A stretch of DNA of 64,000 nucleotides from assembly GCA_000002445.1 (NCBI GenBank), contig CH464491.1, positions 352,001 to 416,000 of the forward strand. Direction: 5' to 3'. A program made the translations under genes and the position numbers. Shown piece by piece: positions 1-64,000 of the stretch (positions are counted from its first letter, which is position 1; the number at the start of each line of letters is the position of its first letter). The notes under the pieces were generated by a model. The model saw only the letters and a program-made list of their open reading frames with translations, ran no database searches and was not told the DNA's origin. Source of the stretch: Trypanosoma brucei. Its lineage: Eukaryota.

Positions 1-232
1 TCAGTTGCAGCGCCGAGAAAAATTTTTGAGACAGAATTATCTTCGATGGAATGAGCGTGCTGCTCTCGTCATGCAGCATCTGCAGGATGTCTTTCCGCCT
101 GATGGACGTTGCACACTTTCGGGAGAGAAACCTTGCGGGTTCCTCCCCACGCTTGCTCCATTTCTTGTTAACAAGCGCGGAAATCAGCAACAGAAGAGAG
201 CTAACACCGTAGGTTCTAACAAGGTTTCATAA
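1..232 (+). CDS. 3' end of an upstream gene. The open frame enters from the window edge and stops at TAA 230-232. Product unknown.
   Basis: Frame 2 is open from nt 2. The track ORF 5..232 begins at a TTG, not an ATG, so the frame most likely continues from before the window. It has the same + orientation as the rest of the array. Confidence 0.3.
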   Translation, partial: QLQRREKFLRQNYLRWNERAALVMQHLQDVFPPDGRCTLSGEKPCGFLPTLAPFLVNKRGNQQQKRANTVGSNKVS

Positions 233-2692
233 GCAACCGCGTGGCCGAATGGTGATTTTTCTTTTTTTTTAAAAAAAAAGAGGCATACGTCTCTTGGTGT
301 TCATTGTAAATAAATAAACGTATATATAAATGTAAATATATGCCACTTTGTTGAAGTGTACTCGTATAAAAGTTTTTTTTGTTTGTGTCTCTTTGCGCGG
401 GTGTTTTCTTATATATAAACATATACAAATCCTCATGTGTGCACAAGGTGTAGACCTCTTTCAACAGGACGAAAAACGATATACTTTTTATACTTCGTGT
501 GCCATCATCGATCAAACAAATCAAAAAGGAAAGATGTGGTTTATGCAGCGGGAAGTGGCAAATTTCTTTTTTCGTTTGCTCATTTCTTTAATATTTCAGT
601 TTAATTGTGTAGGTTATACTGGAATAGAAGGGATTGAAAAGGGAAAAGAAATACATACGAGAGAGGAGGAGTGGTGGAGGTGAACAGGTGTGAATGACAC
701 AATTTTTTTTTCTAAATTTCTCTTCCACTGTGCTTCAGTAGAGGAGTTAAAAAACGGAAGAAGGGGAGAACATTGTGCATGAAATTATGAGAAGACAAAA
801 AAGGAAGAAGGAAATACCAGAATAAAATATTTAATTTTTTTTGAAATATACACGCTTATATTTTTTTCCCCCTGTTTTTAAAATCCTACCCCTTTTTTTC
901 CTATATTTTTCTTTTGCGTGCATGATTGATTTCGCTCACTCCACTTGCGTCTCCCCGTGGATGGAATGGTTGGAAATTTAAAATATTAAGTGAAAACTAA
1001 AGCACAAATACGACATTAAAAGCGCTGGACAAGGTGGAAGGAGAATGAACGTGTGTGTTTGTGTGTGTTGGGTGTCAAAAGATGAAAATTAAGAACAAAA
1101 ACATTACGTATATAACTAATTATAAATATGAACAAATATATAATCATGTATAAACGGATAAATATATGTATTCGAATGTCAAACTAGAAGAGAAGGCAGG
1201 GAAGGTATCCTTATAATTTATTCGTTGGGTGCGGTTGGCGACGTAAGTGTTCGATATCACCTCTCTTCTGCCGCTGCCCATGTGCTTTATTATTTTAGAC
1301 GCGTGCGCCTGCAGGCGCATCATCCGGAAATTATTTTTTAAATTTCCTATTATACTTTACTGCGTTGTTGACGCTGTGGAACAGCAGCCGTCACGCAACT
1401 CGCACACGTTATCTTCTTCTCACTCTTTGGGGGAAAAAAAGGGAAAAGAATTAAAGGAGTAAAGGTGAGAAAGAAGAAAAGAAGAAAGACCTAAACTTTG
1501 GGTACACGTCAGTGATTTTTTTTTTTTAAATTCAAGTTGTTGTTGCTTTTGTTGGTTCCTTTTGCTAATGAACGGGAGCGGATATGCCATATCATCTTTT
1601 ATTGCGTTTCTGCTTTTATTGTGCTCGGTTGCTCGTTGGAGTGGGGCACATTGAGCGGCGTTTAATATGCTGTCAGTAGAGAGAAGGAAATAAAGAAAAA
1701 CGAAGGGGAGAAAATAAGAAACGAAAGAAAAGGATATAAAATAGCAAATGGATACCCGCATGGTAATCATTTGTCCCTCGTGTTTGTGTGCACGAATTTA
1801 TACTTTTTTTTTGCGCGTTATCATCGTTTTGTTATGCGTTGGTGGGTGCGCATGAATAGAGAGAGAAAAGGAAACGATGCGTGTACTCGTGTAAAAGTGA
1901 GGATGACTCATCTAATCCCACGTATTTACTTCAATATATTACACCACAAGTGTGATTTTCTCCCCCCCCTTTTTAAAAAATTCCTTTATTGTTATACGCC
2001 CTTCTTTTTTTTCTTTTTACTCAACCAACTTCTCGCTTATCGAGACGACAGCTCTTTATGTTTTTGTGTTTGTATTGTATTATTACCTCAATACATGCAA
2101 TCTATTCTATTTATCATCTTCTCTTCTTTTCTTTTTTTTTTCGTGTTGTGTGTTTAATCGAATTGGAGCGTTTTTGCATGCACATCGCCCCCTTTTCCCT
2201 TCTTTTCTTTTTTTTTTGCTTTACTTCTTTTCTTTAGTCCTTCTCTTCTACCGTCACGATCATTCCCCCTCTCTTGTTATTTACTGGGGGAGGGAAACTG
2301 CCGCAGTTGATGATAAAGGGTGCAAGGAGCGAAATAAATTAACATATATATATATATATGTTTATACGCCTACCTGTAATGTATATGTATGTATACCCAC
2401 ATCACACTCTTTTTTTGTTGCTTTTGGTGATGCGCTTGTTAACCGCAATATGCGAATGGATATGCCCTCTTCTGGTGCTCTTTTAGAGCCTTTGTTCTTT
2501 CTCTCACTTTCTTACAAATCATTGAAATTTTTGGTTTATTATTATGCAAGTACTTGTTTGTTTTTTTCACTTCCCTCATTTCTCATCGGACAGTTGCGTT
2601 TGCATTCTTTTCTTTTCTTTTTTTCTTAATTGTATTCCCCCCTCCCCCTTGGCACTGAAGTTAGTGTATGGGAGGAAATAGTTGAGAATACA

Positions 2693-3940
2693 ATGAGTCA
2701 CACAATGACAAATGCTTCTACTCTCATGAGCATAACAGTTTGCGACCCCAACATGAAAGGTACAGGATTGGAAATGGAATGTTTACGTCCATCCATGCAC
2801 ATTCCCGAACTGGTGCTCATTCCTCCCATTTATGTGTTGATAATATCGGGGTTTCTTTGCACTTTAGTTAATGCCTTCTTCAACTACGTGTCTTTCGGGC
2901 GGAGCAGCATCACAACCGCTATGGAAAAACACACTCGTGTGAAAATGCTTATTCACCATTCACTTATCGTCCGAGATATGGAGGGGCACACCAGCGTGTC
3001 GAGGAGGGACAATATTTACAATGAAACTGATCATCTACTAACTCATAGTAATGTTAGCGTAGACCATAATGACAGCGCTGTTTTCTTTCAGGGAATATTA
3101 AATTCTGATGCTTTAGGGTTCGAATCACCAAGAGTTCCCGCCTCCGTGGCGGACGAGGCGCTATATGGTTCGTTGGAATGTATCCGACGCGTAGGACAGC
3201 AAATTGTATTTTCACACAACCCCAAGTATATGATCATATCGATCACGAAAAGTTTGGTGATGCTCTTGGTGTTACAATACCATTTTGACTACAATGGAGG
3301 GTGGGACAGGTTTGTAGTGTGTACGGCTGCGAACTTGATGAGTGGTTTGCTTACTCCCGTTTTGGAGTATGGTGCCGAGTTCCTGTTACAACTCGACCCC
3401 GATAGCAATCTAAAGGTTGCTCAGGAGCACGATGAATTGGATGATGTGGTACTTATTTCGAGAATACTCACGCGGATCGGTGAATTCAAGTTGGAAGACC
3501 TTGAAACGGTTTTGGTGCAGGGCTGTACATTTATTGTCTTTGGTGCGGTTCTCCTGCCTCCGGTATTTGTCTTTTGTTTGGTGGGTGCTGCTATGTTTTT
3601 GTGGTTGTTCGGACCGTTGTGGTTCGCTTACGGATACTTCCGTCACCTTTACTATAAGCCAAGGCAAAGCAAAGGGTTGTCATCTCCGAATGCCCGCGGG
3701 TGGCTGCGTATTACCCCATTCCGTGAACTTGCGAGGATAGTGTTATTAAAAGCAGTGACGTTGTTTTTACTTCAGTGGACAGTTCAATGCAGTTTTTTGC
3801 TCGGTTTGATGTTGTTGCAAGGTGAAAGCTATTTGAAGGCTCTCCATTTAGAGGTGAAACATCAGTTATGGAGATGGAATAACCCTCTGAAGATGGGTGG
3901 TTTCCGACTTCTTTGCCTTGTCAGCCAACTTTTGTTTTAG
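2693..3940 (+). CDS. Hypothetical polytopic membrane protein (about 415 aa from the first ATG)
   Basis: Long + ORF whose track start (2630) is a TTG; the first in-frame ATG is at 2693 (MSHTMTNAST). It has several hydrophobic helix-length segments (LVLIPPIYVLIISGFLCTLVNAFF, IVFGAVLLPPVFVFCLVGAAMFLWLFGPLWFAY, VTLFLLQWTVQCSFLLGLMLL) and a non-repetitive composition. No motif recognised. Confidence 0.4.
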   Translation: MSHTMTNASTLMSITVCDPNMKGTGLEMECLRPSMHIPELVLIPPIYVLIISGFLCTLVNAFFNYVSFGRSSITTAMEKHTRVKMLIHHSLIVRDMEGHTSVSRRDNIYNETDHLLTHSNVSVDHNDSAVFFQGILNSDALGFESPRVPASVADEALYGSLECIRRVGQQIVFSHNPKYMIISITKSLVMLLVLQYHFDYNGGWDRFVVCTAANLMSGLLTPVLEYGAEFLLQLDPDSNLKVAQEHDELDDVVLISRILTRIGEFKLEDLETVLVQGCTFIVFGAVLLPPVFVFCLVGAAMFLWLFGPLWFAYGYFRHLYYKPRQSKGLSSPNARGWLRITPFRELARIVLLKAVTLFLLQWTVQCSFLLGLMLLQGESYLKALHLEVKHQLWRWNNPLKMGGFRLLCLVSQLLF

Positions 3941-4178
3941 GTGTACCGCACTGCACTGGTGGCTTTTGTGTACCAGTACGTAAACCGGTACAAATTTCCC
4001 GGTTTTCCAAATCACTTCTTCATTTTGTGAAGCATAGTTGCCTGTTGCGCTTCGCTCTTCCCTTTGAATGGTTGGCGATATTGTGACACGTTTCTGTAAC
4101 TTTCATTGCTGCTTTCTCCGCTTTCTTATATCTACTGTAAAGCATCCGCAATTTTTTTTTTGGTGCTACTGATTTCCC

Positions 4179-6803
4179 ATGCGGCGTTGGCACCGTTCAC
4201 TGAATCCTGCACTTTTCGGTGAGCGCGGGTCGGGCCATTATTTTTCGACCACGAGGGCCCGCCTTCAGCTTCAAGCACAAGACCGCATCATTTGTGGAAC
4301 GCATGGCGCCGGAATTGTGGCTCATCAAACTGCAGTTAATTCTTCGGATAATCCCATGCTTAGTTCCGTTACTACTGCTGCTCCTGCTGCGGATTTGAGT
4401 CGGACGAAACCACATGAAGGTACCGGCACTAGTGAGAGAGACCCTTACATCCGCACCCTTCACAATCAGCGGAGCGCGGCGCCCGAAAGCTCCGTATTGC
4501 AGTCGCACACGGTGAATGCCCCAACGGTGGATGAGTGCGAGATGCTTGCAGAAAGGTGGGGAACCATGAACTATTGGCATAACGATACATTTCCGCGCCT
4601 TGTGGTGCTCTTAAAGAAGTTGTTAGTCCCTGACGTGTCTCCACTTTCGCCCACTGCGGAGTCACTTTTGTCAATGTTCGAGAAGGTTGTGATACCAAAG
4701 CTAACATCGGATGAGGAAGACAGACGGAAACTTGTTTCCTTGTGGTCTGAAACGACACTGCAAGCTGAGGCAGCAGTCACAAAATTCTTATTTCAACGAG
4801 GGTCGTTTGAGTCAATGTTGCACCGCATAATCACCGATGCACTAGAGAAGATGAGCACCTTAGCGCTTGGTGGTCAGGAAGGGAATTTGGCACTGGAAGC
4901 CTTGAAGCGCCAAACACTATTCAAGCGGAACGATTTCATTCAAAAGCGATTGATTGATGTAGTGAGTAACAGTGCTTACCTTGGGTATGGTGATTCAGTA
5001 TGGCAAGTTTTTTTTGCAGCCGTGGAGGCAAATGAGGAAAACTTGCTCAGCGACCGGGCCACCACAGATGCCATTCGTGCCGCCTGGGAGGGAGTTATGC
5101 GAGAAGATGTTGTTCGTCTGCCGGATGTCACTGGAGTTGTAGCACTGTATCTCACGCTCGTATGCATTAGGGAAAGTGGACGCCTCGTTCCGGTGGAACT
5201 AAAGGAACTTTCCTCTGGTTTGGAAGATGGCGTTCGACCCGGCGTGAGAAAACTGCAGCAATATCCTCTGATTTTCCTTCATCCTACGGTAAAGCGTCGG
5301 TTTGTTGTAAAGGCTGTTGCTGAGATTCTCCACAATTCATCTTCAAATGCTTTCTCGAATATGCTTCGGGAAAATGGTTTACATGATACAGCTCGAGAAG
5401 TTGCGCTATGCGAGGCCATGAACAGGAACAAAGAACTTGCTGAAGGCGATGTTGGTGACGCCGTAGGCCGCTTTGTAAGTAAGGGTGAGGTCAAGACACT
5501 GCTTTCATCCCTCGTCAGTGGTACGGACGCCGTTGTGCGTGATGCAGTTGCCGGTATCTTTGGTATAGGCACCACAATCACCATTGATTGGGACGCCGTT
5601 ATGCAAAATGTTGACTGGTCGAACAACTGGCAGCGGCTGGCTACTGCTTTGCTTAGTAATTCAGCTGTTTTGTCGGCAATCGTCAAACTCGTGAAGAATG
5701 CGATTGGTGCTAAGGGAATGTCGAAGCATCTATTTACTGATGAGTATGCAGACCAGTTGCAACTTATTTTGGATGCTCGCGAAGAAAGAGCGGCGTCAAG
5801 GAAACAGAGGATCGAAAACATCGCTCAAGAACTCTCTTCCTTTGAGAGGGTCGATTTGAGTTGTGACCTTCTCCGGAAACTGGGTGTCGATATGACAGAG
5901 TTGGACACGGCAGCCGCGGCAACGCGGAACATGAATGTTGTGCAGAGACCATGCATAGAAGACGGTCTGCTTTCACTCGTGTTGGAAGCTGTGACTAAGC
6001 GCCACCCGAATTGGGTGAAGGCGGGAGTTATACAGACGACTCTCAAAGACCCATTTGACGCGCTGCGGTGGATGATGCACATTTTTATTCGTCTTTCGTA
6101 CGTTCCGCATGCTGGTGCAGCGACCATCGCGCGACTTTCTCGACGCCGCATTGGACCAATTGGGTTGGAACCGCATCAGTTCAACGTCCCTGCGGAACTT
6201 GGTTTCGTAGAGCAGTACGACAATTTGCAGTACAAACGGTACGATTGGCAGGGATGGTACCAGCGCATGTTAGATGTGCACAACCGAAACGTATCGCTAC
6301 GCTGCCGGATTTGCGACTTGCAACGTCTGGACGGCAACGGCGTGCAGTTTGTTGACATGCAGACGGAGCGTAGATTGCGTATATTAGCACAACATCGGGT
6401 TGGAATGGGTGTGCTTAAGTTGGACGCTGATAAATATGAGGATCAGGCGGATAACGTAACCTTCGGCACAACAAAACTATCAGAACTTCTTGCTGATGCC
6501 CGCAAAGCTCAGCTGGGTGAAGAGTACTGGCCTTCCGTCGAGCTGAAGGTGCGCAAACCAAGTGGACAGAGTAAAGCGCACTATTCACTCATTGACAATG
6601 AACGGATTGAGAAACGGAGTAGGGAACTCTACGAAAAGTACCGTGACGCCAAGAAGCGTAGTCTGTTCGTAACACCCATGGAAACATGGTTGGAAGTGAA
6701 GGGAATGCAGGTAAGGAAGTCAGTGGATAATGCCGACGAAGATGGGTACACTCTCGATGCACTTCAAGATATGATGGATGGGGACGACGAGGACAAGGTT
6801 TAA
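4179..6803 (+). CDS. Hypothetical protein, 874 aa, with an Arg-rich N-terminus (possible organellar presequence)
   Basis: Genuine ATG at 4179 preceded by a T/C-rich tract (4089-4178). The 2.6-kb uninterrupted + ORF has complex composition. No family motif recognised by eye. Confidence 0.7.
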   Translation: MRRWHRSLNPALFGERGSGHYFSTTRARLQLQAQDRIICGTHGAGIVAHQTAVNSSDNPMLSSVTTAAPAADLSRTKPHEGTGTSERDPYIRTLHNQRSAAPESSVLQSHTVNAPTVDECEMLAERWGTMNYWHNDTFPRLVVLLKKLLVPDVSPLSPTAESLLSMFEKVVIPKLTSDEEDRRKLVSLWSETTLQAEAAVTKFLFQRGSFESMLHRIITDALEKMSTLALGGQEGNLALEALKRQTLFKRNDFIQKRLIDVVSNSAYLGYGDSVWQVFFAAVEANEENLLSDRATTDAIRAAWEGVMREDVVRLPDVTGVVALYLTLVCIRESGRLVPVELKELSSGLEDGVRPGVRKLQQYPLIFLHPTVKRRFVVKAVAEILHNSSSNAFSNMLRENGLHDTAREVALCEAMNRNKELAEGDVGDAVGRFVSKGEVKTLLSSLVSGTDAVVRDAVAGIFGIGTTITIDWDAVMQNVDWSNNWQRLATALLSNSAVLSAIVKLVKNAIGAKGMSKHLFTDEYADQLQLILDAREERAASRKQRIENIAQELSSFERVDLSCDLLRKLGVDMTELDTAAAATRNMNVVQRPCIEDGLLSLVLEAVTKRHPNWVKAGVIQTTLKDPFDALRWMMHIFIRLSYVPHAGAATIARLSRRRIGPIGLEPHQFNVPAELGFVEQYDNLQYKRYDWQGWYQRMLDVHNRNVSLRCRICDLQRLDGNGVQFVDMQTERRLRILAQHRVGMGVLKLDADKYEDQADNVTFGTTKLSELLADARKAQLGEEYWPSVELKVRKPSGQSKAHYSLIDNERIEKRSRELYEKYRDAKKRSLFVTPMETWLEVKGMQVRKSVDNADEDGYTLDALQDMMDGDDEDKV

Positions 6804-7412
6804 ACAGCTTTGTTGAGGTCTCCATTATCTAGTTGAGAGATTTTTTATCGTAATAGTGTAGTCATTATACGCAGTTTATATTTGTTTCCCCTCCCCCAGA
6901 GGTTTATGTGTAATGGTCACACGACAGGAGAGCACAACGTCTGTGCGAATATATGGTGTACTGTTCCCGTTGGAGCAGTTGTTGGGAGACAGAGAAGTGC
7001 TACGGAAAGGAAAGGGGTCACACTCTGGAAGTCGAAAATGAAGTAAGTACCTTCATTGTCTATGGTTTGAAGGTGGTGGATGAGTGGGATCTGTCCCCCC
7101 TTGTCGCCTTGTACGTGGGGATTTTCTTGCCACTATTTCACACAGTCTTTTTTTTTGCCTTTACCTGAGATACTTGGTTGCCTCTTCTACATTGAATACT
7201 GTTCCGCGGTTGAATAGTAAAGACGCAGTCGAAGTGGGCTTCAATAGTGTCATCAGTTACTAAGCGATCATCTTGCTTACAATATCGGAAACATCTCCGA
7301 CTGAAGCCAACACAGACAGAAAAGGCTCGGCGTATCGTGAATACCATTGTGACTCTTATTTACGGCCGCTTCAGTCTACATCGGCAGTCTTCAACGTTGA
7401 GACGTGCCAGTA

Positions 7413-10298
7413 ATGGAGGAGAACAACGCAACTACAGGGCAGAAGCGAAGGCGCAGAAAAAACAAACGAGGACGGGAAGCTCAGCGGCCCACTGATTCAG
7501 ATGAACTCCAGCCTCTCGTTTCCTATGGTTCGTTGGCACAAACTCCCCTCTTAGCGGAAGAGCAGTCAGTGGGAGCAGTGAGCTTGAGCGCGCAGACGGC
7601 TGCTGCACCTTCCCCTGTCGTTGTGCCGGAGTTTACGGAAGCCGCTAAGAGTTCACCAAGTAGTGTTCAATTGCTGGGTGGTAGTACTGTCGCTCTGGTC
7701 GATAAGACGGTGGAAAGCCACTTCAGCCTCCACGGCCTTCCGTGTGCATCGTGCGCTTCGCATATTGAATCTCACATCGGTGAAATGGGTGGTGTGGCGC
7801 AAGTTACTGTGAACTTTGCATCTTCTCATGCTGTCGTCGTCCACAATCCTCATGTGGTGGGGGCAAGTCGCATCACGGAGGAAATGGAAGCAATGGGATA
7901 CACCGCTGTACTGATCTCCGCCCATTCAGACGATGCCGAACAGTTAGATAACTTGGGGGTGAGGGAATTTGAGCTGCTCATTGGTGGAATGACTTGTGGT
8001 TCATGCGTTTCAAGAGTGCAGTCGGCTCTTCTGGAGATCGATGTCGTGAAAAGCTGCACGATTAACTTTTCGACAGGTACCTGTAAATTAACTATGACCG
8101 GGGGTCGCGACTCTCTGAACTGCGTACAAGAAGAGGTGAAAAAGCTGGGTTACACTGCAACACCTTTGGAGGAGCGAGGGTCGGGAAATGCAGTGGATGT
8201 TATGAAAGAAGCTCTTGAGCGAACGAAGGAAATTCAGGCCCATAAGCGTGCCTTTGTCTTATCCGCCGTTTTGGCGACGCCGCTAGCTGTCTTTATGATC
8301 TTGATGACTGTCACCAAGTACTTCGAGGACATTACTACCATGGTCATCGTCAACACTATTCAACTATACCTCGCAACACCCATCGTTTTTTACTGTGGTT
8401 CTGGTTTCTTTTCTCGCGCGTGGGTTAATCTGAAACACCGTACGTTTACAATGGATACGTTAGTTGCCCTCGGCGCAGGCTGTTCCTATCTTTATTCGGT
8501 GGCGGGGCTGATCACAATGTTTTTAATGAAGCGGCACGTTACAACATATTTTGACACAGCGGGGATGTTAGTGGCTTTTATGTTACTCGGCCGCTACCTG
8601 GAGGCGTACGCTAAGCGTCATACTAATGATGCTCTCATTAAGCTCATGAACCTTGTTCCACCGACGTCACTTGTTGTCACTCCCGCAGGTGATGTTTCGA
8701 TGCCGTCCTCGACTGTAAAAAAGGGAATGCGAGTTCGCGTGCTCGCCGGTGACCGCGTTCCAGTTGACGGCGTACTTGTGGAAGGAAATTCCGACGTCGA
8801 TGAGCAGATGGTAACTGGAGAATCAGTGCCAAAACCTGTAAGTGCTGGCGGGACTGTTGTTGGTGGTACCACGAACCTCACGGCCATGATCGTCATAGAG
8901 GCAACAAAGGTTGGTGAGGAGGCCGTGTTGTCCCAAATCCTTCGCGTAGTTCGGGAGGCCCAGAACAGTAAACCGGCTATTCAGCGGATTGCCGACAAGG
9001 TTGCAGCCCGATTTGTTCCCGCTGTTATTATCTTTTCCCTGGTTGTCTTAGCGGTTTGGTTACTTCTTGGGGCTTTCAACCTTTACCCGAGTGAGTGGCG
9101 TGGAAACAATGAATCGACAACGGTCTTTGCGTTTGACTTCTTCATTGCGACGATTGTCGCAGCCTGCCCTTGCGCCCTTGGCTTGGCAACGCCTACGGCC
9201 ATTATGGTGGGAACTGGTGTTGGGGCAAAACATGGAATACTGGTTAAATGTGGGATGACTCTCGAGGCTATGCGCCGCACTCGCTGCGTTGTGTTTGACA
9301 AAACGGGAACCATTACGAACGGTACCTTGTGCGTTGTATTCCAAAGGCGCTGGGGTAATGGCGCCGATGCAGCAGTTGACGCGGTAGGGGCAGTTGAACA
9401 ACGGTCGAATCACCCAATCTCTCGAGCAATCGCGGTTTGCGTTGCCTCTGATCCTAAAAGTCAAGTAGCCGCCTATGAAGTAGTGACTTCCACGGTACAC
9501 AGCGGCCTCGGTGTGAAGGCAACGGTACAACGCAAGGACAGCGGTCACCAACTTAACGTTTTCATTGGTAACATGGACATGATGTTGAGTTCCGGTATTG
9601 ATGTTTCTGGGGAAGTGGCTAAGGTTGTGCGTTGGCAGATGGGGCTTGGCCGAACAGTCACTCTCGCTGCCGTTGATGGAAGCGTACGATTTCTTGCTGC
9701 TCTGGCAGATGAGCCAAAGGCAGAAGCTGCTGGTGTCATTCGATTCTTAAAGCGACAAAACATTCGTGTTTTCATGGTAACAGGCGACAATCCCGGCGTC
9801 GCAGCGGCTGTAGCGCAAGCAGTGGGGATTTCTCAGGAGGATGTCTATGCAGGTGCCCTTCCTGTCACCAAGGCTGCTGTTGTGAAGGCGTTTCAGGAGG
9901 AATATCGGGATGTTGTGTTTGTGGGCGATGGAATAAATGACGGCCCAGCACTGGCGCAAGCGAGTGTGGGTGTTGCCCTTGGTGCGGGTACTGAAATTGC
10001 CATTGAAGCTGCCGATGCGGTGCTGGTGCGAAACAGTTTAGTTGACTTGCTAAATCTTCGAGCACTTTCCATTACAACAGTGCGCCATGTTTACGGTAAT
10101 TTTATGTGGGCCTTTGGCTACAACGTGTTGATCCTCCCACTAGCAAGCGGGATGTTGTATCCTTTTCTGCACGTAAGGGTGCCCCCTGTCGTCGCCGGGG
10201 TTGCAATGATTCTTTCGAGCCTTAGTGTGCTTATGTCTAGCCTTTCCATTCGCTGTTTCTCACCTTACAAACGGGAACAGTTCATTGATATCATTTAG
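7413..10298 (+). CDS. Copper-transporting P1B-type ATPase (heavy-metal P-type ATPase)
   Basis: Two N-terminal HMA-type CxxC metal-binding motifs (GLPCASCASHIE and GGMTCGSCVSRVQ). A transmembrane CPC motif (ACPCALGLATPTA) is present. The phosphorylation motif DKTGT (FDKTGTIT), the SNHP motif and the hinge GDGINDGPAL are all present. The track start 7404 is a GTG; the first ATG is at 7413. Confidence 0.9.
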   Translation: MEENNATTGQKRRRRKNKRGREAQRPTDSDELQPLVSYGSLAQTPLLAEEQSVGAVSLSAQTAAAPSPVVVPEFTEAAKSSPSSVQLLGGSTVALVDKTVESHFSLHGLPCASCASHIESHIGEMGGVAQVTVNFASSHAVVVHNPHVVGASRITEEMEAMGYTAVLISAHSDDAEQLDNLGVREFELLIGGMTCGSCVSRVQSALLEIDVVKSCTINFSTGTCKLTMTGGRDSLNCVQEEVKKLGYTATPLEERGSGNAVDVMKEALERTKEIQAHKRAFVLSAVLATPLAVFMILMTVTKYFEDITTMVIVNTIQLYLATPIVFYCGSGFFSRAWVNLKHRTFTMDTLVALGAGCSYLYSVAGLITMFLMKRHVTTYFDTAGMLVAFMLLGRYLEAYAKRHTNDALIKLMNLVPPTSLVVTPAGDVSMPSSTVKKGMRVRVLAGDRVPVDGVLVEGNSDVDEQMVTGESVPKPVSAGGTVVGGTTNLTAMIVIEATKVGEEAVLSQILRVVREAQNSKPAIQRIADKVAARFVPAVIIFSLVVLAVWLLLGAFNLYPSEWRGNNESTTVFAFDFFIATIVAACPCALGLATPTAIMVGTGVGAKHGILVKCGMTLEAMRRTRCVVFDKTGTITNGTLCVVFQRRWGNGADAAVDAVGAVEQRSNHPISRAIAVCVASDPKSQVAAYEVVTSTVHSGLGVKATVQRKDSGHQLNVFIGNMDMMLSSGIDVSGEVAKVVRWQMGLGRTVTLAAVDGSVRFLAALADEPKAEAAGVIRFLKRQNIRVFMVTGDNPGVAAAVAQAVGISQEDVYAGALPVTKAAVVKAFQEEYRDVVFVGDGINDGPALAQASVGVALGAGTEIAIEAADAVLVRNSLVDLLNLRALSITTVRHVYGNFMWAFGYNVLILPLASGMLYPFLHVRVPPVVAGVAMILSSLSVLMSSLSIRCFSPYKREQFIDII

Positions 10299-11593
10299 AA
10301 TTGGTGAAAGAATACTCAACAACGGCACTAATAATTGTGATGAAAAATAATGGTAATAACAACGGTAATAATAACGGGTGAGGAGAAGGAGACAAGGAGT
10401 ATGATAGTTTTATATATTTTAATATGCAGAAAACTTTTGCGTGCGTGCGTGTGTGTGTGTAGAGGGGGGTGGGAGGAGCGGTTACATGCGGGGGAAATAC
10501 TTTCAGTGGCCGAGACCAGATTTTACTGGCCGGAAAACATACCAAATTCACTACTGTGCTCAGTTTATTATTGCGAATAGCTTATAGGAGCTACCTTCAC
10601 ATTTCTACAATGCGTTACTGTGAAGTACGGTGCAGGTCTCTGCGATTGCATTACGACCAAACAGAAGCTGAGAAGGGAGGAAACGCGGGCTATATTATGG
10701 TAGACATTTACAATCATGGAGTAAGCACTAATGACGAACACACATCCCAATGCCCTTTTTGATTTTGCGGGTCTGCTTTTATCTTATTTCTTAGTTGTTT
10801 ATGCCTTTAGTATACACCAAACATAAGTGTGCCACCGATGTAAAAGTCGTGATAATCCTTCATACACCACACATTTTTTCATGTGTTCACGTGATTTTAG
10901 GGCTTCTTCCTCCCTTCTTCTTTGGCTGCTGATGATGGCGGTGAAAAATCATTTTGGGGTGACAGACGGAACAGGTTCTGTTGTAATTGCGGTTCTTAGG
11001 GATATATAAATGTGTAGAATAAAAGCAGTGCTAGGGCACCAGGGGTTCCTTTTTTCTGAGTTTTTTGTGCTGATGTTTGTCGTGGAAGCTTCTTTCTTTT
11101 TTATGTTACACTGGATCTCCTCATTTACGCATTCGAGTAATTTATTTTCTGCCATTTGTATGTGCGTATACGCTTTTTAATTTTGTTTCTGTTCAATGTT
11201 TGTGGTTGTTTTTTTTTTTTAGGATGTTGAGTATTCATCAGTGTGTTCTCGACTTTACGGTTCCGCGTTACGCATCATAATGGGAAATGAAAGAAGGTCA
11301 AGGGGGGGGAGTTATATATATATATATATATATATACCATCTGCGTTGTTTGTTGACCCTTATTTTCCATGTTATTTCCCTTTTCTTATTTGTCTTTTTC
11401 CCTCTCCTTTTACCATTGTGCTCTTCCATGTCCCGTATTTTCTTTTTCCCCCCCCCATTGGGGTGCGATGGGAAACAAACAAACAAACAAAAAGATACTA
11501 GCAGCAACAGACGGCGGTAACCAGCCTCGGTTGAGGAATACAATAAAAGAAAAAAAAGATCTTGTAGCGTCGGCATAGGAGAAGTAACGAGAG

Positions 11594-12103
11594 ATGACAA
11601 AATATGAGCTGAAGATGCAGTACTTTGACGAATGGATGATTCGCTGGCGCAAGTTCCAAACCGAATCGGATTGGGAAATTGAAAAGGGCCGTCAGTGGTG
11701 GCGCCGATTCAACATGGCAGTATCCGGTGCATTGTTTTGTGGTCTTGTGCTTTACACATCGGGAACAGCGACGCTGAAACGGCAGTACGGCCTCCCACAC
11801 TTCTTCGATATCGGAGTGGACGGTCAAGCAAAGGAAACAATGCTGAAAACTCTCACCTCCCGCTGGCGTTACACACCACAGGGTTATGGCCGAGTGCTGA
11901 TTACCGGCGTACCGACGTATATCCTCTTCGTGTCTTTGGAACATTACCGCGAGCGACGCCGCATGCAGCAATACTTGCAGCAGAACACGGTTTTTGGTGA
12001 GCAGATGCGGCGGTTGCTCAGTACTGGAAAGATTGAGGAGTACCTTCCAGTTAACATCAAAGCCACTTTACCAGCTTCTCAGCAGGCCATCTACAATTAT
12101 TAG
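11594..12103 (+). CDS. Small membrane protein (169 aa), possibly an NDUFA13/GRIM-19-like complex-I accessory subunit
   Basis: ATG at 11594. The C-terminal half reads GYGRVLITGVPTYILFVSLEHYRERRRMQQY, which parallels the GRIM-19 core ([30 protein letters not shown]): a hydrophobic helix followed by an RERRR-hydrophobic-Q block. An extra N-terminal hydrophobic segment (AVSGALFCGLVLY) is present. Confidence 0.5.
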   Translation: MTKYELKMQYFDEWMIRWRKFQTESDWEIEKGRQWWRRFNMAVSGALFCGLVLYTSGTATLKRQYGLPHFFDIGVDGQAKETMLKTLTSRWRYTPQGYGRVLITGVPTYILFVSLEHYRERRRMQQYLQQNTVFGEQMRRLLSTGKIEEYLPVNIKATLPASQQAIYNY

Positions 12104-12166
12104 TGGCGGTGGTGGTGGTGGTGGTCGTTGCACGTTTAATGAGGTGTGTGTGTGTGTGTGTGTGTG
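12104..12166. repeat. Compound microsatellite: (GGT)n at 12104-12126 and (GT)n at 12144-12166
   Basis: Read directly: ggtggcggtggtggtggtggtggt, then gtgtgtgtgtgtgtgtgtgtgtg. It lies immediately after the stop codon of the preceding gene. Confidence 0.9.
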
Positions 12167-13900
12167 GGAGGAAGGGGAATCCGTCAAGTAGCGATTTCAT
12201 TTATTTAAGTATGATACATGTGTTGGATTCGATGTGTCGGTGTCTTTTGTAGGATTGTTATAGCAAGGAGATGTGCAGTAGGGGGGTGACAAGCGTTTGT
12301 GAGAGTCGGTGACATAAAACGAACAGAGTTTGGGGGAATTCATTCTTCTCTCTAGTATGCGCTTTAGTTTGTTGTATGTCACAACGGAGCGGAACTTTGT
12401 GACGTTGGGGATATGTCCTTTATTTTTCTCTTCTACCCTTCTTAGTTTTTTTGTTATTGTGATTATATTTGTGATGTGCCCTGCTTAACTGACGGAGGAG
12501 TCAGAACCCTACATGTTTACTTTTTTCTATTCTCTTTTTTAACTCATGATCTCTGCAGTGTTTTCACAATCTCTCACTTAGGTTTTTTTTTTTAGCATCG
12601 TATGTCAACAACAATACCTGCAGTTACTGCGAGTGTGAGTGTTTGGTGAGAAACATCAAGGAAGAAGCTTAAGGGAATGAAGCAGTGGCTTAGGATAATT
12701 TTATGCTTGAAAAAGAGAAGAGAGAAAATGAGAAAATCTCGCACACAGAAGCGGAAAGACATAGGTGGGGTCAATGATTAACTATTTTTTACACCGTAGG
12801 GTAGAGGCTTATGAAAAGGTGAAAATAGTTCCAACATGACTCATTTTACCAATGGAGCAACAACAGTTGGGTTTCCCCAAGAAGCGTTCTCTAATGTATT
12901 ATATTTGCGGATAGTAACAATTGCTCGTGACAGAAAATGATTTGCCGCTTCTAACTGTATACCTGCTTACGGAGGGGTGTTGCATGGGGGTTAATATTAC
13001 TTCTTTTTCTTTTTTTTAAAAAAATATATATGTATGCATATACATATGTGTAAGTTTGCGTGCGTGTATTTCCCCTCCCCTGAAAGTAACTACATCGTGA
13101 CTCTCTGTTTGGTGTTATGTTAGCAACCGTTTCATTCATATAAATTCTACTGTACGCCATTCCTCCTCCTCCCCCCCTCCCAGATTTGTTGAGGTCGGCT
13201 CCCTTTTGCTGTCGGTAAGTTATCCATTGTATATGTTGTTTTATTGTTTTTGTTTCTTATCCTCTCTTCTTTCTTTTTTTTGTGTGTGTGTATGTGTGTT
13301 GACGTTGCGCAATCGCACACGTACAATTTGACCATCTCGTTTAATCGATTAAAATAGGTAGCCTGGGAGCATCCCAAAAATAGCTAACACTTGCTCGGTT
13401 ATCATCGAAGGAGACTTCGTTGTTTTACTTTTTTTTTTTTCGTGCGCGTTCTTCGGTCCTATTTGGTTGGGCGACGTTTACGGAGAGTTTGGTGTTGAGA
13501 AAAGGGATATATACGTACAATTTTCTCTTTTGTGTTCACGTTCGTGTGGTTGGTCTACAATCTGCGGAAGGTAGCGCAAAAAAAAGGAGGGTTTATCATT
13601 TTCACTGCACTTAACACCGGCAGCATCGCAGGCGCTTGTGAAAAGGGGTTTACAACGCTATAGACTGTTTGGTTTAACGGTTTACGTGAAGAAACAAAAT
13701 AAAAAGTACAAAAAAAACCAGCGGTTTGTAGGTGTTGCCGTTGAACAAAGGAAAGGAAGTAAAGAGTGAAGGAAGGAAGAATAGCAAGGGTTTCGGCTAC
13801 CGTCAACAAACTCCTTACAATTAAAGAAATAAAGAAAGAGAGAGTGCGAGAGAAAGAAAGAGAAAAGGGGTCTAAAATCAGCACAGTTAAAATAAGAGTG

Positions 13901-14710
13901 ATGAGGCCAACAGGAGAGTCTGAGAAGTTTATAACACTTCCAACCGCCTCGCGGGTACTTCCCACGGGAGGAAGCCCTGCTGATGGCGGTCAGAGGTTGC
14001 AAACTACTATGGGCATAGTATCCCACGGCGCTCAACAGCAAAGGCACAACTCCCAGAACAATGTTACATGGAGGTTGGGAGTAGATGATAGCGTGGAGTC
14101 AAACGGCCTGAATGTTCATGTCCGTGTGCGCGACAGCCGTACTCCAACGCCATTTACTTCCATGTTTGTATCGAGCAGTAGCTCCTCGCCCCTGACAGCT
14201 CGAAGCATGTCCGGATATCAGGAGGAAGAAACATCTCCATATTCCATCAGCGGTGCTGAATACTTGTCTGCTGGTGAACACATAGCACACACAGCACTAA
14301 GTGGGAAATGCAGTTTTTTTTCCTTTCCGGAAGGTTTGCCATCCTTTCGGCCGCCGTCAGTTCCCGCCGAGCGCACCCACAAATTGTTTATTGGACAGCT
14401 ACGCTTTGAAATGTCGCTGGAGGCGCTCGTCTGGTTCCTGCACGAAACCATCAATGTTAATGTGTGCAACATTGAGAAGCGTGGTTGTGGCTGCGCAATT
14501 ATTTCACTGTCGAGTGAGGCGGACCGTGAGGCCGTATTGCAGCTGAAGGAACGGCTCCTCGTTGACATTGGCGGTATGTGGTATGCACGGAGCGATGAGG
14601 AGTGCTGTAACCTCCACAACTACATTGATTGCAGCGTTGCACATATTCCACGACCGCAGAAAGTTCCTCAGCGGCTAGTGGTAATTGAGGAGGCCCGGAC
14701 GGGCAGATAA
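13901..14710 (+). CDS. Hypothetical protein with a C-terminal atypical RRM-like domain
   Basis: The track start is a GTG; the first ATG is at 13901. The segment KLFIGQLRF resembles an RNP2 hexamer and RGCGCAIISL resembles an RNP1 octamer with Cys replacing the aromatic residues, about 35 aa downstream as in RRMs. The N-terminal half is Ser-rich. Confidence 0.5.
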   Translation: MRPTGESEKFITLPTASRVLPTGGSPADGGQRLQTTMGIVSHGAQQQRHNSQNNVTWRLGVDDSVESNGLNVHVRVRDSRTPTPFTSMFVSSSSSSPLTARSMSGYQEEETSPYSISGAEYLSAGEHIAHTALSGKCSFFSFPEGLPSFRPPSVPAERTHKLFIGQLRFEMSLEALVWFLHETINVNVCNIEKRGCGCAIISLSSEADREAVLQLKERLLVDIGGMWYARSDEECCNLHNYIDCSVAHIPRPQKVPQRLVVIEEARTGR

Positions 14711-15400
14711 GTCCGTCTGTCCTGCGCATGCATGTGTGTCCTTTTTGTATTTAATCTTTTATATTTCCCACCTTTTCTCGTCCCATTTTTTGACTTGTTT
14801 TTTGTTCACTTTTGGGTGGATGGGAGTGCAAAAACTGGGGCGTTGCGATACATGAGGTCAACGAAGGTGAGGAAATGTAGTGGACGCGCATGTTGCGTTG
14901 TGCTGTAGAGACAGGGAGTTTTTTTTTTTTTAATTGTAAATAAAAACACCGACGGAAGACAGATTGTTAGTATATTTGGGCAAATTTTGTTCGGTAGTGA
15001 TAGCTAACGATAACGACAGAAGTTACTCACCATTAACGGAAACCGAAATGGGCACAAACGGCAAATATGATGAATGAAAATATCGGAAAAGAATAACAGT
15101 GGGAAGATACAAATCAATAAAGACAACTTCACAACATAAAAGGGCGGTAAAGCATAAGAGGTCAACACCTTTTCGGGTGTTTATTCATTCATTTATTTAT
15201 TCATTTATTAGTCGTTATCAATTTTGAATATCAATAACGATAAAGTGATAATAATAACTTTTAAGGGACGTTTCATTTAATTTAACTCCATTTCTTTTTT
15301 ACTTGTATGTGTGTATATTTTGAGTGTATGTGCATCAGCGACACAATTTCGTTTTGGTCGTTTTTATGACTAGAAGATTTTATGGGAAGGTGATGCAACC

Positions 15401-15450
15401 TTTCTTCTTCCTTTTCTTTCCCTTCCCTTCCCTTTCCTTCCCTTCCCTTT
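15401..15450. repeat. (CCCTT)n-like pyrimidine microsatellite
   Basis: cttccttttctttcccttcccttccctttccttcccttccc, read directly. Confidence 0.85.
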
Positions 15451-17235
15451 TTTTTTAAAAAGAAAATTGACTGTTTCCTGTGGAAAGTGCGTTACCGAAA
15501 GAAGCTTCTGCAGGAACATTTTGGGGTTTTATAATTAAAATAAAAAAAATATTAAAAAATAAAATAATGATAATAATGAAATAACAACAGTAATGAGGAG
15601 AAAGAACTGGGAAAACCGGGTTCGATGGTGACGAAGAAATTCTTTCAAAAGGATTCCGTTACCTTTTTCTCTTCAAATTAAATAACAACAACGGCAGCGA
15701 CAAAAACAAAAAACGGAGTGAAAAGGAATAAAAATATCATAATGAAGAGCGTCACTGGAACCTCCAACGGAGTAATTCCGTTTCCTCCGGCAGTTTTCAA
15801 CATCACGATTTAGTCGGATAATCACGGTAATTTTTTTTAAAAACCTTTTTTTTATTTTTGAAAAGGAATATGTATATAAACATGTGTATTCAAATATATT
15901 TAAATCTAAAAGCGGTAGACACACAAACACAAACATATAACATTTATTTATATAATATGAATGGGTTTGTTTGCATGTGTGACTGCATATTGTAAATATT
16001 CGTCACTATCATAGAAAAAAAACAAGATTGTACATGTATGATTATATGTAAAACATAAATTATAGACCCAATCGACGCACACTTTTTCTTTTGTTTTCCT
16101 TTTATTGAAACTTCACCAATATTGACGATGCACCGGAGGAAAAAAAAAAGGAAAAGAAATACCGTTGGTTATTATTATTATTATTATTATTTAAATTTAA
16201 AAAGAGAACATTTTTTTTTTTGTGCCTCGCTTTTCCACCGCCCTTTTCATGTTTTTATTTTCCCCCTCTCACCCTTAACACCTGAAAAAAAAAGCCGTTA
16301 TTTCAAAGCCCGCTTTCTTCCTTAAATTAATTAAACTCTCGAAATTGCACCTCTACCTGTGTCCTTGTCCACGAAATTAACAGCAGTTTTTAATTTTCTT
16401 TTTCCTCCTTAATTTTATCCCAACATTTTTTTTAATAACCTTTTTTAATTTCCTTTTCTTTTTACCTTCCAATCCTCACTTTACTTTCTCTTTTTTTTGT
16501 TTTGTTTTCATTTTTGTCACACTGCCCGCACCCACCCACCCCCTCCACTCCAATAAGCAAACACACACATATATTTATATATATTTATATATATATTTAT
16601 TTATATGAAGAAAGAAAGAAAGAAAAAAATGCGTTTACTCAACACTGTTTAAAAAACACCTCTTTTATTTCTCCTTTTTTTACTTTTAGTTTTGCATTTG
16701 TTTTATTGTGCATACGCCGTTTTTTTTTTTTGTTGGCATTGTTGTAGTGTTCCGTCGCCCGCCCACAATGTTCATTGTTTTGTTTTGTTTCTGGTCAGGT
16801 TAGAGAGAAAAGGGTGACACCTCAAGCAAAAAAAAATGGTGAAGGAAAGTTAATTATTTAATAAAAGAGTTGGGGAATCGAGAATGCATAACAGGTCGCA
16901 GCATCACATTGCCCGTCCTTTTTTTTTCCTCTTTCTCTCCACTACTTTCTTTCTTATTACAATATTAATAATTATTATTATTACTTCCCCCTTTTAAATA
17001 TTTAAATATTTTTTTCCCCTTCTGGTGTTGTTCCACCGCATCACACGCCTCAAAAACATCTTCGCTTTAACTCATGCTAACAATTTAAAGCAGCGAAAAA
17101 TGATTGAATAATTAGCGACAGCATTTATTCAATAATTTTTGCTTGTTTGCTCTTTACAGCTGATGGAATGAAATGGCTCAGGGGCAAAAGTTGCAGCTTT
17201 TATAATAAAGGCGACGATGGTGTGATGGTGGAGTC

Positions 17236-17304
17236 ATATATATATATATATATTTATTTATTTATTTATTTATATATTTATATATTTATATTTATTTCAT
17301 TTGC
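17236..17304. repeat. (TA)n followed by (TTTA)n/(TTTATA)n microsatellite
   Basis: atatatatatatatatttatttatttatttatttatatatttatatatttatatttattt, read directly. Confidence 0.85.
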
Positions 17305-19261
17305 CTGCATTTTCACACCTGTTTTTTTTTGAATTGTGTGTGTGTGTGTACATGTGCATGCATATTTTGTTTCAATTTTTCATGTATCTTCCTTTCCTAT
17401 TTTTTTATATTTTTCTTTATATATATATATATATTTATTCAACCATTCATATACACACCACTTGACACTATCACGTTTGTCTCTGTGTGTTCTTTTTTTT
17501 TTGAAAAAAAAATAATTTCCCATATATATACGTCTTCTATATATCCACGTTTGTGCGCTTATCTATACATGTATATATATACATCTATATGCATCTGTAT
17601 TTGATTTTTGATTGATTTGACTGAACTGCGGGCGGCGGAATCGTAAAAGAAAAAAAGAATGAGGCATTGATTTTTTTTTTTTGAAAAAGCAAATATGTAG
17701 AGAAGGCGGACACAAATGTACAAACGTGAAACAAATCAGCAACTTAAAAGTTAAAAGGAGAAAAGTGAAAAAAATAAAATAAGGTATGATACATTGAGTG
17801 ATATGAGGTGTCTTTTTTTTTTTTACTTAGAGGGTACAGTGTGCACCATTTTTTCTTTCTTTCTTTTTTTGTTATTGAGGTGTGGTTGGGGGGGAAACAG
17901 AAACTTTTTTTTTAAAAAAGGAGAATCAATTTTTAATTTTATTTTTACCTTCACACAAATAACTTTTTTTAAAAAAATATGTTTTTCTCTTGATTCCCTA
18001 CCCACCGTTACGGTACTGGATTTCTTTACTTTCTTTTTTTCATCAATGTTTATATTTATTACTTGTGCTTTTTTTTTTTTCGTAAAAAAAAGGATTAAAA
18101 ATTTTTTTTAATTATATACCCCTATCTTTCATTTTATTATTGTAAATTGTATACACCATGTTAATTATTTATCTGAAATGAGTGAAAAGGTGACAAATGT
18201 AAAAAAAAAACAGCAAAGTGTGGCAGCCCTGTTTCGCTTGAAGTTTACTTTGAATGTAGTTGGGCGCTTCCCTTTATTAATATTGTTAATTATTTTTATT
18301 TTGTTATGCTTTATTTTACTTTGTTTTTATTTCATTTTTTTTTCTATTCACTGGGTTTTCACTTTGTTGCCTTTTCCTCTTCGTCACTGCCGTTGCCGTT
18401 GCTCCTATCGCTCCTCACTGGTGTGGTATCTTTTTGTTTGATTCCCTTTCTCTTCTTCTCTTTTTTTTTCTTCCTCTTTATCCCTCTACTATATTACGTT
18501 ATATTTTAAAATATCCCTCATGTATGATTAGATGGAGACAAGGGAAAAGAAAGAAAGAACGAAACCTCCTTTACTCGTGTATGCATTATAATACGGCATA
18601 TGTCATATTATTCTCTTTTTTAAAAAAAAAAACATATTCGTATAGGAGTAGTGCACACTTTATGTTGTTAGGTAGAGGCAAAGATATAAATGTATAATAC
18701 ATGCATATATATATATATATATATTGTGCATCTAAAAGGCGGAAGGAAACGAAAGAGAGCGTTGTTGCGATATGTTTCTTCAGTTATTTGTGTTGCTGGT
18801 GGTGGTGCGTGAGCGAGAAAATAATTAGAATTCGCGTATTAGATGAATTACCGGAGGTTTCCGCTCCCACCACCAAAAAAAATAATATAAGTACGGCGTG
18901 ATTCACCGGAGACGTTGCCGTTCATCTTATTTTTTGAGGAGACATGAAAGAAAAAAAGAGAAAGAACGAAGGAGTCTGTGGGCCAACCAGCTACTCGGGG
19001 TTTTTGGAGTGATACATCGTGTCGTTGTGTTTCATAGAATGTTGGTGCCTTTTTTTTTAAAAAAAAATCGAATAATACGATTTGGACGATCCCTTTAATG
19101 TTTTTGTGTGTTGTATTCACCTGTACCCAGTCAAATGCAGTGCGTCGTGTATCGTCTTTTCTCCCCATACCTCTGAAACGATTGTTTGCTCATACAGACA
19201 CACACACACACAAAAAAAAAGGCCGGAGCCACGATAAATTATACACGTGCATGCTGGAATA

Positions 19262-20458
19262 ATGAAATTGTCACAACGGTTCCTATCAAACACTTTAGCG
19301 GAGGCCGGCACGCTTCCTTCCCGTGGGACGAGCCATTCTGAAGCAATACGGCAGTTGATCATGTCTACATTTCCTACAGCAACCATCTCATTTATCACCA
19401 CAGGTTCTAATGGTGCTCACAGTGCCAACGTTACTGATACTACCGCTAGTGTCACTAATGCAGGAACCTGCGCAGAAGAGGACGAAAAACTTATGGAACA
19501 ATTACGTATGAAGGACCAGGAGTCCAAACAATCGGTAGGATGCAGTGAATCACTCGGAGCTCGGCGTGGGCCCTTCACAGATTGCTGCTCACCTCAAGGA
19601 GTTGCGGAGTGGCAACGTTTGCATCAGTTGTTCCCAGCAGAAGCTTTCGTAAATGCTCCACAACCCTGTTGGACTCCACATGCTGTAGTTTACATTGGTG
19701 GATTTGAAGCCCCCGACTTGCGCCGTACAGTTGCACCGCGACTTTTCGAAAAGGTGCCCGCCTTCGTAACGGATAGCGAGCGGGAGCAAACCGTTGGAGG
19801 TCGGACGGCTGTAGGAGGGCGGCAGAAAAATCCCAAGTATGCAACCAAAACACTCCACACGGGACTCCTCATGAGTGAAAAGGGTTGTGCACTGCACGAA
19901 CCAGATTTACTGCAGTTGGCTCTACCACATGTGGGACCATCTGCTATGATACGTACTCGCACATATCTTTCATTTGCTGGTGCGGAGCCTAATGTAACGG
20001 CGTTGAATGGCGCAGTGGACCCGATGCAGCGGGTGGCGCTTCGTCCAGCCTTTGGTTATTCCGCTGCGGCGCTGAGGAACACACTTCCATTTGTTGTCGT
20101 GGGGGCATCTCTGTTACTCCGCCGCTGGAATGCACGATGGTCCTCCACAACTTTGAGTAGCGCCTTTTGGCTTTCTGCAGTTGGTCATGCGGTGGAGAGC
20201 GGACGCATGAGTGAAGCCGGATTGTTAGTGCAGAAGGGAGGCGTGGATGCAAATTCAGTGATGCGGGTGCTGGCAATGGAGGCAAGTTCAATAGCGAAAA
20301 ACTGCCCAGAGGATTGTTGTGTAAACTACTTTTTGCCATCGGAGACATTTGAGTTAGAGAGAGGTTTTGCCGAGTTGATGAATGTTGGACCTCGTCTTCC
20401 CATCGATGATCTAAAGGTATTACCCGTGTACCCTCTTTTGGTGCGTCAAACACGTTAG
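19262..20458 (+). CDS. Hypothetical protein (about 398 aa)
   Basis: The track start 19247 is a GTG; the first ATG is at 19262 (MKLSQRFLSNTLAEAG, a presequence-like basic amphipathic start). The long + ORF has complex composition and no recognised motif. (GTT)n lies right after the stop. Confidence 0.55.
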   Translation: MKLSQRFLSNTLAEAGTLPSRGTSHSEAIRQLIMSTFPTATISFITTGSNGAHSANVTDTTASVTNAGTCAEEDEKLMEQLRMKDQESKQSVGCSESLGARRGPFTDCCSPQGVAEWQRLHQLFPAEAFVNAPQPCWTPHAVVYIGGFEAPDLRRTVAPRLFEKVPAFVTDSEREQTVGGRTAVGGRQKNPKYATKTLHTGLLMSEKGCALHEPDLLQLALPHVGPSAMIRTRTYLSFAGAEPNVTALNGAVDPMQRVALRPAFGYSAAALRNTLPFVVVGASLLLRRWNARWSSTTLSSAFWLSAVGHAVESGRMSEAGLLVQKGGVDANSVMRVLAMEASSIAKNCPEDCCVNYFLPSETFELERGFAELMNVGPRLPIDDLKVLPVYPLLVRQTR

Positions 20459-20952
20459 TGTTGTTGTTGTTGCTGTTGTTTTTCTTAGTTATTAGGGGCG
20501 AATGTTTCTCATCCGCCGTCATGAGGATAGAAAGGTATTTATTTTTATAGTTAAGGCCTCCTTTGCGTGTGATGTGTGTCTGTTTGTGTTGTCAAAGCTT
20601 TATCGGCAAATGGGTGGTGGTCTACCCGAGGGAAGGCCTTTTGTTGTTGTTGTTGTTGTTGTCTTATTGGGGAAGAAGTCAGCGCATAGAATTTTTTTTA
20701 AAAGAAAAAATGGTGGCAAATTTGGGTAATATTCTTTTTCTTTCTATTTCTTTAAAAAGAAAAAAACGGTATTATAACAACATCTCGGCTAGAGTATATA
20801 TATATATGTATATTACCTCCAACGTGCCGTCACGTTTTGTGCTTCTTAATCTATATATTTATCTCTCGGTACTGTTTTTTATGCCTTACCCGACAAGTTA
20901 CCATATTGCCCTTTGTCAAGCAACAAAACGCAAAGAACGTGGTTCGTTGAGA

Positions 20953-22035
20953 ATGAATGTTTTTGATTCCAACAGCATGCTCTGTCAAGTTGTTAGCAAT
21001 ATCACAGACCCGGTGGAACTTTTCATCGAACCAGAAATGACTGTGGGTGAGGTGCGTGCATTGGTTGCGGAGATGACAGTTGACTCCAACGATTGGAATG
21101 TTCGTCTCACATTCCAAGGTCACACTTTAGAGGACGACGAGGAGACATGGAGTTCCGTGACTCAGCAGTACCCCGTCGCACAAGGAGTTGCTCCTAAACT
21201 CTTTTCACATGCATCTAAGAAACGAGAAGAAAAGGCGCGACGACCGGTGAGTTTACCTCTGATGGAAGAACAAAAGGATCGACAGCAGGCAAAACTTATG
21301 GAACCGATAATCGACACGTTGGTTAACGATCCAAATTTTTCGGAGATGATGATCTCGGGTCAGCCGTCGCTTCGTCGTTTGATTGATGCGAACCCGGAGG
21401 TGGGGCGCTTGTTCCGGAACCCAGAAACCCTCAAGAGTCTCATTATGTCACAAATCGACCCTGATCAGCGAAGGGCAATGAATCGAAATGTGCAGTTGCA
21501 GTTGGCACAAATTAGCGCGATTCCCGGTGGTGAGCAGCTTCTTGAACGGTATACCAGTGGGCTTATGGACGATATGGACCTAAACTTGGACCTTGTGAGG
21601 AACACAAAGATTAAGGTTCCAGAAGACGAAAAAGATGATAATTCCGAGTCTGTGAGAGGGGTAAATAGCGAAGCCCTTCCAAACCCTTGGAGTCAGTCGA
21701 CTAACACCGCCGACTCGGGTAACACAAACACTTTTAGTAACGCCGCGATGAACCTTTTTGGGATTCCTGGGAATGTGGGCCATCCGAGTTTAGGAAACCT
21801 TTTTGGGTCCGGTTTGGGGGGACCGTTTCCTTTTATGTCTCCCGGCATCTCAATACCCCAAACAGGCGTAACCGCATCGCAACGGGGAGATGACGCCACG
21901 CGGTGGTCTCAGCAACTCGCCATGTTGAAGGATATGGGTTTCATGGATGAAGAGTTGTGTTTGGACGCACTTCGAATGACTAATGGAGATGTGGACATGG
22001 CAGTAAACTTCATTGTGAACAAAGATAGCTCTTGA
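20953..22035 (+). CDS. Ubiquilin/Dsk2-like UBL-UBA shuttle protein
   Basis: The N-terminal ubiquitin-like fold starts at the internal ATG 20953 (MNVFDSNSMLCQVVSNITDPVELFIEPEMTVGEVRALV). Central STI1-like motifs are present (LVNDPNFSEMM...LIDANPEVGRLFRNPETLKSL). The C-terminal UBA reads WSQQLAMLKDMGFMDEELCLDALRMTNGDVDMAVNFIV. The upstream part of track ORF 20563 is poly-Leu/low-complexity and I treat it as non-coding. Confidence 0.75.
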   Translation: MNVFDSNSMLCQVVSNITDPVELFIEPEMTVGEVRALVAEMTVDSNDWNVRLTFQGHTLEDDEETWSSVTQQYPVAQGVAPKLFSHASKKREEKARRPVSLPLMEEQKDRQQAKLMEPIIDTLVNDPNFSEMMISGQPSLRRLIDANPEVGRLFRNPETLKSLIMSQIDPDQRRAMNRNVQLQLAQISAIPGGEQLLERYTSGLMDDMDLNLDLVRNTKIKVPEDEKDDNSESVRGVNSEALPNPWSQSTNTADSGNTNTFSNAAMNLFGIPGNVGHPSLGNLFGSGLGGPFPFMSPGISIPQTGVTASQRGDDATRWSQQLAMLKDMGFMDEELCLDALRMTNGDVDMAVNFIVNKDSS

Positions 22036-22890
22036 TGTTTCTGTCAAAAAGGAAAAAAAACTTGTCGCACAGAATGGTGGGTGCGGTTGCGCGTGTACGT
22101 TTTCACGAAAGGAGAATTGATGGATGTGGCGTGTAGTTTAGACATATGTGGACGGCCCCGCGGCGGAGGATTTGGGTTTTAAGTGTGTCTCCTTTTCCAT
22201 TTTTAAAAAAAAATTCCAATGCTTTACTTTGGATATATCTGGATGGGGGCACTCTTATATGCTACACCCTTGCGACTTACTTTTCCGTTCATTTACTGTG
22301 GGGTGAGGTTTAAAAAAAAAAACTCGTGTTACTGGAATGGTAAGCGTCGTTTGTTCGTGAACCACATGCTTACATTGGCTATTTAACCTCATTTCATACG
22401 CTCAAGGAGGGGATCAGGGACTTTAATCCACAAGCTTTTGTCACTTTCCCCCTTGTTTTTTGTTTGTATGCACCTTAATGTATGTCTGTCTATTTTCTTT
22501 TTTTCTTCCGAGGTAATATATATATATATATTTTACGTATATATTGGGCACAAACGAACACCTTTTTTTTGCCGGTCAACTTAAAGAATGGGTGGAGCGA
22601 CTTCATCTGAAAGGGGGAATACGAAAAAAAAAAAGGGGGTGTAGCGTTGAGGAACTACTTTCCACTACGGAACGAGCCCTAAAAGAAGGGAAATAGGGAA
22701 GTAATACGCAAAGCACATTTATAAATATTTATATAAAGGGAAAGAGAGCACAGGAGGGCTGTTGGAAACGCAATAAAGCACTTGTGGTACCTCTTCTTTT
22801 TGCGAAAGTGAGGTTACGCTTTGGGTTGCTACTTTTCAGGCGGTAAACTAAGTGATTAGGGTGTGCGTAATTAAAAGTTCCCACCACTTT

Positions 22891-23868
22891 ATGCGCTTTG
22901 TTCCACCTTTCCTTGCGGGTGCAGCACTCGCAACTTACTACCGACCTCTGGACAAGTCGAAATCTGCATATTGCTACGCGAGTATTGAAAATGCCTTACA
23001 CTTTCAACCTAAACCAAAGCCCGGAAAAGTTTTTTCCCAACGATACCAACCGTATACCCTTGGGGATGTTGTTCCGATAACACATGACACTGCTCTTTTT
23101 CGTTTCCTTATTGATGGAAATGAAGAGTTTAACCTAAAGCCATGCTCCACACTACAGGCATGCTACAAATATGGCGTGCAACCTATGGATCAATGCCAGC
23201 GCTTCTACACTCCTGTGACGGCTAATCACACGAAAGGTTATTTCGATATTATTGTGAAGCGCAAGCAAGGGGGACTCATGACAGAGCATTTATTTGGTAT
23301 GCACATAGGAGATAAACTTCTGTTTCGATCAGTCACATTCAAACTGCAGTATCGTCCGAATAGGTGGAAACACGTGGGAATGATAGCGGGTGGCACTGGG
23401 TTCACTCCAATGTTGCAAATCATCCGTCATTCGCTCCAGGAAGAATGGGACAACGGTATGGTTGATCGGACTAAATTATCTTTTCTTTTCTGTAACCGAA
23501 CGGAGAGACACATTTTGTTGAAGGGACTCTTTGATGATCTCGCACAAAAGTATTCCAATCGTTTTAAGGTATATTACACAATTGATCAGGCTGTCGAGCC
23601 TGACGTATGGCCGCACTACACCGGACTCGTAACAAAAGAGATGGTGCATGAGACCATGCCGGCACCGAATGAGGAAAAAAAGATTATATTATTGTGTGGT
23701 CCCGATCAGCTGTTGAATCATGTCGCTGGAACACCAATGGGAACAATGAACACCATGTCGAGTGGAATGAATATCCAACCGATGGCACCAGACCTCAATA
23801 ATTTAGTAAATCTTGGGGGGATATTAGGGGAACTCGGGTACTCCAATGATGAAGTTTATCGCTTCTAA
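22891..23868 (+). CDS. NADH-cytochrome b5 reductase-like flavoprotein (FNR superfamily)
   Basis: N-terminal hydrophobic anchor (FVPPFLAGAALATYY). The FAD-binding RxYTP motif (QRFYTPV) and the NAD-binding GGTGFTPMLQII glycine motif are present. Spacing is typical of the b5-reductase family. The first ATG is at 22891; the track start is a GTG. Confidence 0.8.
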   Translation: MRFVPPFLAGAALATYYRPLDKSKSAYCYASIENALHFQPKPKPGKVFSQRYQPYTLGDVVPITHDTALFRFLIDGNEEFNLKPCSTLQACYKYGVQPMDQCQRFYTPVTANHTKGYFDIIVKRKQGGLMTEHLFGMHIGDKLLFRSVTFKLQYRPNRWKHVGMIAGGTGFTPMLQIIRHSLQEEWDNGMVDRTKLSFLFCNRTERHILLKGLFDDLAQKYSNRFKVYYTIDQAVEPDVWPHYTGLVTKEMVHETMPAPNEEKKIILLCGPDQLLNHVAGTPMGTMNTMSSGMNIQPMAPDLNNLVNLGGILGELGYSNDEVYRF

Positions 23869-24810
23869 TAATAACAACAAAAAATAATAGGAAACGAGAA
23901 TGTTTGATGAACAAAAAAGTAAATAGGGGGAGACTGCATGGTTTTTACTCATGCTTACACGCGTGAAGTAGCGCATACGGAAAAACGATATTTATTCCCT
24001 TTACTTTTCCTCTCGTCACGTGCTTGATCCTGCATAGTTTCCGTTTTTTGTTCTTTTCATTTAAGATTTTGTCTCCCTGTACAACATGGCGGATGATACT
24101 ATAGCGGCCGACACTATGGGGTTTTTTTTTACGAGAATACATATTTGTTATTGATTTATTTGGTTTATATATATATATATATATTAGTTCCACTTCACCT
24201 CCAAAAGTACCGGCATTTCTTCGAGGCAGTGGCACTAAGTTAAATCCATTGGGTTTTGTAATCGTTCGATGCAGAAATGGTTCAATTTAAAAGGACCCTT
24301 TTCTCTATATCGTCTTTTTTTACCCTCCACCTTTCAGTCGCGTCATTTCGTCGCATGCGAAGGGGAGTTATAAATATAAATATATATATCGCCATTTTTA
24401 ATTGCTTTACTTTTTCGCAACTCCATCCTTTTTACCATTTCATTTTGTTTCTTGCGCCCCAATCGGTATTAACATGAACAAGTAGTTGCGAGAAGGAAAA
24501 GGGAGAGATATATACAGAGAAAGAGCGGCAGCAACAGCGGTGGTAGACATTCCTGGGGGGAAATATATATATATATATATTACACTTCGCTGTCATTTGT
24601 TTTGTTGTCACCACCGTCATCTCCATCATTCCCTTTTTCAACTTTGTTTTTGTTTTTGCTGTTACTGAGATAATAAATTTACGTACACTTACAAAATAGG
24701 GGATACAAAAAAAAAAACTTCCTCTACTGCGGGGTTAGATAGAGGACAAAGTAGGAAATAGAATCTTTTTTAAAAAAAAAAGAAAGAAGAGGATAGATAA
24801 ATAGTTTGCA

Positions 24811-25419
24811 ATGCTTCGTCGCACGTCGTTTAATTTCACAGGGCGTGCGATGATTTCGCGCGGCAGCCCCGAGTGGTCGCATCGTTTGGATCTCAAGAAG
24901 GGGAAAAAGACGACAATGATGCACAAACTTGGCACCAGTAAACCCAATAATGCATTGCAGTATGCACAAATGACTTTACACGACCTTACGGAGTGGTGCC
25001 TCGCTTACTCGCCGTGGCCTCTCACCTTCGGTTTGGCATGTTGCGCCGTAGAAATGATGCATGCATATGCTTCTCGGTATGATTTGGATCGTTTTGGTAT
25101 TGTACCGCGTCCAACACCCCGTCAAGCAGAAATTATTATTGTCTCCGGCACTGTGACAAATAAAATGGCTCCAATCTTGCGGAACATATATGTTCAAATG
25201 GTGAACCCCAAGTGGGTTATTTCCATGGGAAGCTGCGCTAACGGTGGTGGTTACTATCACTTCTCCTACGCCGTGCTCCGAGGCTGTGAAAGAGCAATAC
25301 CAGTTGATTTCTGGATTCCCGGTTGCCCTCCTTCAGCGGAAAGTCTTGTCTTTTGCTTGCATACATTACAGAAGAAAATACGCTGGCACGAAATTCAAAA
25401 GTATTCTGTTCGAGATTAA
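24811..25419 (+). CDS. NDUFS7: NADH:ubiquinone oxidoreductase 20-kDa subunit (PSST/NDUFS7/NuoB homologue)
   Basis: ATG at 24811 with a basic presequence ([18 protein letters not shown]). Diagnostic NuoB blocks are present: [11 protein letters not shown]...[30 protein letters not shown] and IPGCPP. Confidence 0.9.
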
Positions 25420-26071
25420 AGAATCATGGTACAATAGGAGTTTCTATTTTTGGTGTGCATATGTGTTTGTGTGTGTGTCACCCGATAGAAAAGATTTACA
25501 TCGTTACGGCCGTTGGCAAATTAGCGGCAGGCGTCTGCGGGAAATCAAATCCCTCTTTTTCTCCGTCCTTTTTTGACTTTTCCCTTTCCTTCTTTTGTTT
25601 TGGATCAGGGGATGGTGTTCCATTCTTTTGTTCATGCTCAGAAAACTTACTGAACCGGAAAAGGAAAGAAAAAAGGGGGAATAAGTGGAGGTCCATAGGT
25701 TATTATAAGTTGCAACTGCATGTGTGTGCGTTTCACGGTTATTGGTGAGTCGTGAGTTAGTGACGTTAGTTAATTGTTTTTGCGACGGAAGAGTATTCGT
25801 GTGTAACTGCTAAACTACCTTCATTATTCGTTAGCGATATAATATCACCGCTCCTGTTGTCAAACAATGTATTTTCTCTCTTTCCCTCTCTCCCTACTGC
25901 CACTGTTTCCACACTCTTTCACCCCCTTTCCCCTTAATCTTGCATTTATTTCTTAACTGCAAGTAGTTTCAGTATCATTTCTATCGTGTTAAAGCCATCA
26001 CTTAAACGAAAATCAAACGTAACGGTCGCAACTGAGAAGTAACACATCATCATTTACGGGAACGAAAGGAG

Positions 26072-26407
26072 ATGTCCGCGAAGATGTGCCACGTCGTCAT
26101 GTTTGCTCTCGACGCAACGAAGTTCGCCGCCAATCTTCCGGGTTCCGAGTTGCAGCGGCACCTGAAATTACTTCGCGAAACAGTTCCGGGTTTGCTCGAA
26201 ATTAATATGGGCCCAACTGGAACGGATCTTTTTCCCGGTTATGTGGATTGCAGCGGTGGTTTTACTCATTGCCTTGTCTCAAAGCACACAGATGTAAAGG
26301 CACTGCAGGAATATGTGGCGCATCCGAACCACGTCACGTTTGCGGAATTACTAAAGGCCTCATATTCCAAACCTCCCATCCGTGTGGACTTTGAGCTGAA
26401 GGAGTGA
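26072..26407 (+). CDS. Stress-responsive A/B-barrel (Dabb) domain protein
   Basis: A 111-aa ORF with ATG at 26072. HVVMFALDATKF...HPNHVTF matches the Dabb pattern (HVVLFKFK...HP.H). Its size fits a single Dabb domain. Confidence 0.55.
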   Translation: MSAKMCHVVMFALDATKFAANLPGSELQRHLKLLRETVPGLLEINMGPTGTDLFPGYVDCSGGFTHCLVSKHTDVKALQEYVAHPNHVTFAELLKASYSKPPIRVDFELKE

Positions 26408-26560
26408 TAATTTGTCCCTTAGTGGTGCCAGGCATGAGGAAGAAGAGGGAGTGAAGGCACAAAAGGCAAAACGAAACACAACACAACAAAGGGTTTTGTC
26501 CCCACTTCTGAGACACGAAATGCAGCCTGCTTCTTCATTCATTCAATCACCTTAACTACA

Positions 26561-26570
26561 TATATATATA

Positions 26571-26601
<31 letters not shown>
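26561..26601. repeat. (TA)n-(GT)n compound microsatellite
   Basis: tatatatatatgtgtttgtgtgtgtgtgtgtgtgtgtgtgtag, read directly. Confidence 0.9.
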
Positions 26602-26602
<1 letters not shown>

Positions 26603-27620
26603 GGTTTTCTTCCTTCAGCTCTTCATTTTATTTTGCAGGCGTTTATCGCGGTCATTTCTTCCCCCTCCCCTTTTCATCCTCCGGTGTGCGGCGTAAAAGG
26701 CAAGTAAGCTGCAAGGAATGCAATTATCAACCGCTAACTTAAAGTGTTGGAGTGAGCCCGAGTGGTTTCGTTTTGATATTGTTGGGGCGTAATGTTTGCG
26801 GTTGGTAATGAATAAAATGAAGTGAATGGGAAGAAGGTTTTATTATTTGAATTCCAGAGGGGATGGAGGAATAAATTATGGTTTTGCTCATTTTCAGTGT
26901 TGGCAGCACTGTGCACGTGTGTAGGGATATGCAGGCAGATATATGTTATTTGTAACACTTACCTCGTACTGAATGTGTGGCACCGCATCCTATTTTGTTT
27001 CCTCTTCTTGTTGTTTCATTGAACCTTTTATTTTATATCAACTAACAAAAATCAGATTTAGCAAAAAAAATTGGGGGAAAGTGAGGAGAAAATAGAATTG
27101 TGGTTGTGTGTATACCTTAAGCAGAAGGTATATACAGTTTTATAGTAATTTCTAAGTGTAATAGTGTTAGAGGGGAAGGGACAAGTGGTGTCACAGAGGA
27201 AACCACGTAAGCAAGGGGAACGTGGGCTTTTGCGTGCTGTTGAAGTAAAGCCTCAGCACAAAAAAGAAAAACCCACCCAACCTACGGACTTACTGTGCCT
27301 TGATTTGCGAACAAAAGCATAGTGGATATCAACCGCTGCTCGCTCACGAATCTGGCAGAGCAATTCCTCCCCGTGCAAAACCCAGTCATCATTAGTTCCA
27401 AAGTGTTCGTATTAAAAAGGATACTTAGCCCACTTTTGGTGCACTGTTACACACATAGTTATATATACTTACACATATTTGTTTATTGATCATACACATC
27501 CAGTCGGCGTGAGTCCGACTAAAAATAGAATTTGAGTTACACAACCAAACACACACACACACATATATATATATACACACAAAGTTATATCACATTTTTC
27601 TCCTACACGCAGCTCCGTCA

Positions 27621-30600
27621 ATGAGTTCTGTGAGGCTTCTACTTGGTCAGGTGATGCACATCACTCCGTCGAGTGTTATTTTCTCTGCTGATGAAGTGGA
27701 CACACTTGACTTTCAGACAGTGAGCACCATTCCGAAAGCACACCGGGACTTTGTTCAAAAAAATGGACTCATTGCGAAGGTTATGCTCTCAGTGACATCA
27801 AAAATAACGAGCTGGAGCACACGGGAGGAGCGACAAAAGATTTGGTGGGACGCACTGACGAGCACTGGGCTCGTCAGGTCCAAAGCGACCACCGTTGAGG
27901 TGCCAACTAACCTGAGCGGTGTGTTTTGGCCCATTATAGACGATGAACAATTGATGATATATGCCGATGCGGCGATAAAGCGCCATGCGAATCTGAAACT
28001 TAATGAGTGCCCTTACGTTGTTCCAGTTTTATATGCGCAGCAAATATTTTATAAGTGCCAGGAGGTCAAGGGGACGCTTTGTGTAGTTTGGATGCCGAAA
28101 TGTAGGTACAACTTGGCTCACTGGACTAAGGTGCAAGTGCCCAGACGGTTCATCCCCGAATCTGTACTATACAAACTTATATACGACATCACCAATGCTC
28201 TAATTTTCCTTCGCGATGTTTGTGTGGAGTATCCAGCCTGTATCTCCATGGAAGACATCCTCGTCGGAGGAGTTAGTGATGCGGAACCATCTTTTTTGTT
28301 GAACACATTAACCAGTAGACCAACCTGCAATCAGAGCGAGGCGAACAGCAGATCGTCGTCCACGGTGCTTTTCGCACCTGAGTTGTTGATTCAACCTTGC
28401 AAATTGCTTACCAACTCGGCTTGTAATGTTTGGTCGCTGGGGATGATCGCTTACCAAATTGCATCGGGACTACCTAGCGAGGAAAGTAAAGCACATCTTA
28501 TGGGGACACGCCACGCGGCAGGTGAGATGATGCTTAATCATTATCGATTGAAACCAAGCGATGTTGTACTTCGTGTGCGGGCAGTACTGCAGGCGGGTTC
28601 TTACAACAACCCGTTTATTCACCTCCTGCTTCTTATGCTAGGTCAGGACCCACACACGCGACCAACACCCTATGTGGTCTATGAAATGCTCCGTGATATT
28701 ATGCGTTTCAAGCCTGTCATTCGCTTCCCGTTTGCCATTGGACCCTTCACTCTGGTGCACTTGTGGTCGGATGACAAAATAGCAGTCGATCCAGTACAGC
28801 GGCGGTACGATACAGAGGCTACCTGTATCGTATGCAACGAAAGCCGCAGCAATTTGATGTGCGGGGACAATGAGCACACGTCTGCACTGTGTTCACCCTT
28901 GTGGTCCGCGGAGGAGCCGCTTCCGGGGTACGCAGTAGCTCGTGAAACTTCCATGACTTACTTGTATCCCATGCTTGGGAGATTGGACAAAAAAGCGCAG
29001 CGGCGGTACATCGATGCAGCATTACGTGGCGACAAAATGAATAGAGGCAGCTTGCTTCAACTGCTCGGTGGTTTCGCTTTGTTGAAACCCAATGAGGGGA
29101 AAAGTGCTGTGGCTCACGACGTGATGATTCCTTTACCTAATGGTGTTCTTCATAAGGATGAAAAAGTCGCAGTGGCTGCGGAACTCAATTTCACCGCGGC
29201 ACTGCCGTGGCCTTCGCAGTGCACTTTCAAACTCCAGCAGGAGGGGAGAATACAGTGGTCCATACCTGGGTTATTCGGCTTCTCCAATGCCCGTTGGTAT
29301 GCGTGGATATTACCGGGAGAGAAGCTGGAGTTGAATGGGGAACCGTGGGTACCGGCCCCTGATGGTGCTTTCGTGTTTTGGTTTAACGAAAGTCTACAAC
29401 CCTCAGAGTATGATCGGTATTTCGTTGTCTGCAGTGTCCTCTCCTTGACGTGGCAGGCGAAAATGAAGAGCAACGTGCTTCCCGACCACGTCTTCAAGAG
29501 AAAGGGTGATGTCGGTGGTTTGACACCCAGCAACGGATCTGAGGGCGGTTTCTCAAGCTGTACAACATCCCACAACGGCGAAGGGTCGGCGGAACGTCAC
29601 TCCAAAAAAGATGTGGACGGTGTGAACAAAAGTGGTCGTAGCGCGTTAGGGCAACGCTCTGTGAACTCGTTGCTCAATCTCCCCAAAGTTGGGGATCTGC
29701 AGTGCACAAAGGGAGATGGTATATTGCCCGCCCGGAGGCAGGTGAGTAGCACTGCAAATACCACCTCATCATCATCCAACTCTTGTGATTCTGATAACTC
29801 AAATCCTAACCACCGACGGCCTCCGAGGCGTGGAAGTGCGGTTGTGCGCATGGACTATGTGGATGATGTTGTGCCGGATATGATTTTTGATGGCACAGGG
29901 GAGACAAACAGCAAAGGGCAGCCGCTGCAACCTCAGCAGCGAAACGGGGTTACCGGACACCGATCAAACTCAACAGAAGGTATCATATCTGTACTTCATA
30001 GGAGTGAAGACGGGATGGCTTGTTCCACACCTCGTGAGCCAACGTACCCTCGAGAGAGACCTCAGGGCAGGCACATAAACCCTCAACCAACCGAACCAAC
30101 GGCTAACCCCCGTCCTCCACCTCCGAATAATTCCCCCGGAAGACGTCAACGGCACGAAGGTGAGGGCAAGTTTGGTCGACTACCAAGTGGAATGGTTACA
30201 ACACCAACCCTCTCCAAATCACCATCCGGATCCCGCTTCTCTGGTCGGCCATCATCGCCAAGCGCCGCGGATGTTAACCGGACGTTGTCACCGAAGGAGA
30301 GCGCAGTGCTTCAACAGAGTAAAACCGGATTCCCACTGCAATCGCCCCCATTACGTGTGTTTGGACGTTGGCATCCTCCGCGGCACATTGACGCGCCGTT
30401 TCAATCGCTTACATTCTGCACATCGTCAACTGCTGAGCATGGGACCTTATCGCCACCAGTGATGCTGTCGATGGGAGTCCGCACGGCCCTCCATGCTCCT
30501 GCCGCCGCAACTCACATGGCGTTCGCCGCCAATATTATGCCATTAGTTCGCCGAAATCATCCAAAGAGCTCTGCGGCACTTGTTGTTAAGGAAAACAATG

Positions 30601-31091
30601 CGCGAGACATCATCCCCCACCATGGTTTGGTGTTTTATGATGAAAAGGAGGAGGTAGTTGGTCTTTTGGCACTGCGATTCGCCCTGACAAGATCTCCGGA
30701 CATCACTACAGGAGAAATGCTTCTTCCAATAAGGCTACTGCCGCCAGTTGTTGCGACAGCCGCCTTTAACGCGCAGTTGAATGCTGCTTATTTTACCGGT
30801 AATGCAGTTTTCCACAGTATCACACGCGTTGGGAGTGAAAGTGAAGTATTGCGTCACTCAGAGAGTCTCCAACACCTCGGAAACTTCGAAACTCTTTCGC
30901 CCTTATCTAAGAAACTAACCCTTTCAGGGGCGCGTTTCGGAGCAAGCGATGATCCACCGCACAAAGTAGTCTGCGGTGACGACGACGTCCTGCCGTTCTG
31001 TTGGATTGGTTTTGAAAACCAGTCGCGTATGTTGATGATTTCAGATGTGCATCGCCTCTCCTGGTATCCATTATACTTCACTGATGAATAA
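27621..31091 (+). CDS. Protein-kinase-like protein, probable pseudokinase, with a long Ser/Pro/Thr-rich disordered C-terminal region
   Basis: ATG at 27621. The kinase C-lobe signatures are recognisable (FAPELL = APE motif; NVWSLGMIAYQIASG = DxWSxG). The catalytic loop reads PACISMEDILV instead of HRDLKPENILL, so the catalytic Asp and Lys are lost. There is no clear GxGxxG or DFG motif. The C-terminal 500 aa are rich in SP/TP/R. Confidence 0.75.
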   Translation: MSSVRLLLGQVMHITPSSVIFSADEVDTLDFQTVSTIPKAHRDFVQKNGLIAKVMLSVTSKITSWSTREERQKIWWDALTSTGLVRSKATTVEVPTNLSGVFWPIIDDEQLMIYADAAIKRHANLKLNECPYVVPVLYAQQIFYKCQEVKGTLCVVWMPKCRYNLAHWTKVQVPRRFIPESVLYKLIYDITNALIFLRDVCVEYPACISMEDILVGGVSDAEPSFLLNTLTSRPTCNQSEANSRSSSTVLFAPELLIQPCKLLTNSACNVWSLGMIAYQIASGLPSEESKAHLMGTRHAAGEMMLNHYRLKPSDVVLRVRAVLQAGSYNNPFIHLLLLMLGQDPHTRPTPYVVYEMLRDIMRFKPVIRFPFAIGPFTLVHLWSDDKIAVDPVQRRYDTEATCIVCNESRSNLMCGDNEHTSALCSPLWSAEEPLPGYAVARETSMTYLYPMLGRLDKKAQRRYIDAALRGDKMNRGSLLQLLGGFALLKPNEGKSAVAHDVMIPLPNGVLHKDEKVAVAAELNFTAALPWPSQCTFKLQQEGRIQWSIPGLFGFSNARWYAWILPGEKLELNGEPWVPAPDGAFVFWFNESLQPSEYDRYFVVCSVLSLTWQAKMKSNVLPDHVFKRKGDVGGLTPSNGSEGGFSSCTTSHNGEGSAERHSKKDVDGVNKSGRSALGQRSVNSLLNLPKVGDLQCTKGDGILPARRQVSSTANTTSSSSNSCDSDNSNPNHRRPPRRGSAVVRMDYVDDVVPDMIFDGTGETNSKGQPLQPQQRNGVTGHRSNSTEGIISVLHRSEDGMACSTPREPTYPRERPQGRHINPQPTEPTANPRPPPPNNSPGRRQRHEGEGKFGRLPSGMVTTPTLSKSPSGSRFSGRPSSPSAADVNRTLSPKESAVLQQSKTGFPLQSPPLRVFGRWHPPRHIDAPFQSLTFCTSSTAEHGTLSPPVMLSMGVRTALHAPAAATHMAFAANIMPLVRRNHPKSSAALVVKENNARDIIPHHGLVFYDEKEEVVGLLALRFALTRSPDITTGEMLLPIRLLPPVVATAAFNAQLNAAYFTGNAVFHSITRVGSESEVLRHSESLQHLGNFETLSPLSKKLTLSGARFGASDDPPHKVVCGDDDVLPFCWIGFENQSRMLMISDVHRLSWYPLYFTDE

Positions 31092-32868
31092 GCATTGGTG
31101 TGATTGTTGCCGCTTGGGCGTAGATTTTTCTTTTCCTTTTTCCTTTTTTTTGTTTTTGAAGAGTATGAATCACTTCCTTCTTTTCGTCGATGATTTCTAT
31201 TATTCCCCATCCCTCCCTCGGTTGATTTTTTTTTTTACACCTGTACGTGTATAGTTTTTTTTTTAATTAACTTGTGTTACCGCAGTGAATGTTGTCAAGA
31301 ATGGGAAATATTATGAAGGGGAAAATGAATAAGCAACCTTCACTGTTTGGCTGGAGCAGTAAGGTGTACAACAAACATTTCCCAGTCTTTTTTTTTTCAT
31401 CGGATCCCCCCCCCATTTTTTGTGCCCGTTTGTGTCCGCCTTTCATGCAGAAACGAATTGAATAGCGGTAACTGTGCTTCACGGGAAAACAAGTAATGAA
31501 AGCTGAATAAAATGAATATTTCTCGTTTTGAGTTGTTTTTATGCTTTTATTTATCTCTTCGGGCAGGCATCCATTTTATTTCCTGCGTTTGTTTCCTTTT
31601 TTTGTCCGTGCCATTTCCCCCGTTCAGTCCCGAGGCTCCTCCGCGCTATCGCAGTAGATTTTCGTAGATCCACGTATTAATTTTCTTTCTGAATAATTAT
31701 TTTAACTATTTCCTCCTCATCTGCGCTACTCTAACACAAAAGGGCTTTCCACAAGTGAGTTGGTGCAGGAAATTCTCCTACAAATTATATATAATTGTAT
31801 ATAGTAGTTTCATTTCTACTATTTATTTTTTTTCCTATCGAAGTTTATTTTTTTTTTTGTTTCTGATGTGCATATCGCAGACATCAAACCCTTGTCTTGT
31901 ATTTGAAATTATGCATGGGGATCTATGTATCGGCGCACGCACGCACGCAAACACATGCACAAATACTATTTCCATTATTTGTTCTTATAGAGAGAAAGAA
32001 AGAGATACGAATGTTTTTGACATTATGATAATATGAGATAACAAAAGAAAATAATAATCAGTAAAGGCAATAAAGGCAGTGATGCGTGCTGGTGGTTTGT
32101 GAAGGATGCGGCGTACACCGGTGTTCCTGTTTTTTTTTTTCCTGTTTCAACATTGACACACCCGCACTGTTGTAATAGGAAATATAGATTTCTCTCGTAA
32201 ATATGACCAAACCATGTAAACGCATACACCCACATGTATATATTCTAAGTGAGGAACACTTTAATCGCTAAAGAGAATAAAACAACGGAAGAAAGAAAGA
32301 AAGATGGGGGAGAAAAGATAAATTGTGGTGACTACCTGAACGCAGCGAATTATATTTTATTTATTTATTTCTGATTATAATAAATTACCTTTATTATTCT
32401 TATTTCTTGAGGAGGTGGCACCCCTCTCATGTGGCGAGTGAGGTAGAAAAGGAGGAGCAGACTGATATACATATATATATTTATTTAAAAAGGGACAAAT
32501 GCAGCGGGTATGGGGAAAAGGAAAAGCAACCTAAGCTGAAGAAAAGAAAAAGGTAAGGGAAACTTGATTGTTGAAGCGCGGTAAGGGGACACATTCAAGC
32601 ATTGATGAGTATCTTTGTGCACTTAGTAGCCATGTATCTCATCGTATATTTACACGATTCGCCACATACTTATATGCACACACTTGAAGATGACCTAACT
32701 TACTGCCTTGTAGTATTTCAACACTCTTAACGGCCGCTGTCTCTTCTGCTCATGCACGTTCATGTTCTTTCGTCTCTTACTTTTGTTGTTTTTTTTTTCA
32801 TTTTGGCTTCAAACGTTCCTCAATATTAACTATTCGTGGTAGCTTTGCCAACAGACGGGTTTTTAAAT

Positions 32869-33792
32869 ATGTGGAGGCCTTATACTTTGTTTGTTGTGCC
32901 CATGCGATTCGGGAGTCCGCTTCAGTTGAGGTCGCTATTTGTTTCCCGCATGCCTGGTCGTTTTGACGCCTTTTTGACACGGCGATTTGTTTCAACAGCA
33001 ACACCCGGAGGGCAGCCGATTTGTAGTGACTCTCATAATTCTGCAGCATGTCTTACGGCTGAGGAGTTCTCCAACATCGTCCCCATGTTTTTGTTGGGTC
33101 AAGCGCTACGTCAACACACTTCTAATGAGGAAAATCGTGCAGGCGCAGGTGAGTTTGTCATTACCCGCGAGGTATTCAACCGCTACTGTAGCGAAAGCCA
33201 CGTGGAAGACACGGACAAAGCTCTTCAACTCCTCTGCGAAAGCGGTGTCGTCGTTTCTATTTCTGATGGAGCGGCGGTTCATCTTCGACCGGTGCAGTTC
33301 CTTCAAATGCACAATGACGCCGCTGATGCGAGTGATGCGAAGGTGAAGACACCGTTTGAAGATTATATCCGGGCAGCACAAAACCGTTTAGCGGATGCGG
33401 AAGCGGAAGAAATGGCGATGCGGGTTGCGCTTCAACCTGCTATTGATAATGCAGCGAAGCGGCGGCGACTCTTGTGGTCGGGTGCCCTCTGCCTTATGGC
33501 GGTCCAACTTGCAGTGATCTCACGGCTAACATTTGTTGACCTTGACTGGGATATCATGGAACCTGTGTCATATTTTCTGGGCAGTGGTACATCGATCCTG
33601 TTTCTTATTTATCTTCTCAGGAATGGGCGGGTGAAGAGCTACAAGGAATATGAAGAGAAGGCAGCGGCGTCGCGTGTTCGGCTGCACGCTCCGGCAGACT
33701 TCGAGTGGAGGAAATACGATGCAGTGGTGAGACGAGTGGAGGTGGAGAAGAACATGGTGGAGCAAATGCGGAAGTGGTTTAAACATCACTGA
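32869..33792 (+). CDS. MCU: Mitochondrial calcium uniporter (MCU) family protein
   Basis: Two hydrophobic helices flank the canonical selectivity-filter motif DLDWDIMEPVSYF (compare human WDIMEPVTYF). The N-terminus is presequence-like (MWRPYTLFVVPMRFGSPLQLRSLFVSRMPGRF). At 307 aa it is the size of kinetoplastid MCU paralogues. The track start 32836 is a GTG; the first ATG is at 32869. Confidence 0.75.
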   Translation: MWRPYTLFVVPMRFGSPLQLRSLFVSRMPGRFDAFLTRRFVSTATPGGQPICSDSHNSAACLTAEEFSNIVPMFLLGQALRQHTSNEENRAGAGEFVITREVFNRYCSESHVEDTDKALQLLCESGVVVSISDGAAVHLRPVQFLQMHNDAADASDAKVKTPFEDYIRAAQNRLADAEAEEMAMRVALQPAIDNAAKRRRLLWSGALCLMAVQLAVISRLTFVDLDWDIMEPVSYFLGSGTSILFLIYLLRNGRVKSYKEYEEKAAASRVRLHAPADFEWRKYDAVVRRVEVEKNMVEQMRKWFKHH

Positions 33793-35192
33793 TATTATTC
33801 ATAGTGTTGTATGGACCTTTTTCTGGAGTTGTTTATTATCTTCTTTCCATACGTTTTCTTGTTTGTCGATGGCGCCAAAGAAGGGGAATGGGAGACATGT
33901 TTAGTTGTTGTTTTTTTTTTTTTACATTGAGCAGGAAGATCAATCCTTCGTTTTTATCCTTTGAAGGGGGAAAGTGCTTTTGAAACACTTTGGTGTCCAT
34001 TATCTTTTTTGGTGCTTTTCGTGTGCGTTAGTGTGAGGAGATGCAGGAAGTTCACTGATGTTTTGTTGGTTGAATCGGTTGATTTTGCCGTTGTCTTCTT
34101 GTGAGTTGAAAACTTGAATTACCTTCTTGTTATTCATTTCTTTATTTCTACTTCCGCCTTGTGTGAGGCTGTCACATAATATATATGCATATCAGTGGTG
34201 TTGCAACCAGGAGGTAGAGGAGAGAATACTGCCCTTTGTATTCTAAGTGTTGGGCCGTTAATGAGTGACGCAACGCGTAATAAAGTTATGGCTTTTTGTT
34301 TGTTTTCATTGTTTCCTTCCCTTTTGACCATTTTGCTGCTATCCTTTTTGGTGACGACTGATATGCCATTCGGCTTGCAGTTGACTTTTGTAAGGTAATT
34401 CTCTTCGTTCGAGCAATCCCCTTAACATATATATATATATATTGATACTCATAAACTGTTGTTTACGCTACTCTGCCGTTCTCATTTTTCTCCTATAACT
34501 ATTTTTAAAAAAATTACTTACTTTGTTCCCATTTGTTTGCTCTGATTTCCCCATTGTTGAGAAAAAAAAAGAAAAAGGGGAAGAAAAGAAACCTAACGGC
34601 AGGTTGTGTTTATTTTCCCTTCTTTCTTCTGTCATAGCCGCAAGCAATTTAAAGCTCCGAATCACGCAAATAACTATTGTATTAACAAGACGGAAACAAC
34701 AGTACCCAAATTTTTTCCCTTTCATTTGTAGTAAAAAAAAAATACATTTGTATTTTTTTGTTTTTTTTTGCTTTTTTGCCGGTACTTTTTGTTCCGCCTC
34801 CGTTAGAAACAACTCCGGAGGGAAGAGAAAAAGGGAAACTCCCGCAAGGGAATACGAACAAACTAGCAGAGGGGAGATTTAGAAGAAGGAAAGGACAAAG
34901 ACGGAAGTGTAACTATAAAGAGTGAAGAAGGAGCGTAGGCGGGATTATTTTATTTTATTTTTTTCCATAAATCCCTTGCCCTGTCGGACCAGAAAGAAAA
35001 TACATAAAATCAATTGATAGTCAATAAACTTTAAAAAAAACAAAGAAAAGGGTACCAATAAGTGGAAACAGAAGTGGCGGATACCCTCCCCTACGAATAT
35101 ATCCAATCCTTGCAGTGGTTCCAGCGAATTGATCAATCAAAGCAGAAAGGGACGAAGTAAAACCGTTGTGTTCACAAGGTGGTAGCCTACAG

Positions 35193-36899
35193 ATGACGAT
35201 GTCGGACACAAGTGCAACATACAGTCTCCACAACCACTACGGGAGGATTAATAATGTATGCACCATTAGCCCACAGGCGTCACCCAGCCCATCAGCATTA
35301 CCTCAAACCGTCGAGGAGCACTTTGATGCAGAGGCTTTACTTAAAGAACAGAGACATCTCTTGGAGAGTTCCCCTGCAGCCGAAATTCGTGCCTCACCAT
35401 TTCTTCGATTTCGGTTGAACGCCCAACAGAAGTTCACAATGCAGCACAATCAATACCTGGAGCGATGTGCGCAGAGGGAAGCCTCAGACAGGAACCCGCA
35501 CCCACTCACAGCATCTGCAACTGGTCTAAGGGAACAGTTTACACAACATTTGGGTCGTCAAAGCATTAGTCAAGGACAAAACCAAAGCTATCAAGATGGG
35601 GAAGGGTTGTGTTGTTCCGGCTGTCAAAATCGTTTTGTGGATGCCATTGCTTTGAACAGACACAAGTCCACTTGTAGCGAATATGCTGCACTGGTGTTAC
35701 AACGCCGTGGAAGCGAAAAACTACATTACACAGCCCGCTGCTTTTCTACTAGGGAAACTGCTGTTACGCCGAGCAACACAGATATACGTCCCATACTCAG
35801 TATTCGAGAACGCGCCGAGGATCCTCAACCGATACCAGATGTGCTCACAGCACGTGGCGGACACTTTTCGTATCGCAACCAACTTTCCACTCACGGAGGT
35901 TATCAGGGAAATGAGGGAGAGAATGCCGCTGCAGTCGCTGTGTTTTCACCTAAGGCGGGAAGTGGAAGTTTGAGCCGCTCTCTTCCAACCCCAACATCTT
36001 TGCGTGAGGATATGCATAGCGAATTTGAGGCGCGAGACACAAAACACAACATCCGTGCTCGCACCCAGTCGCAGGAGTTAACTCCGCCGACACCAACCTC
36101 CACATGGCACCAGCCGTCTACTTCACTCAGGGTTACTTCAATCGATGAGGTTCCAGCCTCTGTGGCTGCTAGGCAGAGTGTAGATGCAACGATGCCCACA
36201 ACTCCTCTCGGCTACCAATTGGGTGAACGATTTGATGTGGATATTTCGGTAGACAAAAGCAGCTTTGGTGCAGGGACATTCCAAGGCATGGTGTCGTATT
36301 CCCACCTTGGAGGTGGTGTAGATAGCTTAAGAGAGTCCTCTGAGCCTCCTGACGAGCCACTTAAACCGTGTCCCAGCTGCGGTCGTCAGTTTTTCGCCTA
36401 CTCACGGTGGCCCCGGCATGTGGCTGTTTGTGACAACAAACGTCAGCAAATAAACTCTAGAGGTGGTGGCTCGGTTTCCTCCATCTCCTCGTTTCGTTTC
36501 CCATCAGGAAACGCCAACCGCCTCCCGCAAACTGCCCTGGAAAAGTCGACGGAATTAGGCGGTACCACCACCACTACCACTACTACTACTACTGCCACTA
36601 AACTGACACGCACAAACACTTCAGAGAAGAGAAAGAGCCTTGGAGCCAGTTACGTGGAACCTAGTATTGAGAGGAGACCACTGAGTGCGTCAAACCGAGG
36701 TAGGGACGCTATGGAAGGACCGAATTTTGTGCGGACGTCGACGTATAGCAGTGAAACTTTTGCAGAGGAAGATGGCCAAGTTGTTGATGATCGCGTACCG
36801 TGTCCTTCATGCGGGCGTCGTTTCGCCACCCATGTGGCCGAAAGGCATATTCCCCACTGTCGTGAACGCAGCGAAGGGAACCCACCAATACGGTTGTAA
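35193..36899 (+). CDS. ZC2HC-type (C2HC) zinc-finger protein with a poly-Thr tract
   Basis: Three C-x2-C-x11/12-H-x3/4-C units are present: CSGCQNRFVDAIALNRHKSTC, CPSCGRQFFAYSRWPRHVAVC and CPSCGRRFATHVAERHIPHC. An 11-residue Thr run is encoded by (ACC/ACT)n at 36563-36597. The track start is a TTG; the first ATG is at 35193. Confidence 0.65.
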   Translation: MTMSDTSATYSLHNHYGRINNVCTISPQASPSPSALPQTVEEHFDAEALLKEQRHLLESSPAAEIRASPFLRFRLNAQQKFTMQHNQYLERCAQREASDRNPHPLTASATGLREQFTQHLGRQSISQGQNQSYQDGEGLCCSGCQNRFVDAIALNRHKSTCSEYAALVLQRRGSEKLHYTARCFSTRETAVTPSNTDIRPILSIRERAEDPQPIPDVLTARGGHFSYRNQLSTHGGYQGNEGENAAAVAVFSPKAGSGSLSRSLPTPTSLREDMHSEFEARDTKHNIRARTQSQELTPPTPTSTWHQPSTSLRVTSIDEVPASVAARQSVDATMPTTPLGYQLGERFDVDISVDKSSFGAGTFQGMVSYSHLGGGVDSLRESSEPPDEPLKPCPSCGRQFFAYSRWPRHVAVCDNKRQQINSRGGGSVSSISSFRFPSGNANRLPQTALEKSTELGGTTTTTTTTTTATKLTRTNTSEKRKSLGASYVEPSIERRPLSASNRGRDAMEGPNFVRTSTYSSETFAEEDGQVVDDRVPCPSCGRRFATHVAERHIPHCRERSEGNPPIRL

Positions 36900-38109
36900 A
36901 GTGTCTTGATATTATCTCCTCTTTTCTAATAACTTCTGAGGTGGCACAAACCACATATATACAAATATATGATGGTTTGTGTATGTCTGTACTTAAATTA
37001 ACTTGCGCACAATTACTCGTTGCACAAAAAAAAAAACTGCGCGTGTATGGGTGAGTGGACATCATTCTCTCCCGACTTCAATACGGGTTGGGACTCGCTA
37101 AGAGTTAGTGCGTGTTTGATAAATACGATTTGAGGTGGCGTGTGGAGCGCTCTGAGAATAGTGTCGAGGAAGCAAGAAAAAAAGAAGTATGTTCAGTGAA
37201 ATCACTTTTTTTTTTCTTGTCCCGTCGTATATAAGTGCCAAACACACACACACACACACACGAATGGTTGCGAGAAGCGCAATGCTTGTTTCCATATTTG
37301 TCGTTAAGTTTTTTTCCCCTTTGAGAAACTCATTTTTTTTTATTAATGGAAACTGTCTATGCTGCGCAATAGGGATAACTGTTCAGGGACGTATGTTTGT
37401 GATGCTGCCCGTGGGTACTGTTTTTTTTTTTAAAAAAAACTTTTTGGTGTGTTTTGTGTCTGACTGTGTGTTTAAAGGGGGAAAGGTGTTTCGAGGAGAT
37501 TTTAAAATGCAAACGGAATAATGGAGGCAGTGTATAGGTGCTTCCTGACAAATTACATTACCGCATAATAGTGTTGAAGTGGTTGCTGCTGAAACCAACA
37601 TCAAGTGCAACGTTATACTTTTAGGTGGTTTCATTGTGCTGGTAATTCTTTTTTTTTATTTATTTTACCTTCCTTTATTTCCTTCACGGTCTTCATTTTG
37701 TGTACATATGTAACTGCATCACGCACATCAGTGTTCTGTACAACGACGCGAATCCACAAATGCCTCTGGTACATGCCGTATGCTACCATTTGTATTCTTC
37801 CTACGTGTGTACTTTTTTCATTACCTTCCTTTTATTTATTTTTTTAAATTCTGAAATGTTTTTATGTGATGTGCCCATATAAATGCACCGGAACCAAAAA
37901 AAACACAAAGAATCAAGAAGAAACACAAACATTTAGCACTTTCCCACCTCGTTTTTATTCACTTACAATACACCTTGAAGTGAATAAAACTAAGGTTACT
38001 CTGTAGAGTGGGACAAAAACTTTGTTATATATATATATATATATATTTATTTATTTATTTATCTTGTATTTTGTCCCCAACACGTGGTATCTGACTGATC
38101 AATTACATC

Positions 38110-38397
38110 ATGCCCTCTATCGCTTCGATGATTAAAGGGAATAAAGTGGTTGTTTTCTCATGGGTCACTTGCCCCTACTGCGTCCGAGCAGAGAAGTTAC
38201 TTCACGCACGCACTAAGGATATTACCGTACATTATGTGGATAAGATGAGCGAAGGAGAACAACTGCGCGGTGAGATTTACCAAGCATACAAACACGAAAC
38301 GGTTCCCGCCATATTTATTAATGGAAATTTCATTGGCGGTTGCAGCGATTTGGAGGCCCTTGACAAAGAGGGAAAACTCGATGGTTTGCTGAGCTAA
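38110..38397 (+). CDS. GRX: Dithiol glutaredoxin (CPYC class)
   Basis: ATG at 38110 and 95 aa. The active site VVVFSWVTCPYCVRAEKLL is present, with TVPAIFINGNFIGGCSDL (the GSH-binding TVP and GG.dl blocks). Confidence 0.85.
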   Translation: MPSIASMIKGNKVVVFSWVTCPYCVRAEKLLHARTKDITVHYVDKMSEGEQLRGEIYQAYKHETVPAIFINGNFIGGCSDLEALDKEGKLDGLLS

Positions 38398-39340
38398 ATT
38401 TGAGACAGTGAGGAGGATTTTTTTTAAAAAAAAAGAAGAGAAAAAAGAGAAAGGGGGGATTACGTGAATATATATGCGGTTGCAACCCTCTGATTAATAT
38501 AGTGCCAAACGAGAGGTGTTTGCATATGTTGAGGGGGTAAACTACACACCCTTCCTTTATATACATCTCCTTCATCCTTCACTTGATCGCTTTCATTTTT
38601 TTTATATTTTTGTTCCTGCTTATATTAGGGGTTATAATGCATTATGCATGATGTGTTCTGCTCATTTCATACACGAGGGAAGGGAAAACGGAAACGGAAA
38701 TGCAAGAACGGGAGAGAGTAGGAGCGAGTGAACTGACATCAATTCAATCGGGGGAAGTGTTTAAAAACACCTCACCGGTATAACTTCCCCTATTGATACG
38801 TTACGCACGATGCTATTTCTGTTGTTGAATACTCGCGCTCTGAAGATCGCCTTTTAGCACATGTGCCACATTTCCCCTCGGCTCGGTCTTCTTTCTTTCT
38901 TATATGTTTGCTTCTACTCTTTTTTCTTTGTGTTTCCTCCAAATTACAACTGTTGTTAGGGGCTGCGACACGGTTTCACGGTACACATATAAAGTTATAT
39001 ACGTAGACGCCTGCGTACATTTCACAATTGGATACAGACACACAAGTTTTGTTTGAACTAAGAGGAAGTTCGGTAGTATAGATTCGAAGAAAGAAAAAGG
39101 AATACCTACGTGAGTATATTGTATAAAGGAGGAAACGGGCAAGAGCTGTTGAAGACAAATACTTCAAAGAGAGGACGTTTCCACACATACTTTTGAAAAG
39201 CGGCCGCAGTGCTGCATAAGTGCAGGAAGTAGAGTTGGAAAAAAAAAGAACAATTCCGACACCAAAACAACATTGGGTGTGTGCAAGTACGGCTCAAAAT
39301 CGCTATCACCACTTGAAACTGTGGTTTGAGTGAAAGGGAC

Positions 39341-42300
39341 ATGTTGTTAAACAATTTTATTGTTGAGGAACGTTACAGCGCATGGCAGAAGAAAAGGGTT
39401 CGAACAATCATCGTTAACAGCCGCTCACGGTTGGCTGCTCACCGCAGCATCACGGGAGCTTTGGCTATAGCGAAGCCGTACGAACGTATTGAGTTGGTGG
39501 GTGGTGAGTACTTCGAGTCGCTATTGATCAGTGCCCCTATTGAAATTGTGGCTGCGGACGGCGAGGAACCAGTTGTCTCCTCCCGTGGTTCCTGTATTAC
39601 CATCACACGAGATGTTGAGGCGTATTTTGAACAGGTAACATTTGTGTCAAAATCAAGAAGTAAACTGGAGTCCGCAGTGGCTATTCTCAACGGAAGATCC
39701 GTTTTCTTCCGCTGCAACATGAACTCTGTTCTGATAGGTGGATGGGCGCGCCCGTATATTGAAAACTGCACAATTGCTGAGAGTCACAACGGTTATGGAG
39801 TACAAATTGGTGACAGCGCGGGTGCTGACATTTGGCAATCGGCAATCCATTCACACCAAATAGCATGTATGGAGATTGATACGAGGGGTATAGTTAACGT
39901 GCGTGATAATACAATTCATCAGTCATCTAATTTGGGGAACGCTGTCGTCGTCAAGGCAATTAATAGCATCGCGGACGAAACCACTCCGCCAGAGTTCCTT
40001 GCATGCCGTCGAGTAGTAGTGACAAAATGCCGCATTTACATCAGCCCTGACTCTTATGTTCCAAAAGACCGCGACATGAGCTCACTGGAAACTCCAACGC
40101 AACCGTGTAGTTGTGTGTTGATATCACGGGGTGCGTGCCCAACATTTTCCTTCAACGAACTGACCCAAGGAAACATCGGGTTTACATTCGATGGTGCTGG
40201 TTCTGCTGTGCTAGAGGGAAATTGCATATACAAGCAGAAGATATGTGGTATTCTTGCTATTGTGGATGACACTAACTTCTCTCCAGACTCAAAATCAAGG
40301 GGTCTACGCATTACCGGAGGTAATCGAATTGACCGCTGTTACGTCGGGATAGACGTGCATTGCTCCGCAAAAGCTGCAATGGCCGCGGGAGTGAGCCAAC
40401 AAAACCTCATTCCGCTGGAACTGCCATCGAGTCGTAGGGCATTCACGTGGTTCAGGGGGAAGGATAGTGGCAAAGTTGTGGCTCCCCCTTCGGACAAGGA
40501 TAATTTTGATGATAACCACACTTTTGTAGTACATGGTCAGCCAAAAACAATGAAGCAACTGACAAATGAACTGAGAGAGTTGGCCACTATGGTGTGTGCC
40601 GGGCATATTAAGCACTTTACTTCGGCCACTGTTGCAGACACACGTTACGGCGTTGCCACGAGCCTTAACCAACTGGGAGAACTCTTGGAAGAGATGTTAA
40701 ACATCACAATTCCTCCACCTAACATTTCAGAACGTGCGGCTAAACTATTGGAGCTACGACGAACAGATGGAGTTGAGATTCGAGACACGAGGTTCTCCAG
40801 TTGTGGCCTCTGTGCTATTCGGTTCGGCAGCAGCTCCTATGGCGTAGTGGAAGATTGTAGTTTTGTTTCCTGCGGTGCAACGTGTATTGTGGTGTGTAGT
40901 GCGGCTCACCCTCTGATTATTGGATGTAGGTTTGAGCACGCAAAAGGTGTCGCCATTTACATGGACAACTTCGCCAACCCTCTTATCATGGGTAACGAAA
41001 TCATAGGAAATGCGGAGAATGGCGTGGAATGGCGAAATATTTCTCGCGGGATCTTGATGGGAAATGCCATCGTCGGAAGTACTGTCAACGGTTTGTTATT
41101 GACCGGTGGGTGCAGTGCCATTGTTGCAGCTAATTCGATTCAATGCAATAACGCAGCGGGAGTAGAGGTAGCGGAGGGGAGTAAACCGTTTATTCTTCTT
41201 AACAAATTAATAGGAAATAGGACAGCACAAATCCTTTCCTCAGGATACTCAGCACCCGTTATTGCCCATAATAGAATTACCAGCGGTAGAAACATTGGTA
41301 TACACTTTCTTTCGTGTAGCGGTGGCACCGCTTTGGATAATGCAATCGCCCAGAACGAGCGTGGTATTGTGGTAGAGTTGGGTGCAGATCCCTACGTGTA
41401 TGATAACAAAATTATGAGCTCGAACCGTTATGGAGTAGTAGTAGAAAACAATGGCCTCGGAACATTTGTGGAAAATACAATCACGCAAAGTGGGATGTGC
41501 AACATTCTCATTAAGGAGGGTGGTTGCCCGGTGTTGCGCAAGAATTCCATCAAGTTCGCCAACTCTGGTGGTTTGGTGATCGTGAACGAAGGATCCGCCA
41601 CTGTTGAATACAACACAATTTCCGGTAACCAGGTGGCTAATGTCATTTTACTGGACCGGTACACTGATCCCACACTTACAGGTAACACAATATCTGCCTC
41701 ATGTAGTGGGGGTGGTATTCTCTGCGGGCGCATGTCCAGTGGAAAATTCAGCCGCAACATCATTACGGAGAACAAGCAATATGGTATCTGTATCATCGAG
41801 AAGGCGGAGCCCGATATCACCAAGAACGTCATTATGGGAGAACAAAATGGTATCATCGTCTCTGATGAGGGGCGCGGTTCGATTCGAGAAAATTCCATTC
41901 ATTCCTGCGGCAACGCTGGTGTTCTCATACAAGCAAACGGTGATCCGTTTGTAGAAAACAACAAAATATGTCGCTCCGCGGGTTGTGGTTTGGTGGTGAC
42001 GAGTGACGGGAAGGGGAAGGTTATTGGCAACGAGTTTTTCGAAAACGATGTGGGACTGCAGTGTGGCTCCAGTGCGGGAAACACAACGCTAGATGTTGAT
42101 GAAAATTTCACAACGAAGAGCCCTGGAGCAGCCGTAGCACGGACACGTAGGTCCGCCCTGGTGAGCAAACGTTCATTTGCTGGCAAACGGCAGCATATTC
42201 AGTCAACATCTACCGCAAATCCACATGCCCTTGTGCGGTGCAACAAAATATACGGTAACACTACGTGTGGCGTGCTGTTGGAATGTGGGATCTCCGCTGT

Positions 42301-45300
42301 GTTGGAAGAGAATGAGATCTACTCCAACGTGGAGTTTGGCATCTTAGCGGATAGCAGGTACTGCGCGCGGCGCCTCCACGGAAAGCTGAAGGGTATTGTT
42401 TTTGAGGGTTTCAAGTTGCCGCGGTTACGGTCCACGGGTTTGGTAACTGTCATTCGTAACAATCGCATAATTGATCAACGCCACACCAACATTGCGTTTG
42501 TGGATTTCTCTGATGGTGATGCTGCAATTGTCCAAAATCAAATAAGCGGTGCTCCGGTGGGCATTTATGTAGGGAACAACTCTACAGTTAAAACAGTAGA
42601 GGGCAACGTCATTGAAAACTGTGATGACGGTGTGTACGCCGAAAGCGGGGGTTGCGGAAACTTTGTGGACAACACCATCCGCGACTGTACGGGAACTGGG
42701 GTATACGTGTCTGACGAAGCGAACCCACAATTTTGTGGCGGGAATGTAATCGAGCGATGCCGCATCAGTGGTGTATTTGTTGACGCTGGCGGTAAAGGTC
42801 TCTTTAAGGAAGCAAGTATACGCAACTGTGTTGTGGGTGTTGTGGCGTACACATCACCACCTCTCTGCCACGCGGCTGGGAGGGACACCGCGGGTAAACC
42901 TATTGTTACATCTTCACCAGCAGTCGAGCAGTGTGTAATTGAGCGAAATTATTTGCACGGAATTTTTCTTTGCACTGTTCTCAGTGGTCTTCCTCTTCGA
43001 CAAGAATCGTGGGGTTCCGGTAAGGAATACACGAAATCTACGAAACTAATGACTAGCACGGAGACGCGTACTTTTCCAATTTTCCGAGGTAATACGATTC
43101 GAAATAATCGGCATTTTGGTGTGTGTCATGAGCTGTACTCTCTTGATGGGCGTTTGGAAGAATCAAGAGGAAGTGACTTCAGTGAAAGGACGGGGGGAAC
43201 GTGTGCGGCGGATAGTTTTGGGGCGCATGTCGGACGCGCGTTTCAGAGGGGCACTACATCATCAAGAACACCTTCACCGAGGTCGTTACAATTTTCATAC
43301 AGGGACGGGGTGAGCTCGTCTTCTGAGCAGGATGTGGAGTGGCACTTCCCTGAACGGATGCAACGGCAGGCAAGCTTTGTGGAAAATGACATCAGTAATT
43401 GCTCCATTGGTGTTGTTGTTGGCAGCAGTTGTAACCCCTTCCTGCTCAACAATAACATTCACAACAACGATTTTCTAGGTATATTGCTTCGGCGAGGTGC
43501 ACAGGCGATGAGTTATGGGTGCAAAGTGCTCAACAACGGTTGGGTTGGGTTGTACGCCGCTCCACGTTCTTCTGGTGCCTTTACATCCGGCGAAATCCGA
43601 GGAAACAATGGTTTCTGCCGGCCTGACACCAAACCCACTGACACTCGGTGTTTCACAACTTTTTCCTTTACGGAGGCTGCTACCCCTTTACCACCTTCCT
43701 TCAAGACGTCCTACGATTTACGCAGCAGTATGTATGGGGATCTTTTGATGATGTTGAGCGACTACGGGGACACAGTCGCCAGCGCGCTGGTTATGCTTTG
43801 CGAAGTTGTGTCACTTTCATCAGCAAGCCTTTCCCTTGCAGGTACCGTCGTTCCATATGGCTCTCTTGACAGTTGTCACTCGCATAGCGGCGGCTCGCTG
43901 TTGGAGCAGTACGATCGAGCGTGGGCGGCAGATGGGGGCATTGGTGTATGGATTGCATTGGGAAGCATGACCGAAGTTTCTGATAGCGTGGTGGAGGGCA
44001 ACCAGAATGTTGGTGTATTCTTCTCTCGCGGAGTAGAACACCAGCTGAAAAACATGTTAAATGGCGTTTTGACACGGGAATATGAGCTTCCGGAGGTTCC
44101 TGGAGCCGAGGTCATCACAGGTGGGCCAGCTGGGCCTGGCTCCACTCGCCCACGCTGGTTGCTGTTTACTTCTGAGAGTATTCGCGGCTGTTCAAATCTA
44201 GCATCGGCAGAACTAACGATGACGTGCAATGGTTTTGGGACGGAAGCGGGGAAAGAACCCAACCCAGCGGCCTCTCTCACCTCGGTGCGGACAGAGCTGG
44301 ATGACTGGTGCGGTGAGCCACCATTGGTGCTTCCCCGACCGCCAATAGTGCGACGTAACCAAATCCTTAGAAACGGGTATGGAATAATTATTCATCTACA
44401 CCAAACGCTCAGAGCAGAGGGGAAACAAGAAGTACAGGGAGTCGCTGATGAGGGTACCCCGCGTGCGAGCGGAAAGGACAAGCAAAAACGAAGAGGTTCC
44501 GTTGGTGGAAGGAGAGCGAGTATAGTAGGCGCAGCACCTTTACCTGGAATACGGCGAAGAAGGAATTCCATGTTTCGTAAAGGGAAAAAAGTTGAAGAAG
44601 AAACCCCACCCGCCACCCCTTCTGATGTGGTTAATCCATGGGCAGATGTACTACCACCGCACGCTCTTAGTGAAAAGTCGACGCCAGAGTTCACCATATG
44701 CGTGCAGGAAAACAGGATTTTCGAAAACTTCACCGTTGGTGTTGTCTGCCAGCACGTTTTGGAATTAATGTGTGGTCGTTTTGTAAAGACACGCCACGAA
44801 ATCGGAGTTGCCGCTGACAGATACGATAGTGTGTGCGTCATGATTACTCTCAAGAATCAATCAGCATTGCCAGAGAAGCTGTTTACACTAGAAACTCAAG
44901 AGAGATTGGTGCACCATGCTCAGATAATGAAAAATGATATATACAAGAATGTGAGGGAACAGGTGCAGGTGACATCACGCTACGTTGCTGTCACTGGTGA
45001 CAAGGAGCGAACCCTGCTACAGATCGATACTCTGCGACGACCATTTGCGTCTGTGTGCTCCTCTTGTGCACTCTTACGCATACCGCTGTTTACTTCACTA
45101 ATTGGCGCCACGTCCCCTGGTTGCTTCTACCTTGAAAATAACACAATACACGACTGCTCGATGGGTATTCACCTAATCGGTGTACTGGGAGCAAAATCCA
45201 CATGCTTGCGCCGGAACGTGTTTTATGACATTGCAGATATTTCGGTTCACGTTGAGGGTCATCTATCGTCAGCAACTATCGGATACGGCAATATATTTGA

Positions 45301-48300
45301 GAGGAACGGCATCAGTGTATTGGTCGCAATGCCTGAGGATGAGTGTACGGAAGAAGAAAGACAATGGCAACAATTCATAGGCGTAACGACACGCATTTGC
45401 GGTAATAAATTTTCCTCGCCTGTTAGTGTCTCACTAGCCTTCAGGGGGGGCGGCGGACCTGGTCCTGTTGTGGGAGGAAATAAGTTTGCGAATCATCAGT
45501 ACGGCCGCGTTGTCTTCTTCTGCGATTCTTCTTCGGGGTCTACGATACGGGGAAACGTTTTTCAAAACAACTACGCGCCACTCATTGTTACAGGCACTGA
45601 GGGCCGCGAAGACGATGGAAAACGTACTATTATTGAAAACAATCTCTTCTCACAGAACTACATCGGACTACTTCTGTGCAACGGTGCTGCAGCGCAGGTT
45701 GCGCGTAACGTTTTTGAAGACAATTTTCGTTCTGGAATAGAAATTATCGGGAAGGGAACAAATCCCTTGGTGAAGCAATGCTTGTTCGTCATGACCAAGG
45801 ATTTACTGTCACTCTCAGGTGCTAGAGAGCAATTTATCTATCCAAGCGACGGAGTTCTGCGCGTGGACGGTTGGCCTCAGTTTTCTGTCACTCTTTACCC
45901 AGACAACGTCATCACACACGGTGACGTTAGTAGGCGTTTATCTTCTGGCGTCCTTATCGAGTGCGAAAGCGGTGGGACGATTGAAAACTGCTTCTTCAAA
46001 GGAAACCAGATCGGTGTAGATTGCATTCGCGGTGCTTCTCTAGGAGTGGAAAACATCGTATACACTTCTGAATCTGAACTTCTCGGTCCTCGATTCCTCA
46101 ATTGCTTGTTCCTACAGAACACGATTGCAGGGGTTTGGCTTCGCGGTGCGCACGCCGAAGTGGGGGTTCCTCAGAGTTTTAACGGCCGTCGGCGCCGTTC
46201 CCAAACGCACCCCAAGGCCTCAAGTTTCGATCATTGTTTTTTCATAAATAATACAGCAACCATGGACGAATACGGAGATGTTGTTGCCACGGATGATGGT
46301 TATGCCACATTTAGCAATAGTATGTTCACCGGTTGCATTCACGGTAAAAGAGGGTCAATGGGTTCATTTGAGCGCAACATTTTCTCCTGTGGTGGGAAGG
46401 TGGACACTGCGGTGATCCTGCACAGGGGAACGCGTATGGAAATGCGTGATAATACTATATCCGGGTACAGGAGATCCATTATTACGCACACGGGGGCGTG
46501 GGGACGGCTTGAGAAGAACTGGATCTTGGGTGCTTCGCGTTGTGTTATCTCAGCACCGTTCTGCAACACACTATTTACTGGGAACCGCATACTAGGAGCG
46601 AAGGAGTGTGGCGTCTTTGCCTATGGTGGCGTTTTCGTAAGTAATGAGATTATGAGATGCCAAACAGGCGTGGTTATACGCAATCCTGCAGAGTATAAGA
46701 ATTATCACGTCATCCCTTCTGTCGACAAGGGAACTCACTCTTTGTTGTTCTCTGAGAACAAGGTCCACACCTGCGAAGTTTGTGGTATATTTGTTGCTGG
46801 CGGGGGGCGCGTAGAAGGGAACGTAGTCTCTAACAACAAAGTGAATATAACTGTCACTTGTGGAACAAAGGCTGCTCAGGGAAGCGATATCTGCCACATC
46901 TTTCAGAATGCGGTTTTTGACGGTGGGGTTGGTCTCCAACTAATGAACAGATCCGATGCCCTCGTCGAAGGTAACAATATTTTTGACAACAGCACATACG
47001 CAGTACTGATGAAAAAGGGTGCGAGAGGCAGACTAATGAACAACAACATATCTAGCCACCTCAATGAGGGCGCATTGGCTGTAGACGAGGGGAGTGAAAC
47101 AAAGCTACTCTCAAACACGGTGCGAAACCAGTTTTCTCCCGTTTATAATAAGCTCCTGGGGCCGCAGCGCATGAGGGAAAGGCAAAATGCTGCCGATGTC
47201 TTGAAGACGGAGTTGCATGAGCTGGAGCAACGTGGGTCCGAATATGCAACAAAGTGTGCCGCGCTACAGGAGGAAATGCGAAGCGTATTCCATCGCTTAA
47301 GGGAAAGCTGCTGCGAAAGTGACGGTAGCAAGATGAATATTGGAACACTTCTTGGAAATTCGTTTCAGAAGGCATTATGTGCAGACGAGGACGAGAAGGA
47401 CGCCCTTAAATTGCCTGCACTGGATGTCCGAACCCTTTCTACAGAGGATTCTACCGCTCCTAATGACAAAGAAAAATCTCCCACCACACCTTCCATGTTG
47501 TCATCAACAGTTCGTGCCAGCACTTCGTCAGTGAAGGATGGAGGAAACAAAGATTCTTATAATATCCACATCCATCTTGTGCATACCGCATATGACGAGA
47601 GTGAGTGCGAACAAGTGTGCAACGAGGTACAATCTGTTTTTGATTCGCTCTCACTTTCACTGCAACTACCGCTACGCGTCCTCACCACGACTAACTCCTC
47701 GGCATTTCCTGCAAACTGGCCCTCGAAGCAGCTCAAAATATTTGTCGTTGTGGTTGGTAACATTACTAATGATGATTCCCTTGAGGACGATGTCAAGCTG
47801 GTGCGTGCGCTCCGGTTCCCGAAGACCTTAGCGGGTAACGAAGAAATCCCTGAGGAGATGAGTGATGTTCTCATTATTTCCATCATATCGGAGGAGTTTC
47901 AGGAGCATGCAGACGTGCTGCGCACCACAACATCCGGGTTTCCTTTGGCTGTGCAACTCCAAGATCTGTTGTCCCACAGCAATCCCATGCACTACGTTTC
48001 AGGCGTTTCGGAATGCCTTGAGGAATTGCACCGAAGAGCAGAGTCATATCTCCTGAATGCTGCGAATTCAGATAAATCTGATGATTACTTCACCAATGAC
48101 CCAGAAGAAGAACAGAGTTCCCGTTACTCAGCTGACACGCATGATGGTCACAAGACTGGTGCCTCTCCGAGGGGATCTGAGTGGCGGGGTACTTCGCCAA
48201 TGCTGGAATCGAAGGAAGATGAATGGCAGCGCCTCCCGGTGTTTGGGGAAAAATTAAACGCGTATATGTCATTTGATTTAATTAGGAAGAAGGTGAGCCA

Positions 48301-48337
48301 CTCAAATACATCCGTTCTGCTACCAAATGTTAGGTGA
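39341..48337 (+). CDS. Giant (about 3000 aa) protein dominated by tandem right-handed parallel beta-helix (PbH1/CASH-like) repeats, with a C-terminal coiled-coil and an acidic tail
   Basis: A 9-kb uninterrupted + ORF. The track start 39326 is a TTG; the first ATG is at 39341. Dozens of 22-25-aa repeats of the form N.I..N...GI.I......P.I..N.I occur (e.g. NAIVGSTVNGLLLTGGCSAIVAANSIQCNNAAGVEVAEGSKPFILLNKLIGN...). They fall in at least four blocks (aa about 60-330, 470-900, 1000-1300 and 1900-2500). A heptad-like segment around nt 47140-47300 (LKTELHELEQRGSEYATKCAALQEEMRSVFHRL) and a Glu/Asp-rich C-terminus follow. Confidence 0.85.
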   Translation: MLLNNFIVEERYSAWQKKRVRTIIVNSRSRLAAHRSITGALAIAKPYERIELVGGEYFESLLISAPIEIVAADGEEPVVSSRGSCITITRDVEAYFEQVTFVSKSRSKLESAVAILNGRSVFFRCNMNSVLIGGWARPYIENCTIAESHNGYGVQIGDSAGADIWQSAIHSHQIACMEIDTRGIVNVRDNTIHQSSNLGNAVVVKAINSIADETTPPEFLACRRVVVTKCRIYISPDSYVPKDRDMSSLETPTQPCSCVLISRGACPTFSFNELTQGNIGFTFDGAGSAVLEGNCIYKQKICGILAIVDDTNFSPDSKSRGLRITGGNRIDRCYVGIDVHCSAKAAMAAGVSQQNLIPLELPSSRRAFTWFRGKDSGKVVAPPSDKDNFDDNHTFVVHGQPKTMKQLTNELRELATMVCAGHIKHFTSATVADTRYGVATSLNQLGELLEEMLNITIPPPNISERAAKLLELRRTDGVEIRDTRFSSCGLCAIRFGSSSYGVVEDCSFVSCGATCIVVCSAAHPLIIGCRFEHAKGVAIYMDNFANPLIMGNEIIGNAENGVEWRNISRGILMGNAIVGSTVNGLLLTGGCSAIVAANSIQCNNAAGVEVAEGSKPFILLNKLIGNRTAQILSSGYSAPVIAHNRITSGRNIGIHFLSCSGGTALDNAIAQNERGIVVELGADPYVYDNKIMSSNRYGVVVENNGLGTFVENTITQSGMCNILIKEGGCPVLRKNSIKFANSGGLVIVNEGSATVEYNTISGNQVANVILLDRYTDPTLTGNTISASCSGGGILCGRMSSGKFSRNIITENKQYGICIIEKAEPDITKNVIMGEQNGIIVSDEGRGSIRENSIHSCGNAGVLIQANGDPFVENNKICRSAGCGLVVTSDGKGKVIGNEFFENDVGLQCGSSAGNTTLDVDENFTTKSPGAAVARTRRSALVSKRSFAGKRQHIQSTSTANPHALVRCNKIYGNTTCGVLLECGISAVLEENEIYSNVEFGILADSRYCARRLHGKLKGIVFEGFKLPRLRSTGLVTVIRNNRIIDQRHTNIAFVDFSDGDAAIVQNQISGAPVGIYVGNNSTVKTVEGNVIENCDDGVYAESGGCGNFVDNTIRDCTGTGVYVSDEANPQFCGGNVIERCRISGVFVDAGGKGLFKEASIRNCVVGVVAYTSPPLCHAAGRDTAGKPIVTSSPAVEQCVIERNYLHGIFLCTVLSGLPLRQESWGSGKEYTKSTKLMTSTETRTFPIFRGNTIRNNRHFGVCHELYSLDGRLEESRGSDFSERTGGTCAADSFGAHVGRAFQRGTTSSRTPSPRSLQFSYRDGVSSSSEQDVEWHFPERMQRQASFVENDISNCSIGVVVGSSCNPFLLNNNIHNNDFLGILLRRGAQAMSYGCKVLNNGWVGLYAAPRSSGAFTSGEIRGNNGFCRPDTKPTDTRCFTTFSFTEAATPLPPSFKTSYDLRSSMYGDLLMMLSDYGDTVASALVMLCEVVSLSSASLSLAGTVVPYGSLDSCHSHSGGSLLEQYDRAWAADGGIGVWIALGSMTEVSDSVVEGNQNVGVFFSRGVEHQLKNMLNGVLTREYELPEVPGAEVITGGPAGPGSTRPRWLLFTSESIRGCSNLASAELTMTCNGFGTEAGKEPNPAASLTSVRTELDDWCGEPPLVLPRPPIVRRNQILRNGYGIIIHLHQTLRAEGKQEVQGVADEGTPRASGKDKQKRRGSVGGRRASIVGAAPLPGIRRRRNSMFRKGKKVEEETPPATPSDVVNPWADVLPPHALSEKSTPEFTICVQENRIFENFTVGVVCQHVLELMCGRFVKTRHEIGVAADRYDSVCVMITLKNQSALPEKLFTLETQERLVHHAQIMKNDIYKNVREQVQVTSRYVAVTGDKERTLLQIDTLRRPFASVCSSCALLRIPLFTSLIGATSPGCFYLENNTIHDCSMGIHLIGVLGAKSTCLRRNVFYDIADISVHVEGHLSSATIGYGNIFERNGISVLVAMPEDECTEEERQWQQFIGVTTRICGNKFSSPVSVSLAFRGGGGPGPVVGGNKFANHQYGRVVFFCDSSSGSTIRGNVFQNNYAPLIVTGTEGREDDGKRTIIENNLFSQNYIGLLLCNGAAAQVARNVFEDNFRSGIEIIGKGTNPLVKQCLFVMTKDLLSLSGAREQFIYPSDGVLRVDGWPQFSVTLYPDNVITHGDVSRRLSSGVLIECESGGTIENCFFKGNQIGVDCIRGASLGVENIVYTSESELLGPRFLNCLFLQNTIAGVWLRGAHAEVGVPQSFNGRRRRSQTHPKASSFDHCFFINNTATMDEYGDVVATDDGYATFSNSMFTGCIHGKRGSMGSFERNIFSCGGKVDTAVILHRGTRMEMRDNTISGYRRSIITHTGAWGRLEKNWILGASRCVISAPFCNTLFTGNRILGAKECGVFAYGGVFVSNEIMRCQTGVVIRNPAEYKNYHVIPSVDKGTHSLLFSENKVHTCEVCGIFVAGGGRVEGNVVSNNKVNITVTCGTKAAQGSDICHIFQNAVFDGGVGLQLMNRSDALVEGNNIFDNSTYAVLMKKGARGRLMNNNISSHLNEGALAVDEGSETKLLSNTVRNQFSPVYNKLLGPQRMRERQNAADVLKTELHELEQRGSEYATKCAALQEEMRSVFHRLRESCCESDGSKMNIGTLLGNSFQKALCADEDEKDALKLPALDVRTLSTEDSTAPNDKEKSPTTPSMLSSTVRASTSSVKDGGNKDSYNIHIHLVHTAYDESECEQVCNEVQSVFDSLSLSLQLPLRVLTTTNSSAFPANWPSKQLKIFVVVVGNITNDDSLEDDVKLVRALRFPKTLAGNEEIPEEMSDVLIISIISEEFQEHADVLRTTTSGFPLAVQLQDLLSHSNPMHYVSGVSECLEELHRRAESYLLNAANSDKSDDYFTNDPEEEQSSRYSADTHDGHKTGASPRGSEWRGTSPMLESKEDEWQRLPVFGEKLNAYMSFDLIRKKVSHSNTSVLLPNVR

Positions 48338-50159
48338 AAGTTGAAGAATGAATAGAAAGAAGTGTAGGATTGGGGAGGGGGAAAGTCGTAGAAAAGCAAA
48401 AACGATGAACAGTTGGTGTCTGCAATGCTTTACCAAATAAAAACTTAAGAGGAAGGAAAAAAAAAAGTTCGATTTGACGGATTCTCGCCTTGTGTGCTCG
48501 GAACAAAAAAGGTCTTGTGTGCATTTTTTTGAAGTTCCTGTTTTCTCCCTCCTCATCCATCCCTTACTTTCCAAAACTTCCATTTCTGTTGCTGATGTTG
48601 TCCACCACGTTTTTTCTACTTCAAATTCGTCCAGTGTTCATCTTTGAAACCCTTTCTAACTTGCCTGATATCCCAGAGCTGTTCACTTTTCCATCCTTCC
48701 TTCTTTTTCAGCCAGTTTTTTTTCGCTTTTAATTTCTTGTTTTTTCCTTCTCTTTCTGAATGGGACAGCTGCTCTCCTTGGTTTTACTCTTATTATTATT
48801 CCTATTTTTTTATTTCTTTATTTTGTGTAGTCGATAACTGTGCTTCTGTATTCCTTCATTTGAGGTAAAGCGATGAGAAGGAGTGATGGGGAGTGGCGGA
48901 TGTATTGGGTGAGATGGGTTCTTCCCACCACAGTAGCGGTAATTGTACCAATGGCGCTGGTAATTGTGAAGGCAGCAGTTGTGATAAGTTGACTACACAA
49001 ATATTTATACATACTTATGTATATGAACTTATATTCCTCTTTTAGGTCCTCTCTCCATTTTTTTTTTGATTCTACAAGTGTCTGTATTTTGTATGTTCCG
49101 GTAGATATTCTACGTTTTTTTCTTCTTGTCCTCTTTTTTCTTTTTTGTGCTTGCATTCTGACAAACGCGTGTATATATTTTACTTAAATGTCTTATCTTA
49201 TCCCCGTTGAGCATGTGTTGTGTGTTTTCAAAGCGAATGGTGACAAGTGCTTCCTCCAGATGTGAAGACAGAGATTGAATAAGTGGGTTTGTGGATCCGA
49301 AACCGCAAAGAAAAGAAAAAAAGAAAAAAACAACGAAAGTTGAGGTTCGAAGGTTGAAGCGAAATGAAACGTGACGTAACATCAGCATTAACCACATTCA
49401 AATATTTCATACTCTTTTTTCTGTTTCTTCTTTTTCCCCTATTGTTCCTGCTGATGTTTTTTATCTCATTCAGAATGATGTGATGTACCATACAAGGAGG
49501 AGAGGTACTTTTTTGGAAGAAAAAAAAGAAATTAAATGCACAATAAAATCAGTGCCCTATGATGCCCGTGCACTGTTATTGTGCTTCCGAAAATATATAC
49601 AACAATTTTCCCACATTTGTTCTTAATTTCTTTTCTGAGTTTGTGATCCATTATGATGAACGTCAAAAGCGCGCGTGTTAGGCGCATTACGCTGTATGTT
49701 AAGTGCTGCAATTGAGAGCGAGGTAATTGGAGAAAAGGGAGGCAAAAGGATATTAACGAATTATAGATGAGGGATAATAACATAAATAATAGGAGGGGAA
49801 TCGCTTAGCGAGGGAGAGGACATCCTTTCGGTTGTTGGAAGATAGCGACTGCAGTACTTCACAGTTGTCGTGAGTGTTTATTTAGGTTGGTATCAAGCCT
49901 TTATTTCTTACTACTGCTGAAAATTCGTGAATACATACTGTTGTTTATCCCTTTGTTGGCGGCCGTGGGGGAGGGAAATAAACGCAAATCTGCTTTTTTT
50001 TTCTTTCTTCTTTCTTTCCATCGTCACTTTCACAGAAGTACCGGCGTTACACAGCAACTTCACTTCCTTCAGTGAGGGGGGAGGAAGAAAACAAAAAAAA
50101 ACTGGAGGAGGGAAAAGGAAAGGAGTACCAAACATACGCGTATTTGTTTCCACTTGTCG

Positions 50160-51557
50160 ATGTCAAACGAAGTTGAATCTTCTGCAGCGGAACCTCCGGC
50201 ACCCGACGAGGCCACTAATGTTGCTGGACACCGATATATTTTAATAAACAATATTCTTTGCAGAACTGAAACATCGGATGGAAGTTTCCGACCATCTGAT
50301 GTTTTTGTTGGTTTGGATCCACCTCCAAGGGGGACCGCGACCCTTGGCAGTGCTGCAGAGGATAACTGCAACCATCTTAGCGTTGGCGAATTTGATCCCA
50401 CAGCTTATGTGGACTCCATCTCAAAGGATTGCTCTATTTTCAACGTGTTTGGCGTGATGTCTGGTGGTGTCCTCGTGGACAGTGAAAGTCGCGGGTTTAT
50501 TGACTTTACTGACGACATGATTTTCCGTCCCCCTCTTCCACCACCTGTTGAGGGAAATGACACCCACAATGAAGGTTCGAGAGATGGACAAATTCGTGCC
50601 GATGGAGTTGTTTCACTCGTGTCTTCCATATTCCCATTTAACGGGTTGGGGACAGTCGACACACCGCTTCCGTGGCCGCGTTCACTGCCGCGTCTGAGGT
50701 CTCAACGCATATCGTACCGTCTTGCAGCGAAGACGGTGCATCGGATGTTGAGTCGCTGCGTTGGAAATGTGAAATGCAATAAGGCGGTATTGGTGGTTCT
50801 CGAATCGTATCGCATCCACAGGAAACTGCATTCTCCACAGCTAACTTTTCTACCCAATGAGATTCCATTTAGGTTCCAGTGGCATGGAATGACTTTTCGC
50901 GTTAAGGATGGCGGTGCACCTAAAAGATTTGATGCGAACGGAAATAGAACCCATGAATACCGCAGTCCAATTGGCCGCATAAATCACATGATGGATGGAA
51001 AGACGGGCTCTGCTTATTCATCATTTCACGCCTTCACTGGTCTTCCTAAGATGGCCTTCAGGCGATACCGAGAGTCTGCCCGGCGTGAAAGTAGGCATCG
51101 GTTAGAGAATCTAGCGGATGGATACTCGCGGCGATTGGAAATGCGCATCCAAAATATCGTCCACCCCATACGAGAGGAGATGCACATCGATGAAAACATT
51201 GAGGTGGTGTTCAGACGGAGAAGTGGTGTCCATCTCTGGAGTGCCTTTCAGCGGTATTTCACCATTCTGGGAGTTAGTCGCTGCACGTCATGCAATACGC
51301 CAAATTGCAATGCATGGTACCTGGATAATGATGATAAAGTGGACTACCCATCTGCTCTCCGCAAACTTGAGGAGGATCTGAAGTACCGCAGAACCTTCAA
51401 CTTGTCTTCCAGTATCCTTGCTGATTCGTGGGATTGGCTTCTCGCTAAAGAACGGGGTCCACTTACTGAACGCATTAGAAAAATCATTAAATACGCCAGG
51501 CAGATTGATGCGGAAAATAAAAGAGAAGTTATCAATACAGATAAGGATCTAAGATAA
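50160..51557 (+). CDS. Hypothetical protein (about 465 aa)
   Basis: The track start 50154 is a TTG; the ATG is at 50160 (MSNEVESSAAEPP). The long + ORF has complex composition and no recognised motif. Confidence 0.6.
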   Translation: MSNEVESSAAEPPAPDEATNVAGHRYILINNILCRTETSDGSFRPSDVFVGLDPPPRGTATLGSAAEDNCNHLSVGEFDPTAYVDSISKDCSIFNVFGVMSGGVLVDSESRGFIDFTDDMIFRPPLPPPVEGNDTHNEGSRDGQIRADGVVSLVSSIFPFNGLGTVDTPLPWPRSLPRLRSQRISYRLAAKTVHRMLSRCVGNVKCNKAVLVVLESYRIHRKLHSPQLTFLPNEIPFRFQWHGMTFRVKDGGAPKRFDANGNRTHEYRSPIGRINHMMDGKTGSAYSSFHAFTGLPKMAFRRYRESARRESRHRLENLADGYSRRLEMRIQNIVHPIREEMHIDENIEVVFRRRSGVHLWSAFQRYFTILGVSRCTSCNTPNCNAWYLDNDDKVDYPSALRKLEEDLKYRRTFNLSSSILADSWDWLLAKERGPLTERIRKIIKYARQIDAENKREVINTDKDLR

Positions 51558-52454
51558 ATTACGACGGGAACAAAGAAAATAAGGAACGTATCACAGGGGG
51601 TCAGCGCTGACAAAATGAAAAAAAATGCAAGGTTGAGTTAGCACTCTGTACCATATTCTGTTTTTTTTCTTATCAGTAGCTTCATCTTATCGACGGAGTT
51701 GATGCAAATAAAATCAGGATGTGAGATGGAGTTTATCAGCTGATGTACTTATCCACTGAATCAAAAAAAAAAGCACAATCTTTGTTACCGTCCAACAGTA
51801 CTGAGTGGGAGATCTTTTTTGAATTCCTTTGCAGTGACGAATAAAAATCTGGTGTGTACCTTCGCATTTTGTCACCGTGATGCAAGCCGAATGGGCTTCA
51901 CATTGGATTTCAAGTATTTGCATCGGGAAACGGTTTTCATCCCCCATTTCTCTTTACTTTAAGTTTCGATTGTTGTTTGTTTTTCTTTTATTTTCAAAGG
52001 TCTGTGCTCGGTCTCGTGTTTTGATTTATTCTCAACCCGTCGTAGTGTAAGCTGTTTTAGCTTTCTCTACTCATTGTAAGTTACTTACTTATTTGTCCCG
52101 AATACGTGTGCCAGTCGCTAGTTTTATCTCTCTCTCTCTCCTCACTTTGGTTCTCCCCTATCCTTACTTGCTCTTTTCCTGCCTGTTTTGATCATTCGGC
52201 TGATGAAGTGCTGTACTTTTCTTTCCCTTTATTTCCTTTTTCAATACACCTTGTGCAGGCACTACCGTTTCAACACCACTACAACGGAGAAAGTGTGACA
52301 GAGGAAAGTTTGTGGGCATTTGCTGAGTCAAAAAAAAACCAAAAAAAGAAAAAAAGAGAGGAATAACGGGGGAAGGGAAGGGATTCCATTACGCTTTGTG
52401 AGTTTATTTAGGTTCCACTCACTCACTAGTTTATTCTTTACCGTGTATAATAGG

Positions 52455-54992
52455 ATGCTGAAGCAATGTCTGCTTCAACGTTGTCTCGTACAGTATCGCT
52501 CTCTGATGTCCGTGGCAGATAAGCTGAATGGAATGCTCGACACGCGTCAGGGAAAGGGATTCACTCCACGGGAAACACTTAAAAATCACCTACGCTCAGA
52601 GGTTATGCCGCTTCTCAAAGGTACAAAGTTAGATAGACGTCATGACAGTATAACGTTCCGTCGGTCAATGAGTCAACTTGTTCGTGACGCCGCATTTGCA
52701 GCTGTTGTGGTCCACGCGAATCCAACAGGCGCGTTCGTTACTTCCCTCACGGAGTGTATTAAACACGACCACGAGCGGATGCGATTTATTTCGTACATGA
52801 CATCCGCTCAGTCTAGTCGCGTCATTGCCCACCTGTGTAAAGCGGGTGTACGAGACAGCGCAGCGTTATCACCATTGATCTCGCGCCTAGACTTCAACGA
52901 GCTGAAGGAGATTAGCCGAGCCATGTTTGCCCTAGTGGAAGAGGGCAAGTGCAACGAAGTTATTTTCCTTATCGTGCCCATGTATTGCGGGGAAAAATGG
53001 ACACTCACTTATGATGCCGGGAAAGGGCACACAAATACAGAAAATAGGAACTGCAACGTATTTGAGGCAGTTCGCGTCTTGCGCGTGTTATCAAAAGCCG
53101 TTCGTAGTGTGGTAGAACGGCGGCGTACCGACCTTGAGGCGCAGGGTTCTTTGAGTCCACTTCCAATCGAAAGTATTCAACGCTTACGCACAAGCCTCGC
53201 CAACTTTATAATTGAGAATACTCAGGTTCTTCGTGGTGCACATTGGATTAATTTCACCCGAGCCATGATGCACTTTCCGCAAGAATTTAAGCTGGTGAAG
53301 TATCTGGAAGACTACTCACCGGTTGTTCGGGCTGTTGAGGCGTTACAATTACCTAATCGAGGAGCTGGACAACAACTGATTGACACGATTGACACAACAG
53401 ACCTGGCGGCGCTGGGAATGTCACGACTCTTTGAACCGGTTAAACACATGAAACGACCTCAGCAAAGCAGTGAAAGTGGCATGAGTGAAGGACCCCGAGG
53501 AAGTATTCTGGACGTTCCTCCAAGCGAGCTGTCGAAAATCATCCCTATCATCGAGCACCTGCCGAGCTCAAAGAGCATTCAGCAGTTGCGTCTTCAGTTT
53601 GTTGTCGATACTGTTGTGAAACGCTTGGAGTTTATGAATTTTGCCGATGTTGTGCACTTTCTTCATGTCTTGCGAAATATTGAGGGTTCTGCACAGTTTT
53701 CTACCTCGTTGGATGCGGCTGTAAATGTGGCGAGTAAGCGGCTACTTGAAGCTGGACCTGATTGCGATGTTAGTTCCGCACCATACCGCATTCCCTATGC
53801 CCGCCTTGTGCAACTGGCGACACTTCTTAGTGCCTTTCGGGTGAAGAGCTGCGTTGGTTTCGTAACTTACCTTTCCTACCTGGCACCGACACTGCGCTCT
53901 CTGAGGGTGGATGATGCAACCGCCTTCATGTGTGCGTTAGCAACGATCGCCCCTAAGGACGGTCAGGAACTTTGCGCCAATGTGGGAAAGGAAATTCTTG
54001 AGAGGGTGGGCGTTGATTCGGAGCGAGGAGGCAACGCTGGTTTGTTCATGACCTTCCCTATATCATGTGTGAAGCTACTCCGGGCTGTTGTAATTCTGAA
54101 TACTGTGCCTTCGTCTAACTTTGTATCGCTTATGTTCGGTGATACCGAAGGGCGAACACAGTTTTCTGAGGAATTTTGTGTTGAAGAAACCTCCGTGCTC
54201 TTCGATGTATCCCGCTCGCTATACCACTTCTCACGCATGAGGCCGGGGGATATGGCGTGGAACGAAACGCTGTGGTCAAAAGGTGTGATGGGCTTTCTTT
54301 TGCCTCTACTTCATTACCTCTCCTCCGTATGGCGTGATGGGTTAGTGTCGCCAGCTGGCAAGTCCCCTCGAGTAACATATATTCCTATTGCGTGGCGTAG
54401 TGCCGCCGAAACAATTTTTCCCTTTGTCGACGTAAATCTTGATGTTATCTCGTTAAAAACGATGCAAGCACGCCTGGAAGAAGTATATCCATCCTGCCGC
54501 GATATCATTCTAATGGCAGTAGACGTAGCGGATGCCCAAATGCGGATACGCGAAGGTGACGCCGTCGCGGGTGAGCCAATCGCCTACTCATCTAATGCAT
54601 TTATTCATTTGGTGTATTTTTTACTCATGGTTGAGCATATGATTTATCACGCGACATGGCAAGCCGAGATGGGGGGAAACACAGAAGACGGGGCGACCTT
54701 GAGGGAAAAGATGCAAGAATTGAAAGGAAACTACAACACACTCATTTCCACGAGTTCCATCGGCAAAACAGGGGCACAATGTGGAGGAACAACGGCTTTA
54801 TCCCTCCTGGAAAAGGCTTTCGTACAAGACGGAGAAGACGGAGGGAAATCCCCATTTTGCCTTAGTCGCAGTGAAGTGCTCGAAATAACTACCAACCTTC
54901 CATTTGCTCTCACACTAGTGGTGAATCAGGGTCCTGTCAACGAACTGTTCTGTGAACGTGCAGTATCGATTATGGTGAATGTTGACGACTAA
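52455..54992 (+). CDS. Hypothetical protein (about 845 aa), probably largely alpha-helical
   Basis: The track start 52320 is a TTG inside a poly-A/low-complexity stretch; the first ATG is at 52455 (MLKQCLLQRCLVQYRSLMSV, presequence-like). It is Leu/Ala-rich with no recognised catalytic motif. Confidence 0.65.
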   Translation: MLKQCLLQRCLVQYRSLMSVADKLNGMLDTRQGKGFTPRETLKNHLRSEVMPLLKGTKLDRRHDSITFRRSMSQLVRDAAFAAVVVHANPTGAFVTSLTECIKHDHERMRFISYMTSAQSSRVIAHLCKAGVRDSAALSPLISRLDFNELKEISRAMFALVEEGKCNEVIFLIVPMYCGEKWTLTYDAGKGHTNTENRNCNVFEAVRVLRVLSKAVRSVVERRRTDLEAQGSLSPLPIESIQRLRTSLANFIIENTQVLRGAHWINFTRAMMHFPQEFKLVKYLEDYSPVVRAVEALQLPNRGAGQQLIDTIDTTDLAALGMSRLFEPVKHMKRPQQSSESGMSEGPRGSILDVPPSELSKIIPIIEHLPSSKSIQQLRLQFVVDTVVKRLEFMNFADVVHFLHVLRNIEGSAQFSTSLDAAVNVASKRLLEAGPDCDVSSAPYRIPYARLVQLATLLSAFRVKSCVGFVTYLSYLAPTLRSLRVDDATAFMCALATIAPKDGQELCANVGKEILERVGVDSERGGNAGLFMTFPISCVKLLRAVVILNTVPSSNFVSLMFGDTEGRTQFSEEFCVEETSVLFDVSRSLYHFSRMRPGDMAWNETLWSKGVMGFLLPLLHYLSSVWRDGLVSPAGKSPRVTYIPIAWRSAAETIFPFVDVNLDVISLKTMQARLEEVYPSCRDIILMAVDVADAQMRIREGDAVAGEPIAYSSNAFIHLVYFLLMVEHMIYHATWQAEMGGNTEDGATLREKMQELKGNYNTLISTSSIGKTGAQCGGTTALSLLEKAFVQDGEDGGKSPFCLSRSEVLEITTNLPFALTLVVNQGPVNELFCERAVSIMVNVDD

Positions 54993-55648
54993 GGGCTGGA
55001 ATTACATCATGATTCCTTACTGATAGCAGGAGAAAACATCGAAACATGGAATTGCAAGAGTGAAAAGTAAGAAGGGGTGGTTGTGACGACTCTATAACTG
55101 AGGGTAAACAAAGGCGTGGCCTGTTGTGTCTTTGGTCGATAAGCCGTGTGTCATGTACGGTTCCGTAACTGACCTGAGGATTACATGGGCCCGCTCAGAG
55201 TCAAGAGGAGCAAAAACGGGTACTTCACCATCAATGCCTGCGCGTTACCGCAGACGTTTCAAACTAAATCGACTACGACACCGGGGGGGAGGTGTGCCAG
55301 GGAAGCTAAATACGTTTATGTTTTTGTAACAGCAAGCCTATTTCTTGCCAGATTGGTCTTTACAATATTGAAAGCCTTGTGTGCTCGTTCTACCACCTTC
55401 ACAAGATGCGCCTTTCGACACCTGAAGTTACTAGCAGTATCGTCAGTGCGCGTACCGTTTTTTTTTTAAATTTTGCACTATACTTGTTGGTTGTGTTTTG
55501 TAGGTTGCCAACTCCCTCCTGCTCACTATTTTTAATGTATCACCAATCTCCATTTTCATTACATATGTAGGCGAGAACGAGCTGCATTGGGGGTGCAGAG
55601 TGTCGAAAAGGAGACGAGAGCGCTGAGAATAGTAAGATATATATCACT

Positions 55649-56899
55649 ATGTCACATCGAATAAGTTCAACTAACAACCCCTTCAGCGAGCGGGATTTTA
55701 ACCTCTTGAAATCTGGTGCTCTTGAGAAGTCACGGTCTGTGGTTTCTAGACGTGAGCAGGTATGGGATAACATTGTTGATGTTGGTGAGGGAGTGAAGGC
55801 AAATGATGTGGAGGAGCTGATGGCGCGGCTAGAGCAACACGGTCTACGGCGAGTGCTTGCCGAAAACGAAGGGGGAACTGGTGCCCTTCATGCGGCGGAT
55901 GGCACACACGGAACCGAAAATTGTGATACCTCAACAGAAGACATTGATGAGGACGATAGTTGCGAAAAACGAGCACCATACTACTACATGTGTGTCCCGT
56001 GTGAATTGTCATTAACTGAAATTTCCACCAAACCAGCAACCATGAGGATGTTGCAAGATGCCCATTATCACTTCTCGTCCGCTGAGCATCGATGTATTGC
56101 ATCGTGGATGGGTGTGGTTGATATTGAGAAGACACTTGCTGTCACATCACGGCTAGAAGTTGGGGGGTACATTAGAATTTTTGTTAATGGTATTCCTTTT
56201 CTTATATCGGCCCGTCCGGGAGGCGGAGGTATGTTCTATCCACTTCCCCACGAAACAGTGGAGGCACGGGAACAATCGGGACGAAACGCAGAACCCAGCA
56301 AGGGAACTGCAGTTCGAAAGGAAATTTGGTACAGACCCCTACAAAGCGTATTTACAAGGTGTAAACAAATCCTCTACACCGCCGCTTCGCGTCAGAAGTT
56401 GCGTGGAGAGAGCAGTCCATTCCGCGCCCAAAGGCGCAACGGTATTGTGCTGCTGCACATCCCAATGAAAACGTACGAGCGGGAGAGTTTTATTCGAGGG
56501 CCGTCGGTGCCAGCCCTCTTTGAGGTACAAAGGGAGCGAGTGTCGAATAAGAAAAGGAGACACAAAGAAAACGGAACCCGGACTTGTTATGTGATGCGCG
56601 AGAAACCAATAGCAGCCTGGGAGGACGAGGATGACTCAACGGATGCGATAAGTAAAGTTACTGTGAAGGAGGAGGGCGTGTACCGCCTTGTATTGCTTTG
56701 TTCAGATGATGTCAGAAGGTCTATGAGACAAGCAGAGGAAGAGGAACACGAACCGGAAACGCGGGTGTCGGGTGAGGTGACTCATCCTCTTACGGTGGAG
56801 GCCTTACAAATGATTGGAGGGACAACCAGAGAAGAAAGCAACCAGTCGGACGGCAAATCTCTGAGCTACGATTCGAGTTCTTGGAGCCGAAAAACATAA
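55649..56899 (+). CDS. Hypothetical protein (416 aa)
   Basis: Genuine ATG at 55649 and complex composition. No motif recognised. Confidence 0.6.
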   Translation: MSHRISSTNNPFSERDFNLLKSGALEKSRSVVSRREQVWDNIVDVGEGVKANDVEELMARLEQHGLRRVLAENEGGTGALHAADGTHGTENCDTSTEDIDEDDSCEKRAPYYYMCVPCELSLTEISTKPATMRMLQDAHYHFSSAEHRCIASWMGVVDIEKTLAVTSRLEVGGYIRIFVNGIPFLISARPGGGGMFYPLPHETVEAREQSGRNAEPSKGTAVRKEIWYRPLQSVFTRCKQILYTAASRQKLRGESSPFRAQRRNGIVLLHIPMKTYERESFIRGPSVPALFEVQRERVSNKKRRHKENGTRTCYVMREKPIAAWEDEDDSTDAISKVTVKEEGVYRLVLLCSDDVRRSMRQAEEEEHEPETRVSGEVTHPLTVEALQMIGGTTREESNQSDGKSLSYDSSSWSRKT

Positions 56900-57595
56900 A
56901 ACAAAAAAATGCATTTATGGGACCGTTAAGAGGGGGATGCACGACGGCGCATATCACTGTTCTGGTTTTCTTCTTTTTCTTTTGTAACTTTTCTTTTTGT
57001 AGTTTCTCGCTTCTGTTACTTTTACTTTCCCGTTATTGTTGTTCGTCGGTTAATATCAATGTAATTGGGGAATCGGCTCTATATGGCAATAATGGACGGT
57101 GCGCCATATCAAAAAAAAAATTGTGAGCCTTGTAAGATAATATGTGGTGAGGGGAAGTGAGTGGAGCTCCACATTTTAGAGCGCGAGCCGCGCTCGTAAC
57201 GATCCTCGTTTTAAAAAAAAATTTTTGAGCCCTTTAGTGGTCAAACGCGGGTCGTGTTTTCCTTACGGCTTCGTCTAATACCGTGTCTCCCTTCAACGCA
57301 AAAAAAAAAAAAATTATATATATATATATAGCGCTACCCGCTTACTTCTTTCTCTCCCCCTTTTTTTTTCCTTTCATCTCTCTGGTTGTGCTGAAGCACA
57401 CACACGCAAACGTACACAGGAAGGGGTGTTCGAGTAGTCAAAAAAAAAAATTACATCTGGAACTAGGCACAAACGTGCGTAGTGTTTTTTTTTTTTGTGT
57501 AAGGTAATTTGAAAGAGGAGGGGGGGGAAAAGGCAACAGAAAAGGGGGAAAAGAGAGACAGGTGTAACTATACCAGTCTACCAACGCCCCTCAGT

Positions 57596-60178
57596 ATGCC
57601 GGAAAAACCTGGTTCACATTCCATGATAAATTCATGTAATGCCCGCGTTGTCTCTACGCCTTTTGGAATCAATGGCTTAGAGTGCTACGACGGAAACTTA
57701 AGTGTCAATCACCCCCGTGTGTTAAATTCTGCTACTTCCAGAAATGAAACTGCAGTGGGAGGAGCACTTGGGATTCGTAACTTATGCAACCGAAACAAAG
57801 AGGAGATGGATTTTGATAAACCAATTGTCTTAGCTTCTCTACATCACAAGGGTAGACTAGTGGTGTGGGATGCGGACACAATGGATGTATTGGGAACATG
57901 TGATCACAGCGGCGCATCAGTGATTGAATGTGTGATTACCCCAACTTATATTTATGTGCGCGTAGAAAACGAGGGGTGTCTTGAGGACAAGGAAGCAAGT
58001 ATTTTTATTTGGCACACGAAGTCGCTTAAATTGTGCGACCGTGTTGTGGCCCACGATGGTCGTGTGACATCGTTTGCGGTGAGTGATGAAAGTGACGCCT
58101 GCTTCGCAACTGCTGGAGTGGATCAAATGGTGCACCTCTGGGATTTGGCGAAGGACCACATGATACCCGTACAAAAAATTGCACTTAAAAGCAGTGTGAC
58201 GGTTTCACTTTACTATGCAGGCAAAATCTTTGCCAGTTACGCAGGCTCTCCGATGGTTGTGTGGGATGCGGTCTCTGGGAAGGAAGTTTTTCGTACAAAG
58301 GAGGAAAGTGGGAGAATAACCCTTGTTCGTTGGATAAACGATCCTCAGCGCGTTAAGAGCAAACGTCGGGTAGCGCAGGATCTCTCTATTATTGTTGGTT
58401 TCAACGACGGGTTTATTAAGGAATGGTCGGTTCACACGGCACATTCTTCCTCCTCCTCCTCCAGTTCCAGCGTTTCTCTGGCCTTGAAGTGGGCTCATAA
58501 AGTTCATCGTTCTCAAATTGACGATATCTGCGGAGATGATGAAGTTGTACTAAGTTGCAGCGCACTCGATGGCGCATTTCTGCTTCTTCCTTCGACAGGA
58601 AATGCGGCATCGCTCTTTTCTTACGGTGCGCGTATAGGACTACTTGATACGTGTTCGAAACTTGCCATCGTTGGAGCAGAGGACGGTTCTGTCGCTGTGT
58701 TTTCCTACGCCGAGTTTTACATGGGGAGAAGTGTCCCGGGTAAGTTATCAGTATTTCGTCCTCACGTTGGTAGTGTTACAGGCATGTTCCTCCAGCTGCA
58801 AAGGGATCAGAAGTGGGACAGGCTCATGTGCAGTTCAGCTGACGGAAAGCTGTTGTTCTTGGATTACAGCAAGAGTCGCTGTGGGTCGTGGATTGAAAGG
58901 GTGAAATCTCAAACTGTGGACTTCATTCCCCGCACTGGTGGCATTATTGTTCCACAAAAAGACGGAAAGGTTAGCATAGTGAATCGAGACACTTTAGCAT
59001 TCAGCTCTAAACAACCATCGCTGAAGCTGTCCAAGTCAGTTATTACAGTCCGGTGGGTTGATGCGTATAACAAGCTACTTTTGGGATACGAAACGGGGGA
59101 AATTGCGGTGTATGAATGTCGAATAGACAACAATAACATCGTATCTTTCTTCAAACTGGAAGAGCGAGGGTTGTCGCCGTATTTTGTTCCACTTATTGCC
59201 CTTAGTGAGCCTTCCTCGCACCTGGCAGTGGCATGTTTTAGGAAGGAGACGCTGCATGAGGGTGGTTTCTTAGTCATTGATGTGGAGCATGCCGACATCA
59301 CTTTCCCCTTGCAGTACCTACAACGATCATATGCCATCCGCTGCAGCATAATCCCTCTGAAGGATATGGAGGATTGCGATTACACTGTTATTTTGTTACT
59401 TAGAGATGGCAGTATCCTTCAGTACTTGGGTGATGCAGAGGAAAGAGTCGATGCCGTACTTACGAGGACCATATCTAATTCTCAACTCCCCAATGTGCGC
59501 TCGATGGAACTGACAGGTTTGAGCATTTTCCCCTCTCAATATGTTCTTTCGGTGGAGCAAACGACGACAGACGCACCAAAAATCACTCTCATATACGCGG
59601 AGGGACCTCATCTGAAGAGGGCAACATTTAGTGCAACTGCAGCGGGATCTGTGGAGGTGACAGATTTTGCCGAGAAGGGAGCGAACGCTTCTCAACAAAC
59701 AGAGGAAAAAAAGCTTGGAGACGTGGTTTGCCTGACGGGTATTTTTCAGGGTGACTTGGGCCTGGCTGTGGTTCGAGATTCCCCATTTGTTGACCTTGTC
59801 AGTCCAGGAGGTGAATATTTGTACCGCATTTGGTACGGTGGAGATGTCCTCAACTACGACATGGAAGGTCGACGCCGGAGACAACTTAGTTTCCCCTTTG
59901 ATCCTGCCATTCTTAATGAAAAAAAGAGTCTTGCAATGAATTCATCCTGCAGTGCTTGTTGTGTTTCCTTCTGTGCGGAACGGCGATATCTTGCCATTGG
60001 TTACCGTGATGGTACGGTGCAACTCTTTGATACAACGCAGCATGTCATATTTGCTCGCTTCATGGCTCACACGGCAACAGTCACCTCCATATGGGCCTTC
60101 CCCCACGCCATGGTTTCTTTTTCTGTAGATGGAAGCTGTTACGTGGGAAGGGTGACCCGTCGTGTGTTATTTGGTTAG
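57596..60178 (+). CDS. WD40-repeat protein (about 860 aa) with an internal poly-Ser run
   Basis: The track start 57509 is a TTG; the first ATG is at 57596 (MPEKPGSHSM). There are multiple WD-like blades (LVVWDADTMDVLGTCDHSGASVIEC; HDGRVTSFAVS...MVHLWDLAKD; SPMVVWDAVSGKEV; GTVQLFDTTQHVIFARFMAHTATVTSI). (TCC/AGT)n at about 58441-58470 encodes SSSSSSSSS. Confidence 0.7.
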   Translation: MPEKPGSHSMINSCNARVVSTPFGINGLECYDGNLSVNHPRVLNSATSRNETAVGGALGIRNLCNRNKEEMDFDKPIVLASLHHKGRLVVWDADTMDVLGTCDHSGASVIECVITPTYIYVRVENEGCLEDKEASIFIWHTKSLKLCDRVVAHDGRVTSFAVSDESDACFATAGVDQMVHLWDLAKDHMIPVQKIALKSSVTVSLYYAGKIFASYAGSPMVVWDAVSGKEVFRTKEESGRITLVRWINDPQRVKSKRRVAQDLSIIVGFNDGFIKEWSVHTAHSSSSSSSSSVSLALKWAHKVHRSQIDDICGDDEVVLSCSALDGAFLLLPSTGNAASLFSYGARIGLLDTCSKLAIVGAEDGSVAVFSYAEFYMGRSVPGKLSVFRPHVGSVTGMFLQLQRDQKWDRLMCSSADGKLLFLDYSKSRCGSWIERVKSQTVDFIPRTGGIIVPQKDGKVSIVNRDTLAFSSKQPSLKLSKSVITVRWVDAYNKLLLGYETGEIAVYECRIDNNNIVSFFKLEERGLSPYFVPLIALSEPSSHLAVACFRKETLHEGGFLVIDVEHADITFPLQYLQRSYAIRCSIIPLKDMEDCDYTVILLLRDGSILQYLGDAEERVDAVLTRTISNSQLPNVRSMELTGLSIFPSQYVLSVEQTTTDAPKITLIYAEGPHLKRATFSATAAGSVEVTDFAEKGANASQQTEEKKLGDVVCLTGIFQGDLGLAVVRDSPFVDLVSPGGEYLYRIWYGGDVLNYDMEGRRRRQLSFPFDPAILNEKKSLAMNSSCSACCVSFCAERRYLAIGYRDGTVQLFDTTQHVIFARFMAHTATVTSIWAFPHAMVSFSVDGSCYVGRVTRRVLFG

Positions 60179-60180
60179 TT

Positions 60181-60250
60181 TGTTTTTTTTTCTTTTTCTT
60201 TTTTTCTTTTTTCTTTTTATTTTATTTTCTTTTTTCTTTCTTTTTTGAGT
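60181..60250 (+). promoter_or_regulatory. 70-nt polypyrimidine (T/C) tract immediately after the WD40 stop, a candidate polyadenylation/trans-splicing guide element
   Basis: tttgtttttttttctttttctttttttcttttttctttttattttattttcttttttctttcttttttg, read directly. In kinetoplastids such tracts direct coupled polyadenylation and SL addition. Confidence 0.4.
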
Positions 60251-61294
60251 CCAACTAAGTTTCTATCTGTTGTCTCTCTATAACCCTCATAGAACCCAAA
60301 CAAACGCACTAGTGGAGCGTTGTTGACCAAAAGATGTTGGAGGGCAACCGAAAAAAAAAAAGAAAGTGTTTGTGTATGTGTTTCGCTGGTTAATCTTAAA
60401 GACGACTTTTGCCGTTTGACTGTCCCCTTTATCCCGCGTATGTACCGTCAGAAAACGAGAAGAGGGATATGATGAAAGAAAAATGCATTAATATTTGTTA
60501 ATGTAATTCAACAGGACAAACCACCGCTAATGGCCTGAAGATCAGTGTCATTTCCTACTGCCAGCATGGAAGGGTTTCTGATGGTTGCTAGTGAACAGCA
60601 GTAGAAGTGAAGGGGTGCCCGAAAAAAAAAAATGGTTACAAGGGAGAAAATGGCTATCAAAGGTCATGTACTAATGATTTTTTTTAAAAAAAAGAAGAAA
60701 AATGAGAAAAAGGTGGGGAAGGGGAGGCAACAACGATAGAACATTTAATAATGGTCCCTCCTCTGATATTAGTTGGATGATAGATGTCGGTGCGAGTGTG
60801 CCATCCATTTTTTTTGTTCTTTTCATTACATTAATAATCCAAGGTGTGGAGTGGTGGTGACTCCCACCCACTCCTCTTCGTTTGCTGTCTTTCCTCCCTT
60901 TTGTCTTTTTTTTAAAAAAAAAAAAAGCTATTGCACCGCGCTGCGTAAAAGGGGGAAAAAACGACCCAGAAGTTAAAAAAAAACAAAACAGACGTTTATA
61001 ACCGCAAATACAAAAGCTATGGCAAGTTCAAGTGGGGTGTTGCTGAACCGAGTTGGCCGACTGGGGTGTGTTTTCCTTTTCTTTTCTTTTTTGTTTTTCA
61101 TGTCACAATTGTGTAAACGTACAGTTATTGTTGAGGCACCTCCCCTCTGTGTGCTCAATTCCTTTTTTAAATCATGACGGCGGTGGTGATGATGATTCCA
61201 ATGAGAAAGGGAGAATGAAGGGGTGAAGAGAAGCAAACAAATATGTTTTTTTTCTTTTCTGCATTGAAAACGTAACGGGGCGTTAACAATATCG

Positions 61295-61311
61295 AGGGGT
61301 GGGGGGGGGGG
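61295..61311 (+). repeat. G-run (GGGGTG11)
   Basis: gaggggtgggggggggggg, read directly at 61295-61311. It lies in the intergenic region upstream of the EFHC1-like gene. Confidence 0.6.
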
Positions 61312-61441
61312 TACCCGTTAGGTCCAGTAATAAAGTCACTGGACCGCAACCAACACGACGGGTTTAGAGGAAATCGCAACTTGTGCACGAGTGAAGAAGT
61401 TGGAGTGACGTGTAATTATGCGGTTAATTATATTGTAGCTA

Positions 61442-61494
61442 CTTCCTTCCTTCCTTCCTTCTCTTTCTCTATCTCTATCTCTATCTCTATCTCT
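61442..61494. repeat. (CTTC)n-(CTCTAT)n compound microsatellite
   Basis: cttccttccttccttccttctctttctctatctctatctctatctctatctc, read directly. Confidence 0.9.
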
Positions 61495-62756
61495 TCACGT
61501 TTCGTTTGGTAGTGACTTTTGAAATTGCCCCTTTAATTCTCTCAAGTTATCTTTCTCGAATATAAATAAATAAATGTAACTCGTCTACCTCGGTGGTGGG
61601 TGTCTTTTTTTTCTTTTTTTTTTTTTGTTTTTTGGTACAGTTAATCCATTGACATACATTGTTAACGGTTGCCGCTTCGAGGCGTGTAATGCTCCTTCAT
61701 TCACTTACCCATATACATATTTGTGTGGTTTTAGCGGAAAGAGATTTGTTTGTTTGTTTTGTTTTGTTTTGTTTTTGAGAAAATAATTGTGTTGGTTGTT
61801 ACGTATGCACTTATATCCGTCAATGCAATTCAACCTTTTGCAAAACGAAAGAGTAGTGCCTGCATATTTTTGTACTTTTTCCCTCTATTGTCCGGAAAAA
61901 TATTTTAAAAAGACAGAATGGTCAAGGAAAGGGACGGATGGTGCCGTTTATTACATAATAATGATCAGGTGTTTTTCTAACGTGTTTGATTTTCCTCTGG
62001 ATGTTTCTTGTTCATCCTTTCGTTAGGTATTATTACTCTTCTTTTTTTTTTTAAAGAGAAGTGTGAAACGCGGCACCCGTATCACACCCGGAAACTCAGA
62101 AACATATACATGTATGTATGTATATATATATATATATATAATCTTATACTGTTAACAAGTGTAGATTTGTAGCTTCCTAACCCGTTTGTTTGTGTATGTT
62201 GGAAGTAGAATTGCGTATTTGTGTCCCACAGGACTCTCGACTGTCATTTGCACAGTTAAGTGTTTGTTTGACAGAAGTATCATTTGCTTACGCTTTCACT
62301 CACCCACATACACCTACATATACATATATATATATATATATTTATTTATTTATTTATATATATAACACGCATGAGCTTCAGTCACGCAAAAATTCACTTC
62401 TTTCTCCTCCCTCACTCTACAAACTTTCATATCTTCCATTCCCCTCCTCAAAAAAAAAAATATTCTCTCCTTTATCATCTTTCCCCAAATTGGATAGTAG
62501 TAGATATTATTAGGAGAAAAGTGGGAAAGACACATTCAGATATACGCGTACGCAGAAATAACTAAGTCAGATACAGGAAAGAGTTTTTTTTTTTTCGTTG
62601 TGGGGGGTTAGAGATCTCTACCTATTTCGTCACCTCCGTTAGAAGCGGTTAGAGGAGGGGGAAAACAATAAAGGAGGGAAAGAGTTTCTTTTTTTGATTT
62701 TTTCGAGGTATAAAACAAACACTTGGCGGGGGTGGGGTGGACCGCCACATTCAGCA

Positions 62757-64000
62757 ATGGCTTACCAGCAGTCACGGGCTCTAAAGAAGGAGTTTTCTCT
62801 TCCCATGGTGCCCGGTATGACGTGTGGTGAAGAGATGCTCCGACGGAGTTACCACCGCACTCAAGTGCACGGAAGGAAGTATGACACCAATACACACATT
62901 GACGGTGTCCCAGAGGACATGTCAAGGTTCAACTTACAAACGGTTTCGTCCATCTCCAAGTATGCTCCCGAGATGCTTCCCACCGCTACGCAAACGCAGA
63001 AAAGTGATGAGCAAAATGTCGACCTCACTGGCCGCGTGCTGCGTTTCTACGCTTACACGAAGGAACTCGTCCCCGAGAGCTTCGTTGAGCGGGAACGCGT
63101 TCGGAAGTTTGTCTTTAACGTCTTTTTGGAGGACAATACCATGAGTGTGGTAGAGGACGTTGCCGACAACTCCGGTATTGCCATGCCCGCTTCTCTGAAA
63201 CGGCACATCGTCCCACTTCCGGATGGATCACCCATTACATTTGCCAACTTCCGTGTGGGTGAAACCATCACCTTCTATGGCCGGACGTACATGGTGTACG
63301 ACGCGGACAAGTTTACACGTGATTTCTATTCGCAGTCAGGACTAGAGCTTGACCCGGCACTGCCGCTTCCCTTTGACGCATATACGGAACTCCAGAATCG
63401 GCCAAAGAAAATATATGCCGTGCGTACCATCGCGGCCAGCGACCCAACGAACCTCACACTCTTACCCGAGCAGGTGCGCGCCACGCAGCAGTTCCTAAAG
63501 CATGACGGCGAGGTGTTGCGTTGCGATTGCGTGTGGGATGACATGGAGGCATTGCACGGTACCAAACATTACCTGACTCTGTACTACTTTCTTTCGGATG
63601 ACAGTATTGCATTGGTGGAGAAAGATTATCCCAACAGTGGTCGCGATCCGTTCCCGCGTTTCTTCCGCAGGCAGCGCGTAGCCAAACCCAAGGATGGCAG
63701 GTTCGACCCCACTTCATTGGGTACACTTACCTTTGAGGACACGAGCAACAGAGACTACTATACTGACGCCGATATTCGTATTGGCAACTGTTTACACGTT
63801 TTTGGTCGTGATGTGCTCATCTATGACTATGATGAATATACCCAGCACCACCTTCTCAAGAAATTTGGTATTACTTCATACGATCCCATACCGGGAGGTA
63901 AAAATCCTCCAGCAGCCCCAATCGGCTGCCACAGGCGCGAAAAGACAGCACAAGAGTTGGAGGAAGTTCAGATGCGGAAGCGCGCGGAGAATCGCATGCG
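62757..64000 (+). CDS. EFHC1: EF-hand domain-containing protein 1 / Rib72-like flagellar protofilament-ribbon protein (N-terminal part with two DM10 domains; the CDS runs off the window end)
   Basis: ATG at 62757 (MAYQQSRALKKEF). The first DM10 domain reads VLRFYAYTKELVPESF...VFNVFLEDNTMSVVEDVADNSGI...FYGRTYMVYDADKFTRDFYSQSGLELDPALPLPFDAYTEL. It closely parallels EFHC1 blocks (LKFDAYFQE...[21 protein letters not shown]...[28 protein letters not shown]...DPYTEL). The second DM10 domain reads LRCDCVWDDMEALHGTKHYLTLYYFLSDDSIALVEKDYPNSGRDPFPRFFRRQRV. The frame is still open at nt 64000. Confidence 0.8.
   Translation, partial: MAYQQSRALKKEFSLPMVPGMTCGEEMLRRSYHRTQVHGRKYDTNTHIDGVPEDMSRFNLQTVSSISKYAPEMLPTATQTQKSDEQNVDLTGRVLRFYAYTKELVPESFVERERVRKFVFNVFLEDNTMSVVEDVADNSGIAMPASLKRHIVPLPDGSPITFANFRVGETITFYGRTYMVYDADKFTRDFYSQSGLELDPALPLPFDAYTELQNRPKKIYAVRTIAASDPTNLTLLPEQVRATQQFLKHDGEVLRCDCVWDDMEALHGTKHYLTLYYFLSDDSIALVEKDYPNSGRDPFPRFFRRQRVAKPKDGRFDPTSLGTLTFEDTSNRDYYTDADIRIGNCLHVFGRDVLIYDYDEYTQHHLLKKFGITSYDPIPGGKNPPAAPIGCHRREKTAQELEEVQMRKRAENRM

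Follow-up and report, generated by a model that had tools for sequence, protein, structure and literature searches.

Does the gene at positions 27621 to 31091 of the window analysed here, a stretch of 64,000 nucleotides from Trypanosoma brucei, encode an active protein kinase, or a kinase fold that has lost its catalytic residues and is used in another way? An earlier note on this DNA proposed the latter, describing a probable pseudokinase with a long, disordered, Ser/Pro-rich tail. The open reading frame it described is real: on the plus strand, to which all positions below refer, it runs from ATG to TAA and encodes 1156 aa, and every string quoted from it is present in the product, namely FAPELL (aa 251-256), NVWSLGMIAYQIASG (269-283), PACISMEDILV (205-215), GGVSDAE (216-222) and TEPTANPRPPPPNNSPGRRQRHEGEG (824-849). 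The ORF is the complete coding sequence of FC1 (Tb927.11.1340), a known gene published in 2015, and only a modest amount of annotation is new here. This identification follows from the match to the T. brucei TREU927 protein XP_828225.1/Q387B8 (100% identity, 0 mismatches over 1156 aa), from the presence of T888 and S890, the published FC1 phosphosites, inside the string NRTLSPK, and from the location of the gene directly upstream of TbMCU (Tb927.11.1350), seen in the window as a downstream ORF with an MCU domain (307 aa counted from its first ATG).

FC1 is part of the flagella connector, which keeps the new flagellum's tip attached to the old flagellum, and it was localised there by McAllaster et al. 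(2015, Mol Biol Cell, PMC4551316). In that work, FC1 RNAi detached the new flagellum tips in 48% (1N2K) and 59% (2N2K) of cells while growth was normal, SILAC identified FC1 as a putative substrate of the Polo-like kinase TbPLK, and T888 and S890 were found to be TbPLK-dependent phosphosites (PMC4551316). The literature further places FC1 in zone 3 of the connector, reports a ~13-fold higher translation in procyclic forms, and describes the connector from T. brucei only. With its localisation, depletion phenotype and position downstream of TbPLK all reported in 2015, FC1 is not a discovery; the localisation, the detachment upon RNAi and the phosphosites come from published experiments, and the present analysis contributes the identity of the ORF, the loss and retention of residues, and the domain boundaries. 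In the 2015 paper (PMC4551316) neither the central domain nor the lost catalytic residues are discussed, nor are the relatives with an intact kinase in free-living kinetoplastids. An explicit statement that FC1 is a pseudokinase was sought and not found in the literature searched, and Tb927.11.1340 is absent from those supplementary tables of the kinome-wide RNAi screen that are searchable as text, although such tables would be expected to list it. Since zone 3 lies between membranes, a membrane-bound or secreted FC1 was also considered; it was excluded because neither a transmembrane segment nor a signal peptide was found in the protein (maximum 19-residue Kyte-Doolittle hydropathy, 1.39).

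The family set was obtained by an exhaustive HMMER search, as a word-indexed homolog search returned only 5 Trypanosoma proteins (1 for the alignment query). It comprises 16 trypanosomatid sequences (clade A) and 8 relatives of the free-living-kinetoplastid type (clade B). Matches of 2300-2600 aa were considered as possible paralogs, and the one inspected proved to be an ortholog of FC1, enlarged by insertions of low complexity, with the same degenerate catalytic loop. Within the N-terminal kinase-like domain of FC1 (aa 1-365; 27621..28715), three independent alignments, made with hmmsearch against the CDPK motif HKDLKPENIL, with MAFFT, and with hhalign against the clade B motif HLDxxxxN, identify PACISMEDILV (28233..28265) as the catalytic loop, as the earlier note had read it. 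P205-A206-C207 occupies the place of HRD, with Cys207 instead of the Asp that serves as the catalytic base, and D212 that of the catalytic Asn; the catalytic-loop Lys is replaced by Ser209. The DFG position was previously taken to be GGVSDAE, but the alignments put it at FLLNTL (aa 225-230; 28293..28310), where the Asp corresponds to N228 or T229 with an ambiguity of one residue: N228 stands opposite the Asp of IIDFG in the PDB-kinase profile alignment, and T229 opposite the DLE Asp of clade B in the MAFFT family alignment and in hhalign. Both of these columns are devoid of Asp in clade A, all 16 members of which lack the two catalytic Asp residues, and the DFG column varies among them (N/T/S/V/A). 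The Gly-rich loop GxGxxG is likewise missing, as had been claimed; in the family alignment HITPSS of FC1 is aligned with GEGAQA/GKGANS of clade B.

Other kinase elements are kept. The beta3 strand LIAKVM (27768..27785), which escaped the first reading, contains Lys53, the equivalent of the VAIK Lys, and this residue (in IAKV) is the same in every one of the 23 family members whose sequence reaches this position. The C-lobe retains APE (aa 252-254) and NVWSLG (aa 269-274), both within 28371..28469, and 15 orthologs show no change at E254 or R347, which in kinases form a structural salt bridge. A conserved alphaC Glu could not be assigned in the region between beta3 and ECPYVVP, which carries lineage-specific insertions and is poorly modelled.

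A pseudokinase is operationally a kinase fold minus at least one of the VAIK Lys, the HRD Asp and the DFG Asp, and FC1 has lost two of these three residues plus the Gly-rich loop and the catalytic Asn. By this definition its kinase-like domain is a pseudokinase, and with the HRD Asp, the DFG Asp, the Gly-rich loop and two further catalytic-loop residues (Lys and Asn) all lost it is predicted to be catalytically inactive; the earlier proposal thus stands on these points and has to be amended for the VAIK Lys, which is intact. Alternatively, FC1 might still be an active, if atypical, kinase that relies on non-canonical residues; E211/D212 could, for instance, act as the catalytic base together with K53. 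WNK and CASK are precedents among kinases formerly labelled as pseudokinases, and nucleotide binding or a non-canonical mechanism could be accommodated by FC1, since K53 is invariant and position 211, position 212 or both are acidic in most trypanosomatid orthologs (E211-D212 in the MED of T. brucei). The kinase-like domain is also still under purifying selection, with 44% pairwise identity versus 22% in the linker. However, four catalytic elements (Gly-rich loop, HRD Asp, catalytic Asn and DFG Asp) are gone together, the residue in the DFG column is not conserved, which is unexpected for a compensating catalytic site, and no other folded region of the protein is as poorly conserved as this domain (44% pairwise identity versus 61% and 54% in the other two), a feature that may reflect relaxed constraint and that we count in favour of a pseudokinase. 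Moreover, the sister proteins of clade B retain the canonical set, implying that the canonical mechanism is ancestral and was lost, not replaced. Weighing these points, we regard an active FC1 kinase as unlikely.

The clade B proteins indicate how such a pseudokinase could have arisen. All 8 retain HLD...N and D[L/F]E, and their kinases are probably active enzymes. They have the same four-part architecture as FC1, with 525 alignable columns and much shorter linkers, and a giant beta-helix gene lies downstream in both clades (conserved microsynteny); on the basis of this shared architecture and neighbour, clade B proteins are probably FC1 orthologs. Because clade A lacks the catalytic Asp residues that clade B keeps, FC1 would have degenerated from an ancestral kinase that was probably active. 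FC1 orthologs were also found in Leishmania, Lotmaria and Angomonas, and orthologs in species lacking the connector imply that the connector role is not the ancestral or sole function of FC1 and that an older function exists.

The most conserved part of FC1 is not the kinase-like domain but a central folded domain (aa 371-606; 28731..29438), with 61% pairwise identity and a pLDDT of 80-96 in an AlphaFold2 domain map built from 19 sequences. It contains a Cys/His cluster, C402-x2-C405-x8-C414-x4-H419-x4-C424 (28824..28892), with all five residues unchanged across 4 Trypanosoma species; among 19 sequences from both clades C414 is invariant and C402 and C405 are present in at least 90%. The cluster is probably a zinc knuckle. 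The rest of the central domain includes what we call domain X (aa ~472-606; 29034..29438), with the motifs GGF, PWPSxCT, GRI, WxAWxLPGE, GAFVFWF and DRYF. Domain X is common to RING-finger proteins of diverse eukaryotes: HMMER matches to partner proteins bearing a RING domain are confined to it, and a local HMM of domain X matches RING proteins and other domain-X-only proteins at E 1e-16 to 1e-29. It corresponds to no Pfam or PDB family, the only hits of a broad profile being a non-significant one to the SH2 domain of PLC-gamma2 (E 0.33) and chance matches in Pfam (E>0.07).

Between the central and C-terminal domains lies a linker rich in Ser, Gly, Pro and Arg (aa 607-908; 29439..30344), which has 22% pairwise identity and a pLDDT of ~30 and contains S 14%, G 11%, P 11% and R 9% (over aa 626-910). 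The earlier note took the whole C-terminal 500 aa as disordered, which holds for this linker (aa ~607-908) but not for aa 909-1156, which are conserved and folded; its many SP/TP sites in the tail amount to 14 in the whole protein, 8 of them in the linker. Its prediction that the disordered segment is phospho-regulatable agrees with the published TbPLK-dependent sites, which lie in N-R-T888-L-S890-P-K (30276..30296) and were verified here at the residue level; T888 matches [D/E/N]-x-[S/T]-hydrophobic. The linker also carries a short linear motif, RMDYV (aa 743-747; 29847..29861), after the basic RRPPRRGS, that is invariant in 4 Trypanosoma species, and other trypanosomatid orthologs show a related LRVxxxN[DE]. 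The C-terminal globular domain (aa 909-1156; 30345..31088) has 54% pairwise identity, is conserved in both clades and shows a pLDDT of 80-96 at aa 909-1060 and 1124-1156, interrupted by a low-confidence, disordered loop (aa 1061-1123). Searches of PDB and Pfam gave no match for either the central (371-606) or the C-terminal (909-1156) domain, and for the latter the PDB searches by sequence and by structure gave, in particular, no polo box. The earlier note had missed the conserved 235-aa central domain (aa 371-606), the ~250-aa C-terminal globular domain and the prior publication of FC1.

This domain organisation bears on a second alternative, in which the PLK-derived kinetochore family KKT2/KKT3/KKT20 has a fourth member, FC1, that was redeployed to the flagellum. 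FC1 and the KKT proteins are superficially alike, being kinetoplastid-specific and having a unique, divergent N-terminal kinase domain, a Cys-containing centre, a long linker and a C-terminal globular domain (PMC4821238; PMC8178753), and FC1 is restricted to kinetoplastids, co-localises with TbPLK and is its putative substrate. They are unlike in localisation and in zinc-site count: the central centromere-localisation domain of the KKT family coordinates two zinc ions, with a C2H2 finger in addition in KKT2/3 (PMC8178753), whereas FC1 has a single cluster of five Cys/His residues. KKT20 has no kinase domain, the protein lengths differ, the solved KKT2 central domains match FC1 neither in sequence at E<=10 nor in structure, and the FC1 C-terminal domain does not match a polo box. 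An origin of FC1 from KKT2/KKT3/KKT20 or PLK was rejected, as neither its central nor its C-terminal domain shows similarity to PDB entries, the KKT2 central-domain crystal structures and presumably those of polo boxes included, and membership in this family seems very improbable to us. Published work regards KKT2/3 as functional kinases, one paper dealing with the kinase activity of KKT2 in Leishmania.

That the N-terminal ~365 residues of FC1 adopt a protein-kinase fold is supported by a similarity beyond chance in profile comparisons. An AlphaFold model of aa 1-630 from 4 sequences was poor (mean pLDDT 41), and the fold assignment therefore rests on profile evidence. FC1 by itself matches Pfam Pkinase (PF00069) below threshold (E 5e-4; 20 bits versus a cut-off of 31.7) and in the C-lobe only (aa 237-350), and 11/15 of its orthologs, each independently of FC1 itself, match at E<=0.01. 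With a four-ortholog profile, 233 kinase sequences of the PDB match at E<1 (best, 1e-4), and hhalign of the FC1-ortholog profile against clade B, whose members score 1e-13 to 1e-18 with Pkinase, gives a probability of 100% and E 4e-78 over 525 columns. The beta3 Lys, the catalytic loop, the DFG position, APE, WSxG and R347 follow one another in the same order as in kinases, and the fold recognised in the earlier note is thus corroborated. The opposite idea, that the resemblance consists of chance motifs on an unrelated fold, could draw on the sub-threshold, C-lobe-only match and the low-confidence first model, but set against the alignment to bona fide Pkinase matches in clade B, the PDB and ortholog matches and the colinear motifs it is hardly credible.

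Taken together, we hold with good confidence that FC1 is a soluble, non-membrane structural connector component of procyclic T. brucei, consisting of a pseudokinase domain, a central domain, a disordered linker and a C-terminal domain. The pseudokinase domain would most likely serve as a docking module, not an enzyme, its fold being stabilised by the kept K53, the E254-R347 pair and WSxG. The three folded modules may bind to other parts of the connector, and the linker with T888/S890 may offer a handle by which TbPLK controls connector assembly or release in the cell cycle. We infer from these features a scaffold role that is regulated by phosphorylation; the regulatory-hub role suggested earlier is speculation. 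A broader scenario is more tentative and, as a whole, falls a little short of an even chance: domain X and the C-terminal domain would be folds without a described relative, domain X being an ancient eukaryotic module and the part with which a family of small RING E3-type proteins in centrohelids, euglenids, Amoebozoa and rotifers presumably binds substrates, and FC1 would derive from a kinase that was active in free-living kinetoplastids, have lost catalysis at the base of trypanosomatids and later have been co-opted into the T. brucei-specific connector, its orthologs in Leishmania and others having a different, possibly flagellar-tip, function.

For work on the connector, the FC1 "kinase domain" is better treated as a pseudokinase docking module, and truncation and interaction studies can be designed around the boundaries of the three folded modules and of the one linker, predicted to be regulated. 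Conservation in FC1 peaks not in the kinase fold but in a so far undescribed domain that RING proteins also have. Together with FC1, the intact-kinase orthologs of clade B would form a natural before-and-after pair for the passage from enzyme to scaffold.

MLKL, Tribbles and STRAD-alpha are pseudokinases that lack several catalytic motifs and keep the beta3 Lys. FC1 resembles them in the replaced acidic residues of HRD and DFG, the degenerate Gly-rich loop, the retained beta3 Lys and the use for interaction or scaffolding, which in FC1 is predicted; it has no sequence affiliation to them, and its lineage is kinetoplastid-specific with its own central and C-terminal domains. Closer in place is ULK4, a ciliary pseudokinase found across eukaryotes; it has no VAIK Lys, and the active kinase Fused is its partner. 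Like FC1, it is a predicted inactive kinase-fold protein at the T. brucei flagella connector, according to 2017 work as cited in PMC10295485. Unlike ULK4, FC1 is kinetoplastid-specific, keeps the Lys and loses HRD and DFG, and whereas ULK4 pairs with Fused, the only known link of FC1 to an active kinase is that of a putative TbPLK substrate. The clade B protein A0A7S1MLZ3 of Neobodo designis shares with FC1 the four-part architecture and the giant beta-helix downstream neighbour, and differs from it, as clade B does in general, in keeping GxGxxS/A, HLD...N and D[L/F]E and in passing the Pfam Pkinase threshold.

The window is filled with same-strand intron-less genes, a pattern typical of a kinetoplastid polycistron, and the ORF listing includes among them a forward-strand ORF at 27621-31091 that runs from ATG to TAA and encodes 1156 aa. 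Its product had 100% identity with an entry from T. equiperdum in the homolog search and showed 0 mismatches over 1156 aa with T. brucei brucei TREU927 XP_828225.1 (UniProt Q387B8), whose gene sits on a 5.26-Mb record. The ORF next downstream (32836-33792, + strand) carries an MCU domain; as listed it begins at an upstream GTG, and counted from its first ATG, codon 12, it encodes 307 aa. Because this neighbour is the mitochondrial calcium uniporter TbMCU (Tb927.11.1350), the ORF at 27621-31091 is the adjacent Tb927.11.1340, published as FC1 (flagella connector protein 1) by McAllaster et al. 2015 (PMC4551316). In P0009, a EukProt gene model, an FC1 ortholog and MCU are fused in a 1764-aa prediction, and thus the adjacency of the two genes is conserved in another trypanosomatid.

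FC1 was reported to localise to the flagella connector and to be a putative substrate of the T. brucei Polo-like kinase TbPLK, with phosphosites T888 and S890; its RNAi left the new flagellum tip detached in 48% of the 1N2K cells and 59% of those with 2N2K, with normal growth (PMC4551316). In the window ORF, positions 888 and 890 are indeed T and S, within 'NRTLSPK'. Later work assigned FC1 to connector zone 3 and named it as one of four proteins on whose depletion the connection is severed, and a ribosome-profiling study, which termed its domain 'atypical', found ~13-fold higher FC1 ribosome footprints in procyclic forms. The gene is real, expressed and already characterised, and our additions are incremental: an explicit pseudokinase assignment, relatives with an intact kinase, and a map of its domains, two of which have no known relatives. 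We found no explicit 'pseudokinase' label for FC1 in the literature searched, nor Tb927.11.1340 in the text supplements of a kinome-wide RNAi screen.

Neighbouring forward-strand genes with ordinary annotations encode a heavy-metal P-type ATPase (HMA + E1-E2; 7404-10298), a ubiquilin-like UBA protein (20563-22035), a cytochrome-b5-reductase-like oxidoreductase (22852-23868), the NADH dehydrogenase 20-kDa subunit (24811-25419), a Dabb stress-barrel protein (26072-26407), a zf-C2HC protein (35166-36899) and a WD40 protein (57509-60178). The long ORFs at 2630-3940, 4179-6803, 19247-20458, 50154-51557, 52320-54992 and 55649-56899 gave no Pfam match. The most AT-rich part of the window, 16001-18000 (GC 0.30, negative GC skew), is free of long ORFs; a microsatellite, (TATATATT)x6.6, lies in it at 17239-17291.

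Pfam Pkinase matched FC1 alone at aa 237-350 with E 5e-4 and 20 bits, below the cut-off of 31.7 bits. A profile of four Trypanosoma orthologs found 233 different kinase sequences in the PDB with E<1 (best 1e-4), and 11 of 15 FC1 orthologs matched Pkinase independently (E<=0.01). Running HMMER exhaustively over 1.84 billion representatives turned up clade B (P0021-P0031), a sister group of free-living-kinetoplastid type that is alike FC1 in overall architecture and includes one member corresponding to a Neobodo designis protein. The three scanned clade B members with a full domain scored 1e-13 to 1e-18 against Pkinase, and the clade B profile aligned with the FC1 ortholog profile over 525 columns (hhalign, probability 100%, E 4e-78). 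Since the PDB matches, the 11 orthologs and the clade B alignment agree, the kinase-fold assignment of the FC1 N-terminus is, on sequence grounds, secure.

The earlier note had read PACISMEDILV as a degenerate catalytic loop, and three independent placements, by hmmsearch to CDPK/PDK1, by MAFFT of 24 family members and by hhalign to clade B, concordantly put the HRD position at P205-A206-C207, the catalytic-loop Lys at S209 and the catalytic Asn at D212. All strings it quoted were found in the protein (aa 205-215, 216-222, 251-256, 269-283 and 824-849), and its claim that the Gly-rich loop is missing also holds, the stretch at that position in the family MAFFT alignment being the glycine-free 'HITPSS'. 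It was wrong to take 'GGVSDAE' (aa 216-222) for DFG, which the alignments put in 'FLLNTL' (aa 225-230), with the Asp position at N228 (hmmsearch) or T229 (MAFFT, hhalign), both non-acidic. None of the 16 trypanosomatid sequences has either catalytic Asp; H-L-D, the Asn and D-[L/F]-E are present in all 8 sequences of clade B. The beta3 K53 ('IAKV') is invariant in all family sequences covering that position, and FC1 also keeps APE (252-254), W271/G274 and R347. Judged from these alignments, such a pattern, in which fold-stabilising residues are kept and the chemistry is gone, is the usual pseudokinase signature, and the core claim of the note was thus correct. Among four Trypanosoma species the folded region with the lowest conservation is the kinase-like domain: mean pairwise identity is 44% there, 61% in the central domain and 54% in the C-terminal one.

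Directly downstream of the clade B gene for P0031, on an 86.9-kb groundwater-metagenome kinetoplastid contig, lies a giant Beta_helix/NosD gene (11042-18832 of that locus, L001). In the window, a homologous repeat-unit ORF of 3003 aa lies two genes downstream of FC1 (39326-48337, +), and the two giants align N-terminus to N-terminus with 30% identity (E 9e-29), so that microsynteny is conserved. The clades may conceivably be ancient paralogs; the shared neighbour together with the colinear architecture supports instead that clade B and the trypanosomatid FC1 orthologs (clade A) are positional orthologs. With positional orthology, an active kinase of free-living kinetoplastids likely became a pseudokinase in trypanosomatids.

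The central domain of FC1 contains a Cys/His cluster, C402-x2-C405-x8-C414-x4-H419-x4-C424, followed by ~135 aa that we call domain X (29034-29438, +; aa ~472-606), with the motifs GGF...PWxSxxT...GRF/I...WxxPxE...GxFVYLF...DRYF. Domain X is undescribed, and searches of Pfam and PDB gave no match. At significant E-values it recurs in small proteins of a centrohelid, a euglenid and Pelomyxa whose C-terminus is a C3HC4 RING finger; a related protein of a rotifer has domain X but no RING. Internally, the RING proteins carry a weak repeat in which 'THFCWxYPP' resembles 'WYAWILPGE'.

An AlphaFold2 model of aa 365-1156, built from a 19-sequence alignment, has confident domains at aa 371-606 (pLDDT 80-90) and aa 909-1060 plus 1124-1156 (pLDDT 80-96), with low confidence in the intervening aa 607-908 (pLDDT ~30) and in an internal loop of the C-terminal domain (aa 1061-1123). 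The C-terminal 500 aa had been proposed to be disordered; this fits the linker, aa 607-908, where pairwise identity is 22%, but not the confident C-terminal domain. The linker is rich in Ser/Gly/Pro/Arg and holds 8 of the 14 SP/TP sites of FC1 as well as the published phosphosites T888/S890. Plk-type kinases prefer [D/E/N]-x-[S/T]-hydrophobic, which the T888 context, N-R-T-L, fits. One short motif is conserved in this variable region, RMDYV (aa 743-747), invariant as RMDYV(D/E)D and preceded by a basic RRPPRRGS (~29814-29870, +; aa 732-750); the segment may serve in docking or be the target of a basophilic kinase. Leishmaniinae-type orthologs have a related 'LRVxxxN[DE]'.

No hydrophobic segment or signal peptide was found in the FC1 sequence, and therefore the zone-3 assignment cannot mean a transmembrane or secreted protein. 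Orthologs occur in T. theileri, T. conorhini, T. grayi, T. vivax and T. congolense, as well as in Leishmania martiniquensis, Lotmaria passim and Angomonas deanei; because the flagella connector has been described in T. brucei only, the ancestral role of FC1 was probably not connector-specific. The Angomonas ortholog is annotated as two gene models (P0017/P0026, AGDE_13160 / AGDE_13161), one of 540 aa for the N-terminal part and one of 445 aa for the C-terminal part, which probably reflects a frameshift or a split introduced by assembly or annotation. Another trypanosomatid ortholog, P0016 (2612 aa), has grown to more than twice the length through low-complexity insertions, some of them within the kinase-like domain; it keeps a degenerate loop, 'FEMEDILV', and its Cys cluster region is apparently rearranged.

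Membership of FC1 in the KKT2/KKT3/KKT20/PLK family was rejected because searches with its domains recovered neither KKT structures nor polo boxes. In architecture, FC1 recalls the PLK-derived kinetochore proteins KKT2/KKT3/KKT20, of which, according to the literature, KKT20 lacks a kinase domain and KKT2/3 have a central domain with two bound zinc ions and a C2H2 finger.

Follow-up and report, generated by a model that had tools for sequence, protein, structure and literature searches.

Tb927.11.1380 of Trypanosoma brucei encodes a giant protein of tandem beta-helix rods that co-fractionates with the flagellar cytoskeleton

An open reading frame of about 9 kb lies in the analysed window, a stretch of 64,000 nucleotides of Trypanosoma brucei DNA. 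A preliminary description, made from the letters of this window, read its product as a giant array of parallel beta-helix repeats, unusual for a kinetoplastid, and left its function open between a scaffold, glycan binding and a cytoskeletal or flagellar structure. This raises the question of how such a protein is built and what it most likely does.

Gene identity and conservation

The plus strand holds one uninterrupted ORF at 39326..48337, for which the mechanical ORF call counts 3003 codons from a TTG. The earliest ATG is found at 39341, the start already proposed in the preliminary description, and the N-termini of orthologues line up with it in the alignment. Translation from this ATG yields 2998 aa, followed by a TGA stop ending at 48337, and the length of 3003 aa given at first was too long by five residues. 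The protein is identical at 2998 of 2998 positions to T. brucei TREU927 XP_828229.1/Q387B4, and the single ORF for a giant protein is confirmed. Judged by this identity, the ORF is Tb927.11.1380 on chromosome 11 of Trypanosoma brucei brucei TREU927; the gene identifier was fixed via the sequence window around phosphosite S1292. The gene is publicly annotated already, domains included, and its function is uncharacterised. UniRef names the product 'Carbohydrate-binding/sugar hydrolysis domain-containing protein'.

39341..48337, + strand: complete CDS of Tb927.11.1380 including the TGA (ORF list, translation; 2998 aa, 325.5 kDa, pI 6.35)

A full-length orthologue of 2982–3781 aa is present in every sampled trypanosomatid, and bodonids, prokinetoplastids and diplonemids possess paralogous giant families. 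With the DGF-1 proteins of T. cruzi, which also have ~3000 aa and seven beta-helix modules, the array is not unusual for a kinetoplastid. The modules are conserved among the ~3000-aa orthologues, the linkers are variable and the locus is syntenic in T. cruzi; this pattern indicates that the architecture is under selection. The orthologues, together with a phosphopeptide identified from the middle of the protein, also speak against a split or unexpressed ORF.

Beta-helix rods, linkers and C-terminal region

Rung-like motifs occur 50 times in the protein (8.9 ± 3.0 in 200 shuffles) with a spacing peak at 22–24 aa. With a rung HMM, 22 rungs score positive, as against 0 in each of 20 shuffles. Over the whole protein, Pfam PF13229 (Beta_helix) matches 14 stretches with E=7.9e-107 and PF05048 (NosD) matches 10 stretches with E=1.2e-65. 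Beta_helix is matched in 8 of 10 segments of 300 aa. A profile of module 2 maps six blocks (aa 119–319, 478–908, 930–1179, 1339–1425, 1930–2228 and 2288–2600), so the 'at least four blocks' first noticed were correct as to multiplicity but an underestimate. Mapped in the same analysis were 78 conserved Asn positions. The Asn ladder has a step of 22–24 aa and is invariant across 14 kinetoplastid sequences.

Structure models cover aa 1–1200 (AlphaFold2, AF2) and the C-terminal aa 2725–2935; the rods beyond aa 1200 rest on profiles. The model of aa 1–1200 has a mean pLDDT of 80.8 and contains three beta-helix rods split by segments with pLDDT below 50. Each 23-aa rung is formed by three short strands with pLDDT above 90. 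The Foldseek neighbours of this model are right-handed beta-helices throughout (AlgG, AlgE4, PL6 lyases, tailspikes and NosD). Among solved structures, the alginate C5-epimerase AlgG is nearest by sequence profile (E=2e-6), followed by a PL6 lyase (E=0.0086). The right-handed parallel beta-helix of PbH1/CASH-like type, proposed earlier together with profile searches and AlphaFold modelling as checks, is supported by the Pfam and NCBIfam profiles, the AF2 strands and the structural neighbours. The protein comprises at least six beta-helix rods, arranged like beads on a string with flexible linkers.

39341..40363, + strand: module 1 (aa 1–341), N-terminal beta-helix with cap helix (AF2 pLDDT mostly above 85, strand pattern)
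40370..40759, + strand: linker 1 (aa 344–473), disordered at aa 344–391 (AF2 pLDDT below 50), then three helices
40772..42064, + strand: module 2 (aa 478–908), longest rod, CASH-type, about 19 regular 22–24-aa rungs
42065..42226, + strand: linker 2 (aa 909–962), basic, Ser/Thr-rich, disordered (AF2 pLDDT below 50 at aa 920–959)
42227..42850, + strand: module 3 (aa 963–1170), beta-helix with a disordered basic loop at aa 1015–1033 (AF2)
42851..43354, + strand: linker 3 (aa 1171–1338), Ser/Thr-rich, poorly conserved, carrying phosphosite S1292 (codon 43214–43216)
43355..43615, + strand: module 4 (aa 1339–1425), short beta-helix block of about 4 rungs
43616..45127, + strand: middle region (aa 1426–1929), weakly beta-helix-like by sequence, scattered conserved rungs (N1673/1678, N1791 onward)
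45128..46024, + strand: module 6 (aa 1930–2228), beta-helix (module-2 profile E=1.9e-8)
46202..47140, + strand: module 7 (aa 2288–2600), beta-helix (module-2 profile E=1.4e-11 and 2.2e-8; Pfam)
47147..47305, + strand: helical, possibly coiled-coil segment (aa 2603–2655; Tropomyosin match, heptad periodicity), alignable across orthologues
47513..48145, + strand: C-terminal alpha/beta domain (modelled aa 2725–2935, ordered about 2740–2916)
48146..48334, + strand: C-terminal tail (aa 2936–2998), unconserved (10–12% identity, 34–37% gaps in orthologues)

Module 1 is the most conserved region, with 52–58% identity over aa 1–100 in the orthologue profile and invariant W15, Q16, R21, T22, N26, P46, R49 and E51; Beta_helix and, weakly, DUF1565 match here. 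The helices of linker 1 (404–422, 439–453 and 462–473 in AF2) are of low conservation and gapped in orthologues. Module 2 has pLDDT values of 87–96, a strand pattern of E3-E3-E5 per rung, an invariant Asn ladder from N552 to N897 and a Pfam match with E=5e-37. The repeat run first quoted for this protein is located within it, at aa ~575–650. Linker 2 has 34% gaps in orthologues. Module 3 matches the module-2 profile with E=6.8e-20 and conserves N968, 991, 1041, 1066, 1089, 1111 and 1135. Module 4 is matched by TIGR03804 para_beta_helix (E=8.7e-25, best stretch 1357–1400), by the module-2 profile (E=1.7e-9) and by Pfam. The middle region is broken at aa 1695–1785 by an insert that is basic and poorly conserved, carries three RRxS motifs and shows 62% gaps at 1701–1750; Pfam gave no match on aa 1501–1800. 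Module 6 is covered by Beta_helix/NosD Pfam matches in segments 7–8, and module 7 ends with an NT(I/V)RNQFSP motif that is conserved in the orthologue alignment.

The C-terminus had been described as a coiled-coil-like segment followed by an acidic tail. For aa 2603–2655 a coiled coil is weakly suggested by the Tropomyosin match (E=0.045) and the heptad periodicity (p~0.07). Residues 2800–2949 are indeed net acidic (29 D+E vs 12 K+R), a bias that the final 50 residues do not share, and most of the acidic stretch belongs to a folded alpha/beta domain that the description had missed. In the model this domain adopts a five-stranded flavodoxin-like/receiver-like fold. H2745 is invariant, an acceptor Asp is not conserved and the catalytic residues of receiver or TIR domains are lacking.

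The PF05048 match accords with a database product name that would make the protein a NosD-like, copper-handling accessory protein. These matches overlap the generic Beta_helix matches, and the NosD family model of NCBIfam, TIGR04247, reaches 63.7 bits where its cut-off demands 300. Furthermore, the host is a eukaryote without a periplasm, and NosF/Y/L partners were not found within the window. The missed family cut-off effectively refutes a NosD identity; the name is a fold-level artefact.

Location and proposed role

Targeting signals are absent. Neither a signal peptide nor a TM helix was found in the 2998 aa; there are just two hydrophobic windows, each inside a folded region, and the N-terminus belongs to the fold. 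Signal peptides and TM-helix clusters are likewise missing from all homologues above 1800 aa. These observations bear on membership in, or descent from, DGF-1 (Dispersed Gene Family 1), the trypanosomatid surface family with seven beta-helix 'ribs'. Size (about 3000 aa), tandem right-handed beta-helix modules and low-confidence linkers are comparable (preprint 10.64898/2026.07.27.741050). According to the same preprint, DGF-1 proteins are multicopy and extracellular, with a signal peptide, seven ~390-aa ribs of ~12 coils each (~32 aa per coil), a 'hat' domain and 7–9 TM helices, and no DGF-1 or rib domains occur in African trypanosomes. Tb927.11.1380, on the other hand, has rungs of 22–24 aa, a soluble alpha/beta C-terminus and neither signal peptide nor TM cluster, and a C-terminal TM cluster is seen in 0 of the best 150 homologues. 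The published features of DGF-1 thus set it apart, and a DGF-1 identity is very improbable.

Published proteomics place the protein at the flagellar cytoskeleton. In hyperLOPIT it falls into 'flagellum 1' (core axoneme and paraflagellar rod) with a probability of 1.0 in bloodstream forms and of 0.985 in procyclic forms, the latter under the study's threshold, so that its procyclic class stayed 'unknown' (PMC10361982). It is also included in the detergent-insoluble DRC1-APEX2 axonemal proximity proteome (Table S1A), a list in which the authors themselves count about a quarter as having no flagellar localisation in TrypTag (PMC8141408). Expression and phosphorylation are documented by phosphosite S1292, which peaks in late G2/M with a log2 FCmax of 1.54 (PMC6907760, S2 Table); its peptide maps exactly onto linker 3 of the window protein. 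The TrypTag supplement has no entry for Tb927.11.1380, and the literature search found no main text naming it and no dedicated localisation or knock-down report. A 325-kDa, possibly oligomeric protein could co-sediment with the cytoskeleton for trivial reasons. Among the functions first left open, a cytoskeletal or flagellar structure is the one with published proteomics behind it.

Most likely, with about even confidence, the protein has no enzymatic role and serves the flagellar cytoskeleton, in the axoneme or the paraflagellar rod, as a structural or docking component. The rods are right-handed parallel beta-helices of CASH/PbH1 type, in which each rung takes about 23 residues and about 0.48 nm; they would serve as rigid spacers and offer long surfaces for binding. 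Flexible, partly phosphorylated linkers join them, the last rod is followed by the short helical segment, and the degenerate flavodoxin/receiver-like domain lies at the C-terminus. Attachment or self-association may be the task of the most conserved module, at the N-terminus, and of the helix and alpha/beta domain near the C-terminus.

The fold itself is best known from carbohydrate-binding or -modifying enzymes, and both the profile neighbours and the structural neighbours belong to these classes, in agreement with the UniRef name. An active epimerase, lyase or hydrolase of pectin-lyase fold, working on an intracellular or flagellar glycoconjugate, is nevertheless unlikely. The catalytic DPHD motif of AlgG aligns with a non-conserved 'GvlvsegS', and DPH occurs nowhere in the 2998-aa protein. 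Residues invariant among orthologues are nearly all structural Asn, Gly and Pro. A secretory signal is lacking, and multi-rod arrays of ~3000 aa are atypical of enzymes. Trypanosomes are not known to have a cytosolic polysaccharide substrate. The absence of the AlgG DPHD alone leaves room for another active site, as beta-helix enzymes share no universal catalytic signature. A non-enzymatic role is inferred because the invariant residues are structural, DPHD is absent and the relatives outside Euglenozoa occur in intracellular recognition and signalling fusions.

The closest of these relatives carry the same repeats in fusion with F-box and zf-UBR, with a protein kinase, with TIR or with PNP. 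Over an alignment of 309 aa, module 2 shows 30% identity (E=5e-37) to P0053, a protein with F-box, Beta_helix and zf-UBR, which upholds the association with FBXO11-type CASH domains made in the preliminary description. An adaptor or recognition protein in the style of FBXO11-CASH, soluble within the cell, whose beta-helix surfaces bind particular protein or glycoprotein clients and hand them to another machine and whose flagellar signal is secondary or client-derived, would be compatible with these fusions, with the absence of signal peptide and TM helix, and with the regulation suggested by phosphosites and RRxS motifs in linkers. This is conceivable, though doubtful. Pfam and NCBIfam profiles detect no F-box, UBR box or other effector domain in the 2998 aa, the C-terminal domain has no receiver/TIR catalytic residues, and two independent proteomic approaches point to the detergent-insoluble flagellar skeleton and not to the cytosol.

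Comparison with known systems

The bacterial CASH-family proteins AlgG/AlgE4, the PL6 lyases and NosD are the closest solved structures by profile and fold. Each consists of one rod in 400–700 aa and is periplasmic or secreted, whereas Tb927.11.1380 is a multi-rod intracellular giant that neither conserves the AlgG motif nor reaches the NosD cut-off.

DGF-1, found in T. cruzi and other trypanosomatids, shares the length, the tandem right-handed beta-helices, the flexible linkers and the PbH1/pectin-lyase-like annotation. Tb927.11.1380 differs in that its locus keeps its synteny between T. brucei and T. cruzi, and its lineage is reported to lack DGF-1.

Giant Euglenozoan paralogues include T. 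theileri TM35_000093270, Bodo saltans CUG94151 and transcripts of Apiculatamorpha, Papus, Namystynia and Hemistasia. Like Tb927.11.1380 they are long (1900–3300 aa; 26–29% identity), lack a signal peptide or TM helix, and combine an N-terminal cap motif '..WQ+k.V.T..V...I..A...A.P.DRIE..GG.Y' with many subsequent Beta_helix stretches. They form separate paralogue groups, all uncharacterised.

FBXO11/FBXO10, with an F-box, three CASH beta-helix domains and zf-UBR, are likewise intracellular and have CASH/PbH1 rungs with a period of about 23 aa; P0053, which has the FBXO11 architecture, aligns in register with module 2. Compared with these proteins of about 900 aa, Tb927.11.1380 is without F-box or UBR zinc finger and has at least six modules over 2998 aa, a C-terminal flavodoxin-like domain and an association with the flagellar cytoskeleton.

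The beta-helix gene and its neighbours

Positions 39326–48337 of the forward strand form a single unbroken ORF in the window. Counted from a TTG codon it has 3003 codons; the first ATG lies at 39341, from which 2998 aa are encoded before a TGA stop. The preliminary description had the start coordinate right, while its length of 3003 aa is to be corrected to 2998 aa from the ATG. The translated protein is identical at all 2998 positions to the T. brucei brucei TREU927 entry XP_828229.1 (EAN79117.1, UniProt Q387B4). A figure of 82% identity to the T. brucei cluster representative was discarded, since it is an average over off-register repeat matches and direct comparison gives 100%. Looking up the exact protein sequence among contigs yielded no match, although the cluster table includes it.

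The gene ID Tb927.11.1380 is fixed by UniProt Q387B4 and by the sequence window of phosphosite S1292 among the listed rows of S2 Table of PMC6907760. Gene order had suggested Tb927.11.1370, a hyperLOPIT cytosol marker. This assignment was rejected because a glutaredoxin ORF intervenes and the S1292 window and Q387B4 give Tb927.11.1380; the reading of the giant protein as cytosolic was rejected with it. The numbering of the upstream genes (Tb927.11.1340, Tb927.11.1350 and the glutaredoxin gene as Tb927.11.1370) agrees with this. The locus, a Pfam-based product name and a high-throughput localisation are already public, and the initial observation is the rediscovery of an annotated gene.

Genes in the window upstream of and including the beta-helix gene
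Within 20563–25419, forward strand: housekeeping genes for a ubiquilin/DSK2-like protein (UBQLN1 and UBA), a cytochrome-b5-reductase-like flavoprotein (FAD_binding_6 and NAD_binding_1) and a homologue of the complex I 20-kDa subunit (Oxidored_q6)
27621–31091, forward strand: FC1, flagella connector protein, Tb927.11.1340 (1156 aa); weak kinase-domain match; two phosphosite windows (S784, S879) map exactly
32836–33792, forward strand: TbMCU, mitochondrial calcium uniporter, Tb927.11.1350; MCU domain (E=1.9e-32)
35166–36899, forward strand: zf-C2HC protein, by order Tb927.11.1360 (577 aa); two zf-C2HC_2 fingers
38110–38397, forward strand: glutaredoxin, by order Tb927.11.1370 (95 aa); Pfam Glutaredoxin (E=1.8e-14); between the zf-C2HC gene and the giant gene
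39341–48337, forward strand: giant beta-helix protein, Tb927.11.1380 (2998 aa)

The window has 17 ORFs of 200 aa or more, every one of them on the forward strand, which fits a kinetoplastid polycistron. FC1, located 8 kb upstream of the beta-helix gene, is a second flagellum-related gene of the same polycistron. In the hyperLOPIT data, Tb927.11.1360 is assigned to the nucleus in procyclic cells and lies near "microtubule structures 2" in bloodstream cells; Tb927.11.1370 serves as a cytosol marker. Positions 16001–18000 have a GC content of 0.30 and a GC skew of −0.12, compared with a GC content of 0.38–0.51 and positive skew elsewhere. This stretch contains no ORF of 200 aa or more and may be a repeat region or a long intergenic one.

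Modular structure of the giant protein

Tb927.11.1380 belongs to the right-handed parallel beta-helix repeat proteins (PbH1/CASH; pectin-lyase fold). The full protein matches Pfam Beta_helix (PF13229) in 14 stretches with 354 bits against a cut-off of 25.9 (E=7.9e-107), PF05048 (E=1.2e-65) and the NCBIfam parallel beta-helix repeat TIGR03804 with 86 bits against a cut-off of 19.45 (E=8.7e-25). Eight of ten 300-aa segments match Beta_helix independently. Self-BLASTP detected no internal repeats at E<1e-3: pairwise comparison misses rungs as degenerate as these, and the repeats were traced instead by counting a motif and with a rung HMM and a module profile. A loose rung motif occurs 50 times (8.9 ± 3.0 expected from 200 shuffles) with a spacing peak at 22–24 residues. 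The rung HMM gives 22 positive matches compared with none in 20 shuffles, and its reach beyond module 2 is poor. The tandem beta-helix repeats initially proposed from sequence periodicity are thus borne out by the motif count, the rung HMM, PF13229 and TIGR03804.

An AlphaFold2 model of residues 1–1200, with 13 homologues in the input, has a mean pLDDT of 80.8. It contains three beta-helix rods separated by linkers. The strand pattern per rung is E3-E3-E5, repeated every 23 aa with pLDDT >90. In a 14-sequence alignment the rung Asn is invariant from N552 to N897 in steps of 22–24 residues.

Regions of the giant protein (forward strand, 39341–48337)
aa 1–341: module 1, beta-helix with the first residues already within the fold (AlphaFold2)
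aa 344–391 and 404–473: linker between modules 1 and 2, disordered in its first part and with three helices in its second (AlphaFold2)
aa 478–908: module 2, ~19 rungs, three strands per 23 residues, pLDDT 87–96 (AlphaFold2)
aa 920–959: basic, Ser-rich linker, disordered (AlphaFold2)
aa 963–1170: module 3 (AlphaFold2)
aa 1697–1745 (window 44429–44575): basic insert with RRGS at aa 1717, RRAS at aa 1724 and RRNS at aa 1740; 62% gaps in orthologues

Downstream, the module 2 profile detects further blocks at 1339–1425, 1930–2228 and 2288–2600. Across the whole protein there are 78 conserved Asn positions. Residues 1426–1929 have only scattered conserved rungs and hold a basic, poorly conserved insert with the three RRxS motifs. 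Judged from its sequence, a basophilic kinase may act on this insert in a lineage-specific manner; the listed rows of PMC6907760 S2 Table include no phosphosite within it. At the N-terminus, MLLNNFIVEERYSAWQKKRVRT, a hydrophobic core is lacking, and the AlphaFold2 model places these residues in strands of module 1. No hydrophobic window is present in the giant protein beyond aa 1497.

The C-terminal domain is modelled as a soluble alpha/beta domain with a five-stranded (beta/alpha)5 flavodoxin-like fold, as in receiver (REC/CheY-like) domains. In a 13-sequence alignment neither the receiver acceptor Asp at the end of strand 3 nor the acidic pair after strand 1 is conserved. The residues following strand 3 are GN, RA, GL, DA, NS, HR or PP, and only H2745 is invariant. 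None of the aligned C-terminal domains has a Response_reg Pfam match. Similarly, none of the 13 orthologous C-terminal segments matches TIR or TIR_2 at E<=1 or shares an invariant Glu, and the RPS4 and L6 TIR domains resemble the predicted fold no better than REC or flavodoxin.

Conservation, flagellar association and proposed role

An exhaustive search with aa 1–1200 returned 2741 proteins at E<=1e-3. The best matches are full-length orthologues of 2982–3781 aa, for instance in T. melophagium (46% identity) and Leptomonas seymouri (37%). The next tier consists of 26–29%-identical proteins of 1900–3300 aa with the same N-terminal cap motif. Its named members are all euglenozoan: a T. theileri paralogue, Bodo saltans, the prokinetoplastids Apiculatamorpha and Papus, and the diplonemid Namystynia. 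A transcript of this tier labelled "Hpha" is taken to come from the diplonemid Hemistasia. The giant array had at first been considered unusual for a kinetoplastid; given these full-length orthologues and related giant proteins among euglenozoans, it is not. No signal peptide or cluster of TM helices was found in the giant orthologues and paralogues. Identity is 52–58% at aa 1–100 and 30–45% in the rods; the linkers and the C-terminal 350 residues are poorly conserved and gappy.

In Trypanosoma, a second, paralogous family of giant beta-helix proteins is represented by P0094 (T. theileri TM35_000093270, 3096 aa; 26% identical), together with the matches P0060 and P0087. Its N-terminal motif differs (..VR.IRVGKS.T..F..I..A).

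The order MCU, zf-C2HC, beta-helix gene is kept in T. cruzi, where no glutaredoxin gene is called between the latter two. The T. cruzi orthologue (GCA_003719155.1, MKQG01002396.1, L002 10001–18103) is represented by two models of 304 aa and 2081 aa, ~950 bp apart. The split probably reflects a pseudogenised copy or an artefact of assembly or of a frameshift. A word-indexed protein search returned one T. cruzi fragment with aa 1–520, two weak matches with module 2 and none with the C-terminal 408 aa.

Expression of the giant protein and its phosphorylation at S1292, which falls in linker 3 (aa 1171–1338), are documented by its row in S2 Table of Benz and Urbaniak (PMC6907760); the log2 FCmax over the cell cycle is 1.54 with a peak in late G2/M. 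The hyperLOPIT probability for the class "flagellum 1" (core axoneme and paraflagellar rod; PMC10361982) is 1.0 in bloodstream cells, where the protein is classified, and 0.985 in procyclic cells, which is under the threshold of that study. Tb927.11.1380 is also present in the detergent-insoluble fraction of the DRC1-APEX2 proximity proteome, in the sub-table of proteins new to flagellar proteomes (PMC8141408). The TrypTag supplement searched has no entry for it, and no mention in the main text of a paper was found in the literature searched.

The best-supported reading, to which we give an even chance, is that Tb927.11.1380 has a structural or docking function in the flagellar cytoskeleton and is not catalytic. 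Stiff beta-helix rods would be arranged in a chain, with ~75–80 rungs at 0.48 nm each adding up to a rod of roughly 35–40 nm. Flexible, phosphorylatable linkers would connect the rods. Attachment or self-association would probably be mediated by the two ends, at one the strongly conserved N-terminal module and at the other the C-terminal helix and alpha/beta domain, and the protein as a whole would act as a spacer or scaffold. The data show the fold, the layout and its conservation, that the protein is expressed and that it associates with the flagellum; its role as spacer or scaffold and its lack of catalysis are inferred.

A narrower version of this proposal is speculative, and we hold it to be rather doubtful. 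It states that Tb927.11.1380 and its paralogues are a Euglenozoa-restricted, intracellular family of giant rod chains from which the paraflagellar rod, or the connectors that join it to the axoneme, would be built, with the rungs as spacer or ruler. All homologues with organism names are from kinetoplastids or diplonemids, groups that possess a paraflagellar rod; the metagenomic and ENA homologues carry no organism assignment.

Extracellular enzymes and adhesins are the textbook examples of right-handed beta-helices; inside cells the fold is known mainly from FBXO10/11. If the cytoskeletal proposal is true, a conserved 325-kDa rod chain in the trypanosome flagellar skeleton puts the fold to another use, that of a building element of the cytoskeleton. 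The protein would then also be a candidate for some of the densities that are unassigned in the axoneme and paraflagellar rod of this major parasite.

Comparison with known beta-helix families

In the literature searched on beta-helices in trypanosomes, only unrelated proteins (TBCC, UGP) and a DGF-1 preprint were found. Relative to this literature, the modular description, the C-terminal flavodoxin-like domain and the euglenozoan paralogue families are new, as is the idea that a chain of beta-helix rods serves as a skeletal element of the flagellum. The kinship of the repeats to the FBXO11 type is likewise new, with the protein falling outside FBXO11, DGF-1, NosD and AlgG. The new content is a synthesis and a hypothesis; the locus itself is not newly discovered.

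This kinship is seen in module 2, which aligns in rung register with P0053, a 900-aa protein of FBXO11 architecture, at 30% identity over 309 aa (BLASTP, E=5e-37). The giant protein might accordingly be regarded as a soluble FBXO11-like recognition adaptor. P0053 combines an F-box (F-box-like, E=5.9e-16) with Beta_helix and zf-UBR. Unlike P0053, the full giant protein and its ten 300-aa segments have no Pfam match to F-box or F-box-like, nor to zf-UBR (PF02207). We consider an adaptor of this type unlikely.

Outside Euglenozoa, the proteins most closely related to module 2 include P0034, P0036, P0050, P0051 and P0167, in which Beta_helix repeats are fused to TIR_2, a protein kinase or PNP_UDP_1 (phosphorylase). 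These fusions are intracellular contexts and resemble intracellular sensor or defence proteins.

The structural neighbours of the fold include AlgG, AlgE4, PL6 lyases, tailspikes and NosD. Searching the PDB by phmmer with single sequences gave nothing significant; with the family profile, AlgG (E=2e-6) and a PL6 lyase were the only matches. This similarity would suit an active glycan-modifying or glycan-binding enzyme. The DPHD motif of the AlgG/AlgE type is not present: the AlgG position (GIAPHD, D317A mutant chain) aligns to a non-conserved GvlvsegS, and a regular-expression search found no DPH anywhere in the giant protein. We consider an enzyme improbable, and the protein is presumably devoid of catalysis.

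The public product name points to a NosD-like copper protein. The NosD model TIGR04247 gives 63.7 bits against a cut-off of 300, which is below the family threshold; thus the name reflects fold similarity only. The probability of a NosD-like function is negligible, and the misleading name (NosD, copper-binding) is hereby corrected.

DGF-1, as described in the preprint (10.64898/2026.07.27.741050), has a signal peptide, seven ribs of ~390 aa with ~12 coils each, a hat domain and 7–9 TM helices. A relationship of the giant protein to this large trypanosomatid beta-helix protein is very improbable. Its rungs have 22–24 aa compared with ~32 aa per coil, as calculated from the preprint figures, and it has neither a signal peptide nor 7–9 C-terminal TM helices, ending instead in a soluble alpha/beta domain; it is set apart from DGF-1 by description. 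DGF-1 and rib modules are reported absent from African trypanosomes (10.64898/2026.07.27.741050), which retain an unrelated giant multi-module beta-helix protein.
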